From the NCBI GenBank assembly GCA_963840455.1, contig CAWIYV010000011.1, positions 544,001-608,000 of the forward strand: a DNA stretch of 64,000 nt, given 5' to 3'. The position numbers were made by a program, and so were the translations under genes. Origin of the DNA: Nitrospirota bacterium. Lineage in GTDB: Bacteria > Nitrospirota > UBA9217. Positions 1-64,000 of the stretch are shown here, piece after piece (positions within the stretch are counted from its first letter, which is position 1; every line of letters begins with the position of its first letter). Under the pieces are notes generated by a model. It ran no database searches. It saw only the letters and a program-made list of their open reading frames with translations, and was not told where the DNA came from.

Positions 1-140
1 TTGACACGGACAAGGGCGGATCTTACATATGAAGAAGCATGATCAAAACTTTGCCCTATCAGCTCTTTTTTCAGGGTTCTGATCGGCCTCGATCAGCATC
101 AAAGATCTTCTTTAAAGTGGCTATGTACGGAGGTCATACT

Positions 141-1325
141 ATGAGCCGGCTGCTGAAAAATAGATACGAGATCATCGGCCTCCTCGGTACGGGCGGGATG
201 GGCTCTGTCTACAAGGTCGCTGACCGGGACTGGAAAGGCAGGATCCTGGCTGCCAAGGAGCTCCGTTCCGACGGGCTTTCTCTGGTGAAGGCGCAGGAGG
301 CCCTCACCCAGTTCCAGACCGAAGCAAGGATCCTGGCGCGGCTCACGCACCCGAACCTTCCCAAGGTCTACGACTACTTCAGCTTGCCGGGAAGGCATTA
401 CATCATCATGGAATACGTGAAGGGAAAGACGCTGGAAGCGTTGCTTCGCAGCCGCAAGGGGCAGCCCGTGGATGAACGACTGGCCCTGTCCTGGGCGCTC
501 CAGATCTGCCGGGCCATGCAGTTCCTGAGCGTCCAGAAGCCGCCCGTCGTGTTCCGCGACCTCAAGCCCTCAAACATCATGATCGAACCGGACGGCAAGG
601 TCAAGTTGATCGATTTCGGCATCGCCCGGTTCTTCAAGGAGGATAAGCGGGAGGACACTTATGTGTACGGCACGCCGGGGTATGCTGCGCCCGAGCAGTA
701 CGGCACAGGCCAGACCAATGTGCGCTCCGACATCTTCTCCCTTGGCGCCACGCTCCACCACTGCCTTACTGGAAGGGATCCCTCGGAAAGCCCTCTCGAG
801 TTTCCTGATGCTCGGTCGCTGAACCCAAATTTGAACAAGGGAACCTCCCGGATCCTCACGAAGGCGCTCGACCTGGAGATGGGCAGGCGGTACAAAACAC
901 CCCTCGATATGAAACGGGCGCTCCAGAGCGTGCTCCGGAACATCGAGATATTGCCGCGGGGTGTTGACAACGTCATCCATGCCGAGCCGGGAAAGCCCAT
1001 CACGTTGCCGTGGTGGAAGAAGACCAGTTGGGTGAGCGTGCCGGTGATGGCACTCGGATGCAGCGGTACAACGGGTACGCTGTCGTCCGATGACCGTTGG
1101 CTCCATCCCAGGCCCAAGGCCTTCAGCCACGGTTCGTCGCAGCTTCTGTTCCGCGTCGACGGGGCAAAGCTCAGGATGGGAAGGGAGTACCACCCGCGGA
1201 TCACCGTGTGCACCGATGCCGGCATTCTCCGGCCGCAGTTGTCCTTCAAGCGGCCATGGCCATGGATGCTGATCGAAGCGGCGATCATTGCGGCGGCTCT
1301 AGCAGGGTTGTTCATGATAAGGTAA
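141..1325 (+). CDS. Hanks-type Ser/Thr protein kinase with C-terminal membrane anchor
   Basis: LGTGGMGSVY Gly-loop, AAKE Lys, FRDLKPSN, DFG, GTPGYAAPE; hydrophobic C-terminus. GGAGG RBS precedes ATG 141 (ORF track starts at 39). Confidence 0.93.
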   Translation: MSRLLKNRYEIIGLLGTGGMGSVYKVADRDWKGRILAAKELRSDGLSLVKAQEALTQFQTEARILARLTHPNLPKVYDYFSLPGRHYIIMEYVKGKTLEALLRSRKGQPVDERLALSWALQICRAMQFLSVQKPPVVFRDLKPSNIMIEPDGKVKLIDFGIARFFKEDKREDTYVYGTPGYAAPEQYGTGQTNVRSDIFSLGATLHHCLTGRDPSESPLEFPDARSLNPNLNKGTSRILTKALDLEMGRRYKTPLDMKRALQSVLRNIEILPRGVDNVIHAEPGKPITLPWWKKTSWVSVPVMALGCSGTTGTLSSDDRWLHPRPKAFSHGSSQLLFRVDGAKLRMGREYHPRITVCTDAGILRPQLSFKRPWPWMLIEAAIIAAALAGLFMIR

Positions 1326-1481
1326 GGAAAAGACTCACTGACGAGAAGATTCCGCTTGTTGCGCAAACCTTCTCGTATAGGGAACATCATCATTAGCACT
1401 ATTTAACAGCCTGTTCGTGCTTCTCCTCCCATTGCGCCAAGCAACAGGGATAACAACTTCCCCCATATATCCGAAAAGTTT

Positions 1482-1629
1482 TGCAGATTGCTGAAAGAGT
1501 CCAGGATTGTCATTGCGAGGAGCGATTTGTGCGACGAAGCAATCTCTAAGCACCTGATATGTTTAACTGCAAGATTGCTTCGCTACGCTCGCAAAGACAG
1601 TAAATAAGTCTTTTTCAATGACCTGTTAA
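1482..1629. mobile_element. MITE-like element with degenerate terminal inverted repeats enclosing an RPE/REP-like palindrome (1509-1598)
   Basis: Ends GCAGATTGCTGAAAGAGTC and GTCTTTTTCAATGACCTGTT are imperfectly complementary. Internal GTCATTGCGAGGAGCG..CGAAGCAATCT...AGATTGCTTCGCTACGCTCGCAAAGAC is a long imperfect inverted repeat. Confidence 0.6.
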
Positions 1630-1787
1630 ATCCGCACCATGATCTCCTGCACTGATCCTGTACGATGACCTGTAATGACCTCCCAGAACCAATAAGCCCG
1701 CACTGAAGGGTATCTTCACCTCTCTAGATATAAATATACAATAAATACAATATGTTATATGCTTGTCTAGCAAAAAACAAATTAAAC

Positions 1788-1816
1788 TTGACAAAACTAT
1801 TAAAATTAGTTAAGCT
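1788..1816 (+). promoter_or_regulatory. sigma70-type promoter for the TolB-like gene
   Basis: TTGACA-17 bp-TAAGCT, followed by AAGGAGG RBS and ATG 1850. Confidence 0.65.
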
Positions 1817-1849
1817 ATTTACCATAGAACTACAAAGGAGGGACCTGAT

Positions 1850-2572
1850 ATGAAAGATCGACTGATCGCGCTATTTGCCGCCCTGTTTACTGCATTTATC
1901 GCCCTGATTCTTGGAGGGTCATTGCTCGGCTTCGCCTATGGAGATCCCGGCGCCATCGGTGGCGGATATCCAGCAACGAATCAGCCCGTCATCAATGAAA
2001 AGACCGGCGAGCTGGGAACAGACATCTTCAGACTGGTCGGCGATGGCCAGGCCCCCGTACTTTCGGAGGATGGAACACAGATCGCCTACTACGACGACAA
2101 CTATCAGATCTGGACAGTGCAGGTAAACGGCAGCGGGCGTACGAAGCTTACCTCAGGGTACTTCGATCTGTACCCTTCCTGGTCGCCGGACGGAAAGAGG
2201 ATCGCCTTTCGTCGCAGCACCATGATCGAAGGCAGCAGTCACAGCGACATCTGGATCATGAACAGTGATGGCTCCGATCAGATGCCGTTGACCGATGCCC
2301 TGAGTACGCAAGGGGCCTATGACCGACCTGCATGGTCGCCCGATGGAACGAAGATCGCCATGGAGGCTGCTGTCGACGGAATGATGAGCGAGATCTATAT
2401 CATCGACGTCAACACGAAAGTGCTCTTTAACGTGACCGCCGGGAACAGCCGGGACAGCAATAGGATCAACCACCAGTCCCCCTCATGGCTTGCGGATGGC
2501 GAGCAGATCGCTCTTATCCGGAACGATGACTTTGCCATCATAAGGACTGACGGCACGGGACTGAAACAGTGA
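1850..2572 (+). CDS. Exported TolB-like (PD40 repeat) beta-propeller protein
   Basis: N-terminal signal/TM segment; repeated P(S/A)WSPDG(K/T)xIA motifs. Confidence 0.85.
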   Translation: MKDRLIALFAALFTAFIALILGGSLLGFAYGDPGAIGGGYPATNQPVINEKTGELGTDIFRLVGDGQAPVLSEDGTQIAYYDDNYQIWTVQVNGSGRTKLTSGYFDLYPSWSPDGKRIAFRRSTMIEGSSHSDIWIMNSDGSDQMPLTDALSTQGAYDRPAWSPDGTKIAMEAAVDGMMSEIYIIDVNTKVLFNVTAGNSRDSNRINHQSPSWLADGEQIALIRNDDFAIIRTDGTGLKQ

Positions 2573-2644
2573 ATCGGAGGGAAGAACGTCAGGCGCGCGG
2601 AACTGGCAGAGAATACCGTCCTAGGTATTATGGTGTAAATTCAC

Positions 2645-2686
2645 TAACCGTTATGATATAATGGCGTTACTTGAGTAACCGTTATG
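2645..2686 (+). promoter_or_regulatory. Extended -10 promoter flanked by two TAACCGTTATG repeats (putative operator) upstream of the pilin
   Basis: TAACCGTTATG at 2645 and 2676; TGnTATAAT at 2654-2662. Confidence 0.55.
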
Positions 2687-2696
2687 CGGTAAGATT

Positions 2697-2900
2697 ATGA
2701 TGAAGAACATGAAGGGCTTTACGCTTATCGAACTCCTGATTGTGGTGGCCATCATCGCCGTTCTGGCGGCAGTTGCCATCCCGCAGTTCGCGTCATATCG
2801 TGTGAAGGCCTACAACGCAGCGGCCCAAACCGATCTCAGAAATTTCAAGGCTCAGATGGAATCCGTAATGGTTGAACGGATGGTCTATCCTACCTTTTAA
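2697..2900 (+). CDS. pilA: Short type IVa pilin (Geobacter PilA-N-like, 60-aa mature protein)
   Basis: Prepilin site KG|FTLIELLIVVAIIAVLAAVAIPQF with E5; continues YRVKAYNxAAxxDLRN as in short Geobacter pilins. Confidence 0.88.
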   Translation: MMKNMKGFTLIELLIVVAIIAVLAAVAIPQFASYRVKAYNAAAQTDLRNFKAQMESVMVERMVYPTF

Positions 2901-3089
2901 CAAACCAAAACAACCTTAACGCGGACCTGGCCATTGCTGGTCATTGATGCTGGTTTAATCGTGGTGCTGTCGCGGTAATGCTGATGGTGAAGTAGAGCAG
3001 GTGGAGACACTGAGGGATTCACCTACAATCTGAAACGGTGACGGTCAATGGGAAATGCAGAATATCAGTTGAAACATGCACATAACGAA

Positions 3090-3121
3090 AATCCAGCGGG
3101 GATATTGATCCCCGCTGGATT
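3090..3121. terminator. Perfect 14-bp hairpin between the convergent pilin and lipoprotein genes (likely bidirectional terminator)
   Basis: AATCCAGCGGGGAT-attg-ATCCCCGCTGGATT. Confidence 0.75.
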
Positions 3122-3229
3122 GATTTGAGCAATAGGCTCCTAAATGGTTGTCATTGTTTTATGGCATCACAATTATTGCACTATGAAGTCTCGCTGCAAT
3201 AACCTTATGCCCTGCTGCAACACTGCAGT

Positions 3230-4348
3230 TTAATCTTCGGTGTTCTTTTCCTTCTTGTGATCAATCGGCTCTGTACACTCATATTCAACTTCTACCCTGG
3301 CTGCAAGGAAGTTGGTGCTTGCGCTATCATATCCGTACAGCTTGACCTCAATCCATGCGTCGTTGGCAAGAGTTCCCTTGACAACTGCCTTGCTGAAGTC
3401 AACAGTCATCGTTTTTCCCTTTTTGTAGGTGAGGGTTAAGGTATGGTTCGTTGTCGTATAATTTGAAACCAATCCCTCCACTTTCACAAAGATCTCGGAT
3501 GCCTCGATAGTCTTGTTAGCATAATCGATGGTCGAGGTCGTAACCAGTGTTCTCAAGCCATCCTGCTGAGCACGTTGGAGAAGATCGTCAAGAGCCGGTT
3601 GCTGAGACGATGTGATGCCCGAATACAACACCGTGAACGAACGAGGATGCCTCGAAAGGGTGAATGCATCGGTTGATGTGGTCAGATTCACGACGAGGCC
3701 GGTAATTGCCTCGTGACGGTAAAGGCGCTCGAACTCATTTCCGTGGATAGGCGACACTTTCATGGTTACAGAGCACGACGGGGTGCCGAAGTTATCGACA
3801 TCAAAATCTTTCAGCCTGAAATCGAGCGCAACTTTGTTGTAGTGGTTTACCAGCACGTTGACTGCGCCGTTGATGTCCAGTGAGCAAGAGTCTCCGTTGC
3901 AATACAGCCTGTTCACATGGTTGGCTTCGTCCTTATAGGATGTGAAGGAGCAAGTCGACTTGGTCACGGCACTGTCCATGAGTTCAACGGACTTGTCAAA
4001 TTCGATATGCAGCCTGTTGTAAGGCACTGCAGGGCATTCGGCAATGCTCAAAAGCTGCAACACATTAGATAGATTAGCAATGTCGATCTTCAGCGGCGTC
4101 GATGGCGTCGTCATTGTCGTCAATACGTCACAAGTTGCGGTGCTGCCTGTATTCAGGACGGTCACCTTGTTGATGGTCACGATCACCTGCTTATAATCCG
4201 ACATGTTATCGGTGGCGTAGAGAGCCACCGTGCCGGTCGAAGCTCCTCCCCCGCTGTTCCCGCCGCTGCAGGAGTTGAACACGGTGACCGCTATAATGAG
4301 CAGTACTGTTCCCGCAATGACACTGATAAATGCATTTCTTTTACTCAT
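3230..4348 (-). CDS. Lipoprotein with DUF4382-like N-terminal domain and DUF5666-like OB repeats
   Basis: Lipobox-like FNSC then a Gly/Ser linker; GTVALYATD...VxVTIxKV and LDF motifs; C-terminal VKVEG/IEVK...AARVEV repeats; AGGAGG RBS. Confidence 0.7.
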   Translation of the reverse strand: MSKRNAFISVIAGTVLLIIAVTVFNSCSGGNSGGGASTGTVALYATDNMSDYKQVIVTINKVTVLNTGSTATCDVLTTMTTPSTPLKIDIANLSNVLQLLSIAECPAVPYNRLHIEFDKSVELMDSAVTKSTCSFTSYKDEANHVNRLYCNGDSCSLDINGAVNVLVNHYNKVALDFRLKDFDVDNFGTPSCSVTMKVSPIHGNEFERLYRHEAITGLVVNLTTSTDAFTLSRHPRSFTVLYSGITSSQQPALDDLLQRAQQDGLRTLVTTSTIDYANKTIEASEIFVKVEGLVSNYTTTNHTLTLTYKKGKTMTVDFSKAVVKGTLANDAWIEVKLYGYDSASTNFLAARVEVEYECTEPIDHKKEKNTED

Positions 4349-4469
4349 GACGCACCTCCTCCTTTTCTCGTCAGATGTTACGGCAGCGTTTGCTTGGCAT
4401 CTTCATGATGTGTAATTCTGCGGTAGTAATATAATATATTTTATTATACCACTGAAAATGGCGCCCTTG

Positions 4470-4498
4470 TGTAACGGCCCCGGTTTTCTTGGACACGG
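4470..4498. mobile_element. Possible solo IS3-family terminal inverted repeat
   Basis: TGTAACGGCCCCGGTTTTCTTGGACACGG resembles IS3-family ends (TG..C(G/C)CCCC..GGACAC); no adjacent transposase. Confidence 0.4.
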
Positions 4499-4660
4499 AT
4501 CTGTGGTAAATCATATGTCCGAGTTGAAGTATTTCAGAAAAATGAGAAGACGGGTAATTGAGGGGATGACGAATTACGACTAAATGAGACATTGAATATT
4601 ACAAAGAATTGAAACAACAACAGTTACAGGAAGTTGCTCGCTCGTCGTCAGACGCTACTG

Positions 4661-6007
<1,347 letters not shown>

Positions 6008-6144
6008 ATCGACATTGTATCACAAGACAGGGGAAATGATGATACCGAAGAGATCGGCCGACCATGCCCTCATTGAAGTTCCCTGAAGCAAGCTGCTAGG
6101 AATACCTCGCTCCTGGATTCAGGGGTACGACGCATGCTTTGACC

Positions 6145-6173
6145 TTGACCTTTCCCCGGGAGTGTCTTATCAT
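6145..6173 (+). promoter_or_regulatory. sigma70-type promoter for the FHA-PP2C operon
   Basis: TTGACC-17 bp-TATCAT, 38 nt upstream of ATG 6212. Confidence 0.55.
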
Positions 6174-6211
6174 ATTTTCCATCTGACCTTGGAACGCGGA
6201 GGGAACGACCG

Positions 6212-6610
6212 ATGGGACCTGCGGCAGGAGACGACAAGACCCGGATAAGTACTCCATCAGTATCAAAACAGAAGATCCCGGCGCGGTACCAGGCTTCCGT
6301 AGTGATCGTGCAGGGATACGCCGAGGGCATGGAATATTCCGTCGACAGAACGTACGCCGTGATCGGCAGGAACAAGGACGCTGCGGTCCCGCTAAGGGAC
6401 CCCCTCGCCTCGCGTGAGCACGCTGTCATCGTGTTCCATGACGGCGTTTTCGTCCTGAAGGACCTGGAGAGCACCAACGGCACGCACATGCGGGGCGCGT
6501 CCATCAGGCAGCGGAAACTGCGCCACGGCGACAAGTTCCGCGTGGGAGACACGGTCCTCCAGTTCATCCTCCAGGACAGCGGCAGGGCCAGGACCTACGA
6601 GATCGCGTAG
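6212..6610 (+). CDS. FHA domain protein
   Basis: IGR, ASREH, DLESTNGT, LRHGD FHA motifs; N-terminal tail DDKTRI offers a candidate phospho-Thr. Confidence 0.92.
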   Translation: MGPAAGDDKTRISTPSVSKQKIPARYQASVVIVQGYAEGMEYSVDRTYAVIGRNKDAAVPLRDPLASREHAVIVFHDGVFVLKDLESTNGTHMRGASIRQRKLRHGDKFRVGDTVLQFILQDSGRARTYEIA

Positions 6611-7372
6611 ATGAAGCTCATTACCTTCGGTGCGACCGACCCCGGAAGGAAGCGGGCCAACAACGAAGACGCCTATCTCCTTGATGACCGGCTGCGCCTG
6701 TACGCCGTTGCCGATGGGGTGGGCGGCGTCGAAGGCGGCGAGGTCGCGAGCCGGATCGCCGTGGAAACGCTAGGGGAGGCGATGCCGGACCTGCTCGGCG
6801 ACAGGGACCGCACCCCGCCCGCCGGACGCTCTTCCGGCGAGGGGACGGAATTGACTGCGTTGCGCTCGGCGGTCTCCTTCGCCCACCGAACCATTCGCGC
6901 CGCAGTCGGGAAGGCGCCCGGTCTTGCCGACATGGGTACAACGCTCACGGCGCTACTGCTGGCGAATAAACGAGCGTACCTGGTCCATATCGGGGACAGC
7001 CGGGCCTATCTCCTCCGTGCCGGCGAACTCACCCAAATAACGAACGACCACTCCGTCGTTGCGGAGCAGGTACGTGCGGGACGTCTCACGGCCGGAGAAG
7101 CGAAGACCAGCCCCTACCGCCACGTGATCACCCGGGCGCTCGGCATCGCCGAGGATGCCGCCCCCGACCTTGCGGAGCGGCCGATACAGAAGAACGACAC
7201 GTTCCTGCTGTGCTCCGACGGCCTGACCGAGATGGTGGATGACGCCGGTATCAGGACGATCCTCTCCGGATTCCCTACCCGGGATGCAGTGAAAAAGCTG
7301 ATCGACGCGGCGAACGGCAGGGGCGGCGTGGACAATATCACCGCTGTCGTGGTGCAGGTGCTGGAGATCTAG
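6611..7372 (+). CDS. PP2C-family Ser/Thr phosphatase (Stp1/PrpC type)
   Basis: GRKRANNED, VADGVGG, MGTT, HIGDSRAY, LCSDGL, GGVDNIT; abuts the FHA gene. Confidence 0.95.
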   Translation: MKLITFGATDPGRKRANNEDAYLLDDRLRLYAVADGVGGVEGGEVASRIAVETLGEAMPDLLGDRDRTPPAGRSSGEGTELTALRSAVSFAHRTIRAAVGKAPGLADMGTTLTALLLANKRAYLVHIGDSRAYLLRAGELTQITNDHSVVAEQVRAGRLTAGEAKTSPYRHVITRALGIAEDAAPDLAERPIQKNDTFLLCSDGLTEMVDDAGIRTILSGFPTRDAVKKLIDAANGRGGVDNITAVVVQVLEI

Positions 7373-7454
7373 CTGCACAGAACAACGCCTCGTGGAAGCA
7401 CGGGTCCCGGCACCGTTGGGATGCACAGATCAGAGAAGAGCTCTACATACGTTG

Positions 7455-7537
7455 ACCACGGAGGCCACCGAGGACCCAGAGGAACGCGAAACACCTCTCG
7501 TCCGGGCTTTTTTCGGTGAGCTCTGTTATCTCAGCGG
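7455..7537. repeat. Degenerate intergenic palindromic element with about 9-nt periodic arms
   Basis: CCACGGAG/CCACCGAG/ACCCAGAG left arm; TTCGGTG/CTCTGTT/CTCAGCGG right arm. Confidence 0.45.
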
Positions 7538-7649
7538 AAAAGATTCGCTTTTGTATCAAGGAATCATCGTTCTTATTCGTGTTCCCGCGCACCTGCGGGA
7601 CCGTGGTTAAGAGGCAGTGGTCCGGGCATCTCCCGATCAGGATGGCAGT

Positions 7650-8957
7650 ATGGCGATCCAGCAGCTCAAGGATGAATACGAGATCCAGGACGAGATCGGC
7701 TCAGGCGGCATGGCCACGGTGTACAAGGCTGTCCAGAAGTCCCTCGCCCGTCCGGTGGCGATCAAGCAGCTGAAGCGGTCCTACCACGCCGACGAGCAGA
7801 TCGTCCGGCGCTTCGAGCGCGAGAGCAGGGTGGCCGCCTCGCTCCAGCACGAGAACATCGTCCACATCTACGACTACTGGAAAAAGCCGACGTACGCCAT
7901 CGTGATGGAGTACGTTGATGGCGCCAACCTTGCCGACGTCATCGAGAAGACCGGCGCCCTGCCCGTTGACGTGGGCGTCATGATCTCCATCCAAGTGTGC
8001 AGCGCCCTGGAGTACGCCCACATGCGCGGACTCGTCCACCGCGATATCAAGCCGAGCAACATCATGATCAAACGGAACGGCGAGGTCAAACTCATGGACT
8101 TCGGCATCGCCCACACCCGGCACCTTGACGCCCTCACCCTGCCCGGCACGCTCATCGGGACGCCGGCCTACATGTCACCTGAACAGATCCTCGGCCATCA
8201 GCTCGATGTCAGGTCTGACATCTTTTCTCTCGGCATCGTGTTGTACGAGATGTTCACCGGGGTCAAGCCTTTTGCCGACGACGAGAAGCGGCCGGTAACG
8301 GCAAAGATCGTGCATGATGACTTCCTCGCCCCCCGCCGCGTGAATGGAGACCTCCCCCGGCGGCTGCAGTGGCTCATCAAGAAGTGCCTCCGGAAGAAGC
8401 CGAAGCGGCGCTATGCTTCCATGCTGGAGGTCGAGCGCAAACTGGGAAAGCGGCTCGCGGGCAGAACGACGAAGGCTGCCTCGCTCCAGCGGATCTCGGA
8501 CTGCCTCGTCTCGCGCAAGGTCTTTGAGGCAGCGCCGGAACAGGATACGATGATTGTCCCGCCGGAAGCGAAGTTGTCTGGACGGCTCAAGGCGTCGATC
8601 GCGGCTGTTACAGCGCTCATCGTCCTGGCAGTAGGAGTAGGGCTCTACTATCAGCGGATGCGGACAGACCAGGCAACGGTACGGCCTCCTGCTGCGCCGG
8701 CCACTCTGCCGTCAGCTGCCGGGCCGCCCCTGTCACGGCCCGTGGAGACCGCTCCGGCCCGCCTGCCAGCGCCGCTGGGTCAGGCTACCGGGACAGCGGG
8801 TACCCTCAGCCAACCGGCCCCGTCAACTCCTCCCTTGTCGGTCGAGCAGAGGAAAGAACCGACCGTCGAAAAAAAGACAGCCACGACCAAAAAGAAGAAG
8901 AAAAAGAAAGCGCCTCCCGCAACGACCAGCATGATAACCCCGCCCCCTTTAGCATGA
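7650..8957 (+). CDS. Membrane Ser/Thr protein kinase (PknB-like catalytic domain, TM, Pro-rich and poly-Lys tail)
   Basis: IGSGGMATVY, VAIK, HRDIKPSN, DFGIA, GTPAYMSPE; TM IAAVTALIVLAVGVGLYY. Confidence 0.93.
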   Translation: MAIQQLKDEYEIQDEIGSGGMATVYKAVQKSLARPVAIKQLKRSYHADEQIVRRFERESRVAASLQHENIVHIYDYWKKPTYAIVMEYVDGANLADVIEKTGALPVDVGVMISIQVCSALEYAHMRGLVHRDIKPSNIMIKRNGEVKLMDFGIAHTRHLDALTLPGTLIGTPAYMSPEQILGHQLDVRSDIFSLGIVLYEMFTGVKPFADDEKRPVTAKIVHDDFLAPRRVNGDLPRRLQWLIKKCLRKKPKRRYASMLEVERKLGKRLAGRTTKAASLQRISDCLVSRKVFEAAPEQDTMIVPPEAKLSGRLKASIAAVTALIVLAVGVGLYYQRMRTDQATVRPPAAPATLPSAAGPPLSRPVETAPARLPAPLGQATGTAGTLSQPAPSTPPLSVEQRKEPTVEKKTATTKKKKKKKAPPATTSMITPPPLA

Positions 8958-9055
8958 AGAGGGCACTGTTCCTGATTCACACCCGGAATGCAAACTGCGC
9001 CTTCGTCTTTTCGAAGACTCCCCTGCCGGCACAGCGCTCATCGCTGGTACAGGAC

Positions 9056-9089
9056 AAAAAAAAGCGTCAACCCAGTCGGGCTGACGCCG
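9056..9089 (-). terminator. Intrinsic terminator
   Basis: Minus strand GGCGTCAGCCC-gact-GGGTTGACGC followed by a T-run. Confidence 0.7.
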
Positions 9090-9320
9090 TTCCTGCTGCT
9101 CCCACTCCCGCTCGATCACTGCTCAGGCATCCGGAACCTTGCACACTTCTCGGGAGCTGGTCCGCGATGATCTGCCGGGGCAGGTACAGGGCTCCGTTCC
9201 CGCCACACCCCTTGTTCCGCACGACATCCACGGTTTAGCTGCTCATGAATATCGCCTAGACCTTCGGCCAGGACATCCTGATCCGGTCACCGACCGCCTT
9301 ACCGTTCATTGTCAGCACGG

Positions 9321-9707
9321 CTAGCGGTGGTCACGATGCACCGGCGCGACACCGCCGCCCGGCTCTATAAGCGAATTGTAGAATTCCTCCCATTCTTTCC
9401 GGTCGATCTTATTGTCCCTGTTCTTGTCCGCCTTGTTGAACAGATACGCCTTCAGCTCATCGTCCGAGAGCTTGCCGTCCCTGCCCGGTGCGAGGTCCTG
9501 TGGTTGAGCATAGGGAAGCGCCCGGACGTGCTCCAGCTTGTAGAACTCGCATGCCGAGAACTCGTCAAAGGTGATCTCGCGGTTGTTGTTCTTATCTAGA
9601 CGGCAGAACTCCTGCTCGGACGCGTTCTTCTTCTCCTCGGGAGGCGTGATCGCTCCCTGCAGGGCGAACGAAAGGGCGAGCATAAGGATGAGCATGTGGT
9701 AACGCAT
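9321..9707 (-). CDS. Secreted EF-hand domain protein
   Basis: Signal peptide; EF-hand loops DKNNNREITFDE, GRDGKLSDDE, DKNRDNKIDRKE. Confidence 0.8.
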   Translation of the reverse strand: MRYHMLILMLALSFALQGAITPPEEKKNASEQEFCRLDKNNNREITFDEFSACEFYKLEHVRALPYAQPQDLAPGRDGKLSDDELKAYLFNKADKNRDNKIDRKEWEEFYNSLIEPGGGVAPVHRDHR

Positions 9708-9757
9708 GAGTGACCTCCGCTTGGTGTGCCGTCTTCGGCAGGCTGCCGCTTCCGCTG

Positions 9758-12157
9758 CTACGCGTCCAGGACCTCGCGGACCTTCCTGAGCAACTGATCC
9801 GGGAAGATGGGCTTGGGAAGGAACGGTATCCCGTCATTGGTGATGCCCTTGCTCTGGATGATGTCCGCAGTGTAGCCGCTCATGAAAATGACCTTGATAC
9901 CGGGTTTCACGGCCCTGATCTGTTCATAGGCAGCCTTCCCGTTCTTTTTCGGCATGATCACATCGGAGAGGAACAGCGAGAGAGAACCTGCATGCTCCGT
10001 GAACTGCTGCACGGCTTCCTCGCCGTCGACCGATTCGATGACGGTATACCCCGCTTCCCGCAGCACGATCGTGATCAGCGCCCTGACATCGTTCTCGTCC
10101 TCCGCGAGCAGGATGGTCTCCCTGCCGCCAGCGGGCCGGTCCTCGATCCGGGCTGCCGGGGATTCTCCGGCGATCTCGATCGCGGGCAGGTATATCTTGA
10201 ATGTCGTCCCCTTCCCCGGCTCGCTATAGACGTTGATCGTCCCGTTATGCTGCTTGACGATCCCATAGACGATGGAAAGTCCCAGGCCCGTGCCCTTCCC
10301 GACCTCTTTCGTCGTGAAAAAGGGCTCAAAGATCTGCTTACGGGTCCCTTCGTCCATGCCGGCGCCGGTATCAGACACGCATATGACGCCATATCGTCCC
10401 GCCCGGTCGAGGTAGTTCACCTTCCGGGACCTCTCGTCGAACTCGACCAGGTCGGTCTCGATGATCAGCTGGCCGCCATGTGGCATGGCGTCCCGGGCAT
10501 TGGTGCAGAGGTTCAGCAGGACCTGTTCCATCTGGCCGCTGTCCGCCAGGACGTTCATACTTTTGTCGCGGAGGAACGTCCGGAACTCGATGTCTTCGCC
10601 GATCAGCCGCTTCGCGATCTTGGTGACGCTCTGCACGATCTCGTTCAGGTCCACCGGCTTCGGTTCGATCACCTGCTTCCGGCTGAAGGCGAGGAGGCTT
10701 TTGGTCAGCCGCGCGGCCCGGTCGCCTGCCGAGAGGATCTGGCTGGCATAGAAGGCGAGCTGCTCGTCGGCCGGCACTTTTTTTTTCATCATGTTGGCAT
10801 AGCCGATGATCGCCGTCAGGATGTTGTTGAAATCGTGGGCCATGCCGCCGGCGAGGTGCCCGACGGCCTCCATCTTCTGTGCCTGGAGCAGCTGTGAATG
10901 GAGCTTTTCCTGCTCCTGCTCCGCCATCATCCGCTGGTAGATATTGAACCCGAGGACCGCGATGCCGCCGGCCAGGAGAAGGAAGATCCCCAGGGTCGTG
11001 GCTACGAGCCCTGGATGCTTTGCTGCGAACGATACCGGCCGGTTGACGATGACTGCGCCGGCAGGCAGGGACCGGAGCGGGATGTTGAAGCGGACCAGCT
11101 GGTTGTGATCGAACATCATGCGTGTCGGGCTTTTCAGGTCGACCGGGATGTCGGACGCAGGTTCTCCCGCAAGGACCCGGGCCGCCAGCTCCGCGGCCCT
11201 CGCCCCCTGCAGCTTGCCGCCGACCAGGCTGCCTCCGACGATGCCGTAGCCGAGCCGCTCCTCGTGCAGTCCGTAGACCGGCACAGGCGCACTCTGGCTC
11301 AGGAGCCGGGCGATCTTCTCGTGATTGATCACCTGGCCGTCCTTGTCAAGGCTGTACGACAGGGCAAGCACCAGGCTTTCGGCGGGAAGCCCCTGGAGGT
11401 GCTCCACCAGTTCAGCGGCGGACAGGTTCGGCAGGTACTGGATCTCGACCCTCCCGGCAAAGGGCTTGAGCTGCTCCTCGGTCTCCCGTTTAGTCGCAAG
11501 GCCCGTGATGGTGTAGTCATGGACCACGACGACCTTCCGCGCACCGGGATGAAGTTTGAGGGCCTGCTCCAGAGTATCGCCCGCATCGAGGATCTCCGCG
11601 ACGCCGGTCACATTATCATGGCCTTCGATCGTCTTTGCATCAAATCCGTTGATCCCGCAGAAAACGATGGCAGCACGGGGAAACAGCTGTGGCCGGTATT
11701 TGAGCGCGAACTGCAGCGCAGGATTGTCGGCAACGATGACAACAGGGAAGTCCTTGCCGCCATATTTCTGGAGGAAGAGATCGCGGAGCCGGTCAAAATG
11801 CTCCATCTTGGGGTAATGCTTGCAGTCCAGGAAATCGATTCGCGGCTGGATCCTCGCATCGGCCTTCATGAGCCTTTCGACGATCCCCCGCATCTCGTTG
11901 TCGGACCAGGAATAGCCGAGATGGTAGGAATTGAGGATCAGGACCTCCCGGCTGTCCCTGCCCGGGACGGCCATTGATCCCATCATGCTGGATATGCGCT
12001 GTTGATCGACGGGGAGTTCGATGTTCGACGCCGTGCGGACCTGATACCACAGGAGGGCCATCAGCATCAGGATGCCGAGAATAAAGAGCGATGCGATCCA
12101 GCCGGCGCGGGGCGAACGATTGAGGATCATGCGGAGTTTGCGGATCGCGGTCGTCAA
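9758..12157 (-). CDS. Hybrid sensor histidine kinase with periplasmic ABC-substrate-binding-like sensor domain and receiver
   Basis: [17 protein letters not shown] sensor, [13 protein letters not shown]-box, NARDAM, PFFTTK, GTGLGL, C-terminal REC. Confidence 0.92.
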
Positions 12158-12357
12158 TCGTCGCTCCTTTCACGGGCCTGGCACTATAGATTGACCCTCT
12201 CTGGCTGCAGCAGGACCAGCGTGTCACAGGATAAGTATAACAAAAAGAGTGCCGGGCGCGGAGTGTTCTTCGTGCCCAGTCGGCACGGTCTTCCCGCTGC
12301 ATGGGCGCATGCGATACGGCGCAGGAAGGCTTGCTTTGAGAGGAGGATGGCGAGCGG

Positions 12358-13896
12358 TCAGGAGCGCTTCATGTCCCGCTCGCGGTACCAGACGCGGAGC
12401 TCTTTCTTCATGATCTTGCCTGTCGCGGTGCGGGGCAGCTCTTCGGTGAAGATGAACCGCCGCGGGATCTTGTAGTGGGCAACGTGTTCGGCGAGATAAT
12501 CACGGAGGTCCTTCGCCGTGGCGTTCTTGCTTTCCTGGAGCACCACGTACATGATGCCCAGCTCCTTCCCCTCCTCGTGCTCGTGGGGAACGCCGATCAT
12601 GGAGCAGTCCTTGACCGCAGGATGCCGGTACAGGACCTCCTCCACCTCGTAGGGATATACGTTCAGGCCATCGACAATGATCAGGTCCTTCTTCCGGTCG
12701 ATGATCCTGATGTACCCGTCCTCGTCGAGTGCGGCGATGTCGCCGGTAAAAAGCCATCCGTCCCTGATGGTCTTGGCCGTGTCCTCGGGGCGGTTCAGAT
12801 ATCCCTTCATCACATTGGGCCCTTTGACGACGAGTTCGCCGGGCGTTCCGACAGGAAGCGGTGCACCTGCATCGTCCACGATCATCACGTCGATCCCCGG
12901 GAGGGGCTTGCCGACCGTGCCGGGCTTGCTCATCCCCTTTTCCAGCGGATTGATGGATACAACCGGCGAAGCCTCGGTCAGACCGTAGCCTTCGAGCAAT
13001 GGGACCTTGAAAGCCGCCTCGAACTCCCGGATGACCTTCACCGGCAGTGGCGCAGCGCCGGAGACGCACAGCCGGAGGTTCAGCAGGAGCTTGATGAAGA
13101 AGGGCATGTCCTTCTCGGCCAGGATCTTGTAGACCGTGGGGATGGCTACGAAGAGCGTGATGCGGTCCATGATGAGGCTCTTCACAACGCGCTGGAACGG
13201 CCGCACGCCCGGCAGCAGCGAGAGCATGGCGCCCCGCAGGAGCGGCAGCACCACGCAGACCGTGTAGGTGAAGGAATGGAACAGCGGCAGGAAAACCACG
13301 AAGCGGTCCTTCGAAGAGATGTGGATGACCTCGCAGGCAGCGAGCGCGTTGGCGATGATGTTCCGGTGGGTCAGGAGCGCGCCCTTGGGCCTGCCGGTCG
13401 TGCCGGACGTGTACAGGATGGTCGAGACCTCATCGGGGTCGGTCCGGGGGAACGCGGGCTGGGCACCCGCTCCCGAGGACCGCAGCGCGACCTCCGGCAG
13501 CGAGTGATACCGCCGGTTACCCCGCTCGCGCTGCATGAGCTTCTGCACCGTCGCGGAACACTCGGCGTCGTGGAACACGGTGACAACGCCCGCGTCCTCG
13601 AGGATAAAGTCCACTTCTTCGTGGGTCAGCAGATTATTGACCGGCAGGACGCAGCCCCCTGCGCGGATGATGCCGAAGTAGGCCGCGATGTATTCGTAAC
13701 AATTGCAGCTCAGGAGGGCGATCCGGTCGCCCCGCCTGAACCCCTGCTCCAGAAGGAACGACGCGAACACCGAGGCAAGCCGGTCCATTTCCCGGTAGGA
13801 ATATTTCCTGCCTTCGAACTTAACGAACGTCTTCCGGGGGATCCGCCGGGCCTGCTCTCCCAGCATCTGGTCGAGAGGTAGAATCTCCTTTTTCAT
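12358..13896 (-). CDS. fadD: Long-chain-fatty-acid--CoA ligase
   Basis: YTSGTTGRPKG, EGYGLTE, TGD, DRKKD, LPRTATGKI AMP-binding motifs. Confidence 0.88.
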   Translation of the reverse strand: MKKEILPLDQMLGEQARRIPRKTFVKFEGRKYSYREMDRLASVFASFLLEQGFRRGDRIALLSCNCYEYIAAYFGIIRAGGCVLPVNNLLTHEEVDFILEDAGVVTVFHDAECSATVQKLMQRERGNRRYHSLPEVALRSSGAGAQPAFPRTDPDEVSTILYTSGTTGRPKGALLTHRNIIANALAACEVIHISSKDRFVVFLPLFHSFTYTVCVVLPLLRGAMLSLLPGVRPFQRVVKSLIMDRITLFVAIPTVYKILAEKDMPFFIKLLLNLRLCVSGAAPLPVKVIREFEAAFKVPLLEGYGLTEASPVVSINPLEKGMSKPGTVGKPLPGIDVMIVDDAGAPLPVGTPGELVVKGPNVMKGYLNRPEDTAKTIRDGWLFTGDIAALDEDGYIRIIDRKKDLIIVDGLNVYPYEVEEVLYRHPAVKDCSMIGVPHEHEEGKELGIMYVVLQESKNATAKDLRDYLAEHVAHYKIPRRFIFTEELPRTATGKIMKKELRVWYRERDMKRS

Positions 13897-14034
13897 GGCG
13901 GGGAGTATAACATAGTCGCCCGCAAGGGGAAAAGTAAAAAAACACGCCTGCCGTCACGCGCGCCCCGCTTCCCGTGCCTGGAGACCGGAAGGATTTCCCT
14001 TGACATAATACAGGATTTATATTATCTTCATTGA

Positions 14035-14131
14035 CAGAAGAAACGCGGCATCTGCCGCAAGGCATCATCCGCGAGAAGCGCCACAGGGGATAGCAGATGG
14101 GCAGGGAGACAGGCTCCCTGCCCGGTTTTTT
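14035..14131 (+). ncRNA. Candidate small RNA of about 95 nt
   Basis: TTGACA(14000)-17 bp-TATCTT promoter; internal GCGG..TGCC-GCAA-GGCA..CCGC stem; ends in GGGCAGGGAG-acag-GCTCCCTGCCC plus T-run; no ORF on this strand. Confidence 0.45.
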
Positions 14132-14143
14132 CCGTGGTCGCGT

Positions 14144-14184
14144 AAAAAAGAAAAGGCAGGCCACCTGACGGTGAACCTGCCTTT
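14144..14184 (-). terminator. Intrinsic terminator of the cold-shock gene
   Basis: AAAGGCAGG..CCTGCCTTT stem with a T-rich tail on the minus strand. Confidence 0.75.
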
Positions 14185-14203
14185 ATTGGTTGATGGGTGG
14201 TGC

Positions 14204-14404
14204 TCAGACCTTTACGACATTCGCTGCCTTCGGGCCCTTCGGGCTGTCTTCAATGTCGAACGTCACTGCCTGACCTTCGGCCAGGGACTTGAAGCCAGCG
14301 TCCTGGATCGCAGAAAAGTGAACGAACACGTCTGCGCCGTCCTCTGCGGCAATGAATCCAAAACCCTTGGAGTCATTGAACCACTTCACGGTTCCTTTTG
14401 CCAT
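14204..14404 (-). CDS. cspA: Cold-shock protein
   Basis: [25 protein letters not shown] (RNP1/RNP2), 66 aa; AGGAGG RBS. Confidence 0.96.
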
Positions 14405-14455
14405 GTGTGCAGAACCTCCTTCCGTGAGAATTGAAGAAGCGGAAACGTGCGTCAC

Positions 14456-14488
14456 AAAAAAACCGCAAAGATGGGATCTTTGCGGCCG
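14456..14488 (-). terminator. Terminator-like hairpin between the cupin gene and cspA
   Basis: Minus strand CCGCAAAGAT-ccc-ATCTTTGCGG followed by T7. Confidence 0.7.
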
Positions 14489-14547
14489 CGTGAACGACAA
14501 AGACTTCCGAACTTCAGTGCCGATACTCGCATATCCCCCGGCCAAAG

Positions 14548-14919
14548 TCAAGAATTATTTTCCACAACCTCTTCGTCCTCTTTCCGCCAGGCGGGATCAA
14601 CGATGCAAAGAAACGCCAGGTCCACAGAACCGCTGTTCGTGATCTGCTGCTTCGCCTTCGGCGGGATGTAGATCGTGTCCCCTGCCACTATCCGCTTCGA
14701 TCCGCCGTCGATGTGCATGATAGCCTCGCCGGACAGGATGTAATAGACCTCCGATGTCCTGAGGGCATGGAGCCACGTGGTCTGGCCGGGGGCTACCACG
14801 GCATGCGCGAGGCTGTACCGGAGCGCAAGTTCCGCCTTATCCGGATGCAGGATCTCCCGGAGCGTGCAGTTGTCGCCTGCGGTGAAGGCGGGACAGTCGT
14901 TCAAGCTGCGAATGAACAT
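14548..14919 (-). CDS. Cupin domain protein
   Basis: LREILHP, [14 protein letters not shown], GDTIYIPP cupin motifs. Confidence 0.85.
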
Positions 14920-14924
14920 GGCTC

Positions 14925-16805
14925 CTAGGTACCTCCGCTCCTGATGACCGCTGCCACGACCTCGGAAAGGTCGCGCAGCCGGTAGGGCTTGGTCACCACC
15001 CCCTGGAACCCGTAGGAGCGAAAATCGGACATGACCGGATCATGCGAATACCCGCTGGACACGATGATCCGTGCCGCCGGGTCGATCTCGAGCAGTTTCC
15101 GGACGGCCTCTTTTCCTCCCATGCCTCCGGGGACCGTAAGGTCCATGATGACCGCACCAAAGGGGCGGCCCGCTTCCTGCGCCTGCCGGTACTTGGCAAT
15201 GGCCTCACCGCCCTCGCCTGCGTGGTCCACAGTGTAGCCCAACCGCATTAGCATGTCCCCCGTGGTGTTCCGCATCTCCTCCTCGTCGTCCATGACCAGG
15301 ATATGCCCGTTCCCCTTCGTGAACGTGTTGTCCCGCCATGCATAGGTGACATCCCCCTGTGACGCGGGCAGGTAGACATGGAAAGTTGTGCCTCTGCCCG
15401 GCTCGGATTCAACGGTAATGAGGCCTTCATGCTTCCGGATGATCGAGTAGCTGGCTGCAAGCCCGAGCCCGCTCCCCTTCTGCTTGGTGGTGAAGAAGGG
15501 ATCGAAGACCTTCGCAATGTGCTCCGCGGGAATGCCGGTGCCTTCGTCCGCGACCGATATCTTCACGTACCGCCCCGCGCCGAGCGGGAGGTCGTTGCCC
15601 GGCCCGAGGGTGATGTTCTGCGCGGAGATCCGGATGATCCCGCCCGAAGGCATGGCCTGGTCGGCGTTGATCAGCAGGTTATTGAAGACCTGCATCATCT
15701 GCCCTTCGTCGGCCTCGACGGGCCACAGGCCCCTCGGGATCGCGAGCTCGTGCAGGACGCGGGAGCCCTGCAGGGAGATCCCGGCCGCCTCGGAAATGAC
15801 GCCGGAAAGTGCTATGAGCTTCTTGACCGGCGCGCCGCCGCGCGAGAAGGTGAGCAGCTGCCGGGTAAGCTCCTGCGCCCGGAGGGAGGCCTGTTCCGCC
15901 TTGGCGAGCTGATGAGCGGCTGGGTTCGCCGGGTCCACGTCAAGCATGGCCAGCGATAAATTTCCCATGATGGCGCCCAGGAGGTTGTTGAAATCGTGCG
16001 CAATACCGCCGGCGAGCAGTCCCAGGGATTCCAGCTTCGACGCCCGGGTCAGCTCGAATTCCATGCGCTCCCGCTCGACGATCTCCTGTTGAAGCCGGAC
16101 ATTGGCCTTCTTGAGCTCCGCGGTCCGTTCTTCCACAAGGTCCTCGAGCCGTTCTCGGTGCTTCTTCAGCTCCTCTTCGGCCTGTTTGCGCTCCGTTATG
16201 TTGCGTACCGCCTCGATGCCGGCGATGATCTCGCCTTTCGCGTTCCGGAGAGGGGAAGAGCTTATCTCGATATGACTTTTCCCGTTCTGGGAAGGCACGC
16301 TCTTCACCAGGACATGGTTGCCGCCGTCCTCAAAGGAGCGCGCCACCGGGCATCCCGGGCAGATGGTATCGCGGCCGGCATACTTTTCATAGCAGACCTT
16401 TCCCAGCTGGTCCCCAACCATGTCCCGGTGGACCTGGTTCTGGTACAGCACTCGATAGTTCCGGTCCAGAATGCTGATACCGTCGGGGATGGCCGCGACG
16501 ACCGCGTCGGTCTTGGCCTTTTCGTCCTCAAGCCGGGCCAGTGCCTTCCGGAGTTCCTCTTCGACGAACTTGCGCCGCGTCAGGGTGCGCGAGGTCATGA
16601 CCCCGAAGAGAAAGATGACCAGAAGAAGAAAGAGCCGGAAATAGAGCTCGTGAGGAGTGATCTCCAGGATCAGGGTGTCCAGGAACGTGGCTTGGGAAAA
16701 CACAAGGGAATCGATCAAGGCGTCCAGGACCCAGGCGCCCATGCCGACCAGGATCGAGACGAGTACGACCTTTTCCTCGTACCGGAAATGTGACGGTTTT
16801 ATCAT
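14925..16805 (-). CDS. PAS-domain hybrid histidine kinase with receiver
   Basis: Two TMs, PAS, AGGIAHDFNN, NADQAM, PFFTTK, GSGLGL, REC (ILVMDDE..IMDLT). Confidence 0.92.
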   Translation of the reverse strand: MIKPSHFRYEEKVVLVSILVGMGAWVLDALIDSLVFSQATFLDTLILEITPHELYFRLFLLLVIFLFGVMTSRTLTRRKFVEEELRKALARLEDEKAKTDAVVAAIPDGISILDRNYRVLYQNQVHRDMVGDQLGKVCYEKYAGRDTICPGCPVARSFEDGGNHVLVKSVPSQNGKSHIEISSSPLRNAKGEIIAGIEAVRNITERKQAEEELKKHRERLEDLVEERTAELKKANVRLQQEIVERERMEFELTRASKLESLGLLAGGIAHDFNNLLGAIMGNLSLAMLDVDPANPAAHQLAKAEQASLRAQELTRQLLTFSRGGAPVKKLIALSGVISEAAGISLQGSRVLHELAIPRGLWPVEADEGQMMQVFNNLLINADQAMPSGGIIRISAQNITLGPGNDLPLGAGRYVKISVADEGTGIPAEHIAKVFDPFFTTKQKGSGLGLAASYSIIRKHEGLITVESEPGRGTTFHVYLPASQGDVTYAWRDNTFTKGNGHILVMDDEEEMRNTTGDMLMRLGYTVDHAGEGGEAIAKYRQAQEAGRPFGAVIMDLTVPGGMGGKEAVRKLLEIDPAARIIVSSGYSHDPVMSDFRSYGFQGVVTKPYRLRDLSEVVAAVIRSGGT

Positions 16806-16959
16806 AGGTCCTCGGGATGGCAAGAGGTGCATCTGCGACGATTTGCAATTTATCGCGGTGCCGTGAACTTGTCAATGAAATTGTATCGGACCGTCCGGTC
16901 CAAGGCGTCCTTTCCTCTTGCAGTCCTGCACGGAACTATGGTACATACTCCCACTTGCC

Positions 16960-17757
16960 ATGAACGCTGACACCGTCGCCCAATACCGCTCCTGGTTCTC
17001 CCGCTTCGTTCAGGACCACGCTGCGCGGAACGAGCAGGACCAGCAGAACATCGCGCTGAAGGAAGAGCACACCCTTCAGGTCTGCGGCAACGCCCGGCGG
17101 ATCGCCGCGGAGCTGGGGCTTGATGAACGCGCAGCCGCGATCGCCGAGACCATCGCGCTTTTCCATGATATCGGGCGGTTCCCGCAGTACCATCGCTACC
17201 GGACCTTCCAGGACAGCCTGTCAGTGAACCACGCGGTCCTGGGCGCACAGGTCCTGCTCGAGCGTAATGTCCTCCGGGACCTTCCGAGGCTGGAGAGGTC
17301 CCTGATCGTCCGTGCCGTGGCCTTGCACAACGTTTTCGCCTTACCGCAGGGCCTCGCCGTTGAGGTCCTCCTGCAGGCAAAATTGGTCCGCGACGCGGAC
17401 AAGCTCGATATCTGGCGCGTGTTCATGGAGCTCCTCGACCGGGACACGACTGACTGGCCGTCGGCCGCGGGCCTCGGCCTCCCCGATACACCGGAGCACT
17501 CACCCGGCATCCTCGACTCCCTCGAACGGCGCGAAATGGTACGGCTCACAAGCCTCCGGACCCTGAACGACTTCAAGCTGCTCCAGCTCGCCTGGATCTA
17601 CGACCTGAACTTCGCCCCAAGCCTGCGCATGGTCGTCGAACGGGGTGTCATCGACCGGCTGTCCGCGACGGTGCCGCAGACCCCCGAGGTCGGGCGGGCC
17701 CTCGGGAAGCTCCGGCAGTTCGTGGCCGTTCGGCTTGCCGCCGGGACCGCGGCCTGA
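16960..17757 (+). CDS. HD-domain phosphohydrolase
   Basis: KEEHT, ALFHDIGRF, NHA, VRDADKLDI. Confidence 0.88.
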   Translation: MNADTVAQYRSWFSRFVQDHAARNEQDQQNIALKEEHTLQVCGNARRIAAELGLDERAAAIAETIALFHDIGRFPQYHRYRTFQDSLSVNHAVLGAQVLLERNVLRDLPRLERSLIVRAVALHNVFALPQGLAVEVLLQAKLVRDADKLDIWRVFMELLDRDTTDWPSAAGLGLPDTPEHSPGILDSLERREMVRLTSLRTLNDFKLLQLAWIYDLNFAPSLRMVVERGVIDRLSATVPQTPEVGRALGKLRQFVAVRLAAGTAA

Positions 17758-17981
17758 ATCCAGGAGCGAGCGCATTCCCCGTAGTTTGCTACGGGGTCAG
17801 CGAGCGATTAGAATAAAATATTACCTTGAGGATCGAAGCTCCATGCATCTTGCTTCGGGGAGTTTCAATCCAGGAGCGAGCGCATTCCCCGTAGTTTGCT
17901 ACGGGGTCAGCGGGCGATGAGAAGAACGACAACTACCTTGAGGATCGAAGATTCCCTGCAGCTTGCTGAAGGGAGCTTCAA
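17755..17981 (-). mobile_element. Two head-to-tail copies (about 110 bp) of a palindrome-bearing miniature element (IS200/IS605 PATE- or REP-like)
   Basis: Direct repeat CAGGAGCGAGCGCATTCCCCGTAGTTTGCTACGGGG at 17761 and 17871; third copy inverted at 27363-27474. Confidence 0.75.
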
Positions 17982-18085
17982 CGCCGTCAGAAGGCCCTTC
18001 CCGGGCGTTCGGAAGCCCTTTCATTCCTTTTTTGCCTTGAAATCACCCGGGTGTTCTGCTATGATGTGCGGGCCTGAGGAGGCGC

Positions 18086-18610
18086 ATGCAGAAGACGGAC
18101 CTCACAACCAGAACGGTCGCGGGCTTCATCGATCTTCTGATCGTCATCGGACTGGCGAGGCTGCCCGACGTGGTCGGCTACCTCGCCGCTACTGGCTATA
18201 TCCTTGTGCGGGACGGACTGTTCAGCCAGCAGAGCGCCGGGAAAAGGGTCATCGGCCTGCGTGTCGTTTCTGCCGACGACCCGGGCAGGGCCCTGTCCTT
18301 CCGGGAGTCCATCATCCGGAACATGCCGCTGGCAATCGCCTTCCTGCTGTTCCAGATCCCCTATGCCGGCTGGATACTCTGCCCGCTGGTCCTGGGCGTG
18401 GAGGCCCTCGCCGCGCTCGGCGACGAGCGGGGGATGCGCATTGGTGACCTCCTCGCGCGGACCTGCGCTGTGCAGGCAGGACCGTCGGTCTCCCCGGCCC
18501 CGGTCACTGCGGGGGTCCCCGACGCGGCCGTTGCAGCGGTTTCTGCAGTGGCCCCGCAGACAGGAGACGGGCCGGCTTCCGGGAATGACAATCCGCAGAA
18601 CGTCTCGTGA
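18086..18610 (+). CDS. RDD family membrane protein
   Basis: R..AGFIDL, QSAGKRVIGLRVV, IIRN, MRIGDLLART. Confidence 0.85.
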   Translation: MQKTDLTTRTVAGFIDLLIVIGLARLPDVVGYLAATGYILVRDGLFSQQSAGKRVIGLRVVSADDPGRALSFRESIIRNMPLAIAFLLFQIPYAGWILCPLVLGVEALAALGDERGMRIGDLLARTCAVQAGPSVSPAPVTAGVPDAAVAAVSAVAPQTGDGPASGNDNPQNVS

Positions 18611-18787
18611 CGGGAGACCGCAGACTCCTGACTGCAGAATAAAGAACATCACCGCCATGCCGGAGAGCGCGCGATGAGGTGCCTGAGCTTTGGACCTGAT
18701 CGCAGGTCGCATCGCATCGGCTGAACACGCAGCGGTCGTACCGTTACTCAGTCCGGTATTTGCAATCGAAAGGAGCTTCACACGACA

Positions 18788-19813
18788 ATGTTCATCAATT
18801 CCATCATGGGCTGGTTCTCCAACGACATGGCCATCGACCTCGGCACGGCTAACACGCTCGTCTACGTCAAGGGCAGGGGCATCGTCTGCAACGAGCCTTC
18901 GGTCGTCGCCAAGTCCGTCAAATCGGGCAAGGTCCTTGCCGTAGGAGCCGAGGCAAAGAAGATGCTTGGCAGGACACCCGGCGATGTCCAGACGATCCGG
19001 CCCATCAAGGACGGCGTCATCTCCGACTTCGATGTGACCGGCGAGATGCTCCGGTATTTCATCCAGCGGGTGCATAACCGCAAGTCCTTCATGCGGCCCC
19101 GCATCGTCATCGGCGTCCCCTCGGGGATCACCCAGGTGGAGCAGCGCGCCGTGAAGGACGCCGCCATCTCGTCGGGCGGCCGCGAAGTCTACCTCATCGA
19201 GGAGCCGGTGGCGGCGGCCATCGGCACCGGACTCCCTATCTCCGAGCCCTCGGGCAACATGATCGTCGACATTGGCGGCGGCACCACGGACATCGCCGTT
19301 ATTTCCATGGACGGCGTCGTGTACAGCAAGGCCATCCGCGTAGGCGGGGACAAGATGGACGAGGCCATCATCAACTACATCAAGCGCAAGTACAACCTCC
19401 TCATCGGCGAGATGATGGCCGAGACGATCAAGATGGAGCTCGGCTCCGCGTACAAGATCGACAGCACGCGCCAGACCATGGAGATCAAGGGGCGCGACCT
19501 CGTGTCTGGGATCCCCAAGACTCTGATCCTCGATGACGACGAAGTGCGCGAGTCCCTTGCCGAGCCCGTGAGCCAGATCCTGAACGGCATCAAGCTGGCG
19601 CTCGAGAACACACCGCCGGAGCTCTCGGCGGACATTGTGGACAAAGGCATCGTGCTTGCCGGCGGTGGCGCGCTCCTCAAGGGACTCGACGTCTTCCTGC
19701 GCGAGGAGACCTCGCTCCCGATCATCATCGCCGAGGACCCCCTCACCTGCGTCGCCCTCGGCGCGGGCAAGGTGCTGGACGACCTCGACGTCCTCAGAAA
19801 AGTCATGATGTAG
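18788..19813 (+). CDS. mreB: Rod shape-determining protein MreB
   Basis: [30 protein letters not shown]. Confidence 0.98.
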
Positions 19814-19830
19814 ATCGAAACGGCGTCAGC

Positions 19831-20637
19831 ATGCCCGGTTTCTTCGACAAGAACAAAAAATACATCGCCATCCTGGCACTGTTCCTCCTCCTCTTCTGGC
19901 TGGTCACCATCCAGGTGAAGGCCGGGCGGTTCATGGTGCTGGAAACGCCGGTCCTGGCCGTTTCGGGGTTCTTCGAGCGTATCATCACCGGTACTTACAA
20001 CGGCATTGCCGGCCTCGGCAGGGGCTACGTGTTCCTGGTCCGCGCGGAGCGGGAGAACCGGCGCCTCGCCAAGGAGCTTGGCAATCTCCGGCTGGAGAAC
20101 CAGATCACGAACGAACTGCTTTCGGAGAACGAGCGTCTCCGCGAGGCCCTGGGTTTCAGGAAGCTCAATCCGCCCGCGTCGGTCACGGCGCAGGTCATCG
20201 GCAGGGACTCCTCGCCCTCATCGAGCACGGTCACGGTGAACAAGGGCTCCCTCGCCGGCATCGACCGGGACCTCGCGGTCATCACGCCCGACGGCGTTGT
20301 GGGCAGGGTCCAGGCGGTCCTGCCCGGCACCGCGCGCGTGCAGCTCCTGACCGATCCGGGCATCACCATCGCCGTGCGGGTGCAGCGGAACCGGGAAGAG
20401 GGCCTGCTCGAGGGCAAGCTCGACCGGTGCGCTCTCAAGTATGTTTCTTTCTACGTCGATGTCCAGGAGGGAGATCTCCTGGTAACCTCGGGCCTCGACG
20501 GCATCTACCCCAAGGGACTGCCGGTGGCCAGGGTGTCCACGGTGCGGAAGCACGAGGCCAGTTCGTTCCAGACCGTCTATGCCAATCCCGTCGTAAGGAT
20601 CTCCCGCCTCGAAGAGGTGCTGGTGTTCAAAAAATGA
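19831..20637 (+). CDS. mreC: Rod shape-determining protein MreC
   Basis: TM, coiled coil ENERLREAL, GVVGRV, TSGLDGIYPKGLPV; follows mreB. Confidence 0.95.
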   Translation: MPGFFDKNKKYIAILALFLLLFWLVTIQVKAGRFMVLETPVLAVSGFFERIITGTYNGIAGLGRGYVFLVRAERENRRLAKELGNLRLENQITNELLSENERLREALGFRKLNPPASVTAQVIGRDSSPSSSTVTVNKGSLAGIDRDLAVITPDGVVGRVQAVLPGTARVQLLTDPGITIAVRVQRNREEGLLEGKLDRCALKYVSFYVDVQEGDLLVTSGLDGIYPKGLPVARVSTVRKHEASSFQTVYANPVVRISRLEEVLVFKK

Positions 20638-21146
20638 AGCCCCGGATGTATTTCATCGTTCTCCTGCTGCTCCTCCCGCTCCAGGCAAGCCTGTTCGGCC
20701 CCCTCCCCCTTGGCAGCATCACACCTGACCTGGGACTTGCCGTCCTCTACTGCATCGGGCTGTTGACCGGCCCGGTGGAAGCGGCCCTTGCCGGCGTTGC
20801 AATCGGCCTTTTGCAGGACGTGGGCTCGGCAAGCCTCATCGGGTTCTCCGGTCTCACCCGAGGGGTCGTGGGGCTCTTCGCGGGATTCCTGGGGAAGCGT
20901 GTCCTTGACCTCCAGAGCTCGTCGAACATCTTTTTTCTCGTCGGCTTCTGCCTTGCCGAATCGCTCTTCTCCGCGCTGTTCCTGGAGATCACCTACGGAT
21001 CGGTCCCGCTCGTGGGCCTCTTCTTCGGCCACATGGTCCCCCGTGCGGTCACCACGGCCCTGGTCGGATACGCGTTCCTGCGGCTCATGACCGGCAAGAA
21101 CGTCCTTACATGGATGCTGCGGCGCGAGCTGCAGAAGGAGCTTTAG
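20634..21146 (+). CDS. mreD: Rod shape-determining protein MreD
   Basis: Hydrophobic 170 aa with PDL and GLLQD; ATGA overlap with mreC. Confidence 0.9.
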   Translation: MKPRMYFIVLLLLLPLQASLFGPLPLGSITPDLGLAVLYCIGLLTGPVEAALAGVAIGLLQDVGSASLIGFSGLTRGVVGLFAGFLGKRVLDLQSSSNIFFLVGFCLAESLFSALFLEITYGSVPLVGLFFGHMVPRAVTTALVGYAFLRLMTGKNVLTWMLRRELQKEL

Positions 21147-22955
21147 ATGCAGCAGGACAGCCCCATCGACATCCAGAAACGGCTGCCACTCCTCGCGGCC
21201 TTCATCGTCCTGTTCGCCGTCGTCCTTTTCTTCCGGCTGTGGTTCCTCCAGGTCGTGAAAGGAGCGACGTACCAGGAACTCGCTGAAAGCAACCGCATCC
21301 GTCCCATAAAGCTCCGGCCGCCGCGCGGCATCATCTACGACCGGAACGGCAGACCCATGGTGGAGAATGTCCTCACCTTCGATGTTTCCCTGGTGCCGGA
21401 GGATGCGGCTTCCCTCGAGGACTCCATCGCTCGGCTCGCGCCCATCGTCCGCATGAAGCCCGAGGCGATCCAGAAGGCGCTCGATGACGCTGAGGCCGTG
21501 CGCAACAAGTACGAACCGGTGAAGATCGTCGAGGAAGCGCCCTGGGAAGAGGTGGCGGCCGTGGAGGCACGGCAGGACGATCTTCCCGGCGTCATCGTTG
21601 AACCCGAACACCGCAGGTATTATCCATACGGCGGTATGGCATCGCACCAGTTCGGCTACATCGGCAAGGTGAGCCAGGTCCAGAAGAAGCAGGAGCAGGC
21701 GGACACCGGACTGCTCATTGGCCAGGGAGGGCTCGAGAAGGTCTACGACAGGCTCCTGCGGGGCACGGCCGGCAGGCGCATGATCCAGGTGAACGCCGCG
21801 GGCATGAAGGTGAAGGACCTGGGCATTGACGAGCCGAAGCCGGGAACCGACCTTTACCTCACCCTGGACCTCGATGTCCAGCGCGCGGCCGAAGAGGCGC
21901 TCGGTGACCGCGCCGGTGCCGTTGTGGCTATGGACCCGAACTCCGGCGAGGTCCTGGCGCTCGTGAGCCACCCCACCTATGATCCGAACCTTTTTCCGCG
22001 GGGCATTTCGCCCAAGGACTGGGTGAAGCTCTCGAACGATCCCTCGCACCCCCTTTACAACCGTGCGGTCCAGAGCGTATATCCGCCCGGCTCCACGTTC
22101 AAGGTCGTGGTTTCCCTTGCGGGACTCGATTCCGGCAAGATCGACCCCCATGACACGGTCACCTGCAACGGCTCCCTCCGCACGGGCCGCAAGGTCTTCC
22201 GGTGCTGGAAGAGGGGCGGCCACGGCGTCGTTGATTTTCACAAGGCGCTCGTGGAGTCCTGCGACGTCTATTTCTACACCATGGGCGACCGCATGGGCTT
22301 TGACCATGTCGCGCAGTACGCCAGAAAGCTGGGTCTGGGGAGCAAAACGGATATCGTCCTGGCGGATGAGAAGCCCGGCCTCGTCCCGACCGCCGCATGG
22401 AAGCGGGAAAAGGTCCATGAGCCCTGGTATCCCGCCGACAATTTCATGAATGCCATCGGCCAGGGATTCCTGCAGGTAAGCCCCATCCAGGCGGCCCAGT
22501 TGATCGGCGCCGTGGCGAACGGCGGCGTGTTCTACCAGCCCCTGCTGCTGAAACGGACAAGGAACCGGGAGACCGGCGCCGAGAAGGTCTTCGCGCCCAT
22601 AGAGAAGCGGCGGGAGGTCTTCGCGCCCGAGGCGCTCGAGGAGGTGCGAAGCGCGCTGCTCGGCGTCACATCCGAGGCGGGAGGCACCGCCCACGGTGCT
22701 GCGACGCCGCTCGCGCCGGTCGCCGGCAAGACCGGTACGGCACAGGTCATCGCCCAGAAGGTCCCGGGCACCAAGCTCACGGAATCAACGCAGGACCACG
22801 CCTGGTTCATAGGATATGCCCCCGCGAAGGACCCGAAGATCGCCGTGGCCGTCTTGGTGGAGCACGGGGGACACGGCGGAGCAGCGGCCGCACCGGTGGC
22901 GCGGAAGGTCATCGAGGAGTATTTACTACATGCTGGAACGAAGACTGCTCAGTAA
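21147..22955 (+). CDS. mrdA: Penicillin-binding protein 2
   Basis: PPRGIIYDRNG, YPPGSTFK (SxxK), SCD (SxD), KTGTAQ. Confidence 0.96.
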   Translation: MQQDSPIDIQKRLPLLAAFIVLFAVVLFFRLWFLQVVKGATYQELAESNRIRPIKLRPPRGIIYDRNGRPMVENVLTFDVSLVPEDAASLEDSIARLAPIVRMKPEAIQKALDDAEAVRNKYEPVKIVEEAPWEEVAAVEARQDDLPGVIVEPEHRRYYPYGGMASHQFGYIGKVSQVQKKQEQADTGLLIGQGGLEKVYDRLLRGTAGRRMIQVNAAGMKVKDLGIDEPKPGTDLYLTLDLDVQRAAEEALGDRAGAVVAMDPNSGEVLALVSHPTYDPNLFPRGISPKDWVKLSNDPSHPLYNRAVQSVYPPGSTFKVVVSLAGLDSGKIDPHDTVTCNGSLRTGRKVFRCWKRGGHGVVDFHKALVESCDVYFYTMGDRMGFDHVAQYARKLGLGSKTDIVLADEKPGLVPTAAWKREKVHEPWYPADNFMNAIGQGFLQVSPIQAAQLIGAVANGGVFYQPLLLKRTRNRETGAEKVFAPIEKRREVFAPEALEEVRSALLGVTSEAGGTAHGAATPLAPVAGKTGTAQVIAQKVPGTKLTESTQDHAWFIGYAPAKDPKIAVAVLVEHGGHGGAAAAPVARKVIEEYLLHAGTKTAQ

Positions 22956-24060
22956 CGTGCCCTGGGGCATGGTGGCCCTCATCATCGGTATCGCCATGAT
23001 GGGGCTCGCGGCGGTGTACAGCGCCACCTATACCGCGCACGGTCCTTCATCGCTTTTCACCAAGCAGATCATCTGGGTCTGCCTCGGCATCACGGTCATG
23101 TTCGCCGCGCTCATCCCGGACTACCACACCGTGGGCCGTTACGCCTACATCCTCTATGCGCTCTCCCTGATCTTCCTGCTCCTCGTGGCCTTCGTGGGCA
23201 AGACCGGCATGGGAGCCCAGCGCTGGCTCCCCATCGGCTCCTTTGCGTTCCAGCCCTCGGAGTTCGCAAAGCTGTCGCTTGTCCTCGCGCTGACCCGGTA
23301 TTTCGCCGAGGACCCGAAACAGGGCGGGTACGAGCTCAAGGACCTGCTCGTGCCAGGGGTCATGCTCCTCGTCCCGCTTGTGCTCGTCATGAAGCAGCCG
23401 GACCTCGGCACAGCCCTCATGCTTGTCTTCACCTCGTCGCTCATCGTCATCCTGGCCGGGATCCGGTTCAAGACCGTGATGACCATTGTCGTCCTTGGCG
23501 CGGTCGTGGCGTCGGCGGTATTCCTGGTCCCGCCCGTGCGCCACAAGATCTGGAAATCGCTCAAACCCTACCAGCAGAAGCGCATCACCGCCTTCATCGA
23601 CCCGTCCTCGGACCCCTTGGGGAGCGGCTATCACGCCACGCAGGCCAAGATCGCCGTTGGCTCGGGCCAGACCACGGGCAAGGGCTTCCGCAGGGGCACC
23701 CAGAGCCAGATGGCATTCCTGCCCGAGCGCCACACGGACTTCATCTTCGCGGTCATCGCCGAAGAACGGGGGTTCATCGGATCAAGCTTCCTCATCGTGC
23801 TGTACGTCATTCTGCTCCTGGTGGGAGTGGACGCTGCCAAGAGCGCCAAGGACAAGATGGGCACGCTCATGGCGGGCGGCATCGTGTCCATGCTCACGCT
23901 CTACGTCTTCATCAATATCGGCATGGCCGCGGGCATCCTTCCGGTCGTGGGCGTGCCGCTCCCCCTGGTAAGCTACGGCGGCACGTCCATCATCACCACC
24001 TTCCTCGCCATCGGATTGCTCTTGAACATCCGTTCGCGCCGGTTTATGCTGTTCTACTAA
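22930..24060 (+). CDS. rodA: Rod shape-determining protein RodA (SEDS)
   Basis: GAQRW, FQPSEFAK, QPDLGT, FLPERHTDFIF, LPLVSYGGTS. Confidence 0.95.
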   Translation: MLERRLLSNVPWGMVALIIGIAMMGLAAVYSATYTAHGPSSLFTKQIIWVCLGITVMFAALIPDYHTVGRYAYILYALSLIFLLLVAFVGKTGMGAQRWLPIGSFAFQPSEFAKLSLVLALTRYFAEDPKQGGYELKDLLVPGVMLLVPLVLVMKQPDLGTALMLVFTSSLIVILAGIRFKTVMTIVVLGAVVASAVFLVPPVRHKIWKSLKPYQQKRITAFIDPSSDPLGSGYHATQAKIAVGSGQTTGKGFRRGTQSQMAFLPERHTDFIFAVIAEERGFIGSSFLIVLYVILLLVGVDAAKSAKDKMGTLMAGGIVSMLTLYVFINIGMAAGILPVVGVPLPLVSYGGTSIITTFLAIGLLLNIRSRRFMLFY

Positions 24061-24138
24061 AACAGAGGATCAAGGGGCATGGGTCCAGGGTCACGGCACG
24101 GCACTTCATGACCCCTGACCCGCACTTGAGGTCTTTCC

Positions 24139-26630
24139 ATGTACGAAGATTTTCTCCCGCTCGTCAGCAAACCGGCCCGGTACATCGACTCCGAGGTCAA
24201 CGCAGTGCACAAGGACCCCGGGTCTATGCGGACGAAGGTCTGTCTCCTCTTCCCCGACACCTACGAGGTCGGCATGTCGCACCTCGGCCTGCGCATCCTG
24301 TACGATATCATCAACAAACGGCCGGACGCCGTCTGCGAGCGCGTGTTCTCGCCCTGGACCGATTACGAGGCGAAGCTCCGCGCGTCGGGCCGCCCCCTCC
24401 GGAGCCTGGAGTCGAACCTCCCGGTCAGGGAGTTCGACATCGTCGGCGTGACGCTCCAGTACGAACTCTCGTATTCCAATATCCTGACCGCCCTCGACCT
24501 ATCGCACATCCCTCGACGATCCATGGACCGGAACGACAGCCATCCGGTCATCGTGGCCGGCGGTCCGTGCAGTGTGAATCCCGAGCCGCTTGCGGATTTC
24601 ATCGACGTCTTCTTCATCGGCGAGGCCGAGGAGGCGGTGAATGAGCTCATCGAACTGAAACAGGAACACGGGGCACGTCAGCTATTCTTCGAGGCCCTGG
24701 CAAAACGGACAGGCTTTTATGTTCCCGTCGCTGGGAAAGACCGCTGTCCGCCGCCGGTTTCTCACGAGCATCGATGCCGCGCCCTATCCTGCAAAGCCCC
24801 TCGTGCCACTGATGAAGCCCATCCATGACCGGGTCACGGTCGAAGTGGCGCGCGGCTGCATCCGCGGCTGCCGCTTCTGCCAGGCAGGCATCATCTACCG
24901 GCCCTACCGCGAGCGGCGCCCGGAAACGGTGAAGGACCTCCTGCACGGGTCGCTCGCATGCACGGGGTACGAAGAGCTCTCCCTCGCCTCCCTGAGCACC
25001 GGCGACTACTCGGACATCGAACCGCTCATCACCGGACTGATGAAGACCTATAAGGACAGCCGCGTCTCGGTCTCGCTCCCCTCGCTCCGCGTCGGCACGC
25101 TCACGCCCGCCATGATCGAGGCCATTGCCGGGACCAGGAAGACCGGGTTCACTCTGGCGCCTGAGGCAGGGACCGAGCGGCTGCGCCGGGTGATCAACAA
25201 GCCCGTGACCGACATGGATCTCATGGACGCGGCAGAGACCATCTTCGCGAACGGCTGGAGCACGCTCAAGCTCTACTTCATGATCGGCCTGCCCACGGAG
25301 ACCGACGAGGACCTCGACGGCATCATCCGGCTGGCAAACGAGCTCTTTGCCAGGGGCAGGCGTTCTTCGAAGCGCCATGTACAGCTCAACGTCAGCGTCT
25401 CGACCTTCGTTCCCAAGCCACACACGCCCTTCCAGTGGCTGGGCCAGGCGCCCATCGAGGAGGTCCGCAGAAAACAGGCATACCTTGCCCAACGGCTCCG
25501 TAAACGCGGCATCGTGCTCAAGGTCCACGACCCCGAGACGAGCCAGCTTGAAAGCGCCTTTGCCCGTGGCGACGCGTCGCTCGGGAGGGTGATCGAGAAG
25601 GCCGTTGACCTCGGCTGCCGCTTCGACGGCTGGACGGAGTCCTTCGACTATCAGAAATGGACCGAGGCCTTTGCAGCATGCGGCATCGATCTCCGCAGCC
25701 TGTGCCGGCAGGACGTTCGATCTTTCGGAAGCGCTGCCCTGGGGCCACATCAAGAGCGGCGTGACCACGGAATTTCTCCGAAAGGAATACCGGCGCGCCA
25801 TGGAGGCAACGGTCACGGAGAACTGCCGGACCGAGTGCGAACATTGCGGCATAGGGTGCAAGGACGGCGGAACGCTCGGGCTCGGCAAGCCTGCTGCACC
25901 TGCCCGAGGAGAACGAGAGGCTGCTCCGCTGCCTGCGGAGAAGCTGTCCTCTGCCCCTCCGGAGATCACAACGCGCATCAGGATGAAGTTCTCTCGCCTC
26001 GGCCGCATCCGCTTTCTGTCCCATCTCGACTTCATGACCCTGTTCCACCGGACAACGGTCCGCGCAGGAGTGCCCGTCGCCTTCTCCCAGGGCTTCAACC
26101 CCCACCCGAAGATAGCATTCGGTCCTGCCCTGTCCGTGGGCATGGAGAGCGTGGCCGAGTTCCTCGATATGGAGACCGATCCATTCATTGACCTGATGCA
26201 GGTGACAAAGTCGTTAAACAGCGCCCTGCCCGATGGCGTCAGGGTCCTGGAGGCCCGGATCATTCCGAAGCAAGCAGGGTCGCTTTCCGGCAGCATCGGC
26301 AGATACCTCTACGAGGTCAACGTGCCTGCCGACCGGACAGCGGATGTTGAAGAGCGGATCATCGTATTCCTGGAGCGTGATGCAGTGATCGTGGAAAAGG
26401 ACGGCAAGCAGAAGGACATCAGGCCGGGGATCGAGGCGATCGCGGTCAAAGGACCTGCCCAGCTCGAGATAACGATCCAGGACTCGGAAATGGTCAAGCC
26501 CCGCATCCAGGATGTCATCGAGAAGCTTTTCGATATCGGCCACGATCAGGCCGTGCTGTTCAACATCAAGCGGACAGCCATGTTCGTGAAGGAGAACGGG
26601 ACCTGGCAGAGCCCGATGGATGCGACGTAA
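24139..26630 (+). pseudogene. TIGR03960-type radical SAM protein fused to a TIGR03936/DUF2344-like domain, split by two +1 frameshifts (possibly sequencing errors)
   Basis: FPDTYEVGMSHLG; CIRGCRFCQAG CxxxCxxC; C-terminal RFLSHLD..FSQGFNPHPK. Removing one C near 24725 and one near 25693 joins the three ORFs. Confidence 0.85.
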
Positions 26631-26678
26631 GAACCACCGAATAGCCACAGAGGCACGGAGAATGGCAAGTTCATTTTC

Positions 26679-26778
26679 ACCGCCAGGGCGCACAGGTCGC
26701 GAAGAATAATCTTTAATTCTTTGTTTTAATACAGGAACAATTAATTGCCTTCCTTGGCGTACTTCGCGCCTTTGCGGT
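26679..26778. repeat. Intergenic imperfect inverted-repeat element (sister copy at 35390-35487)
   Basis: ACCGCCAGGGCGCACAGGTCGCGAAG, AT-rich spacer, CTTGGCGTACTTCGCGCCTTTGCGGT. Confidence 0.65.
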
Positions 26779-26980
26779 TCCAAGGTTTTAGTTCCGGCCT
26801 GTCCGGGTTCGGTCGATTATCCAAAGAGTATCGCAGTTATCCAGTCTTATACTCCTTTCTTCGTAACCACCTTGTCCTCTCTGTTTTTTCATTCCGCAAT
26901 CATTGCTCCACACTCCTCATTCACTAATCCGGTGCTATTTTTTCAGTAGAAAGAGATTCCGAAGAAAGGAGGCGAGCACT

Positions 26981-27231
26981 ATGAAGCGGCCCGTCAAGAA
27001 AAGCGGAACAAGCCGGAACGGGAAACACTGACCGAGGCCTACGAGGTGAGGGCGTTCAGGGATGAGTCAGAGGTGCCCAAGGTTATGGAAGCAGCCCTAC
27101 CCGAAGTCCCGCCTGCAGAGCCGGGTGCGCTGCAGGCCATTAAGAAGACGGCCAAGGGACATGGCGAGCAGACGGTCCTGCCTGATGACTGCCAGTTCGG
27201 CGACAATGACCTGTGCTATGTAGATGCGTAA
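26981..27231 (+). CDS. Small hypothetical protein (about 83 aa) with an apparent one-base deletion in an A-run
   Basis: AGGAGG RBS and ATG 26981; adding one A near 26999 gives MKRPVKKKRNKPERETLTEAYEVRAF... in frame with ORF 27046-27231. Confidence 0.5.
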
Positions 27232-27362
27232 GGCAGCGTGAGCTGTGATCGTTTAAGGCGGGGTTCGTTAGAAGGTGAAGGTGTGTCTATGGCATTATTA
27301 TTTCCCACTACAATATAGATCAAATAATCTTAACACCTATCTACTGACTACTTCATGAAATA

Positions 27363-27474
27363 TTGAAGCTCCCTAAGCTGCAGGGAATCTTCGATCCTCA
27401 AGATAGAACTATTTATTCTAATCGCTCGCTAACCCCGCAGCAAGCTACGGGGAATGCGCTCGCTCCTGGATTCA
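27363..27474 (+). mobile_element. Third copy of the 110-bp palindromic miniature element
   Basis: TTGAAGCTCCC...CTTCGATCCTCAAG...ATCGCTCGCTAACCCCGCAGCAAGCTACGGGGAATGCGCTCGCTCCTGGATTCA, the reverse complement of the 17755-17981 units. Confidence 0.75.
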
Positions 27475-27536
27475 CCTGAGGGCGACTTTTATGCGTGTAA
27501 TCAACAGGAAGAAATCAACGTTATGATGTTGGTCTT

Positions 27537-28283
27537 TTACCGGTCGATTGTCCCACGTTCAAGTACCGTGGAGAAATGCGTGTCGACCGAGAGGTCGGAT
27601 TTCAGGACTTCCTTTCGCAAATTCCTGAAAGTCCTCTTCGGCCAGTCCTCAAGGAAAAAATTAACGAGCCATTTCGGAATCCACCCTTTTGGATCGCAAA
27701 GGAACGCGGCATCGATCCTGGTCGCCCTATCGTTATCGATAGAGCTCAGGATAAAGGTCATGTCGATCACTTCGCCACGGATATAGTCGGTACGCGGAGC
27801 AGAGGGATCGTCTGTTGACTGATAGTGAAAAACCATCTGTTTCTTGGGCAGATCGACGCTCATGGTAATTTTCGATACAAAATCACGCTCGTTCATGAAG
27901 AATGGCATTTCAATATGGTCATACTCAATGAAATTGTCCTTGTCTTCCCAACGGAGGAGTCTGGAGTCGACAAGGCCCTCTACCCATTCCCGCCGCCTGT
28001 CAGTATCAAAGATGACCGTCGCTACTAAGGGCAATGGTGCTTCGACATCGCCGATACCCCGAAACGCAATCAGTCCGCTGCCGCTTCCTTCTTTCCTAAA
28101 GATCTGAATTCCGTCGGTCGTATTGTCAACAGATTGCCATTCAGACGCATGGCTTAGATGCGCTAAGAGCACAAAAAGTACGATAGATAACCCTACCATC
28201 CGTCCAAAGCGACGACGAGAATCGCTCTGAGAGAATTCTCGAGGTACTCCCCATTTTAGATGATTATGGTCACACATTTTCAT
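27537..28283 (-). CDS. Exported START-domain (lipid-binding) protein
   Basis: Signal peptide then WQxV..DGIQIF, RREW, PFFMNERDFV, DPKGWIPKWLVN; start uncertain. Confidence 0.85.
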   Translation of the reverse strand: MKMCDHNHLKWGVPREFSQSDSRRRFGRMVGLSIVLFVLLAHLSHASEWQSVDNTTDGIQIFRKEGSGSGLIAFRGIGDVEAPLPLVATVIFDTDRRREWVEGLVDSRLLRWEDKDNFIEYDHIEMPFFMNERDFVSKITMSVDLPKKQMVFHYQSTDDPSAPRTDYIRGEVIDMTFILSSIDNDRATRIDAAFLCDPKGWIPKWLVNFFLEDWPKRTFRNLRKEVLKSDLSVDTHFSTVLERGTIDR

Positions 28284-28430
28284 GCATTATTGTCTTTTCT
28301 TGCTTTCGAATAAGTCGGGGGCTACCAAACTCGGCTTGTAACGTTATAATGCTCAATGGAGGAAAACTACAGCTGCTTCAGAAAGTAGTCTATGGTTTTC
28401 CATTCGAGCCGTCAACTGTCAATTATTCCA

Positions 28431-28958
28431 TCAGGGCTTCTTTTGTAACGCACCCCTTGCCCACTCGTCGATCCGCACTGCCCGATAGCGGAAAATATCC
28501 TCGAGCTGCCTCCTGACCGCGATTGCATGGACCACGTCGCCGAGAGGCCCGAAGGGCAATCGGTAGGAGACCGTGTCGCGCATGAGCGTGCCGCCGTCCG
28601 TTTCTTCGAACGTGTGGAGATGGCTCCAGGAACGGTATGGCCCGACAAGCTGCACGTCCGTGAACTGCTCGGGCGGCTTGTAGCCGATGATCCTGCTCTT
28701 CCAGGGCATGGGGATGCCGAACCATCGGATAGTATAGTCGAACTCGGCGTCCTCGTACATCTCGGTCTTCGAGTTTTTGTCCTTCATCACGAATCTGAGC
28801 CAGTGTGGTGTGATATCGAAGAGGTTCCGCGGGTCCTCGAAGAAGAGGAACGTTTCCCTCCGAGGTAAGGGCAGGACCTGCGACGCCGAGATCCGGTGGG
28901 TGGAACGGTCCGGACGGTCGAAATTGAGGGCGAACGTTGGTGGAAATATGTTTAGCAT
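28431..28958 (-). CDS. SRPBCC family protein
   Basis: FFEDPRNLxxITP, FTDVQLVGPYRSWSHLHTF, MRDTVxYxLPFG, IFRYR. Confidence 0.85.
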   Translation of the reverse strand: MLNIFPPTFALNFDRPDRSTHRISASQVLPLPRRETFLFFEDPRNLFDITPHWLRFVMKDKNSKTEMYEDAEFDYTIRWFGIPMPWKSRIIGYKPPEQFTDVQLVGPYRSWSHLHTFEETDGGTLMRDTVSYRLPFGPLGDVVHAIAVRRQLEDIFRYRAVRIDEWARGALQKKP

Positions 28959-29032
28959 GGAGAAAATAGCCGCTGGTGATTGAGATCTCAAGCCGAACCC
29001 TTCATTACTAAATCTCTCATTACTCGATCGCG

Positions 29033-29701
29033 TTACTTGATCTTCTGGATATTCTCCGCCGAGTCGTTCTTCGGCGAGTTCACCCTGGTCGACACCTCAT
29101 ACAATTCCAGCTCTTTGTCCGGGTAGGGCTTGAGCATTTGCAGGAGCTTCTCTTTCTCATGAACACCCGGGGCCAGCCAGAGGCCTGTCTCATCCATGGG
29201 AAGGATGACCGGCATTCGGTCGTGGATGGGCTTCAAGGACTCATTCGCGTCAGTCGTGATGATGGTGCTGGTGCAGACCTGCTCGCCCTCGGGCGAGGTC
29301 CAGAGGTTGTACAGGCCGGCCATGCCGAAGGGCTTGCCGCTCTTCAGGTGCACATAGACGGGCTTCTTCTTCCCGCCCTCGTTCTTCCATTCATAGAACC
29401 CGTCGGCAACGACGAGGCACCGGTGCCTGCTGAAGGCCTGCTGGAAGCTCGGCTTCTCAGCAACGGTCTCCGACCGGGCGTTGATCATCTTGTAGCCATC
29501 GTTCAGCTCCTTGCACCAGGACGGCACGAACCCCCAGTGGCAGGTCACGAGCCGGTTCGTCCCGCCCTCGTTCACGACGATGGCGATGTCCTGGCCGGGC
29601 GCGATGTTGTAGCTCGCCGGAAAGGCGCTCACACCCCCGGTGAGACCGAAGATCTGGGCGATGATCTCAAAGGCACTATGCAGTTCGAACCGTCCGCACA
29701 T
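29033..29701 (-). CDS. SOS response-associated peptidase (SRAP, YedK/HMCES family)
   Basis: N-terminal MCGRF, YNIAP, INARSET, GFYEW, IHDRMPVIL. Confidence 0.95.
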   Translation of the reverse strand: MCGRFELHSAFEIIAQIFGLTGGVSAFPASYNIAPGQDIAIVVNEGGTNRLVTCHWGFVPSWCKELNDGYKMINARSETVAEKPSFQQAFSRHRCLVVADGFYEWKNEGGKKKPVYVHLKSGKPFGMAGLYNLWTSPEGEQVCTSTIITTDANESLKPIHDRMPVILPMDETGLWLAPGVHEKEKLLQMLKPYPDKELELYEVSTRVNSPKNDSAENIQKIK

Positions 29702-29939
29702 GAAGGTACCTCAATGATACCGTCGCCATCAAAAACTCTCTCCATAGAGAACACAGAGTGCACAGAGAACGGCAAGTTTCTGTTCTGAGGGCAACTGCCT
29801 TGTTACCAAATTTTTTCACATCAACCAAAAGCTGCGCATCTGCGCGGACAAAGCTTCGTTGTTCCGCTTCTCACATCCGCGTCTTCTGTCCTTGTCTCTT
29901 GGCCCCTCGACTCTGTACCCTAGACCCTTGCCCCTCCTT

Positions 29940-32657
29940 CTACGGTCCCGTCTGCCCCGCTGCCTGTCTCCGCAGCACCGCCTTCAGCGCCTCCATGGAC
30001 AGCAGCACGACCGCGCTGATAGCCATGACTGTGGCAAGGTCCTTAAACGTGGGAAGCCTGATCCCGAAGGTCTCGCGCAGCGCAGGGATCTGGATAAGTC
30101 CGAAGGCCAGCACCAGTTCCCAAAAGATCGCCAAGAGCAGCCACTTGTGGGGCGGCGCCTTGAAGATGCTGTACTTGAGCGAGCGGAAGCTCATGGCGAT
30201 GACCAGCTCGACCACGATGAAGAGGAAGAACATCTCGGTCCGCATGTGTTCGATCTCTCCCAGGTCATGGAAGAAGAGCCAGAAGAAAAGCGGAGCCTCC
30301 ACGACGAGCGCCAGCAGGATGAAGGTCATCACTTCCCGGGTGAACACGCTTTCCTTCGGGTCCCGCGGCGGCCGCTGCATGATGTCCGGGTCGGGCGGCG
30401 ACACGCCCAGGGCGAGAGCCGGCAGGCCATCGGTCGCCAGGTTGATGTAGAGGATGGCGGCGGGCAGGAGCGGCAGATATTCCGGCCCCATCATCAGCAC
30501 CACGCCGCCGATGACGGCCACCTCGGTGATGTTGGCGCGCAGGAGATAGGTGAGATACTTCTTGATGTTGTCGTAGATCCAGCGGCCGCGCTCGATCGCC
30601 GAAACGATGGTGGCGAAGTTGTCGTCCGTCAGCACCATGTCCGCCGCCTCCTTCGTCACCTCGGTCCCGGTGATGCCCATGGCGATGCCGATGTCGGCGT
30701 GCTTCAGCGCCGGGGCGTCGTTCACGCCGTCACCGGTCATGGCCACCACGTCGCCGCGCTGCTTCCAGGCCTTCACGATCTTGAGCTTGTCCATGGGCGA
30801 CACGCGTGCGTAGACGGTGACGGTCTGCACGATCGCGGCGAACGCTTCGTCCGACAACTTCTCCAGTTCCTCCCCCGTGAGGACCCGGTCGCCCTCCTGG
30901 TGAATGCCCATCTCCCGGGCAATGGCCACGGCAGTAAGCTTGTGGTCGCCGGTGATCATGACCGGTTTGATGTGCACCTGCTTGCAGACCCGGATCGCCT
31001 CAATGGCCTCGGGCCGAGGCGGATCCATCATGCCGGCAAGGCCGAGGAAGACCATGTCGTTCTCCACATCATCCTCGGACAAGGCGGCGCCCGCCGGCAG
31101 GTCGCGGGAGGCCAGGCCGAGCACACGCAGAGCATCCTTTGCCATGCTCTCATTCGCGGCGAGTATGGCATCCCGGCCCTCGGGCGTGAGCGCACGCGGC
31201 CCGCTCTCCTCCATCACATGGCTGCACCGCCCCAACACCAGCTCAGGGGCTCCCTTCATGCAGGCGGTGCGCTGTCCGGCCTTTTCATGGATCGTGGTCA
31301 TGCGCTTCCGTTCCGAACTGAAGGGGATCTCCTCCACCCGCGGGCTCCCGAGCCTCGTCTCGCGAACGCGCATGTCCGCCTTGGCCGCAGCCACGACGAG
31401 CGAGCCTTCGGTGGGATCTCCGGTGACGCGCCACTGTCCGTCCTTCTCCTGCAGGTCCGAATCGTTGCACAGGACCCCGCACTTGAGGAACTCCTCGAGG
31501 GGACGGTTCCCGACAGCCTTGAGAGTCTCTCCGCGCGCGGTGAACCCGCCCTCCGGCGCGTACCCCGCCCCGCTTACCTCGATCATCGTGCCCGGCAGAT
31601 ACAACTTCCGGACGGTCATCTCTCCCCGCGTGAGCGTGCCGGTCTTGTCGGTGCAGATCACCGTGGTGCAGCCCAGCGTTTCAACAGCAGGCATCTTGCG
31701 CACCAGCGCGTGCTCCTTCGCCATCTGGCGCATACCGATGGCGAGCGCGCCGGTCACGATGGCGGCGAGGGCCTCGGGAACCGCGGCAACGGCGAGGGCG
31801 ATGGCGAACATGGTGATCGTCACGATGAAAGGCAGTTCAACGGTCCCCTTGGTGAGATATTCACGGGCGATGCTGATGCCCGCGACCAGGATGCAGATGC
31901 CGAGGGCGATCATGCCGAGCCATCTGCCGATCTCCTCGGTCCGCTTCTCCAGCGGCGTCTTCTCCGTCTTGACCGTGGAGACTTCCTCGGCGATCTTGCC
32001 GAACTCGGTCCCCATGGCCGTTGCGGTGACCACGGCCCTTCCCCGGCCGTAGGTGACCGTCGTTCCCGTAAAGACCATATTCCGCCGGTCGTTGACCCGC
32101 GTCGCTTCAGGGAGCGCGTCCGCGGACTTGCCCGCGGGCATGGATTCTCCGGTGAGCGATGCCTCGTCGCACTTCAGAGAGTGCCCCTCCACAATGCGGC
32201 CGTCAGCCGGGATCTTGTCGCCTGCCTCGAGGACCATGATGTCGCCGGGCACCAGGTCCTTCGACGGCACATCCTCCTCCCGTCCGGCCCGCAGGACCGT
32301 GATCGTCGGGGAGAGCATCTTCTTGAGCGCCTCGATCGCGCGCTCGGCGCGGTACTCCTGGATGAAGCCGAGGACCGCCACGAAGACCACGATCACGGCA
32401 ATGATGGCCGCGTCCATGACCTCGCCGACCAGCGCGGACAGCGCAATGGCGACCAGCAGGATGATGACCAGCACGTTCTTGAACTGACCCAGGAACAGGG
32501 CAAAGGGCGAGACGCCCTCCTCCTTCCGGAGCTCGTTCGGACCGTACTGACCCAGCCGCCGGGCCGCCTCCGCCGCGGAGAGGCCCTTCCGCGCGTCTGT
32601 TTTCAGCTCTGCGATGACCTGGGCTGATTCGCGTGCATGCCATGCCTGTTGTGTCAT
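29940..32657 (-). CDS. Cation-translocating P-type ATPase (type II, Ca2+-ATPase-like)
   Basis: LTGES, VPEAL, DKTGTLT, KGAPE, MITGD, MTGDGVNDAP, NLATDGLPALAL; RBS before MTQQAWH. Confidence 0.95.
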   Translation of the reverse strand: MTQQAWHARESAQVIAELKTDARKGLSAAEAARRLGQYGPNELRKEEGVSPFALFLGQFKNVLVIILLVAIALSALVGEVMDAAIIAVIVVFVAVLGFIQEYRAERAIEALKKMLSPTITVLRAGREEDVPSKDLVPGDIMVLEAGDKIPADGRIVEGHSLKCDEASLTGESMPAGKSADALPEATRVNDRRNMVFTGTTVTYGRGRAVVTATAMGTEFGKIAEEVSTVKTEKTPLEKRTEEIGRWLGMIALGICILVAGISIAREYLTKGTVELPFIVTITMFAIALAVAAVPEALAAIVTGALAIGMRQMAKEHALVRKMPAVETLGCTTVICTDKTGTLTRGEMTVRKLYLPGTMIEVSGAGYAPEGGFTARGETLKAVGNRPLEEFLKCGVLCNDSDLQEKDGQWRVTGDPTEGSLVVAAAKADMRVRETRLGSPRVEEIPFSSERKRMTTIHEKAGQRTACMKGAPELVLGRCSHVMEESGPRALTPEGRDAILAANESMAKDALRVLGLASRDLPAGAALSEDDVENDMVFLGLAGMMDPPRPEAIEAIRVCKQVHIKPVMITGDHKLTAVAIAREMGIHQEGDRVLTGEELEKLSDEAFAAIVQTVTVYARVSPMDKLKIVKAWKQRGDVVAMTGDGVNDAPALKHADIGIAMGITGTEVTKEAADMVLTDDNFATIVSAIERGRWIYDNIKKYLTYLLRANITEVAVIGGVVLMMGPEYLPLLPAAILYINLATDGLPALALGVSPPDPDIMQRPPRDPKESVFTREVMTFILLALVVEAPLFFWLFFHDLGEIEHMRTEMFFLFIVVELVIAMSFRSLKYSIFKAPPHKWLLLAIFWELVLAFGLIQIPALRETFGIRLPTFKDLATVMAISAVVLLSMEALKAVLRRQAAGQTGP

Positions 32658-32882
32658 TCGATTCTCCTGTCGCCCAATGGTTGCTGCTGGAACAAAAAAG
32701 ACCTTTACCACGGTTGTTCCTTAACGTGGTAAAGGTCTCGCATATCAGGCTCACCTGACCAGTGATGCCGGTCCCGCTATCGCGGAACGTGATGACGATC
32801 ATCACTGCAGAACGCTACTCCCCTTTACAGACCAAGTGTAGCAGAGCGCGCGGGACGGTGTCAAGGCCGTCCGCGCTGCCGG

Positions 32883-33191
32883 TCACTTCGAGAAAACGCT
32901 GAACAGCTTGTCGAGGGAGCTCTTTTCGAGATTGATGATCTGGGCCAGTTCGCCGCTGTCCAGCCAGACCCCCTCGCAGGCGGAGCACCGGTCGACCTTG
33001 ATGGACTTGTAGTCGATCTCCACCAGGTTCATGCCGCACTTGGGGCATTTCATGTGATGGAGCTCCCTGGCCTTCTGCCGCTCGGCGTCGGCGAGCTTCT
33101 TTTGCTTCTCCTGCTCGACCTTCTGTTTCTTCTCGAACATCTCCCGGGCAAAATACTCTTCTTCCTTCTCGCTCGGCTTCCTCAGGGTCAT
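32883..33191 (-). CDS. zf-TFIIB-like zinc-ribbon protein
   Basis: EEEYF..coiled coil..MKCPKCG..VDRCSACEGVWLDSGEL. Confidence 0.85.
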   Translation of the reverse strand: MTLRKPSEKEEEYFAREMFEKKQKVEQEKQKKLADAERQKARELHHMKCPKCGMNLVEIDYKSIKVDRCSACEGVWLDSGELAQIINLEKSSLDKLFSVFSK

Positions 33192-33299
33192 GACCTAGAT
33201 CCTCCTTACCGTGTGTCGTTCAAAATAGATCGCGGTGCTCCGCGTTCTCGTATCCCGTTCATCCGTGCCTCAGCGCGGTGCAAGGGTCCCGCTGTTCCG

Positions 33300-35321
33300 T
33301 TACTTCTTCTCGATCACGAACAGCAGCTGCTTCTCGCGCACCGTCTCGTTGAGCTTCACACAGACCTCGGCGATCCTGCCGTCGAAGGGCGCCAGGATGG
33401 CATTCTCCATCTTCATGGCCTCGAGGTTCGCCATTTCCTCGCCCTTGTGAACGATATCGTCCACCTTCAGGACGCCGCGCGCCGGATTGCCAATGCGCCA
33501 TACGCTCCCGTTGATCGGCGCGCCCACGTCGCCGGCGGTCTTGGCCAGCCGCACTTCGACCTTCTTGGCCCGCGGCGTCTCGACCGTGTAGACCCGCGTC
33601 TTGTTGTTCACGCGCATCACCACGTCGATGATGCCGCTATGCTCGGCGCCGATGGAGACGAGCTCGATCGAGTAAGGCTTGCCCCAGAGCTCGAAGTCGA
33701 CGCGTTCGCCCGGCTTCCGGAGCCCTTCCCGCCACACGCCCGTGGGGAGGACCAGCGGAGCCTCGCCGAACTTTTCGCGGAACTCGAAATACTCCAGCGC
33801 GTCCTTGGGGTGCATGAGCCAGAGGATGAACTCCTCATCCGTCACGTCCCGTCCGAGGTTTGCGCCAAGCTCCTGCCGCAGCCGTGCAAGGTCGTCCTCC
33901 GCTACGGACTCGAGCGGCGATAGCTCCTTCCGGTCCTTGAGCTTCGTCTGCCACTCGTCGCCGAAGGCACTCCGGTAGACCCAGTCAGCGGGCCAGCCCA
34001 CGGGCATGCGGCCGTAGTTGCCCAGCAGGAGGTTCTTGAAGTCGCCGGGCGCGTTGCGAAAGAGCGTCAGCAGTTCGTCCTGCTCCGCCGGCGTCATCGC
34101 GCCGAGGTCCTGCGCCTTCTCCTCGACGAACTTCACCATAAGATCGATGACGTGCTTCACGCCCGCGTCGCCCTTCTCCTTGGCGTACTTGTTCACGATG
34201 CCGCTGCAGGTGACCCAGGTGATCTGGGAGCCCGGCGTCACGTCGAAGTACTTCACGATGCGGTTGTACAGCGACATGAGCTTCAGGATCGCGGGCATGA
34301 GATGGAGGAACTCCGCCTTCTGCGCCTGCTCGAAGGAGCTCGGGAACGCACCGCCGGGCATCTTGTGGAGCGTGACCGTATGGTCGAAGCCCTTAAAGGG
34401 AGACTCGGCCCACTCGTAGTCAGCGATCCATTCGCGCACCTTTCGGACCGCGGCCTCGGCCTCCTGACGGTCCAGGTGGACCGGGATGCCCGACTCCTCG
34501 AAGATCGCCTGCACCGCCAGAATGGGCGAGTGGCCGTAGAACCGGACCAGTGAGTCCTCCTCGACGTCGAAGATCGCGGCGCCCGCCTTGGCCGCCGCCA
34601 GCATAGCCGGGATGGCCAGGCCGTCGGTGATATGCCGGTGGTAGTTGATAACCAGGCCGGGGTGGGCCTGCTTGATGGCGCTGATCAGGCTGCCGATGCG
34701 GGTCACGTCTCCCACGCCGGCCATGTCCTTCACGCACAGGACGATCTCGTCCGTGCCCCCGCAGAGGTCCACGATGTCCCGCACCACCTTGAGATAGTAG
34801 TCGTTCGTGGTCCAGTCCGCCGAGGTGAAGGAGATGGTCGGCTCGAACAGCCTGCCCCGCTTCATCACCACCTCGGCAACGGCGCGCATGTTCCTCACGT
34901 CGTTCAGGAAGGAGAAGCACCGCCACACGTCGATGTCCACCGCGCCCACGGCCTCTTCGATCACGTTCCGGGGATAGGGGCGATAGCCCCAGAGGTTCGT
35001 CTCGCGGATGAGGGTCTGGAGCAGCACGGTCGGCATGAGCTGCCGGAGGAGCGCAGTCTCCTCAAAGGGGCTCTCCCGGCGGTTCATGATGCCCACGTGC
35101 CACCGGGCGCCGCCGTGGCACTCGGCGCTGAACAGGCCCATGCGATCATAGTGCGGCGCCAGGGTCTTCAGGTCGTGGATGCGGTGGCGGTTCTTGAAGT
35201 CCGACTGACCCGCGTCGCGCATGCCCACCGAGGTGAGGCAGGCGCCCTTCAGGCCGCGGACGGCCTTCACGATCTCTTTCGGCGACATCCCGGGTTTGAC
35301 GAATATGTTATTTGCCATCAC
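33300..35321 (-). CDS. Divergent pyruvate/oxaloacetate-carboxylase-family carboxyltransferase with C-terminal biotin carrier domain
   Basis: MRDAGQS, CVKDMAG, HRH, DVTPGSQ; biotinylation motif EAMKMEN. Confidence 0.85.
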   Translation of the reverse strand: MMANNIFVKPGMSPKEIVKAVRGLKGACLTSVGMRDAGQSDFKNRHRIHDLKTLAPHYDRMGLFSAECHGGARWHVGIMNRRESPFEETALLRQLMPTVLLQTLIRETNLWGYRPYPRNVIEEAVGAVDIDVWRCFSFLNDVRNMRAVAEVVMKRGRLFEPTISFTSADWTTNDYYLKVVRDIVDLCGGTDEIVLCVKDMAGVGDVTRIGSLISAIKQAHPGLVINYHRHITDGLAIPAMLAAAKAGAAIFDVEEDSLVRFYGHSPILAVQAIFEESGIPVHLDRQEAEAAVRKVREWIADYEWAESPFKGFDHTVTLHKMPGGAFPSSFEQAQKAEFLHLMPAILKLMSLYNRIVKYFDVTPGSQITWVTCSGIVNKYAKEKGDAGVKHVIDLMVKFVEEKAQDLGAMTPAEQDELLTLFRNAPGDFKNLLLGNYGRMPVGWPADWVYRSAFGDEWQTKLKDRKELSPLESVAEDDLARLRQELGANLGRDVTDEEFILWLMHPKDALEYFEFREKFGEAPLVLPTGVWREGLRKPGERVDFELWGKPYSIELVSIGAEHSGIIDVVMRVNNKTRVYTVETPRAKKVEVRLAKTAGDVGAPINGSVWRIGNPARGVLKVDDIVHKGEEMANLEAMKMENAILAPFDGRIAEVCVKLNETVREKQLLFVIEKK

Positions 35322-35389
35322 TTCCTCTTAAGATCGCTGCAATAGTTAACCACGGACGAACACGGCACAACCTCTGTCAAGACGCTGGA

Positions 35390-35487
35390 ACCGCCAGGGC
35401 GCAAAGGGTCGCGAGGAAGGCCGTACTATAAAAAAGCTAGTGTCCTGATCGATTTTGACGTCCTTGCGTCCTTCGCGCCTTCGCGGT
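35390..35487. repeat. Intergenic imperfect inverted-repeat element (sister of 26679-26778)
   Basis: ACCGCCAGGGCGCAAAGGGTCGCGAGG ... CCTTGCGTCCTTCGCGCCTTCGCGGT. Confidence 0.65.
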
Positions 35488-35519
35488 GAGATGCTTTTAT
35501 TTCTGTTTCCTGATTCTTG

Positions 35520-36110
35520 TCACTTGCTGCTCTTGGCAGCAGCTCCGCTTCGCTTCACCTTCAGGTCCTTGATGAGGCCGTCGGAGATCGAATAGATCCA
35601 CCCGTGGATGTAGAGCTTCCGGCCCCGCTCCCAGGCCTTCTGGACGATGGTGTTGTGCGCCAGGTTCTCCACCTGTTGCTTCACGTTCAGTTCGCACAGC
35701 TCGTTCAGCGAGATCCGCTTGTGCTTCCGCGCGGAGATCTGCACGCTCTCGAGCCAGTGTTCCAACACGCCGGTGGCGGCGTTCTTCCTGACGGCCGCGA
35801 TGCCGCCGCATCCGTAATGGCCGCACACGATGATGTGCCTGACCTTCAGGACCTCAACGGCGTACTGCAGGACGCACATCAGGTTCATGTCTGTATTGAT
35901 GACCTGATTGGAGATGTTCCGATGGACGAAGACCTCGCCCGGCAGCAGTCCCGTGATCTGGTTCGCCGGCACCCGGCTGTCGGAACAGCCGATCCACAGG
36001 TACTTGGGCCGCTGCTGCTTCCGAAGCTTGCCGAAGAACCCGGGGTTCTCGATCTCGACCTGCCGGGCCCATTCCCTGTTGTTCTCCAGCAGCTTGTTAA
36101 TGTCCTTCAT
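35520..36110 (-). CDS. can: Beta-class carbonic anhydrase
   Basis: WIGCSDSRVP, GEVFVHRNISN, VCGHYGCGG Zn ligands. Confidence 0.96.
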   Translation of the reverse strand: MKDINKLLENNREWARQVEIENPGFFGKLRKQQRPKYLWIGCSDSRVPANQITGLLPGEVFVHRNISNQVINTDMNLMCVLQYAVEVLKVRHIIVCGHYGCGGIAAVRKNAATGVLEHWLESVQISARKHKRISLNELCELNVKQQVENLAHNTIVQKAWERGRKLYIHGWIYSISDGLIKDLKVKRSGAAAKSSK

Positions 36111-36143
36111 TCCCGGACCCCTGTCTCCTGACCCCGATACTTC

Positions 36144-37601
36144 TTACATCCACTTCTGCGGCCCCAGCGCCGAGATCTCGGCGACGTAGCGCGCAATCTT
36201 GAGCACCTCGTCCTCGCTGTTGTCATCGCTGAACATGGAGATCAGTTCATCCATGTGCTCTTCGATGAACCGCGTGGAAAATTCACCGGAGATGAACGAC
36301 GGGTGGCGGATGATGCTGAGCAGCAGCGGCTGGAGCGTCTTGATGCCCTCGACGCGGAGGTTCCTGCCCAGGCAGCGGTCCATTACCCGGATGGCGTCCT
36401 TGCGGTCCGCGCCGGCCGTCATGAGCAGCATGAAGAGGGAGTCATAGTACGGCGGGATGTCCCCGCCCTCGTACACGCCCGAGGCGACCCGCACGTTGGG
36501 GCCCATGGGGGTCTGGAGCCGGGAAATCTTCCCGAAGGAGGGGCTGAAGGTCTTCGGGTCCTCGGCGTTCAGCCGGACCTCAAGGGCCCAGCGGTTCGGC
36601 CGGATGTCGGCCTGCTTGAACGGCAGCTTCTTGCCCAACGCCGTGTCGATCATGATGCCGACGATGTCGAGACCCGTGATGAGCTCGGTGATGCCGTGCT
36701 CCACCTGGAGCCGGGTGTTCACCTCGAGGAAGTAGAACTTCCGCGTCGCCGAATCGAAGATGTACTCGACCGTGCCCGCGGTGACGTACCCGATCTCGCG
36801 CATGAGCTGCGCCGCGGTAGAGCAGATATCCTCGCGCAGCTTCTCGTCGAGGCTCGGAGACGGCGCCTCCTCGATGATCTTCTGATTCCTGCGCTGGAGT
36901 GTGCATTCGCGTTCGTAGAGGTGCCGCACGTTCCCGTGGCTGTCGGCCACGATCTGGACTTCGATGTGCCGGCCCCGCTCGATGTACTTCTCCACCAGGA
37001 TCGTCTCGTCGCCGAAAGACTTCTTCGCCTCGGACCGGGCCTGGGCCAGGGCCAGGGCGATGTCCTCTGCACGGTCGACCTTGATCATGCCCTTGCCGCC
37101 GCCGCCTGCCGAGGCCTTGATAATGATGGGGAACACGACCTGCTCGTCGCGCATCCACGACCTGATCTGCGCCGGGTCGGTCACGTTGCTGACACCGGGA
37201 ATGACCGGCACGCCTGCCTTGCGCGCCAGCTGCTTCGCCTGGATCTTGTCCCCCATGAGGTGGATGACCTTGGGCGGCGGGCCGATCCACAGGAGGCCCG
37301 CGTCCATCACTTTCTTCGCAAAGGTCTCGTTCTCGGCCAGGAAGCCCCAACCCGGATGGATGGCGTCAGAGCCGCTCCGGAGCGCGGCCTCGACCATCCG
37401 ATCCATATTGAGATAGGATTCGATGGGCGGGGCCTCGCCGATGTGCACGGCCGAATCGGCCATGAACACGTGGTGGGCCAGCCGGTCGGGCGAGCTGTAC
37501 ACAGCCGTGGTGGGGATGTTCCGGTCGCGGCAGGTGTGCATGACCCGCACCGCGGGAACGCCGCGGTTCGCCACCAGCACTTTTTTGATCGTTCGCTCCA
37601 T
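36144..37601 (-). CDS. Biotin carboxylase subunit (PycA/AccC family)
   Basis: KKVLVANRG, IHPGWGFLAEN, KASAGGGGKG, RECTLQRRNQKIIEEAP, FLEVNTRLQVEH, NAEDP. Confidence 0.95.
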   Translation of the reverse strand: MERTIKKVLVANRGVPAVRVMHTCRDRNIPTTAVYSSPDRLAHHVFMADSAVHIGEAPPIESYLNMDRMVEAALRSGSDAIHPGWGFLAENETFAKKVMDAGLLWIGPPPKVIHLMGDKIQAKQLARKAGVPVIPGVSNVTDPAQIRSWMRDEQVVFPIIIKASAGGGGKGMIKVDRAEDIALALAQARSEAKKSFGDETILVEKYIERGRHIEVQIVADSHGNVRHLYERECTLQRRNQKIIEEAPSPSLDEKLREDICSTAAQLMREIGYVTAGTVEYIFDSATRKFYFLEVNTRLQVEHGITELITGLDIVGIMIDTALGKKLPFKQADIRPNRWALEVRLNAEDPKTFSPSFGKISRLQTPMGPNVRVASGVYEGGDIPPYYDSLFMLLMTAGADRKDAIRVMDRCLGRNLRVEGIKTLQPLLLSIIRHPSFISGEFSTRFIEEHMDELISMFSDDNSEDEVLKIARYVAEISALGPQKWM

Positions 37602-37642
37602 GGACATTGCTCCTTCGCTCCCGCACAAGGCGGGGCGCTCGC

Positions 37643-38095
37643 TCAGATCTTTTTTCCGATCCAGCCGAAGGCAATCAGCGAGGCGGACACCGCTGCCACG
37701 GCAATTCCGAAGTAGAGCATCCCCAGCGGGTCCTTCCATTCTACCAGGTGCTCCAGAAAGGTGACCGCCATCACCAGGATCATGACGCTCGAGAGCTTCA
37801 CCTTCAGGTCATCGAGGTTATGGACCACCAGCCATTCGGGAAGTTTGATTTCCTCAATGAACAGCTCATACAGGCCGAGCGCGAAGATGAGCAGCGCCGT
37901 GGCGATCAGGAACGAATCCATCAGCGCGATGAGCTCCACTGATGCCACCGGTGATGCGGCCGTGCTCAGCACAAGGTGTTTGATGACGAGCACGGTCTTG
38001 ACGGCACCCCAGACGGATGCCGCAAGCGCGGCGAGCAGCGAGAACACCACGCTGATCAGCACCAGGTATACGCTCTTTTCGAGCAGTTTTTTCAT
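37643..38095 (-). CDS. YqhA/UPF0114 family membrane protein
   Basis: DSFLIA..IFALGLYELFI..PEWL..LDDLKVKL. Confidence 0.85.
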   Translation of the reverse strand: MKKLLEKSVYLVLISVVFSLLAALAASVWGAVKTVLVIKHLVLSTAASPVASVELIALMDSFLIATALLIFALGLYELFIEEIKLPEWLVVHNLDDLKVKLSSVMILVMAVTFLEHLVEWKDPLGMLYFGIAVAAVSASLIAFGWIGKKI

Positions 38096-38308
38096 CAGGG
38101 AAGAGGCCTCCGGCAATGAATATTTGAATCCGGGAAAAAGTAACGATGAAAATACCATTATTCTGAGAACTTGTAAAGAGGCTGTTTCACCTTCGCCGGA
38201 GCCTCCCGCTGCAGATTCGTGATTCTTCCCCGGCCGCGCCGTGGTATAATGACGCTGTTCCGGAGCAGCCCTGGTTGCACCTTTCCTTAACAACAGGAGG
38301 ACCGGTTG

Positions 38309-38881
38309 ATGAAGCGTTTTTCCGCAGCCCTTGGCATACTCTGCGTCCTGTCTCTGCTGTCCGTCGTCGCGGCAGCGGCCGATGTGTCAAAGGACGAGAG
38401 GAACCTCGAGCGGGAGGCGAAGCGCCTGAACGACACGGCAGCGAAGCCCGACGGCGAGAAAGCCGTGGTCAAGCGGCTTGCCGTGGAGTTCAAGACGACC
38501 GAATCCCAGGTGCAAGCGCTCCGGGACCGGCAGCTCGGCTACGGCGAGGTCGCGATCGTGCTGTCGCTCGCTCAGACCCTGCCGGGGAGCGCCACGGACG
38601 CTAACGTGAAGAGGGTGCTCGCCCTGAGGCAGGGCCCGCCGATCATAGGGTGGGGGCAGGTCGCCCAGCAGCTCGGGACGAAGCTTGGCAAGACCGTGAG
38701 CCAGGTCAGGAAGGCGGCGAACAACGCGAACCGGGACATCAAGAACGACCATGCCCGCGCGGGCAAGGCCCCGAAGCAGGTGCCGGTCGAACAAAACCAG
38801 CAGGAACAAAAGAACCCGGAACCACCGCGCTCGTACCAGGGCGACGGCCGTCTCCTGCGGCAGGGCGGCAGTGCGCAGTGA
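38309..38881 (+). CDS. Hypothetical exported protein
   Basis: AGGAGG RBS; signal peptide ending AAAA; helical core with LGYGEVAI and GWGQVAQQLG. Confidence 0.75.
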   Translation: MKRFSAALGILCVLSLLSVVAAAADVSKDERNLEREAKRLNDTAAKPDGEKAVVKRLAVEFKTTESQVQALRDRQLGYGEVAIVLSLAQTLPGSATDANVKRVLALRQGPPIIGWGQVAQQLGTKLGKTVSQVRKAANNANRDIKNDHARAGKAPKQVPVEQNQQEQKNPEPPRSYQGDGRLLRQGGSAQ

Positions 38882-38916
38882 TCGTTCACGCTAGCTATTG
38901 ATCGTTGCTGTCCGGC

Positions 38917-39768
38917 TCACCGTCGGTCAGCAACGCCTCGGAAATGTCGGTTCACCACAGTCTCGATGTTCCTGCCGATGTTCTCCTTTGCGTTCACTAT
39001 GAAGATGCGTTCCTGAACGTGAAAGAGCTCACGTTCCAGCCGCAGGACCGGCGGTGGCTCGCTGCTCCTCTTTGCCAGCTCCTGCTCGAACATCGGCACC
39101 AGTTTATCCTTCATCCTAAGCTCCGTGTCCATCAGAAAAATCGATAACTCCGGTGCCAGGTCTTCCACGCGGTCGAGGAACGCGGCGACCTCGCTTTCCG
39201 TGACCTGCTTGGGCGGCGAGGACTTCGCTTCCACGTACAGGAGCGAACCGTCCATCTTTGCCAGCACGTCGTAATCTCCCCCCACCTTCGGACGTTTGAA
39301 CTTGACGCCCCAGAGAACTTCGGCGCCGAACTCCCGATGGAGCAGCTCTGCGATGTACCATTCCAGCGTCGGCCCGAAGCTCGTGATTCCTGACCGAGAA
39401 AGGACATACCCCGCCGCTCCCTCGGTGATCAGCCTGATTTCCCGAAGATAACCAAGGTAGGACCGGATGACCCGAGCGGTCGAATACCGCGTCACCTGTT
39501 CGAGCGTGAACCGGTCCTGGTGCTTGATGACGTCGCGGAGCAGCAACCGAAAGGAATATTTATGCAGCATGTCGAAGAAGCTGCCGAGGAACGGTTCGTC
39601 GGGCACGAGGAGATCGTCGGTCGGTTCCTTTTTAAAAACCCGGAAACCGCGGCGTTTGAGGATCGTCTCGAGAGAGGGAGTGAGGCGGTTCAGCGCCTGC
39701 CGCAGCCGCTTCACTTCTTCGCGAAGGAGCATTAACTCCACTGCATCATGGTCATCAAGTGTTGCCAT
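38917..39768 (-). CDS. Hypothetical protein with C-terminal PD-(D/E)XK nuclease-like motif
   Basis: GPTLEWY..GGDYDVLA..LLYVEAKS fits an E..D..ExK pattern. Confidence 0.6.
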   Translation of the reverse strand: MATLDDHDAVELMLLREEVKRLRQALNRLTPSLETILKRRGFRVFKKEPTDDLLVPDEPFLGSFFDMLHKYSFRLLLRDVIKHQDRFTLEQVTRYSTARVIRSYLGYLREIRLITEGAAGYVLSRSGITSFGPTLEWYIAELLHREFGAEVLWGVKFKRPKVGGDYDVLAKMDGSLLYVEAKSSPPKQVTESEVAAFLDRVEDLAPELSIFLMDTELRMKDKLVPMFEQELAKRSSEPPPVLRLERELFHVQERIFIVNAKENIGRNIETVVNRHFRGVADRR

Positions 39769-39810
39769 GGCACGGTTTGAGGCGCGTGATAAAGGGAGTT
39801 CCTGCTGTCG

Positions 39811-41277
39811 TTATGAATCCCAATCCAGCAGCCGTTTCTGGCCTTCTAGCTTCCTGATGTCCGTCACGTCCTGGCTCACTTCGAGCGTCCCCCGGTACGC
39901 CCCCTTCTCGTCGCGCACCGCGAAATACTGGATCAACAGGAACCTGCCCTTCATCTGGATCCAGAAATCAGCTTTGTCGCGCCTGCCTGCCCGGAACTCA
40001 TCCAGGATCTTCTGCACCATGCCAAAGCTCTTGGGCGGGTGGCAGTTCTGGACCTTCCGGCCGATGACGCCGGGGCTGCGCGGGAAGATGCGGTCCTTCG
40101 TCGCGGAGTAGTACCGAACCTCGTCCTTCTCGTCAACGAAGGAAATATCCACCGGCATATGCTTCAGAAGCATATTGACCTGCTCCGCGGTCATTACCCC
40201 GGTGTCGAGCATGACCTCACTTTCCTGGCCGGCGGGCCGTTCCTTCGCCTCTTCGGCGCTCATAGTCCAGTCCGCCTCCGGCCTGATCCATGCATAGCCG
40301 ATCTCCTCCTCGCCCTGCCGCACCTTGCCCCACTCCTTGTCGGTCAGGAGGTCCTTCGCCATGGGGAAGAGGATGTGCTCTTCCTTATAGATCATGTCGC
40401 GCATGCTCTTCGACAGGTATTGCAGCGTGCTCATCACATCGGGAACGAGCGCGTCCCTGACGCCGGCCTTAGCGCTCTTCACGGCCACGCGGATGTCGTC
40501 GTGGAGCGCCCACATGACCTGCGAAGGCCCGGTGATGCCATGGACCTCGAGCACCGGGAACAGCTGGTTCTCCTTCCGGAGGTAATGAAGGTCGATGGTG
40601 CTGAGCTGTTCGACGAGCTTTGCCAGCACCTCCCGCTCCTTTTCAAAGGCAGCCTTTTCCGGAGCTTCGCCGAGCCTCGCCAGGACGTGGTCCAGCCCGT
40701 GCAAGATGCCCTCAGCGGCCCGGTTCTCGAGCATATAGGTATGGAGCGGATGGCCCGGCGGGACCACCGGTGCGTCCTGCGCTGAAAGCGACTCCTTGAA
40801 CACCTCCACGTGCACATCGCAGAGCCGTTTCACCTCGCTCTCGGGCATTCCCTCTGCCATGAGCCGCTGCTCCATCTTCGCGATCTCGGACGGATCGATG
40901 TCCTTGATGAGCTCGTGGAACCGGTGCTTGAGAACGGACATCTCAACGTCTTTGTGCAGGTCCCGGATGATGTCCTTCAGCAGCTCCTGGCGGGCATCGG
41001 CGTCCATGAGCGGGGCGCTCCCGGCCGTCGCGGACCCGATCGCCACGTCCGTGCCGGTCCGCTTCCTGATCTCCGCCGCGATATCCGCCAGCAGCGCGGT
41101 CAGTTCGATGTTGCCGATGGATGCTGCCTGCGCAACCGTCGCCACCTTTCCCACGGTCTTCCGCATGACCGCGTTTTCCAGCAGCTTGAACTTGGGCGAG
41201 CGGGCGATCAGGAATTCCATCAGGAAGGGGTATTCCTTCAGCAGGTCGTCGATCTTCGTGTTGGCATTCAGCTCCAT
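39811..41277 (-). CDS. DUF438 family protein (DUF1858-DUF438-hemerythrin-PAS)
   Basis: RLCDVH, GHPLHT..EN, HYLRKENQLFP, VMWALHDDIR, MIYKEEHILFP, IGRKVQNCHPPKS. Confidence 0.9.
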   Translation of the reverse strand: MELNANTKIDDLLKEYPFLMEFLIARSPKFKLLENAVMRKTVGKVATVAQAASIGNIELTALLADIAAEIRKRTGTDVAIGSATAGSAPLMDADARQELLKDIIRDLHKDVEMSVLKHRFHELIKDIDPSEIAKMEQRLMAEGMPESEVKRLCDVHVEVFKESLSAQDAPVVPPGHPLHTYMLENRAAEGILHGLDHVLARLGEAPEKAAFEKEREVLAKLVEQLSTIDLHYLRKENQLFPVLEVHGITGPSQVMWALHDDIRVAVKSAKAGVRDALVPDVMSTLQYLSKSMRDMIYKEEHILFPMAKDLLTDKEWGKVRQGEEEIGYAWIRPEADWTMSAEEAKERPAGQESEVMLDTGVMTAEQVNMLLKHMPVDISFVDEKDEVRYYSATKDRIFPRSPGVIGRKVQNCHPPKSFGMVQKILDEFRAGRRDKADFWIQMKGRFLLIQYFAVRDEKGAYRGTLEVSQDVTDIRKLEGQKRLLDWDS

Positions 41278-41406
41278 GGTGCCTCCTCATTGTTTTCTTC
41301 AATGGTAGCATAAAAAAACCGTCGGGTCATCCAGGGCTTCATGATATGCCAGGGCAGTTCGCAGAGCTATGATGCAGATCAGGAGGAACGAGAAAACGGC
41401 AGGCGG

Positions 41407-41997
41407 CTACTTCCCGCTCCTGCCTTCGATGAGGAGATAGGTGTCCTGCTTGACAAAGCGTGTTCCGGTCGAACCGCGCGCCGTTGACCTTCTCCACGAG
41501 GGGCGCGAAGAAGTCCTGCCGTTTGCGGTGCGACCGGTCCTTCGAATAGACCATCTCGAGGAGGCAGAACCGGCCGCCGGGCTTCATCACCCGGCTGATC
41601 TGGCTGAGCGCCTGGTCCTGGAACTCGAAGGGCAGCGCGCAGCAGAGGAAGCAGGCCACGACCCAATCGAACTGGTCCGGAGGGATCGAGGATATGGTGC
41701 AGACATCGTCCTGAACGAACAGGACCGGACAGGACGCTCCGTCCGCTCACGCCGGGCATGCTGGAGCATGGCAGGGCTGAAGTTGAGGGCGGTCAGGTGT
41801 GTCACTCCCGGAGGGTAGTAGCGCAAATTCCGTCCGGTGCCCGCCCCCACCTCGAGTACGTTTACCGATACGCCGGACAGGAGCTGGGGCCGCCATTTGC
41901 GGTACTGCATCTCCCAAGGAAGATCAAGGATGTCGTAGAACCAGGCGGTAATATTGTACCGCTTCAGGTTCTCGAGGTTCGTTGGATGGAGGTCCAT
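41407..41997 (-). pseudogene. Class I SAM-dependent methyltransferase, disrupted
   Basis: VLEVGAGTGRNL motif I; continues in another frame (FLCCALP..RVMKPGG) after about 41750; further break near 41450 before QDTYLLIEG. Confidence 0.8.
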
Positions 41998-42044
41998 TTC
42001 AGTAACGACTCAGTAACGCCGTTCTTGCGGAATAGGAAGCCCTA

Positions 42045-42548
42045 TCATGTGCAGCTGCCGGGGTCCTTGTGGCAGGCATCTTTCTTGTTCCGTTCTCCGA
42101 GCCGTGTCTCCCGCCGGGTCTTTCCCTCCCGATGGCGACGCCGCTCTTCGTCGCTCTCGAGGATCAGCGGCGGGACCTCGACGGGGTGTCCCTTCTTATC
42201 GATGGCCACGTAGGTCAAATAGGCAGATGCTGCATGGCTCACCGCGCCGGTCATGAGGTTCTCGGCCTCAACGCGCACGCCGATCTCCATGGATGTCTTG
42301 CCCACATAGTTGAGGCAGGCCTTGAAAAAGAGCAGGTCGCCGACGAAGATAGGAAGGTGGAAATCCATCCGGTCGATGGAAGCGGTGACCACGTTGCAGC
42401 GCGAGTGCCGCGCAGCGACCACGCCGGCGGCCTCGTCGATGATCTTGACCACGACGCCGCCGTGCACGTTGCCCGCAGGATTGGCGTCCTGAGGGATCAT
42501 CATCTGGGCGGTGATAACGCTGCTGTCCTTGACTCGTTTGCCTTCCAT
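42045..42548 (-). CDS. Acyl-CoA thioesterase (hotdog fold, YciA-like)
   Basis: PQDANPAGNVHGG, VTASID, GKTSMEIGV. Confidence 0.93.
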   Translation of the reverse strand: MEGKRVKDSSVITAQMMIPQDANPAGNVHGGVVVKIIDEAAGVVAARHSRCNVVTASIDRMDFHLPIFVGDLLFFKACLNYVGKTSMEIGVRVEAENLMTGAVSHAASAYLTYVAIDKKGHPVEVPPLILESDEERRRHREGKTRRETRLGERNKKDACHKDPGSCT

Positions 42549-42864
42549 AAAGAATACCTCCGGTACGTTATCTGACGTATAGTACCACAAACACGGCCAA
42601 AAAGAACGATTTGAGAAAACAGTAAGGAAGAACAGCCGATAGGGCGGAAGGATCGCCGGCGTGGCATCGAGGATATCTCTGCAGCAGCCGGTCTCCTTTT
42701 GCGACGACAGAAGAGGGCGTTCCGTCGGAATTGCCGCTGGCGCGGGAGAAGAGTTAAAACAGTAGCAACATCAAAGGACATGCATAGGTAATCTGCATGA
42801 TGATATTTTACGTCGTATAGGAAAAGAGGAAATTCGTAACTGTGTGATGACATCATGATTGATG

Positions 42865-43100
42865 TGCACTAGTCACGAATTGTGTTTACAGCTGAAGACT
42901 CCTAAGAGTTGAGGTGTCATGGCCTTCCGGTTAAGATAGTTTTGCGAAAACACATCTTAACCTTAGGAGGAAGGACCATGACTCAACAGCAGTATATCAT
43001 AGGACGAAAGCTCAACATTCTGGAATTAGGCACCACCTCGGCAATATTCGTGAAGCCTGTTAACGATTAGGTGTCAGCCGACAACACTATTACGACATCA
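42865..43100 (+). mobile_element. IS481-family insertion sequence remnant (left end plus decayed transposase 5' part)
   Basis: End-like TGCACTAGTCACGAATTGTGTTTACA; AGGAGG RBS; ATG 42978 MTQQQYIIGRKLNILELG, frameshift, GNIREAC*RLGVSRQHYYDI, an IS481-type HTH N-terminus. Confidence 0.7.
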
Positions 43101-43149
43101 TGCAGATTCCCCTGTCCATTCAACAGCGTTAGTTTGCACCTTGCGGTGG

Positions 43150-44046
43150 CTAATAGCTGAATCTGACACCTACGCTGAAGATATTATCGTTACTGCTCGT
43201 GCCCGGGACGTTCGAATCACTCATCTGATGATCATATTGAGCATCTATAAACCATCGTTTGGCAAACTCCTGCGCAACACCCGCGGAAATGGTATTCGAC
43301 GTAACCTGGAAACCTGCAGGCTCATCATAATCGCGCACGAGGTGGTTGTACCCGAGAAGAAGCGTTGTTTTTGGCAGAACTAGGTAACCTCCCCAGATCC
43401 CGATGAAGTTTCCCGTGTAGGTGAAGAACGCCGAATCTGCATTGTTCTTTTCATAGTAATAGCTTTCCTTCAGCCAGAGTAACGGCGTGAACTGCTCCTT
43501 GAAGGTCACTATCGGGCCGAACGCTGAGCTGTCTCGCAGTGAATCCGTGTATCGTTTGATGGCGCCATTGATCGCGAGTCTGACCGTGACGATATCGCCC
43601 AGATTCTTATCAATACCGGCGGTCAAGCCTCCGATGGTGTTATCGAATTCGTTAAAGCTGTTGTAAGAAGTGTGCTGTGCGCTGCCAATCAGGAACAGGT
43701 ATGTCCCGGAGGCTATGTCGGTCGAACCGCCGATGTCCGCGAAATAATTGATCGAGAAATCGCTCTTCGATTGCACTCCCGTATCTTGCGGGATACTGCC
43801 TCCCATGCCGCCCATACCCCCCGGGCCCATTACAGCGCCCATCATCCCGGGACCGGTTGCAGGCATTCCCGCCGTGCCGCCGCGCTTGTCTGATAAGAGA
43901 CCTACAACATTGTCTTCATAGGTACCTCTAATTGCCACGTCATAGAATATTCCGGCCTGCGCGACTGAAGCAATAGTGAGATACAGGAACAGAACAATGC
44001 AGCCGGTGATCGCCGCATTTACCGCCCGATGAGATCGCATGTGCAT
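43150..44046 (-). CDS. Putative outer-membrane beta-barrel protein with Met/Gly-rich N-terminal insertion
   Basis: Signal peptide (AQA); YEDNV then GMPATGPGMMGAVMGPGGMGGMGG; alternating beta strands; C-terminal FSVGVRFSY. Confidence 0.75.
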   Translation of the reverse strand: MHMRSHRAVNAAITGCIVLFLYLTIASVAQAGIFYDVAIRGTYEDNVVGLLSDKRGGTAGMPATGPGMMGAVMGPGGMGGMGGSIPQDTGVQSKSDFSINYFADIGGSTDIASGTYLFLIGSAQHTSYNSFNEFDNTIGGLTAGIDKNLGDIVTVRLAINGAIKRYTDSLRDSSAFGPIVTFKEQFTPLLWLKESYYYEKNNADSAFFTYTGNFIGIWGGYLVLPKTTLLLGYNHLVRDYDEPAGFQVTSNTISAGVAQEFAKRWFIDAQYDHQMSDSNVPGTSSNDNIFSVGVRFSY

Positions 44047-44110
44047 TTCCTCTCCTACGCTCACGCCAGTATACTTTTGTTGTGTATATCAGAAATAATA
44101 AAAATCGACT

Positions 44111-44126
44111 TGTTATAAGTATAACA
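44111..44126. promoter_or_regulatory. Palindromic operator-like site upstream of the beta-barrel gene
   Basis: TGTTATA-AG-TATAACA perfect 7-2-7 palindrome. Confidence 0.45.
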
Positions 44127-44138
44127 GGGCAAAATATT

Positions 44139-44168
44139 AAAAAAGGCAGCCGCATGGTGCGACTGCCA
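44139..44168 (-). terminator. Intrinsic terminator of the ECF operon
   Basis: GGCAGTCGCA-cca-TGCGGCTGCC followed by T6. Confidence 0.75.
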
Positions 44169-44217
44169 TATGAGGTTGGTTTGCTTATGGTCATGTAAAC
44201 AGCGGATCTTCGTTACG

Positions 44218-44910
44218 TTACCGTTTTGGCCCGCCCATGCCAGGCCCCATGCCGGAACCATGATCCATTCCCATACCGCCGTGGTCCATTCCCGGCCCGG
44301 TGCCCATGTGATCACGGTCGTGCGACATATCCCGGTCATGCTGCCTGGTCCTGTCTCTGTCCATGGCCCGCGTCGCGTTGTCCGCGGCCTTGTCGGGAGG
44401 AGTTCCGGACTTTAAGTCCCCGGCATAAGCAGTCGTGGCGGCCGTTATACTGGCGGCTCCGGCCCCTTGATTGATCCCATTGGACATTACCTGCGAGGTC
44501 CTGTCGGCCGGGGCGCCTGCTGCCACAGTCTTGCCGAAAGTGTTCGTCATCTGCACCGTTTCCCGCGCAGTGTACCTATGCTGTATCGCCTCCCCTGCCA
44601 CCGAGGCTGCATCTTTCCTCGCAGCGGGTCCCGCTGCCTCTATGGACCTCGCGACCTCGGCCAGGTCCTTGCCTTTCATGCCCTGGTTGATGGATGCTTC
44701 GACCACGCGGTAGGCATGATCAACAGGCACACCCTTGTCCACCAGGCTCTGCAGCGTCTTCACTGCCTGGGAGTGGTCCTGGGCATTCAACTTCTTTTCC
44801 GTAGCCTGCCTGTCAATGTTGGTCTTTGCTTCATCCACGGTAAGAGCGAATGCCGTCATACCGAACAGCAGAATGCTCCCTGTCACAATTATCGTCAGTA
44901 GCTTTTTCAT
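44218..44910 (-). CDS. Secreted helical-repeat protein with Met/His/Gly-rich tail
   Basis: Signal peptide (AFA); repeats KGVPVDHA / AGAPADRT / SGTPPDKA; tail HDRDMSHDRDHMGTGPGMDHGGMGMDHGSGMGPGMGG. Confidence 0.8.
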   Translation of the reverse strand: MKKLLTIIVTGSILLFGMTAFALTVDEAKTNIDRQATEKKLNAQDHSQAVKTLQSLVDKGVPVDHAYRVVEASINQGMKGKDLAEVARSIEAAGPAARKDAASVAGEAIQHRYTARETVQMTNTFGKTVAAGAPADRTSQVMSNGINQGAGAASITAATTAYAGDLKSGTPPDKAADNATRAMDRDRTRQHDRDMSHDRDHMGTGPGMDHGGMGMDHGSGMGPGMGGPKR

Positions 44911-44957
44911 GTTGGCACCTCCTCGATTATCTAGCTTGATTTAAGGACTGCTCCTGC

Positions 44958-45875
44958 TTACTTCCGCCCGCCCATGCCTGACATGCCTCCCATGCCGCCG
45001 GAGGCAGGCTCGTGCATCGTCCCTCCTCCGGACCTGTCCTGCATCTGCATGTCACGCATCCCTTCGCCCCGCTCCATGCGGGAGTTCATGCCGGAAACAA
45101 CATCGTTCATGGGGCGATCCTTCCTGAGCTCGTTGACCATGTAGCGCTCCATGGCCTCCAGGTCTCCTTCGGAATAGCCCTTGTCCACTGCCGTATGGAC
45201 CATTTTCGCGGCCTGTCCGGCAGTCATGCCGCTCCCAGCAAAGGTGGTCATCGTATCCACCGCCCGGCTGAACAACCCGAGCGATCCTTTGCGATCCCTT
45301 ACTTTCTCTCCGGTCTTCATGATAGCATCCTGCGGGATCGACTTTTCCATCGCTCTCGCCGCGGTCTCGATCGCATCATCGTACGCTTTTGCATGGGGTG
45401 CCTTTACGCCCCCGCTCTCCACCCTGTTCACGAGCGGTTTGGCAGCGGCAAGGTACCCGGAAAGCCGTTGCGTAACGCCTGATATCTTCTCCGCAGGTAC
45501 GCCCTTGGCAAGCCCCTGCTCGGTCCGGTCAAGGATGAGCCTGACCGGCAAGCCCTGTCCTTTTGCCCTCGTTGCAGTTTCGAGGAAACCCTCAACATGG
45601 CGGCTCTCTACGCCCTGATCCAAGCCGCGGGTGATAATGATGGAGACATCCTCGGCCGGAATGCCCGCAGCCACCGCCTGACCGGCCTTGGTCAGTATGC
45701 CGGCCTTGGCTTCCTTCGAGAGCGAGGACCTTTCTACAGCGATCCTTGCCTGTTCAAGATGCTTCGATCCCGCCTCTTCCGCCCTGGCGGGCGGCGCCGC
45801 CGTCAGGAGCGCTGCTGCGGCCAGCAGCAGGACAATCAGAATGTTAAAAATGCCCTCTGTCATGTTCCTTTTCAT
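44958..45875 (-). CDS. Secreted helical-repeat protein with Met/Gly-rich tail
   Basis: Signal peptide (ARA); repeats AGIPAEDV / QGLPVRLI / KGVPAEKI; tail GMRDMQM..GGMGGMSGMGGRK; ATGA overlap with the anti-sigma gene. Confidence 0.8.
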   Translation of the reverse strand: MKRNMTEGIFNILIVLLLAAAALLTAAPPARAEEAGSKHLEQARIAVERSSLSKEAKAGILTKAGQAVAAGIPAEDVSIIITRGLDQGVESRHVEGFLETATRAKGQGLPVRLILDRTEQGLAKGVPAEKISGVTQRLSGYLAAAKPLVNRVESGGVKAPHAKAYDDAIETAARAMEKSIPQDAIMKTGEKVRDRKGSLGLFSRAVDTMTTFAGSGMTAGQAAKMVHTAVDKGYSEGDLEAMERYMVNELRKDRPMNDVVSGMNSRMERGEGMRDMQMQDRSGGGTMHEPASGGMGGMSGMGGRK

Positions 45876-46531
45876 GTCTTGACCCTCATCACAGCATTTT
45901 TGTTTCCGAAGCCGTCATCGCGGTAGGTCTCCGCGTTCGGGTCGGTCACCCATGCCTTTCCATCCACAATGAACATGTAACTGTACTCCCCGGGCTTCAG
46001 AGGTATGCTGACCGTCCAAACCCCGTTTTCCTGCTTCGTGAGCATATGTGCATCAGCCTTCCACTTATTGAACGTGCCCGCAACCGCCACTCGATGAGCT
46101 TCCGGCGCGTGCAGGTTCATGGTCACCGTCACGACTTGTTCCTGCCGGGGAACGGCTGCGGTCTCAACAGGCGCGTTCCGGGTGCGAACGACCTGGGTGA
46201 AGACCAGGGCGAAGAGCACCGCAGCCGCAAATGCCGTGGCCATGTTCCACCTGAGCACCCGTCCCTTGAGCAGGAAATCCCGTATCCGGTTCGTGATCGT
46301 CGCTTTTCGTGCGGGCAGCCGCCGCATGACCTCTGCGGTAAAGAAGGGAGGGGCCTGCATCCTCTCGCTCGTCTCGATCGTACGGAGCGCTCCCGTAATA
46401 CCGTCGAGCTCTTCCTTAAACGCAGGATCCGACTGAACTCGGTCCAAAAGCACCTTCTTTTCGTCAGGGCCGAGGTCCCCGTCCAGCATCCGGTGAATAA
46501 GTTCCCTATCGATTTCTTGTCTATCCGTCAT
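45872..46531 (-). CDS. Putative anti-sigma factor with C-terminal AMPK1_CBM/CBM48-like domain
   Basis: N-terminal anti-sigma-like helix (LIHRMLDGDL), single TM, then APEAHRVAVAGTFNKW..GVW..LKPGEYSYMFIVDG..WVTDP..DDGFG..N; ATGA overlap with the sigma gene. Confidence 0.85.
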   Translation of the reverse strand: MTDRQEIDRELIHRMLDGDLGPDEKKVLLDRVQSDPAFKEELDGITGALRTIETSERMQAPPFFTAEVMRRLPARKATITNRIRDFLLKGRVLRWNMATAFAAAVLFALVFTQVVRTRNAPVETAAVPRQEQVVTVTMNLHAPEAHRVAVAGTFNKWKADAHMLTKQENGVWTVSIPLKPGEYSYMFIVDGKAWVTDPNAETYRDDGFGNKNAVMRVKT

Positions 46532-47088
46532 AAGCCAACCCCCATGCCTTCCAGGAGCTTTCTGAGCATCTCTCTTCCCCTGTGTGCACGTACTTTGAGA
46601 GCGCTGACCGAGACACCCAATGCGTCGGAGATCTCCTGATAATCAAGCCCCTCAATATGCTTCAGGACGATCACCTCGCGGTAGTCAGGGGGCAGCCCGT
46701 TCAGTGCGTGCTGGACCGCGTCCCCGGTCTGGCGGCAGGAAGCAATCTTCTCCGGCGAGGGGTCCGGCCCTGCGGTATAGTCGCAGATCTCATCTACCGG
46801 CACGGTCTCCTTGCCTGCTCTGAAATGATCGCGGCACTTGTTCACCACGATCCGGTACAGCCAGGAGGAAAACCGGGAATTGAACTTAAAATCCCCGAGT
46901 GCATTATAGGCTGAAATAAAGCCTTCCTGCGCCATATCCTTGGCCGCATCAGAATCACCGAGCATCCGAAAGGCGATATTGTATGCCATGTCCTTGTACC
47001 TGTCCACCAGCACTGCATATTGGTCGGAGTCGCCGGCGAGGCACTTTCTGATAACGGCATATTCTTCTTCAACGCTATCTGCGCTCAT
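46528..47088 (-). CDS. ECF RNA polymerase sigma factor
   Basis: 186 aa; region 2 AKDMAQEGF..FSSWLYRIVVN; region 4 LPPDYREVIVL..GLDYQEIS..VRAHRGR. Confidence 0.95.
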   Translation of the reverse strand: MSADSVEEEYAVIRKCLAGDSDQYAVLVDRYKDMAYNIAFRMLGDSDAAKDMAQEGFISAYNALGDFKFNSRFSSWLYRIVVNKCRDHFRAGKETVPVDEICDYTAGPDPSPEKIASCRQTGDAVQHALNGLPPDYREVIVLKHIEGLDYQEISDALGVSVSALKVRAHRGREMLRKLLEGMGVGL

Positions 47089-47100
47089 GTTGTACCTATT

Positions 47101-47128
47101 AGACGATGATTGACTCGAAAAGGTTACA
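47101..47128 (-). promoter_or_regulatory. Putative ECF promoter (autoregulatory)
   Basis: Minus strand TGTAACC-ttttcgagtcaatcat-CGTCTAA, ending about 12 nt before the sigma ATG. Confidence 0.75.
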
Positions 47129-47493
47129 GCCCGGGATTCTCTTCCGGTACAATAAGAACGGAATTCTTCCCGCCGAACCCGTCGTCAATTTCCGGGACAG
47201 AAGGGTCTGGCTGCCACTTTTTCCCGTCTACGATGAACAGATATTCGTACCGCCCTTCAGGGAGGGGGATGATAATGTTCCAGACACCCTTATTATCGGC
47301 TCCGGACAACCTGTTCTTATGAGTGTCCCAGGCATTGAAAGCTGCCGGCAATCGCGACACTGCTTGCCTCTGGCGCATAAAAGGTGAAAGAGACGCCCTC
47401 TTTCGTCAGCTCCGGGCCCAGGTGCTTCGGTCCGCAGGCTGATATGAGCGAGCAAAAGAACAGGATCGATATCATGGACAGGCGCGGTTTCAT
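47124..47493 (-). CDS. Lipoprotein with AMPK1_CBM/CBM48-like domain (one-base frameshift near 47339, likely error)
   Basis: Lipobox LISAC; GVSFTFYAPEASSVAIAGSF|NAWD..GVW..LPEGRYEYLFIVDG..WQPDP..DDGFGGKNS. Confidence 0.8.
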
Positions 47494-47595
47494 GGTTATT
47501 GTAGATTTCACTATATGTTTATGATACCGCTCGTTTCACAAGGTTTGCAAGGTAAACATTGATTTACATGGCCTGGACAGGGAAAACAGGACGGC

Positions 47596-47630
47596 AAAAA
47601 AGCGGCAGCCGGACCTTTATCCGGCTGCCC
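47596..47630 (-). terminator. Intrinsic terminator of the Met-rich lipoprotein gene
   Basis: GGCAGCCGGA-taaagg-TCCGGCTGCC followed by a T-run. Confidence 0.75.
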
Positions 47631-47660
47631 TAAGTTTACAGCAGTTTAAGTAAGGATGCT

Positions 47661-49403
47661 TTAGATCGCCCCGTTGGTGGTGCTCAACTGGTTGATGAGC
47701 GTTTGCATGTTGGTCGTGGTAAGGGTTGATCTGTTCATGGCAGAACCCAGGAACGAAGTCATTGCACTCGCCAATCCGCTGGTCCCTGCCGTGGACTGCA
47801 TCATGGTACCGCCGCCACCCATCATGCCACCACCCATACCACCCATGGTTATCTGGGTGCTTCCCATCTGACCGTTCATGATGCCGTCCGAAGCATCGTT
47901 CATCATGGACAAGATCAGGGCTGCGGGGTCCGTCATGCTGATGGTCTGTGCATACTGAGACATGGCGGCAATGGCAACGCCGTAGTTCTTCATGTCCACA
48001 GTAGCAGTACCGCCGGATCCTAGTACTGCCGCATTCATCGGGACGGTTTCAAGTATGTTGGACACCATGAAGTAGTTGCCAACCGCCGTGTTTGCTGCCG
48101 TAATATTGGCATCAGTCATACCGCCTGCCATTGCCTGGGCACGGGCCTGCGCCATAGACGTAAGAGGAGTCATCTGAATGCCCGTGATCGTGGCTCCGCT
48201 TGAGATGGTTGGAATGACTGCGGTCATCACATCGCCGGCCGACATGGTCATGGTTGTGCCGGTTGCCAGGTTGTTATACGACCCCCCGCTCATCTTGAGC
48301 ATGACCGGCCCGGAATAGGCGCCGAGGGACAGGCTGAAGCTGCCCATGCTGTTCGTGGTCCCGCTAGCCAATTGAGCGCCCAGAGAGCCGCCACTCACTG
48401 CGTATGCCATGACCGTGGCGTTGCCCATCGTTCCGTTGAAGACCGATCCGCCGACCATCCCGCTCATCGGCGTTCCTCCGCCACTCGGAATGCTGCCGGT
48501 CGCCGAAGTAGTCAACTTGTTCATGAGCGCCGTCATGTCTCCAGCAGTTACGCCTGACTTATTCAGGGTGGAGGTCATGAACGTCGCCATTTCCGTGGCG
48601 AGCCCGCTCGTCCCCGCAGTTGTCGTCATCATGGAGCTGCCGGCCATCATTCCGCCCATCATGACCGGGGTACCTCCCATCAAGCCGTTCATAACGCCGT
48701 CCGACGCGTCATTCATCATGGCCGTGACCATGTTGGAGGAAGAGGTCATTCCCATGTCCTTCGCGGATTGCGACATTGCCGCGATGGCCATGCCGTAGTT
48801 TTTCATGTCCTGGGTCGCGGTGCCGCTTGATCCGGACACAAGCGGGCTCATGGGTGGCGTATGCAGGATATCGTTCACGATGAAGTAATTTCCTATTGCG
48901 GTGTTTGCTGCCGTGATATTTACATCCATCATGCCGCCCGCCATATTATTTGCCATTGCCTGGGCCATGGAGGTCAGAGGGGTTACTTGAATTCCGGTAA
49001 CCGTCGAGCCGGTAGATAGCGTTGTCATAACAGCGGTCATCACATCACCGGGAGCCATGGATACGGTAACGCCGGTCGCCTCATCCACGTATGTTCCACC
49101 GCCCATCTGAAGCATAATGGAGCCTGCATAGTCGCCAACTAATATATTGAAATTTCCCTGACTGTCCGTTGCTCCACTGGCGAGTTGCATGCCCATGGTC
49201 CCATTGGTGATGGCATATGCCGTTACTGTCCCTCCGCTAATCGGTCCCTTGACCGCCGTACCACTGATCATTCCGTTAGCGCCTGTTGTTCCTCCAGGAG
49301 TCGTCGCACTGCTCCCTCCTCCGCCACAACCATAAAGAAGCGACATTGACCCGATTAAGAGAGTGAGAGTTAACATTACCTTGAGTTTCTTGTGCTTTTG
49401 CAT
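47661..49403 (-). CDS. Methionine-rich lipoprotein built from two tandem repeats of about 265 aa
   Basis: Lipobox LYGC plus GGGGSS linker; duplicated TPLTSMAQA, NITAANTAxGNYF, DMKNYG, MMNDASDG, TAGTSGLA blocks; about 69 Met in 580 aa by manual count. Confidence 0.85.
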   Translation of the reverse strand: MQKHKKLKVMLTLTLLIGSMSLLYGCGGGGSSATTPGGTTGANGMISGTAVKGPISGGTVTAYAITNGTMGMQLASGATDSQGNFNILVGDYAGSIMLQMGGGTYVDEATGVTVSMAPGDVMTAVMTTLSTGSTVTGIQVTPLTSMAQAMANNMAGGMMDVNITAANTAIGNYFIVNDILHTPPMSPLVSGSSGTATQDMKNYGMAIAAMSQSAKDMGMTSSSNMVTAMMNDASDGVMNGLMGGTPVMMGGMMAGSSMMTTTAGTSGLATEMATFMTSTLNKSGVTAGDMTALMNKLTTSATGSIPSGGGTPMSGMVGGSVFNGTMGNATVMAYAVSGGSLGAQLASGTTNSMGSFSLSLGAYSGPVMLKMSGGSYNNLATGTTMTMSAGDVMTAVIPTISSGATITGIQMTPLTSMAQARAQAMAGGMTDANITAANTAVGNYFMVSNILETVPMNAAVLGSGGTATVDMKNYGVAIAAMSQYAQTISMTDPAALILSMMNDASDGIMNGQMGSTQITMGGMGGGMMGGGGTMMQSTAGTSGLASAMTSFLGSAMNRSTLTTTNMQTLINQLSTTNGAI

Positions 49404-49450
49404 TTGTTACATCCCCCTAAATTAAACTAATTTTACTGCCATTGTGATTT

Positions 49451-49477
49451 AGACGAGGTAACGACTAAAAGGTTACA
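49451..49477 (-). promoter_or_regulatory. Putative ECF promoter for the Met-rich lipoprotein
   Basis: TGTAACC-ttttagtcgttacct-CGTCTAA, 47 nt upstream of the ATG. Confidence 0.75.
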
Positions 49478-49980
49478 AATAACTTCACGACGAGTTATTC
49501 CTTAAATATCGTCTCATCTATCTTTGAATACTGCAAAACAGGATAATTGTCGATTTCAAGCAGCGGATAGTTGAAAAAAGAGCCCACTCGACGCATGCCA
49601 GATTATTGGGATTTCCTTCGGGAAGAACAACGGCTTGACGTGATGGTATTAGGTCTACGTAAGGCTAGTTCTCTGAAGAAACTACACTCCAGTGACCAAA
49701 AATCAAATGTTGAAGGATGAGGCTCTTTCTTATCTCTTTGCCGCTTGCCTCCTCCCAGGCTAAACATCTGCGCCCTGCCGACTGTTTCGATGTTATGCAA
49801 CTCTGTATGTTCCGACTCTGCGCAAACGAAGTCAATAATAAAAGCGAAATGCATGGATAAATAGATTGCGACTGTTGCACATTTAAACGATGTTGTACTC
49901 GCAGTCATATATAATCGCCGCTTCCTGCCGCTATTATCGCAACTTCAAATCAGCGCAAGACAAATCCATACATGTTTACC

Positions 49981-50007
49981 TGTAACCTTTTATGATTTGT
50001 TTCGTCT
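49981..50007 (+). promoter_or_regulatory. Putative ECF promoter for the divergent exported protein
   Basis: TGTAACC-ttttatgatttgttt-CGTCTCA. Confidence 0.72.
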
Positions 50008-50104
50008 CATATGGCATCAACCCGGAAGAAGAATATTTTATCGGAGCTCCAAAGAAAGAATAATATTTTTTATTCTAACGTGTTTACTGCGAGGGAGTCG
50101 CATT

Positions 50105-50605
50105 ATGAAAATGAAGAGGTTATTGATTGCATATTTTCTGAGCGGTGTGTTTGCTGTTTTTGGACTGTTCTCTCCGGTTGCTGGCAATGCGGGGATAAAT
50201 GTAGACATTAATGTTCCCCTGCCCGACATCGCCATAGCCGGACCGCCAGCCATGGTGGTTGTCCCCGGCGCCTATGTGTACTTTGCCCCTGATGTTGAAG
50301 CTGACCTTTTTTTCTATCACGGATACTGGTACCGGCCCCATCAGGGAGGATGGTATTATTCGCTCGGATACAACGGGCCCTGGGGCCGCATAACGATCGG
50401 GAATGTGCCGCCGCCGCTGGTCAGTCTGCGGCCCGGCTATCGGAATGTACCTCCAGCCTATGAGCGCATGCCCTACCCTGTGGTACAGAGGTACTGGAGA
50501 CAATGGGAAGAGGAACGGTACTGGGATTCCTATCAGAGAAGTGATGAGCATCCAGCGCCCCATCGGGGTCATGGTATGGGTATGGGCAGGGGAATGGGAA
50601 TGTAG
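50105..50605 (+). CDS. Exported Pro/Tyr/Trp-rich hypothetical protein with His/Met/Gly tail
   Basis: Signal peptide; GINVDINVP..PPAMVVVPG..VYFAP..FFYHGYWY..YNGPW; tail HRGHGMGMGRGMGM. Confidence 0.8.
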   Translation: MKMKRLLIAYFLSGVFAVFGLFSPVAGNAGINVDINVPLPDIAIAGPPAMVVVPGAYVYFAPDVEADLFFYHGYWYRPHQGGWYYSLGYNGPWGRITIGNVPPPLVSLRPGYRNVPPAYERMPYPVVQRYWRQWEEERYWDSYQRSDEHPAPHRGHGMGMGRGMGM

Positions 50606-50909
50606 AGGCGTGGGGACTGATGGTCTAATTAGTATCGTATCGACGATGCGGATTTCGTCAAGTATACTTGCTGGTCTGCACTGCCAATTTTGCGGCGGAG
50701 CAAAGAATTCATGATGTAATATGCCCTTGAGCGAGCGGAAAAACGTGGTGTGACAAAATAAGAGCTAATTCCTGATTGGAATTTTCAGAGAAAGCCACGG
50801 GATCGGCCAGTCCCGGGATGATCCTAATCGCCGATTCCGGGCCTTCTTAAAAGATGCAACTTTCCTATTGCATCTATCCCGTGCGCGGGGGTAAAATTTA
50901 TAAGAGGTT

Positions 50910-51731
50910 TTGCTCATGGCCTTGACGGCATTCCTTCCACCTTCGAACCCTCATCAGCCGCAAGCCTCTATACGGAACATTCGCATGCACATGTCCGACC
51001 TCTTATCGACAGATCTTCCCGCGACCGACGCCGCGCCGCAGCCGATGTTCTGCGCGGCCATTGCCGGGTTCATCCGTTGCGCCTTCCGGCGCCCTGTCGC
51101 GGGACGGGTCCTCGCCGTCGCCGCGCTCATGGCCGCTGCGCATGCCCCTGGAACAGCCCGGGCAACGGAGCTGGCGTCCCTAAACTTTACGGTCGTTCAT
51201 CCGGCACAGCGTTGGTCCTCGGCGCCGCTCGTCCGGGAGACCTACGACACGTACAATGTCCACGGCACCAGCATTCCCGAGCTGTGCGCCTGCCTAAGCC
51301 GTAACGGCGTCCGGATGAATAACGGCGACATTTACGATGCCCTGACCAGCTGGGATGTGAAGTGGGAGTACGACTACGATCGCTCCCCTGGCGGATGCTC
51401 GGTGGATGACTTCCGCGCAGTCGTGGACGTGACCATCCGCTACCCCCGCTGGGTTTCGAACGATGACGCCCCTGCTCCGCTGGCAAATGCCTGGGACGCC
51501 TTTCTGCACAGCCTCATCCAGCATGAACAGGTCCACCGCGATATCGCTGTGGCAGCCGCCGACGGGCTGATCCGCGCCGCTACCGCGATCCCGCCTGCGG
51601 CCACCTGCGCTGACTTGGACCGGGCCGTGGAAGCCCTTGGCCGATCATTCATGAAGCAGCTCACGCTGGACCAGCATGCCTATGATGCTGAAACCAGCCA
51701 TGGCGCCATGCAGGGCGCCGTCCTTCCCTAG
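50910..51731 (+). CDS. DUF922-like putative secreted Zn-dependent protease
   Basis: YNVHG, ALTSW, YPRW, HEQVH (HExxH), YDAETSHG..QG; true start probably downstream. Confidence 0.75.
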   Translation: MLMALTAFLPPSNPHQPQASIRNIRMHMSDLLSTDLPATDAAPQPMFCAAIAGFIRCAFRRPVAGRVLAVAALMAAAHAPGTARATELASLNFTVVHPAQRWSSAPLVRETYDTYNVHGTSIPELCACLSRNGVRMNNGDIYDALTSWDVKWEYDYDRSPGGCSVDDFRAVVDVTIRYPRWVSNDDAPAPLANAWDAFLHSLIQHEQVHRDIAVAAADGLIRAATAIPPAATCADLDRAVEALGRSFMKQLTLDQHAYDAETSHGAMQGAVLP

Positions 51732-51876
51732 CACCCTTCAGCGCCTTACATCCACACCGATAGTTGTCACCATGAGCAAACAGAAAGAGCAGGCTGCTGT
51801 TTCGCCTGCTCTTCAAGCTGTGGTAACTTGCATGTTTTTCCGTCCTTCCCGGACGGTCATGGTGCACTGTGGTCCG

Positions 51877-52083
51877 CTACGGCAGACCAGAGCCAGGGCC
51901 GAAGAAGGACTCCCAGATGCGGGTGTGCTCATCGACCTCCTTTACCGCTCCTTTGCCTTCCGCTGCCAAGCCAAACGCTGCGACCTCCTTCTCATGGACG
52001 AGGTTCTCCTCATACATCGCAACGCCTACATCGACCGGCTTCTCCTCAGAGATGATCGTCGCCTTAATCGGCGTCGGTATCAT
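51877..52083 (-). CDS. Small hypothetical protein
   Basis: 68-aa acidic ORF with GGAG upstream; no recognisable motif. Confidence 0.35.
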   Translation of the reverse strand: MIPTPIKATIISEEKPVDVGVAMYEENLVHEKEVAAFGLAAEGKGAVKEVDEHTRIWESFFGPGSGLP

Positions 52084-52117
52084 CACTCTGCTTCTCCGGT
52101 CCCCCACGAACTATGCG

Positions 52118-52152
52118 AAAAAAAAGGCAGGCATCCCGTTGGATGCCGGCCT
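52118..52152 (-). terminator. Intrinsic terminator
   Basis: AGGCCGGCATCC-aac-GGGATGCCTGCC followed by T8. Confidence 0.75.
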
Positions 52153-52204
52153 GCGTTCTGGAATTGGCGGAGCTCCTGGATTCAGGGTCCGGGAAGGAGG
52201 TTGG

Positions 52205-53098
52205 TCAGAAAGCATAACTGAGCGTACCAACGTACCTCAGCGTGTCGTTAAAGCCTGCCTCATCGCGGTGGTAGAATTGCACACCAACACTGATGTTCGC
52301 ATGCTCCGTCACATATCGCAAGCCCGGCATAAGCCCTGTGGAATTCATTGCATTGACCGTGGGGATATTTTTCTTGACCACGGTCGTATACTCAAACATC
52401 GCCTGCAGTTTGCGGCTTTCCGTGAGCGGGAAGAGCAGTCCGGCGTTCACGACCCCATACTTTTCTGAATAACTCTTGCCATCTGTCCATGGAATCTTGT
52501 CCTTGTAACAGACCTGTCCTTCAAAATAGACGCCGATAAAGTAATCCCCGGGCATCTCCTTCTCGGCAGTGCCGATTACCATGAACCGCAGGCCCATATC
52601 CTCCACGTCGTTGTATCCCTTCGCGGCATCCCCGGTCGGGAACGTATACGCGATCCCGAGCGCTATGGCGGGCAAGGGGTCATTCTCGGACGAGATCCGC
52701 CACTTGACCAGGACATCGGTGTCACCGAAGCCGGTCTCCCGGGTCGTCGAACTGCCGAAGTTGGTCCCGATCGCCTGTGCGCGTATGCCGATCTCGATGC
52801 GATCCGTGATGCCCGCAGTGATCGTGGCGAAACCCTGTGCAATGCTGAAATTCGGATCGCTGCTGTTCTCGGCAATGGAGGCAAGACCCACGACGATGCG
52901 CCCCTTGGGCTGCGTATAGGCCGAGTTGGTAAAGATCAGCCCCGTGAGGCCCTGGATATTGGCCGGTCGGTTGATCACTGTGGAGGCATCGTCTTTCGGC
53001 ACTTCTCCGGAATCAAGGTAGCTGGACCCGGCCGCCGACTGACCGATCATGGTCAGCAGAATGATAACCCCGCCCACGATAGCACTCCGCATCGTCAT
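52205..53098 (-). CDS. Putative outer-membrane beta-barrel/transporter-like protein
   Basis: Signal peptide; GLTGLIFTNSAYT, GITDRIEIG, GFGDTDVLVKW, FPTGD; C-terminal LSYAF; TTGACT-17-TACACT promoter near 53225-53253. Confidence 0.7.
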   Translation of the reverse strand: MTMRSAIVGGVIILLTMIGQSAAGSSYLDSGEVPKDDASTVINRPANIQGLTGLIFTNSAYTQPKGRIVVGLASIAENSSDPNFSIAQGFATITAGITDRIEIGIRAQAIGTNFGSSTTRETGFGDTDVLVKWRISSENDPLPAIALGIAYTFPTGDAAKGYNDVEDMGLRFMVIGTAEKEMPGDYFIGVYFEGQVCYKDKIPWTDGKSYSEKYGVVNAGLLFPLTESRKLQAMFEYTTVVKKNIPTVNAMNSTGLMPGLRYVTEHANISVGVQFYHRDEAGFNDTLRYVGTLSYAF

Positions 53099-53800
53099 GT
53101 GATCCCACCTTCCTGCGGGCCGTCCTAGTGATGATCCCGCGTTCAGAAGTTCTCGCTCCGGCCGCTGTTCCGGCGGTCGGGCGGACAGAATAGGTCGGCG
53201 GTATCTGCCGCCAGTCACCGCGAGTGTACTAAAGACGCGATAAAGAGTCAATAAAAATGAAACAGCCGGGTCGGCAGGCCTCCGGACAGGATGGCAGCCG
53301 CTCTCCGGCATGTCACTCGGGGAGCAAGCACTTCAGGGGGCGGTCGGCAGAGTCCGTCTCCTTCGTTGCCTTTCCATTACACCGCTGCTCAAAACGCACT
53401 GGGTATCAGTGCCAGAGGCCAAGGGTCTGGAAGACGGACGTTAACGTATGGCATGGCGTCTCCGGAAAGGGCGAGGATGTGGACAGGAAAGTACATTAAG
53501 GGAACCGTCATGGTGTTGACAATATTACTGTTTGCAGAAAGGAGCAAGCGTGTTTTCCCATTTTCTGCTTCTGCGACATCCCGGTACCTGTGCAAAAAAA
53601 GCCGTCATCTCGTTAATGTCGGCCTGGTGAAACAAACTAGTGGAGGCGGCGTACTTTTAATAGTTTGTCCAATTCTTCAATATTAAATATTACGCGAGTA
53701 TTTTTTCGAGATATTATGACATACTCAAGATAGATACCCCCAAAAATGCTGGATGCTATTGGACAAAGCTGGCCGAACTGTACTGCGTCTGCCGGAAGAT

Positions 53801-54070
53801 CTATTTCGGGACTTTCTCCAGGTCAGCGGCAATCGCATCGGGGTCATACTCGCAAGGGCCAGATAAGTACCCTCTCTCCTTGCAGTATCGGACCATCTTA
53901 TCAATCACATCCTTGAAGTCCTCTTTCAAGGTCATAAGTTCGCCTGTTCCTTCGCAGCCTTTCTTACGATTCTTTGCGAGAATATAGACCTGTGCGAACT
54001 CCCTGGCTTCGTCCACCAACGCTGCAAGGCGACCGTCCGATTTTGATGCTGCTAAGATATCACTTATCAT
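53801..54070 (-). CDS. Hypothetical protein
   Basis: 89-aa ORF with AAGGAG RBS; last gene of the ABC/FmdE operon. Confidence 0.65.
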   Translation of the reverse strand: MISDILAASKSDGRLAALVDEAREFAQVYILAKNRKKGCEGTGELMTLKEDFKDVIDKMVRYCKERGYLSGPCEYDPDAIAADLEKVPK

Positions 54071-54089
54071 AGAATAAGCTCTCCTTCTA

Positions 54090-54833
54090 TCACTTCACTG
54101 GCGTATTCTTGTAATCGTTGTCCTTCCTTTTGCCCAGGTCCTTGCACGATGGCTCTGGCCATTTATAGTCCTTCATTTCGTCGATGATAAAAGATTCCTT
54201 GAGCGGTTTGTTGACCATGCGTTTCGCATAGGCCCACTGGAGTTCCTGAAATAGGTCAATGTCTTTCGGCTCGAATTCGCCGGACTCGATCTTCTTCATC
54301 TGCGTTTTGACCTCTTTAGGATAGACCGCTGGATTGAGCTTCACATGCACGGTCCTGCCTGTTGAAACCTGCTGTACGAGGAACTCGCTTTCGGTCAGAG
54401 AGTTATCGATCACATGGGAATTGAACCGCGCCCGGCTGCCGGTGAGATACGCAGCCACGTCCCCGCCGCAGGCTGAGTTGTTCGAGACGATCCTGAGGTC
54501 TGTGCGGTCAACAACCTTGTCCGGGAAGAGAAGATCAAAGGCAACTCGAAGCGAGGCCGCGCTTTCTACGAGCCCGCCGCAGAAATGACCGTGGAACTTG
54601 ATCAGGTCTTTGATCGTGATGGTCTTGGTCTGCCTGGCATATCTGCCGTACTTGTTCTCCGCGTCCCGGACCTCAAAGAACGGAGCATATGGCGCGGCAC
54701 CAAGCCATTCGGGGAAATACCATTCCCCGGCGACATCCGGTCCAGGAGAACCTGTTTTAGGCATGGGTTCCAGCGCTAATGCCAGCGACGCAAGCAGGAG
54801 GAAAGGCAAAACCGATAGTATTATGGTTTTCAC
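54090..54833 (-). CDS. Exported FmdE (formylmethanofuran dehydrogenase subunit E)-family protein
   Basis: GTG start with GGAGG; signal peptide (ALA); KFHGHFCGGL and NSACGGD metal-ligand motifs. Confidence 0.8.
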   Translation of the reverse strand: MKTIILSVLPFLLLASLALALEPMPKTGSPGPDVAGEWYFPEWLGAAPYAPFFEVRDAENKYGRYARQTKTITIKDLIKFHGHFCGGLVESAASLRVAFDLLFPDKVVDRTDLRIVSNNSACGGDVAAYLTGSRARFNSHVIDNSLTESEFLVQQVSTGRTVHVKLNPAVYPKEVKTQMKKIESGEFEPKDIDLFQELQWAYAKRMVNKPLKESFIIDEMKDYKWPEPSCKDLGKRKDNDYKNTPVK

Positions 54834-54923
54834 AATCTGTCCTCCGTAAAAAGTCGGCCCCAACTCAGAACTGGGCACCCGTACCCATTTCTATTTTCCC
54901 TTTTCGGTTTTTTCTCGTCGTAG

Positions 54924-56231
54924 TTAAAAATAGTACCTAGCCCTCATCTCTATGCGATAGTCGTATGGCTTCTCGCCGAATTCGCTCAGCGGGTCTCCGG
55001 CCAGAATAGTCCCCTTGAGACGAAGTTCAAGGTTCGTGATGCCCGTGTAGGCGATCTCCGGTGAGAGCTGGTAGCTTCGGTCTTCGGCGTTCACGATCGC
55101 TGTCAACGCGGGCGTCCAATAGAGTATGTCGAAGGGGTCTTTCTGGCTCACACGCAAATAGAGATACTGCTGCCCGGTGTTCGGTCTGCCGTAGTTCTTG
55201 TCGGTCACTGCAGTCGCCTTCTGAAGAAGCGCGTCGTTTCCCGTTGAAACATAGGAATCATACGCATTGTGCACGAAGGTATAGTAATCCCGGGTCTCCT
55301 GTTCGGTGAAGCCGGTCCCGTTCCGATAGTATTCGACGATATAGGTCGTGTCCTTTTCCGTGAGATACCGGAGCCCGAGGAGCCAGCTCGTAGCGTCATA
55401 CACGGTCTGATGCGTTGTCCCGTCAACGGTGATGAAGCTCCGCGTGAAGTCGTTGATGCGGGCGACTTCTCCGTGGACTTCAAGGTTCGTCGTGATGTTC
55501 CGGGAGAAGTCCATACCCATGCGCGACGTTTTGCTCGCGCCCGTGAGGAACAGGAAGTCGATGTCCGTGTCGTAAAGCAGGAGATAGACCCTACCTGCAG
55601 TGTTCAGGTGGCTCGCTGTTCCAAAATCGTCGTTCACGTGCTCCGAGACCGGTATGAGCACGGGTGTGATGGAAAGCGTCTTGAGCGGCCCGTTGAAGCT
55701 CTTGATGTAATCCGCAGAGGCGACGACGAACCCTTCGAGGTTCAGGTCCGGCTCGTCCGGGTTCTTCGGCCTGTCCACGAATGCCACGGGGTTCCAAGCA
55801 TAGCCTTTGCCCCATTTAAGGGTCTTCTTGCCCGCGTCGATCGTGAGCGATGGCGCAGGCTTAACGGAAAGGAAGGCTTCGAACACGGTCGTCGTGGATG
55901 TCGCTCCGAGATAGGAATCCTGATAAGCGGTGTTTGTTCTCGCGAAGAACTTTGTCATGCCCATTTCAAGACCGCCTTCGAGCTGAAGAGCGGCGTTGTA
56001 TTCCGGCAGGGTATTTCCTTCGTCTCGGTTATAGAACCGGAGCTGATACAGGGCAGCGTCCCGGTCGAGTCCGTACAGGATCGGTCTGAGTTCCGCGTAG
56101 CCGCCGAGATAGTACGGTTTTTTTTCTACTTCCGAGGGGTCAAAGGAGTATTCTTCCGCGTAAAGGACGCCGGCTTGCAGAACCGTCCCGAGAACAATAA
56201 GCAGTATGGTATGCTTTCGAATGAATTTCAT
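54924..56231 (-). CDS. Putative outer-membrane protein (porin-like)
   Basis: Signal peptide; GKKTLKWGKGYAWNP; beta-strand pattern; C-terminal RARYYF. Confidence 0.75.
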   Translation of the reverse strand: MKFIRKHTILLIVLGTVLQAGVLYAEEYSFDPSEVEKKPYYLGGYAELRPILYGLDRDAALYQLRFYNRDEGNTLPEYNAALQLEGGLEMGMTKFFARTNTAYQDSYLGATSTTTVFEAFLSVKPAPSLTIDAGKKTLKWGKGYAWNPVAFVDRPKNPDEPDLNLEGFVVASADYIKSFNGPLKTLSITPVLIPVSEHVNDDFGTASHLNTAGRVYLLLYDTDIDFLFLTGASKTSRMGMDFSRNITTNLEVHGEVARINDFTRSFITVDGTTHQTVYDATSWLLGLRYLTEKDTTYIVEYYRNGTGFTEQETRDYYTFVHNAYDSYVSTGNDALLQKATAVTDKNYGRPNTGQQYLYLRVSQKDPFDILYWTPALTAIVNAEDRSYQLSPEIAYTGITNLELRLKGTILAGDPLSEFGEKPYDYRIEMRARYYF

Positions 56232-56272
56232 GTAGGCATGATCTATATTCGGCGTATGATCCGCTTTTCGTC

Positions 56273-56998
56273 CTACCGCAGCGATTCGATATTCGGCATG
56301 AAGGTCAATGTGAATACTTCGTCCTTGAAGTTTCGCGCCTTGATCTTTGCCAATATCATTATCGATTTGTAGTTCTTATAGAGCGGGCTGTCGGTCTCGA
56401 TGACCGCAGGCCTCACTATGCCGCCAAAGTCCCTCACGTCCTTGAAGTAAAGCGTCTTGATCAGCATACCCGCTTCCGTCAGGCATTCGATCTTCGTCGG
56501 GAGTTTTCTTTCCTTCTCGGCCCAGAGTCTTATTCGGTCATAGGCTACGGTCTTTGTCTTTGCCTTGAGATGAAGAAGGTATTCGTTCCCCTGCTCCTCC
56601 ACCTTCTCGACAGTATACTCTGCCGTGTAGTCGAGCTGCAGGATGTCGGCGTTATTGAACACACCGCCCACTACGGACTGGAGGCTCGTGATCCGGATGG
56701 GCTTGCCCACGTTCGGGATATAAAACCACATATTGTCCCCGACCCGCAGGGTGCTCCGGCCCTTTTCGCTGGCAGGCGCGATAAAGAGCGACGCGACCTT
56801 GTCCACGCCCTTCTTGACAGTGAAAAGAGTGAATTCCTTCTTCCGCCCATCAGGCTCGATGTTGATGAGCTTTCGGTAGGATTCGTAGGACTCGGGATTC
56901 AGGTTCCTGTCCACTTGCCTGAGAAGCTCCGTACCATCAACGGCGTAGGCAGGAACGGAGAACAGCGTTGTTACGATGACAATCAGTATTTTCAACAT
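56273..56998 (-). CDS. LolA-like outer membrane lipoprotein-sorting protein
   Basis: Signal peptide; F..PASEKG..L...DNMW.Y.P..KPIRI; between an ABC permease and an OM protein. Confidence 0.85.
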   Translation of the reverse strand: MLKILIVIVTTLFSVPAYAVDGTELLRQVDRNLNPESYESYRKLINIEPDGRKKEFTLFTVKKGVDKVASLFIAPASEKGRSTLRVGDNMWFYIPNVGKPIRITSLQSVVGGVFNNADILQLDYTAEYTVEKVEEQGNEYLLHLKAKTKTVAYDRIRLWAEKERKLPTKIECLTEAGMLIKTLYFKDVRDFGGIVRPAVIETDSPLYKNYKSIMILAKIKARNFKDEVFTLTFMPNIESLR

Positions 56999-57008
56999 GG
57001 CATTTCTC

Positions 57009-58247
57009 CTATACATGCCTTAATGCCTCGATGGGCTCCATCCGTGACGCCTTGAATGCCGGCTGGAGGCTGGCGATCACCGAAACGATTATTACCGTCA
57101 GCGATATAATGAAAATATCGGCCGGCTTTATGGTTGCCTGCAGGACCAGACCCTGTTGCATTCCGAAATTAAAGGTAATCCTGGACATGTTGATGATGGA
57201 GACTAACGCTATTCCGACAATATTGCCGATGATTGCGCCCACAATGCCGAGACAGAACCCCTCGATCACAAACATGCTAAGGATCTTTCCCGGCAGTGTC
57301 CCGATAGCTGCGATCGTGCCGATCTCCCGTATCCGCTCGTAGACGGCCATGATCATGACGTTCATGATGCTGATCAGGACAATGGCGATGAGCATAAGTT
57401 TGATAAAGAACGTCATCACGTCGATCATGCGCGCGATGTTGTAGAATGGCGAGAGCTGCTCCCAGGTATGAACCTCAAAGATCGGCTTGCCCTCTTTGTT
57501 CAACTCCTGCGCGAGCAGCGCCACGAGCGTTGATGTGAAGCCGTGAAGCCCATCGAACTTTTTCAGCCGGATGGCGAATTCGCTCACCTCCGGCTCTTCC
57601 ATGCGCAGAACCTCCACGGCATCGTCGAAGTGGATGTAGCCGTCCCGGCCGCCGGGGCCCGTCACGCTCTGGAGGATGCCGCCGACCTTGAACTGCTTGC
57701 CGTTCACGGAGCCGTCCTTGTTCGTGGCCACGATGACCACCACATCTCCGACCTTCACCTTCATGCCCTTGGCAAGAAGTTCGGGAATAAGGATCTCTCC
57801 GCGTTTGATCTCCTTTGCACCGTCAATGATCCGCGAGGTCAGCAGCGGTGTGGTAGCGAACTCTTTTTCGGGGATGACGCCGTTCAGCCGGATGTTAGTT
57901 GTCTCCGCGAAGTTGCTGAACATGCCGCCGAACTTGATGCGTGGCGACCAGGCAGCGATCTCGGGACGGTCATTCAGGACCGCCTCAACCCGTTTTACGG
58001 CGCCTGCCTTCATGTTCAGGTTCAGCGGCAGGTTGTCGATGGATGCGACGTAGCCCTTGCGGTGTACCTGCAGATGGCCGAGCATGGAGTCGGTGATCTG
58101 GCCGATCATCATGTTCTTGAAGGAACCCGACACGGACATGAACACGAGCACAAAGACCACGCCGATGGTGATGAGCGAGGCGGTGAGCAACGTCCTTCTT
58201 TTGTACCGCAGAAGGTTCCTGACGGCTATTTTGAAGAGATTACCCAT
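57009..58247 (-). CDS. ABC transporter permease (LolE/MacB/FtsX family)
   Basis: AVRNLLRYKRRT, MAVYERIREIGT, PAFKASRMEPIEALR. Confidence 0.92.
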   Translation of the reverse strand: MGNLFKIAVRNLLRYKRRTLLTASLITIGVVFVLVFMSVSGSFKNMMIGQITDSMLGHLQVHRKGYVASIDNLPLNLNMKAGAVKRVEAVLNDRPEIAAWSPRIKFGGMFSNFAETTNIRLNGVIPEKEFATTPLLTSRIIDGAKEIKRGEILIPELLAKGMKVKVGDVVVIVATNKDGSVNGKQFKVGGILQSVTGPGGRDGYIHFDDAVEVLRMEEPEVSEFAIRLKKFDGLHGFTSTLVALLAQELNKEGKPIFEVHTWEQLSPFYNIARMIDVMTFFIKLMLIAIVLISIMNVMIMAVYERIREIGTIAAIGTLPGKILSMFVIEGFCLGIVGAIIGNIVGIALVSIINMSRITFNFGMQQGLVLQATIKPADIFIISLTVIIVSVIASLQPAFKASRMEPIEALRHV

Positions 58248-58944
58248 TATTCTTCCCTCCCTGTACCCGCTTGTCCTTCAGCTCGCCGTCTTCAAGTGAG
58301 TAGATGATCTCTGCCTCTCCCACGATCTTTTGGTCATGGGTCGAGAAGATGAACGTCGTCCTGAACTCGTCCCGCATCTTTTTCATCAGATCGATGACCA
58401 TATACGCTGTTTTATGGTCCAGGTTGGCCGTGGGCTCGTCTGCAAGCACGAGTTTCGGGTTCGTAACCAGCGCCCGTGCCACGGCCACCCGCTGTTTCTG
58501 ACCGCCCGATATCTGGTCCGGGTATTTATCCTTCTGTTCGCTCATACCTACGGCAGCTAAAAGGGCCGCGACCCTCTTTTTCCGTTCCTCCATCGGTGTG
58601 TTCTGGACCATCAGGAGCGGGTACTCAATGTTCTCATACACTGTAAGCACCGGGATGAGATTGAAGTCCTGAAATATGAAGCCGATGTTGTTTCCCCGAA
58701 ATGCCGCGCTCTTCTTTCGGTCAAGGGCCGCGGTGTCAGTATCAGCGACGGTGAGCTTACCGCCTGTGGGCCTGTCGAGACAGCCGATCAAGTTCAGAAG
58801 CGTGGTTTTTCCGCTTCCCGACGGACCCACGAAGGAGACGAAGGAAGCGGGCTCGATCTCGAAGTTGATCTCCTTGAGCGCCGCGATGCTTACCTCGCCC
58901 GTCTGATAATCTTTCCGAATGTTTTGCGCCGTTATAAGCCCCAT
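58240..58944 (-). CDS. ABC transporter ATP-binding protein (LolD-like)
   Basis: GPSGSGKT, ISGGQKQR, LADEPTANLD, STHD. Confidence 0.95.
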   Translation of the reverse strand: MGLITAQNIRKDYQTGEVSIAALKEINFEIEPASFVSFVGPSGSGKTTLLNLIGCLDRPTGGKLTVADTDTAALDRKKSAAFRGNNIGFIFQDFNLIPVLTVYENIEYPLLMVQNTPMEERKKRVAALLAAVGMSEQKDKYPDQISGGQKQRVAVARALVTNPKLVLADEPTANLDHKTAYMVIDLMKKMRDEFRTTFIFSTHDQKIVGEAEIIYSLEDGELKDKRVQGGKNNG

Positions 58945-59007
58945 GTTGTTTCTCCTTGTTTAGACAACAGCCCCGCCCCGGCTCAGAACGGGGCCGCTAT
59001 CACTATT

Positions 59008-59463
59008 TTATTTTCTCCAGCCTGCCCATGCGGGAATTCCGTTGCTATCCCTTAGAACGAGTGTGCTGTCGCCCTTCTTTACTTCGGCGGCAATTATAGC
59101 GGGCTTACCTATGAACGTCACTCGCGAACCCTTCACCTCGATCTTATCGCCTTTTTCGATCTTGGTATCGAGCCGCTCAATGTACCATTCCGGACCGAGG
59201 TGTACCGAGACCGTTTCCTTGTCCGTTTTGAGCATGACGTGGACGCCGGAGTTCATGCCCTTCATCGGCGTCACCTTGTCCACCGCCTCGACCGAGCCTG
59301 ACAGGGTCTCCACCGTCGCTGGGTTGTACATTCTGTTATATTGCGATCCCATGCCCCAGCCGCCGCTCCCGCGCCAGCCCTTCCAGGGGCCTGCGAAGAC
59401 GGTTGAGACCGTGAACAGCAATGATACCGCAACTATTACGCTTATAATATTTGTTCTTTTCAT
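59008..59463 (-). CDS. Exported OB-fold-like protein (resembles the MamS/MamX-domain family)
   Basis: Signal peptide (VFA); GWGMG..YNPATVETLSG..VHLGPEWY..GDKIEVKGS..LRDSNGIPAW. Confidence 0.65.
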   Translation of the reverse strand: MKRTNIISVIVAVSLLFTVSTVFAGPWKGWRGSGGWGMGSQYNRMYNPATVETLSGSVEAVDKVTPMKGMNSGVHVMLKTDKETVSVHLGPEWYIERLDTKIEKGDKIEVKGSRVTFIGKPAIIAAEVKKGDSTLVLRDSNGIPAWAGWRK

Positions 59464-59675
59464 TGTTCCCTCCTTTGGGCCGGTTTTTAGTGTGATGTTC
59501 GATCTTTTAATCATGTCAACTTCCTCGTGCGAAACCGAGTCAGCTCAAGCACCGCTGCTTCGGGGTCACTTCCATCCATTGAATTGATCTCCGCCTGTGC
59601 AGTGTCGGAAATATCACCTGCTATTTTGACACGCGCAGGTTTGTTTAGTTACTTTTCCCGTGCCGAGGCCGTTTT

Positions 59676-59870
59676 TCAGCATCCTAACGTTATCTTTTGA
59701 ACAAACGTGTGCGGTAGAGCAGCGAGAGCGAAGGCGTCGGTCAGCACATGCCCGTCGTCGCTCAGCAGGGATAAGCTGTGGCTCATGATCCCGCCGACTA
59801 CTTCCGCGACAAAAATGAATATCGTTACCAGTAGGCTGAGGATAAGTCTTCTCTGCGATTTATCGTCCAT
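59676..59870 (-). pseudogene. Truncated cation diffusion facilitator (CzcD-like) N-terminal fragment
   Basis: EVVGGIMSHSLSLLSDDGHVLTD matches CDF TM1-2; ORF ends after about 55 aa. Confidence 0.8.
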
Positions 59871-59918
59871 GGTTTCCTTTCACGTTTGGGTGCAAAATTT
59901 GCCGTTCCGTGGTTAAAT

Positions 59919-60671
59919 TCACAAAAGCCCCCACGCCATCTTCGCTGCAATGGCATAAAGTACTACTCCTATGATCTTCTTTACCTGATTCGCGTCGAGT
60001 TTTTTGTGCATGAGCCATGATCCCAGAATCGCTCCCGCGATCGAGCCGACCGCGGCGAATGTCAGCAGGTTCCAATTTACCGCTCCTGTGGCAGCATGGC
60101 CGAAAAAGCCCGAAAGTGACGAGAAGACGACGATAAAGGCCGTGGTGGCCGAAGCCTTCTTGGGATCAATGCCGAGCCAGATGAGAGCTGGAACGATGAA
60201 GTTCCCGCCGCCCACTCCCAAAAGACCGCCGAGATAGCCGGCGCCTATGCCAAGGCCGATGCCGGTCTTGAGTTCCTTCCCGCCACCCCCCTGAACTTCG
60301 GCTTTTTTCTTCGGCTTATAAAACAACATCATCGACGCCGCAAAGACCAGAAAGAGCACGAATAGCACAATGAGCACATTCTTCGGAAAGTACCGCGTTG
60401 AATACGCGCCCAGGGGAGAAAAGAACACGGCAAGAACAATGATCGGAATGGCCGTCCTGAACAGGACCAGGCTATAGCGGATATAGTTGGCCGACGCGAA
60501 GGTCATACTGATGGCGTTTAAGAGCAGGCCAATGGCCATGGCCTCTGTAAGGGGTACGCCGAGCCAGTAGAACGTCGGGATGACGATGAATGCCGAGCCT
60601 ACACCCGCGATAGTCAGGACCGTGGTAAAGACGAATACGATGCCAGCAGCGGCAATATTGATGACAGGCAC
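59919..60671 (-). CDS. TauE/SafE-family permease
   Basis: Duplicated GVGSA / GLLGVGGGNFIVP motifs; about 8 TMs; GTG start with GGAGG. Confidence 0.9.
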   Translation of the reverse strand: MPVINIAAAGIVFVFTTVLTIAGVGSAFIVIPTFYWLGVPLTEAMAIGLLLNAISMTFASANYIRYSLVLFRTAIPIIVLAVFFSPLGAYSTRYFPKNVLIVLFVLFLVFAASMMLFYKPKKKAEVQGGGGKELKTGIGLGIGAGYLGGLLGVGGGNFIVPALIWLGIDPKKASATTAFIVVFSSLSGFFGHAATGAVNWNLLTFAAVGSIAGAILGSWLMHKKLDANQVKKIIGVVLYAIAAKMAWGLL

Positions 60672-60788
60672 AATATGCCTCCTTTCAGGGAACAACGCTT
60701 CCGGCAAAACAGCCCCCGTCCCCTCCCCCGTTTCAGGAGGAGAGAACAGGGATTGTCAGTATGGACCGGATTGCGTCTGTGTCCGCCG

Positions 60789-61394
60789 CTATTTCTCGTA
60801 TCCTGAGCAGGGAATGCAGACGATCTTGCCTGACTTGACGCGGGTATTCCTCTCCACGACCATCTCGCCGCACTGGGAGCAGGCCATGGTCTCGAAGGTA
60901 TGGGGCACGTCCTTCCAGGGATGGTTCTTGATCTCGCCTACGTTGTACAGCATCTCGGCCGGTGCGGTGGTCACACCCTCGAACAACGGGGCCACGACCT
61001 CGGGCGGCACCTGCGAGGCCGGGATGCCGGAGCTGCGCATCTCCATGAACTTGGAACCCTTGTTCTTGGCCATCACTTCGGCCTTGGGCACCACGCGCAC
61101 GGAGCGGCTTGTCTTCTTGTCGATCAGTGTCAGACCCCATTTGCCGTAGCCGGTCCGGGTGATGTTTCCCTTGCCGTAGGTGCAGCCTGTGGCAACCTGC
61201 ACGCCGTCTGCGAAACAGGTTGCACAGTGATTTTCATCCAGCTCTACGATCGCCATAAGCTGGCCGTCCGGCGCTTTCGATACGCCGAGCTTCTCCATTG
61301 CGGTGAGTCCTGCCCGAAGCCCCATGGGCATGGCCGGGCACTTGTGGCCATGGAACTTAAGGCCCATTTCCAACAGTTCTTTGAAATCCTGCAT
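60789..61394 (-). CDS. Cytoplasmic FmdE-family protein with C-terminal zinc finger
   Basis: FHGHKCPAMPMG, CFADGVQVATGCTYGKGN, CSQCGE..CIPC. Confidence 0.9.
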   Translation of the reverse strand: MQDFKELLEMGLKFHGHKCPAMPMGLRAGLTAMEKLGVSKAPDGQLMAIVELDENHCATCFADGVQVATGCTYGKGNITRTGYGKWGLTLIDKKTSRSVRVVPKAEVMAKNKGSKFMEMRSSGIPASQVPPEVVAPLFEGVTTAPAEMLYNVGEIKNHPWKDVPHTFETMACSQCGEMVVERNTRVKSGKIVCIPCSGYEK

Positions 61395-61555
61395 GATAGT
61401 CCTCCGTTAGTTAGTGTGTGACTGACATGGTTCTCCCCTCTTGAACGCGGACATACACCCGGAGGTTACCAGCCGTTCCACCAGCATTGGCAAATGACGG
61501 AGAACCTTTTTTTTGCCCTGATCTTCATAGTATGTTCAAAATCTCCTGTACGTCT

Positions 61556-62596
61556 CTACCTCTGTATAAGTCCGAACAGATACCCGCCAAAGACCGTGAA
61601 TACAATGATCAGACTTACATACGTAACCGTTCTTTTTGTCCCCATGATCTTGCTGACAACCAGGATGCTCGGAAGCGACAGCACGGGGTCCGCGAGAAGA
61701 TAGGCCATGAGCGGACCTTTGCCCATGCCGAGATCGAGAAATACCCTCGCCATCGGCACCTCTACCAGCGTCGGGAAATAGACCAGCACGCCGAAGAGAA
61801 CGGGTATGAGCAGGGCGGTCAGGGAATTTGACCCCACGTAGGTCGTAACGAACTCCTGGGGCAATAAGACCTTGACCATGCCTGAAACGAAGACGCCGCC
61901 AAGAAGAAGCGGGGCGATCGTTTTCGCAAAACCCCACGTTTCTCTCATCCAGCCTGCAATCTCTTCTTTGATAAAGAGCTTTTTCGCTATCAAGGCGCTC
62001 GCGCCGATCAGAATGAGCACGGTCACATACTTGATCCAGGGAACGCTTACCCGTGTCCCGACCAGCAGTATCCCGAGAAGGACGCTGAACAGATAGACCA
62101 ACCGTTTAATATCGTGGCTTTCCGAGCTTCTGACAAACGTATCGGCTGCTAGCGCTTCTTCCTGTTCGTGAAACATCTTGCTGATGATCATTCCGATCGA
62201 CACGGCGAACAGGATGGATAGGAATATCCGTGCCCCTGCCACGTCCCAGCCGATGAGACTGCCGGTATACAGTATGGCTACGATGTTCGTTGCCGGCGCG
62301 GTATAGAGGAACGCGATGGCCGGACCGATTCCGGCGCCGCCTTTCTTTATTCCGGCAAAGAGCGGAAGGACCGTACAAGAGCAGACGGCCAGCAAGAGAC
62401 CCGAAGCAACCGATAGCGGGTATGCAATATGCTTTGGAGAGTCTTTCCCGAGGTACGGCAGGAGCAGGTCCTTGGGAATCAGCGCCGCCATTGCACCTGC
62501 GATGAAGAACGCCGGGACGAGACAGAACAGTGTATGCGCAAGCACATAATCGTACACAGCCGCGAAGCCTGAGGATACTATCGCATAGATGTCCAT
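61556..62596 (-). CDS. DUF318/ArsP-like permease
   Basis: HTLFCLVPAFFIAGA, AVCSCTVLPLF, FLYTAPATN, YFPTLVEVP, LSLPS. Confidence 0.88.
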   Translation of the reverse strand: MDIYAIVSSGFAAVYDYVLAHTLFCLVPAFFIAGAMAALIPKDLLLPYLGKDSPKHIAYPLSVASGLLLAVCSCTVLPLFAGIKKGGAGIGPAIAFLYTAPATNIVAILYTGSLIGWDVAGARIFLSILFAVSIGMIISKMFHEQEEALAADTFVRSSESHDIKRLVYLFSVLLGILLVGTRVSVPWIKYVTVLILIGASALIAKKLFIKEEIAGWMRETWGFAKTIAPLLLGGVFVSGMVKVLLPQEFVTTYVGSNSLTALLIPVLFGVLVYFPTLVEVPMARVFLDLGMGKGPLMAYLLADPVLSLPSILVVSKIMGTKRTVTYVSLIIVFTVFGGYLFGLIQR

Positions 62597-62597
62597 A

Positions 62598-62831
62598 CTA
62601 CCCCCTCAGCAACAAAGCGATCTCCTCAACGCTGGGGATCTTTCCGCTTGCCACGGTCTTGCCGTCTATAAGCAATGCCGGTGTCATGAATATGCCCCGT
62701 TCGATGATTTTCCCCATATCATAGACATGTTCCACAGTGGCATTTGCGCCGGTCAGAGCAACCGCTTCCTTTGCCCGCTTTTCGAGTTCCGCACACTTGC
62801 CGCATCCCGATCCGCATACTTCGATCTTCAT
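62598..62831 (-). CDS. Small redox-active disulfide protein (thioredoxin-like, MTH895 type)
   Basis: GSGCGKC, TPALLIDG, GKIPS. Confidence 0.92.
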   Translation of the reverse strand: MKIEVCGSGCGKCAELEKRAKEAVALTGANATVEHVYDMGKIIERGIFMTPALLIDGKTVASGKIPSVEEIALLLRG

Positions 62832-62864
62832 GGCGCACCTCCCTATCGTGCTGCCGTTACACTA

Positions 62865-63782
62865 TTAACGCGCGCTCCTGCAGGCCTGTTCTTTCCCGCG
62901 CTTGCAAACCAGCACCGAGCAGTCGGCATGACTAAGGATGTTCCGGGCCACACTCCCGAGCATGCCGCTGACGCCGCGCATCCCCCGACTGCCGAGAGCA
63001 ATAATATCCGCGCGTGTTTCCTGCGCCGCCTGAAGTATCTGTTCCGACGGGTCGCCGTTTTTGATCAGCACAGCTACGTTCCGAAACTTCTCCTGCAACC
63101 GAGTTCGGGCCTGCGCCAGGACTTTTTCCGCATGTTCCGTCTCTGCCAGCCTCATACCAGCCACGATCTTCTTCATCCGGTCGTCCATTCCCGGGCAGAA
63201 CCGGTCGGGAATATCCATATACGCAGAAAGCGAGACGTACACAGCCGTAACGTTCGTGTCAGGTTGAAAGGGGATCAGGGAAAGTGCTTTTTCTGTTTCC
63301 TCAGCGCAGGCCGAGCCGTCTGTAGCAAAGAGCACTTTGAGCGGTCCGCCCTGTTTCCCCTGGGGCGGTTTGACGACCAGAATGGATTGCGCGGACTTGA
63401 TTGCCACGGCCCTCGTCACGCTCCCGAGAAGAAACGAACCGATCGCCTTCATTCCCCGGTTGCCCATAACGATGAGATCTGAATCGGACTGTTTGCCTAC
63501 GGCAACAATGGCATCGGCGGGATGGCCCGTGGTCACTGCGGTGGATACTTTCGCCCGGAGGTCTTTCAACAATCCGGCTGTCTCATCAATGATCATGGGC
63601 GCGAGCTCTTCACCGAGCTGCATCAGATCCCTTATGTAAGACCCGCCGCTGTGAGGAAATGGAACTCCGGGTATGACGTGCAACACGGTAATCTCATCGG
63701 TCTCTGATAAATTGAAACGCGCCAGAAACCGAGCTGCGCCATCAGAATATTTTGAGCCATCTGCGGCAAGCAGTATTTTCAT
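62865..63782 (-). CDS. Tandem-domain universal stress protein
   Basis: Two USP domains: ILLAADGS..GNRG..LLGSV and VLFATDGS..GSRG..LGSVA. Confidence 0.93.
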   Translation of the reverse strand: MKILLAADGSKYSDGAARFLARFNLSETDEITVLHVIPGVPFPHSGGSYIRDLMQLGEELAPMIIDETAGLLKDLRAKVSTAVTTGHPADAIVAVGKQSDSDLIVMGNRGMKAIGSFLLGSVTRAVAIKSAQSILVVKPPQGKQGGPLKVLFATDGSACAEETEKALSLIPFQPDTNVTAVYVSLSAYMDIPDRFCPGMDDRMKKIVAGMRLAETEHAEKVLAQARTRLQEKFRNVAVLIKNGDPSEQILQAAQETRADIIALGSRGMRGVSGMLGSVARNILSHADCSVLVCKRGKEQACRSAR

Positions 63783-63845
63783 CGCACGCCTCCTTGTGTT
63801 ACTGCCCCTGTCAGCTCCATGGCCGCTTATCAGCGACCTGACTTC

Positions 63846-64000
63846 TCACGGCTTCTTTGCTTCGATCGTTGCCGAAACAACATAGTCCTCGATATTCCTG
63901 CCAGGTGCCCAGGTCCGGATGAATTCCCTGCTTTCGTCCTTCGGCTTTATACGGATATCACGGAAACCGGAGTTTTGGAGCATAGCCTCAACATCGCTGA
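63846..64000 (-). CDS. arsM: Arsenite methyltransferase, C-terminal part (runs off the window edge)
   Basis: Own translation: SDVEAMLQNSGFRDIRIKPKDESREFIRTWAPGRNIEDYVVSATIEAKKP*, resembling ArsM C-termini; context of DUF318 permease and thioredoxin. Confidence 0.75.
   Translation of the reverse strand, partial: SDVEAMLQNSGFRDIRIKPKDESREFIRTWAPGRNIEDYVVSATIEAKKP

Follow-up and report, generated by a model that had tools for sequence, protein, structure and literature searches.

An ECF sigma factor surrounded by genes for methionine-rich envelope proteins raises two questions: which genes does it control, and what does their output do in the periplasm? Such a cluster lies in the window, by which we mean the whole 64,000-nt stretch of Nitrospirota DNA analyzed here. 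A sequence-only reading had claimed eight clustered reading frames, and all of them were found where it had placed them. We asked what the regulators are, which genes share their promoter, and what surrounds the homologues of these genes in other genomes.

The sigma factor, its anti-sigma factor and the CBM48-like domain

The sigma gene (46528-47088, minus strand) encodes 186 amino acids with regions 2 and 4 only, the layout of ECF sigma factors (sigma-70 group 4). Pfam returned Sigma70_r2 at 3.8e-18 and Sigma70_r4_2 at 7.9e-18, in agreement with the earlier call, and TIGR02937 (sigma70-ECF, cut-off 42.9) scored 106.2 bits. The closest solved relative was SigW (5wuq_A, 5.9e-31), and CnrH (4cxf_A) matched at 4.5e-16. 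The NCBIfam SigW model scored 143.5 bits, under its cut-off of 209. The stop codon of the sigma gene overlaps the start of the anti-sigma gene by 4 nt, in line with the proposed translational coupling. Another 4-nt overlap joins the anti-sigma stop to the start of the gene for a 305-aa helical protein.

The anti-sigma factor (45872-46531, minus strand) has a helical N-terminal domain and then one transmembrane helix, as in class I anti-sigma domains (RsiW/RskA type). Residues 10-77 matched RsiW (5wuq_C) at 4.1e-5, the match to NF052375 (antisigma, 8.8e-8) was under the cut-off, and the sequence itself shows a hydrophobic stretch around residues 96-113. The AMPK/CBM48-like periplasmic domain claimed earlier was recovered at residues 132-218, by AMPK1_CBM (2.3e-14; 53.8 bits, cut-off 26.8) and by CBM_48 (3.9e-12; 46.8 bits, cut-off 22.4). 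SigW-RsiW of Bacillus subtilis (5wuq), the closest solved relatives of both partners, likewise has a single-pass anti-sigma factor and overlapping genes. The zinc motif of zinc-binding anti-sigma (ZAS) proteins and RsiW is His-x3-Cys-x2-Cys. Assignment to the ZAS type was rejected, as H13 is followed by L16 and D17 (H13-x3-D17) and no Cys was conserved in a 16-member alignment. The CBM48-like extracytoplasmic domain and the unrelated regulon also distinguish the present protein from RsiW.

At least 283 homologues of the anti-sigma factor were found, and it was present in 82 of the 401 sampled Nitrospirota genomes. The same sigma/anti-sigma pair occurred in 32 loci of other phyla, where Met/Gly-rich neighbors numbered 0 among 1,842 ORFs. 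Therefore, the sensor is not tied to methionine-rich outputs. Our literature search found no description of an anti-sigma factor with a CBM48/AMPK-beta-like domain. The available part of the ECF classification 2.0 supplement mentions none of AMPK1, PF16561, CBM_48 and PF02922; under ECF25 it includes Nitrospirae and Gemmatimonadetes subgroups with single-pass anti-sigmas, which is a lead only.

A lipoprotein with the same domain had also been described (47124-47511, minus strand). The domain is present, the C-terminal part of the protein scoring 38.5 bits against AMPK1_CBM, but the gene is not intact here: one extra base near 47337-47342 splits it into two frames, 47317-47511 and 47124-47378. 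It was a single ORF in 35/35 orthologues and in a metagenome contig 97% identical to the window (L095). In run X1, one short-read contig (depth 2.2) was one base shorter at 47342. Thus, the frame break reflects either a mistake in the assembly or a mutation particular to the strain. In our alignments, the sensor domains had no conserved His or Cys and one near-invariant Met only, so that direct metal sensing by this domain is unlikely.

Promoter motif, synteny and methionine-rich products

Three transcription units had been said to share one promoter motif, and the window contains GTAACCTTT-N12/13-CGTCT in three exact copies, against an expectation of none (search pattern GTAACCTTT-N10-16-CGTCT; 0 occurrences in 100 shuffles). 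The copy at 47101-47127 (minus strand) precedes the sigma operon, its -35 element overlapping the stop codon of the CBM48 lipoprotein gene, and implies autoregulation. The other two precede the gene of a 580-aa lipoprotein (49451-49476, minus strand) and a divergent gene for an exported protein (49982-50007, plus strand). No copy was found in the window for the gene of a putative beta-barrel. The whole 4.03-Mb genome contained only four copies, and the reversed-pattern control gave 0. Among 48 Nitrospirota relatives, 26 had the motif immediately in front of sigma; 19 of these were assigned to sigma by script and seven more had it at the same place (L006, L025, L027, L043, L046, L048 and L049). 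The promoter arrangement of the 580-aa lipoprotein recurred in 19 of 80 metagenome loci and in six genome loci, and the divergent promoter pair in five metagenome loci (L092, L098, L108, L111 and L116) and two genomes (L005 and L008). In relatives, the promoter also precedes eight further secreted Met-rich proteins (6.4-12.9% Met), mostly mutually non-homologous, and one His-rich protein. A cognate anti-sigma gene adjacent to sigma and an autoregulated promoter of the AAC/CGT type are both features of ECF sigma factors. An autoregulated ECF sigma/anti-sigma module driving Met-rich envelope proteins is supported.

The whole cluster is enclosed in a variable island of about 8 kb (42866-50835), delimited by collinearity with a related genome of about 90% nucleotide identity (L026). 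That genome is collinear with window positions 37000-38879, 38961-42865 and 50836-52085, and has just about 0.8 kb in place of the island. GC drops to 0.46-0.47 at the borders on both sides. A second, native locus of the host lineage is of the L026 type, and the tail of its helical protein is rich in Arg/Asp/Glu/Lys, not in Met. Co-occurrence elsewhere, which would be expected of a genuine system, was confirmed, with a conserved core of five genes: CBM48 lipoprotein, sigma, anti-sigma, helical protein and barrel are syntenic in 48 Nitrospirota loci, with this order retained across L005-L052. The 580-aa lipoprotein was found in 9/48 of these loci and the exported protein in 3/48.

Both secreted helical proteins of the earlier reading are present in the sigma operon, although their relatedness is weak (E 8e-4 over one repeat unit). 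The first (44958-45875, minus strand, 305 aa) is a helical-repeat protein with a disordered GGMGGM-type tail, found in 45 of the 48 loci and belonging to a wider family of 1,440 representatives (clusters). Its AlphaFold model (pLDDT 88.8) has 14 helices, with low confidence in the tail from about residue 270, and its structural matches were designed repeat proteins only, with Z of 10 or less. The second (44218-44910, minus strand, 230 aa) has a Met/His/Asp/Gly tail, matched no Pfam or NCBIfam family and was found in 9/48 loci. An intrinsic-terminator-like hairpin (44145-44167, minus strand; a 10-pair stem and then a T run) ends the sigma operon and precedes the gene of a probable outer-membrane beta-barrel (43150-44064, minus strand, 304 aa). 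This gene, syntenic in 31 of the 48 loci, was confirmed; the barrel call itself relies on BBP2_2 (7.9e-4) and TIGR03016 (7.8e-3), which matched weakly and were under cut-off. The protein ends in an aromatic residue, and its conserved EDNVVGLLSD motif is followed by a Met/Gly-rich loop; six Met fall within a 30-aa window. Membership in the CopB family was rejected, as a Pfam scan at E up to 1 gave BBP2_2 alone.

The 580-aa lipoprotein (47661-49403, minus strand) contains 11.9% Met and consists of two units, each with a beta-sandwich and a helical Met-rich part. Its duplication was evident, the halves being 55% identical (E 9e-82), and a terminator-like hairpin follows the gene (47604-47629, minus strand; an 11-pair stem and then a T run). 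The exported protein (50105-50605, plus strand) is rich in Tyr, Trp and Pro, with a His/Met/Gly tail, and comprises about 166 aa from MKMKRLL. An upstream TTG at 49997 lies inside the promoter, which implies that the real start is downstream. None of its 201 homologues was named or had a Pfam family.

Met/Gly(/His)-rich segments had been ascribed to all five non-regulatory products. We defined such segments as at least six Met and at least six Gly in a 30-aa window, in ORFs of at least 60 aa. They are real and rare: nine of 20,265 ORFs genome-wide contained one, and four of these nine are in the cluster; the exported protein's tail, a short GHGMGMGRGMGM, was below the threshold. Around the module, 34 of 2,522 ORFs were Met/Gly-rich, compared with the 9/20,265 genome-wide. 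The segments are frequently, not universally, conserved. Among 46 orthologues of the helical protein, 35 had at least five Met in the last 60 residues and eight had two or fewer; the tails of 8/46 were Arg/Asp/Glu/Lys-rich instead. GroEL of the host genome likewise ends in a GGM tail.

Copper genes around the lipoprotein family

Across phyla, 1,111 homologues of the 580-aa lipoprotein unit were found, forming a family that has no name. Met is invariant or nearly so at 17 positions of the family, and neither His nor any Cys outside the lipobox is conserved. In metagenome loci of other phyla, copper-type genes lay within 5 kb of distant lipoprotein homologues at 10 of 19 loci, these 19 being the ones with the longest flanks out of 80, picked by flank length; L147 and L149 share one arrangement, so the ten loci represent nine distinct arrangements. 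Multicopper oxidases directly adjoin the homologue in L123, L171 and L168, P-type ATPases are near it in L149, L165, L101 and L152, and YHS proteins in L147 and L157. In L110, YtkA, OEP, a CusB-like protein and an RND pump were found nearby. All four neighboring ATPases (4/4) had CPC and MxxSS, which we take to be the Cu(I)/Ag(I) signature. L101 combines a Cu(I)-type ATPase with promoter-bearing copies of both the lipoprotein and the exported protein. The copper association covers one regulon member, the 580-aa lipoprotein family. Among 127 neighbors of the Nitrospirota ECF loci, in contrast, oxidases and P1B ATPases were absent and a pump turned up at a single locus (L044).

Within the cluster itself, Pfam scans revealed no copper genes, and the same scans upheld the claim that Msr, P1B ATPase, Cus pump and multicopper oxidase genes are all missing from it. 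The host genome, with a completeness of 100%, encodes two HMA ATPases and gave no match to Cu-oxidase_3. Small c-type cytochromes are frequent neighbors of lipoprotein homologues too (6/19 loci), and one protein (P0224) is a lipoprotein unit fused to a cytochrome c domain, which could point to a redox role.

Candidate functions and related systems

Judging from the sequences, there is about an even chance that the cluster is a copper/silver buffering regulon under the autoregulated ECF module. The earlier reading had proposed metal or oxidant sequestration, and the metal side of it gained independent support from the ten loci with copper genes. The RsiW-like domain of the anti-sigma factor would hold sigma at the inner membrane, its CBM48/AMPK-beta-like beta-sandwich would be displayed in the periplasm, and the small CBM48 lipoprotein, encoded directly upstream, probably joins in sensing. 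Proteolysis of the anti-sigma factor may then release sigma, and the freed factor would recognize the shared promoters. Its targets would be its own operon, which comprises sigma, anti-sigma and the two helical-repeat proteins whose Met/Gly(/His) tails are disordered, along with the genes of the duplicated Met-rich lipoprotein and the His/Met-tailed exported protein; the barrel with its Met/Gly loop accompanies the sigma operon. The output would most likely buffer periplasmic Cu(I) or Ag(I) via thioether sites, in a host without a multicopper oxidase. A more speculative version, which we regard as rather doubtful, is a new trans-envelope sensor, in which an outer-membrane-bound CBM48 copy reports envelope damage to the inner-membrane copy, coupled to periplasmic Cu(I)/Ag(I) sponges that replace the multicopper oxidase in anaerobic Nitrospirota. 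The sponges in this version are the thioether-tailed helical-repeat proteins, the Met-lined barrel and the phylum-spanning Met-array lipoprotein.

A general role in envelope stress, like that of RpoE-RseA-RseB, seems unlikely. The CBM48 domains would then watch a glycan or an intermediate of lipoprotein/OMP assembly, the helical proteins with their flexible tails would be periplasmic holdases or structural proteins, and the abundance of Met would be a lineage habit of low-complexity tails. This would suit the SigW/RsiW-like pair, the occurrence of the sensor in other phyla without Met-rich outputs and the GGM tail of GroEL. The lipoprotein beside the sigma pair and the barrel in the unit are reminiscent of RseB and OMP sensing, and tail composition varies across the wider helical family (Gly/Met, Gly/Arg/Ser, acidic or Ser/Thr-rich in 12 distant members inspected). 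However, the repeated recruitment of non-homologous Met-rich proteins to the promoter and the copper-gene neighborhood of the lipoprotein family would be left unexplained, and the unit has no protease, chaperone or LPS/OMP assembly gene. Carbohydrate sensing, in which the CBM48-like domains bind alpha-glucan or another polysaccharide and the regulon serves surface or polysaccharide handling, is very improbable. The sensor domain matched the CBM48 of pullulanase (5ot1, 6.6e-7) and AMPK beta CBMs, and the invariant W194 and N212 align with what we take to be sugar-binding positions of AMPK beta. Yet two of the five presumed sugar-contact positions of AMPK beta, Trp100 and Lys126, are replaced, with the near-invariant Met186 standing in place of Lys126. 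Among the loci whose 127 neighbor proteins were scanned, just two have glucan genes nearby, GH57 in L042 and alpha-glucan water dikinase in L032, and the conserved unit has no glycoside hydrolase, transporter or polysaccharide gene. In RsgI-SigI of Clostridium thermocellum, the anti-sigma factor does carry a carbohydrate-binding-module-like extracytoplasmic sensor; SigI is not an ECF sigma factor, the CBM families of RsgI differ from CBM48, and the output is polysaccharide-degrading enzymes.

The Met-rich proteins might also be an oxidant sink of the MrpX type, sacrificially scavenging periplasmic hypochlorite, peroxide or oxygen-derived oxidants and recycled by exported Msr enzymes from genes elsewhere in the genome; we consider this quite unlikely. 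An ECF-controlled periplasmic Met-rich protein is already known: in Azospira suillum, the autoregulating SigF/NrsF pair drives exported MrpX together with YedY (MsrP) (PMC4436054). The Caulobacter SigF motif, GTAACC-N16-CGAA, has the -35 element in common with ours and similar spacing (PMC3511200). GTAACC-type -35 elements are found in several unrelated ECF groups, so the match is not diagnostic. The host genome does encode signal-peptide-bearing MsrA, MsrAB and MsrB and a Tat-exported molybdoenzyme. However, its Msr loci lack the strict motif. A methionine sulfoxide reductase is part of the SigF/NrsF regulon (PMC4436054), whereas the cluster, the 127 Nitrospirota neighbors and the 117 around lipoprotein homologues contained neither an Msr nor a YedY-type gene. 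In addition, 17 position-conserved Met in a folded lipoprotein are easier to reconcile with a binding site than with sacrificial scavenging. MrpX is composed of Met and charged residues (PMC4436054); here we see Met/Gly tails or a folded lipoprotein. A SigF/NrsF-type anti-sigma factor was rejected: NrsF, of group ECF16, crosses the membrane several times and has cysteines in the periplasm, whereas our anti-sigma factor has one pass and a CBM48 domain, and Pfam gave no DUF1109 match for it.

The Pco/Cop/Sil/Cus systems are also among the closest known, and the 230-aa tail with MDHGGMGMDHGSGM-type repeats and the barrel with a Met-rich disordered segment bear some likeness to them. PcoE/SilE, PcoB/CopB and CusF are periplasmic or outer-membrane copper-silver proteins with Met/His-rich motifs. 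Cus-type pumps, multicopper oxidases and CopA-type ATPases also neighbor the lipoprotein family, but the cluster products share no sequence family with these systems (Pfam, NCBIfam), and control of Pco/Cop/Sil/Cus lies with two-component systems rather than an ECF sigma factor. In CnrH-CnrY-CnrX and CorE, metal resistance is indeed activated by ECF sigma factors. Their sensors, the periplasmic helical metal-binding CnrX and the Cys-rich sigma extension of CorE, are of types absent here.

Copper and silver handling is poorly known in strict anaerobes and Nitrospirota, which often have no oxidase of the kind by which aerobes detoxify Cu(I). If the buffering reading is true, it would give a function to three unnamed families: the Met-array lipoprotein, the helical-repeat proteins and the Tyr/Trp-rich exported protein. 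An ECF anti-sigma factor with a CBM48-like domain and a paralogous lipoprotein would be a new input module in ECF signaling, and its sharply defined promoter makes the regulon predictable in metagenomes.

An autoregulated ECF module and its promoter

We found the eight genes clustered largely as the sequence-only reading had claimed, although the small CBM48 lipoprotein did not hold as a single gene, because it is read in two frames in the window. On the minus strand lie genes for a probable barrel of 304 aa (43150-44064), a secreted protein of 230 aa (44218-44910), a secreted helical protein of 305 aa (44958-45875), an anti-sigma of 219 aa (45872-46531), an ECF sigma of 186 aa (46528-47088), the CBM48 lipoprotein (47124-47511) and a lipoprotein of 580 aa (47661-49403). 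An exported protein of about 166 aa is encoded on the plus strand (50105-50605). Signal peptides and lipoboxes were read from the sequence by eye. The anti-sigma gene overlaps both the sigma gene and the 305-aa gene by 4 nt.

The sigma matched Pfam Sigma70_r2 and r4_2, and its nearest solved relative was SigW (5.9e-31); that of the anti-sigma N-terminus was RsiW (4.1e-5). An alignment of 16 anti-sigma homologues had no Cys after H13, and thus the protein is not a zinc anti-sigma. Its residues 132-218 matched Pfam AMPK1_CBM (2.3e-14) and CBM_48 (3.9e-12), the families also matched by the small lipoprotein, and the periplasmic part resembled the CBM48 of pullulanase and the CBMs of AMPK beta. 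Homologue alignments of these sensor domains showed conserved aromatic and acidic residues and no conserved His or Cys. No anti-sigma bearing a CBM48/AMPK1_CBM domain was found described in the literature, judged by titles and the openings of abstracts, or in the part of the ECF-classification supplement covered.

The pattern GTAACCTTT-N10-16-CGTCT matched three times in the window and never in 100 shuffles. The matches precede the sigma (47101-47127), the 580-aa lipoprotein (49451-49476) and the divergent exported protein (49982-50007). Across the whole genome (4.03 Mb), the sole additional copy is on contig C5; a reversed control pattern had no match, and relaxed patterns gave extra sites that were scattered and unconvincing. 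Terminator-like hairpins follow the 580-aa and 230-aa genes. Together, motifs and hairpins define three units, namely the 580-aa gene alone, sigma/anti-sigma/305-aa/230-aa, and the exported protein alone, which bears out the earlier proposal of three transcription units under one promoter motif. The barrel has no motif of its own in the window and sits beyond the second terminator. Among 48 Nitrospirota loci, the motif lies directly 5′ of the sigma in 26 (19 assigned by script, and seven at the same place where the script chose another ORF or none). Thus, the module is autoregulated, and its promoter drives methionine-rich envelope proteins.

The sigma start codon is only about 10 nt past the promoter -10 element, with the same spacing in the cluster's closest relatives (L005 and L006), so the sigma mRNA may have almost no leader. 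At 47088-47127, the CBM48 lipoprotein's stop codon, TAA, lies within GTAACC, the sigma promoter's -35 element. A link to SigF through its GTAACC -35 element (PMC3511200) was dropped; several unrelated ECF groups share GTAACC. Contigs from an RNA run (X19; 90-99% likeness) cover parts of the sigma, anti-sigma, both helical, lipoprotein and exported-protein genes. They were not kept as proof of transcription, because one contig spans a promoter and DNA carry-over is possible.

The two frames of the CBM48 lipoprotein result from one extra base near 47337-47342. In all 35 orthologues extracted from related genomes, the gene is one ORF of 108-137 aa that encodes both a lipobox and an FNxW motif, and an intact copy of 128 aa is present in L095, a contig from a metagenome with 97% identity to the window. 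A short-read contig from run X1 (two mismatches in 234 nt) has one base fewer at 47342, at a depth of only 2.2. Either the extra base was introduced in assembly or it is a mutation peculiar to this strain. Both copies of this gene in the assembly, in the window and on C5, are disrupted near the FNxW motif.

Distribution and genomic setting

Homologues of the anti-sigma numbered at least 283. A scan with one genome per species confirmed 279 loci, 80 of which were kept. In the 48 Nitrospirota loci, many of them short contigs that stop inside the unit, tblastn matched the anti-sigma in 48, the sigma in 47, the 305-aa protein in 45 and the barrel in 31. The sequence-only reading had expected the gene set to co-occur elsewhere. 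This was largely true of these four genes and much less so of the 230-aa protein (9/48), the 580-aa lipoprotein (9/48; five at 56-76% identity, four at 35-40%) or the exported protein (3/48). Gene order was constant throughout, and the CBM48 lipoprotein was a separate ORF 5′ of the sigma in at least 35 loci. The 32 loci outside Nitrospirota, from Gemmatimonadota and further phyla, shared only the sigma and anti-sigma. Of 401 sampled Nitrospirota genomes, 82 had an anti-sigma match at E 1e-20 or better (38/63 in the window's own family, 32/76 in a second family and 3/5 in the window's genus).

A related genome, L026 (~90% nucleotide identity), is collinear with the window at 37000-38879, 38961-42865 and 50836-52085. 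The segment 42866-50835 measures 8.0 kb in the window and 0.8 kb in L026, so the cluster is an island. Its borders are low in GC, and in L005 and L006 transposase and integrase genes lie on the flanks. The left border (42866-43150), of which the genome holds no second copy, contains a short ORF (42978-43070; MTQQQYIIGRKLNILELG...), continuing in other frames, which we take to resemble a decayed transposase N-terminus. Outside the island, the flanks conserved with L026 encode a DUF1858-DUF438-hemerythrin-PAS protein (39811-41277, minus strand) and a DUF922 protein (50910-51731, plus strand).

L026 has a second, native copy of the module, with Arg/Asp-rich tails, in 4.2 kb that are cleanly missing from the window (38879-38961). 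Contig C5 (7.7 kb, locus L001) represents window 37.6-42.9 kb in a second haplotype. Parts of the native module survive on it, namely a CBM48 lipoprotein gene whose conserved Trp codon is replaced by an in-frame TAG, the promoter, a barrel paralogue and a secreted protein of 119 aa rich in Lys, Asp, Gln and Arg. The sigma, anti-sigma and helical genes were lost between two 74-nt promoter repeats.

Methionine-rich outputs

Outside the sigma operon, the ECF motif precedes 580-aa-like lipoproteins in six loci, two of them distant (36% identity), and the exported protein in three loci. In relatives, it precedes eight other secreted proteins with 6.4-12.9% Met, mostly without homology to each other (three form one family), which carry GMNPTPG, GSMGS or MTGTG-type repeats or a run of MGGG/MM at the N-terminus. 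It also precedes a His-rich protein in relatives. We also counted Met/Gly-rich ORFs, defined by at least six Met and six Gly within 30 residues. Around the module, they made up 34 of 2,522 ORFs in the 48 Nitrospirota loci, spread over 23 loci, and none of 1,842 in the 32 loci of other phyla. The window's whole genome held nine among 20,265, four of which fall in the cluster; the others were GroEL, a CpxP/Spy-like protein, an outer-membrane protein, a membrane protein and one doubtful ORF. The secreted CpxP/Spy-like protein (contig C11:827697-828386, outside the window; LTPDQ motif by eye) has an N-terminal segment very rich in Met, His and Cys, with 11 Met in 30 residues, and its gene has no strict promoter motif.

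The Met-rich segments had been presumed conserved. This held for 35 of 46 orthologues of the 305-aa protein, which have at least five Met in the final 60 residues, but not for eight (one truncated) with at most two, whose tails are rich in Arg, Asp, Glu or Lys instead. Met richness is thus a compositional hallmark of the regulon in Nitrospirota, though not a universal one.

The exported protein, the 580-aa lipoprotein and both helical proteins matched no Pfam or NCBIfam family, and no description of the three effector families was found there or in the literature; by their titles, papers on Met-rich lipoproteins in copper resistance did not concern this lipoprotein family. The predicted model of the 305-aa protein (pLDDT 88.8) has 14 helices arranged as two-helix repeats and a Met/Gly tail of low confidence. 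Foldseek returned nothing at E 0.001 or better, VIA-align gave only designed repeat proteins (best Z 10.0, below a meaningful level for helical repeats), and ESM Atlas yielded only unnamed clusters. A profile search gathered 1,440 representative clusters, of which 65 had E-values no higher than 1e-30. Twelve distant members have the same build, with tails rich in Gly/Met, Gly/Arg/Ser, acidic residues or Ser/Thr. The supposed kinship of the two helical proteins proved weak, as the 230-aa and 305-aa proteins have just one repeat unit in common (E 8e-4). Another secreted helical protein, of 191 aa (38306-38881, plus strand), has no family in the databases searched. Its homologues adjoin the module in nine Nitrospirota loci, just 5′ of the CBM48 lipoprotein or 3′ of the helical protein, and it may be a further accessory member.

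The 580-aa lipoprotein consists of two units, 55% identical. A single unit had 1,111 homologues among 5,790 candidates scored, all unnamed, with labels including Anaeromyxobacteraceae, Desulfurivibrionaceae, Acidobacteriota and Thermoleophilia. In an alignment of 33 unit sequences, 17 Met positions were invariant or nearly so, the only conserved Cys was that of the lipobox, and no His was conserved. The unit gave a poor model (pLDDT 58.8), in which a beta-sandwich at the N-terminus is accompanied by several helices and a Met/Gly loop without order; fold searches matched the sandwich only, to generic transthyretin-like structures at E 0.005 or weaker.

Copper-type neighbours and the proposed role of the regulon

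Scanning metagenomes with the lipoprotein alignment yielded 313 confirmed loci, 80 of which were kept. The ECF motif lies 65-105 nt upstream of the lipoprotein in 19 of the 80, all at 59% identity or more; the sigma module adjoins in ten of the 80, and a divergent exported-protein gene with its own motif is present in five. Most loci at or below about 62% identity lack both motif and module. In the 19 loci with the longest flanks (two motif-bearing; 117 neighbouring proteins scanned), copper-type genes occurred within 5 kb of the lipoprotein in ten, or nine distinct arrangements, because L147 and L149 are alike. Directly downstream are YtkA, an outer-membrane factor, a CusB-like adaptor and an RND pump in L110, and an HMA P-type ATPase in L149. 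Multicopper oxidases are immediately alongside in L123, L171 and L168. In L165, an HMBD ATPase abuts the lipoprotein on its upstream side; in L101, such an ATPase is also upstream, separated from the lipoprotein by a single cytochrome c gene. L152 has a truncated P-type ATPase, and L147 and L157 have YHS-domain proteins. All four ATPases beside the lipoprotein family carry CPC and MxxSS, which we take to be the mark of Cu(I)/Ag(I) pumps in the P1B classification. Thus, the family of one regulon protein keeps company with genes of Cu(I) export and oxidation. The arrangement in L101 is informative: after a CopA-type ATPase and a cytochrome come copies of the lipoprotein and of the exported protein, each with the motif, and a 230-aa-like gene.

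Small c-type cytochromes adjoin the lipoprotein in six of the 19 loci, and a Syntrophales homologue (P0224) has the lipoprotein unit fused to a cytochrome c domain. Cytochromes may be a redox partner for the family. In L165 (8977-11721), a lipoprotein-unit homologue lies beside an MtrC/MtrF-like multihaem cytochrome.

As a contrast, 127 neighbours of Nitrospirota ECF loci, picked (mostly larger ORFs) from the first 300 of 361, included one pump locus, L044 with YtkA, and no multicopper oxidase, P1B ATPase or Msr. YtkA-like genes occurred near the module in five loci, and Nitrospirota neighbours were otherwise heterogeneous. In the host genome (100% completeness), two HMA ATPases and one YtkA were found, and nothing matched Cu-oxidase_3. 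The window also encodes, at 29940-32711 (minus strand), a P-type ATPase of type IIA (Ca2+-like), whose best NCBIfam match is PMR1-type at 682 bits, below the cut-off of 798. In 17 of the 48 Nitrospirota loci, a homologue of this ATPase is only a few kb away from the module, which shared ancestry could explain.

A regulon that buffers Cu(I) or Ag(I) is the best reading overall, and we put its chance at about even. The Met-rich proteins would bind the metal through thioethers and so buffer the periplasm. The sensor itself would read some effect of stress, or a ligand that is a glycan or a protein, rather than metal, since its domains have no conserved His or Cys and in other phyla it is found with no Met-rich outputs. 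The paired CBM48 lipoprotein might provide a two-membrane arrangement like that of NlpE or RcsF, or act as an RseB-like modulator.

The nearest published idea (PMC4436054) is an oxidant sink of the MrpX type, in which an ECF sigma drives a periplasmic Met-rich protein. The genome does export Msr enzymes, but no Msr was linked to the module in any locus scanned, whether among neighbours of the module or of the lipoprotein family. A general role in envelope stress agrees with the variability of the tails and with the sensor's wider occurrence, although it leaves the repeated recruitment of Met-rich proteins unexplained. For carbohydrate sensing, the domain family was the one supporting argument. 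Among these, Cu(I)/Ag(I) buffering is still preferred. That an ECF sigma can drive periplasmic Met-rich proteins is already known; for the anti-sigma with a CBM48-like domain and the three effector families, the sequence and literature searches gave no earlier description.
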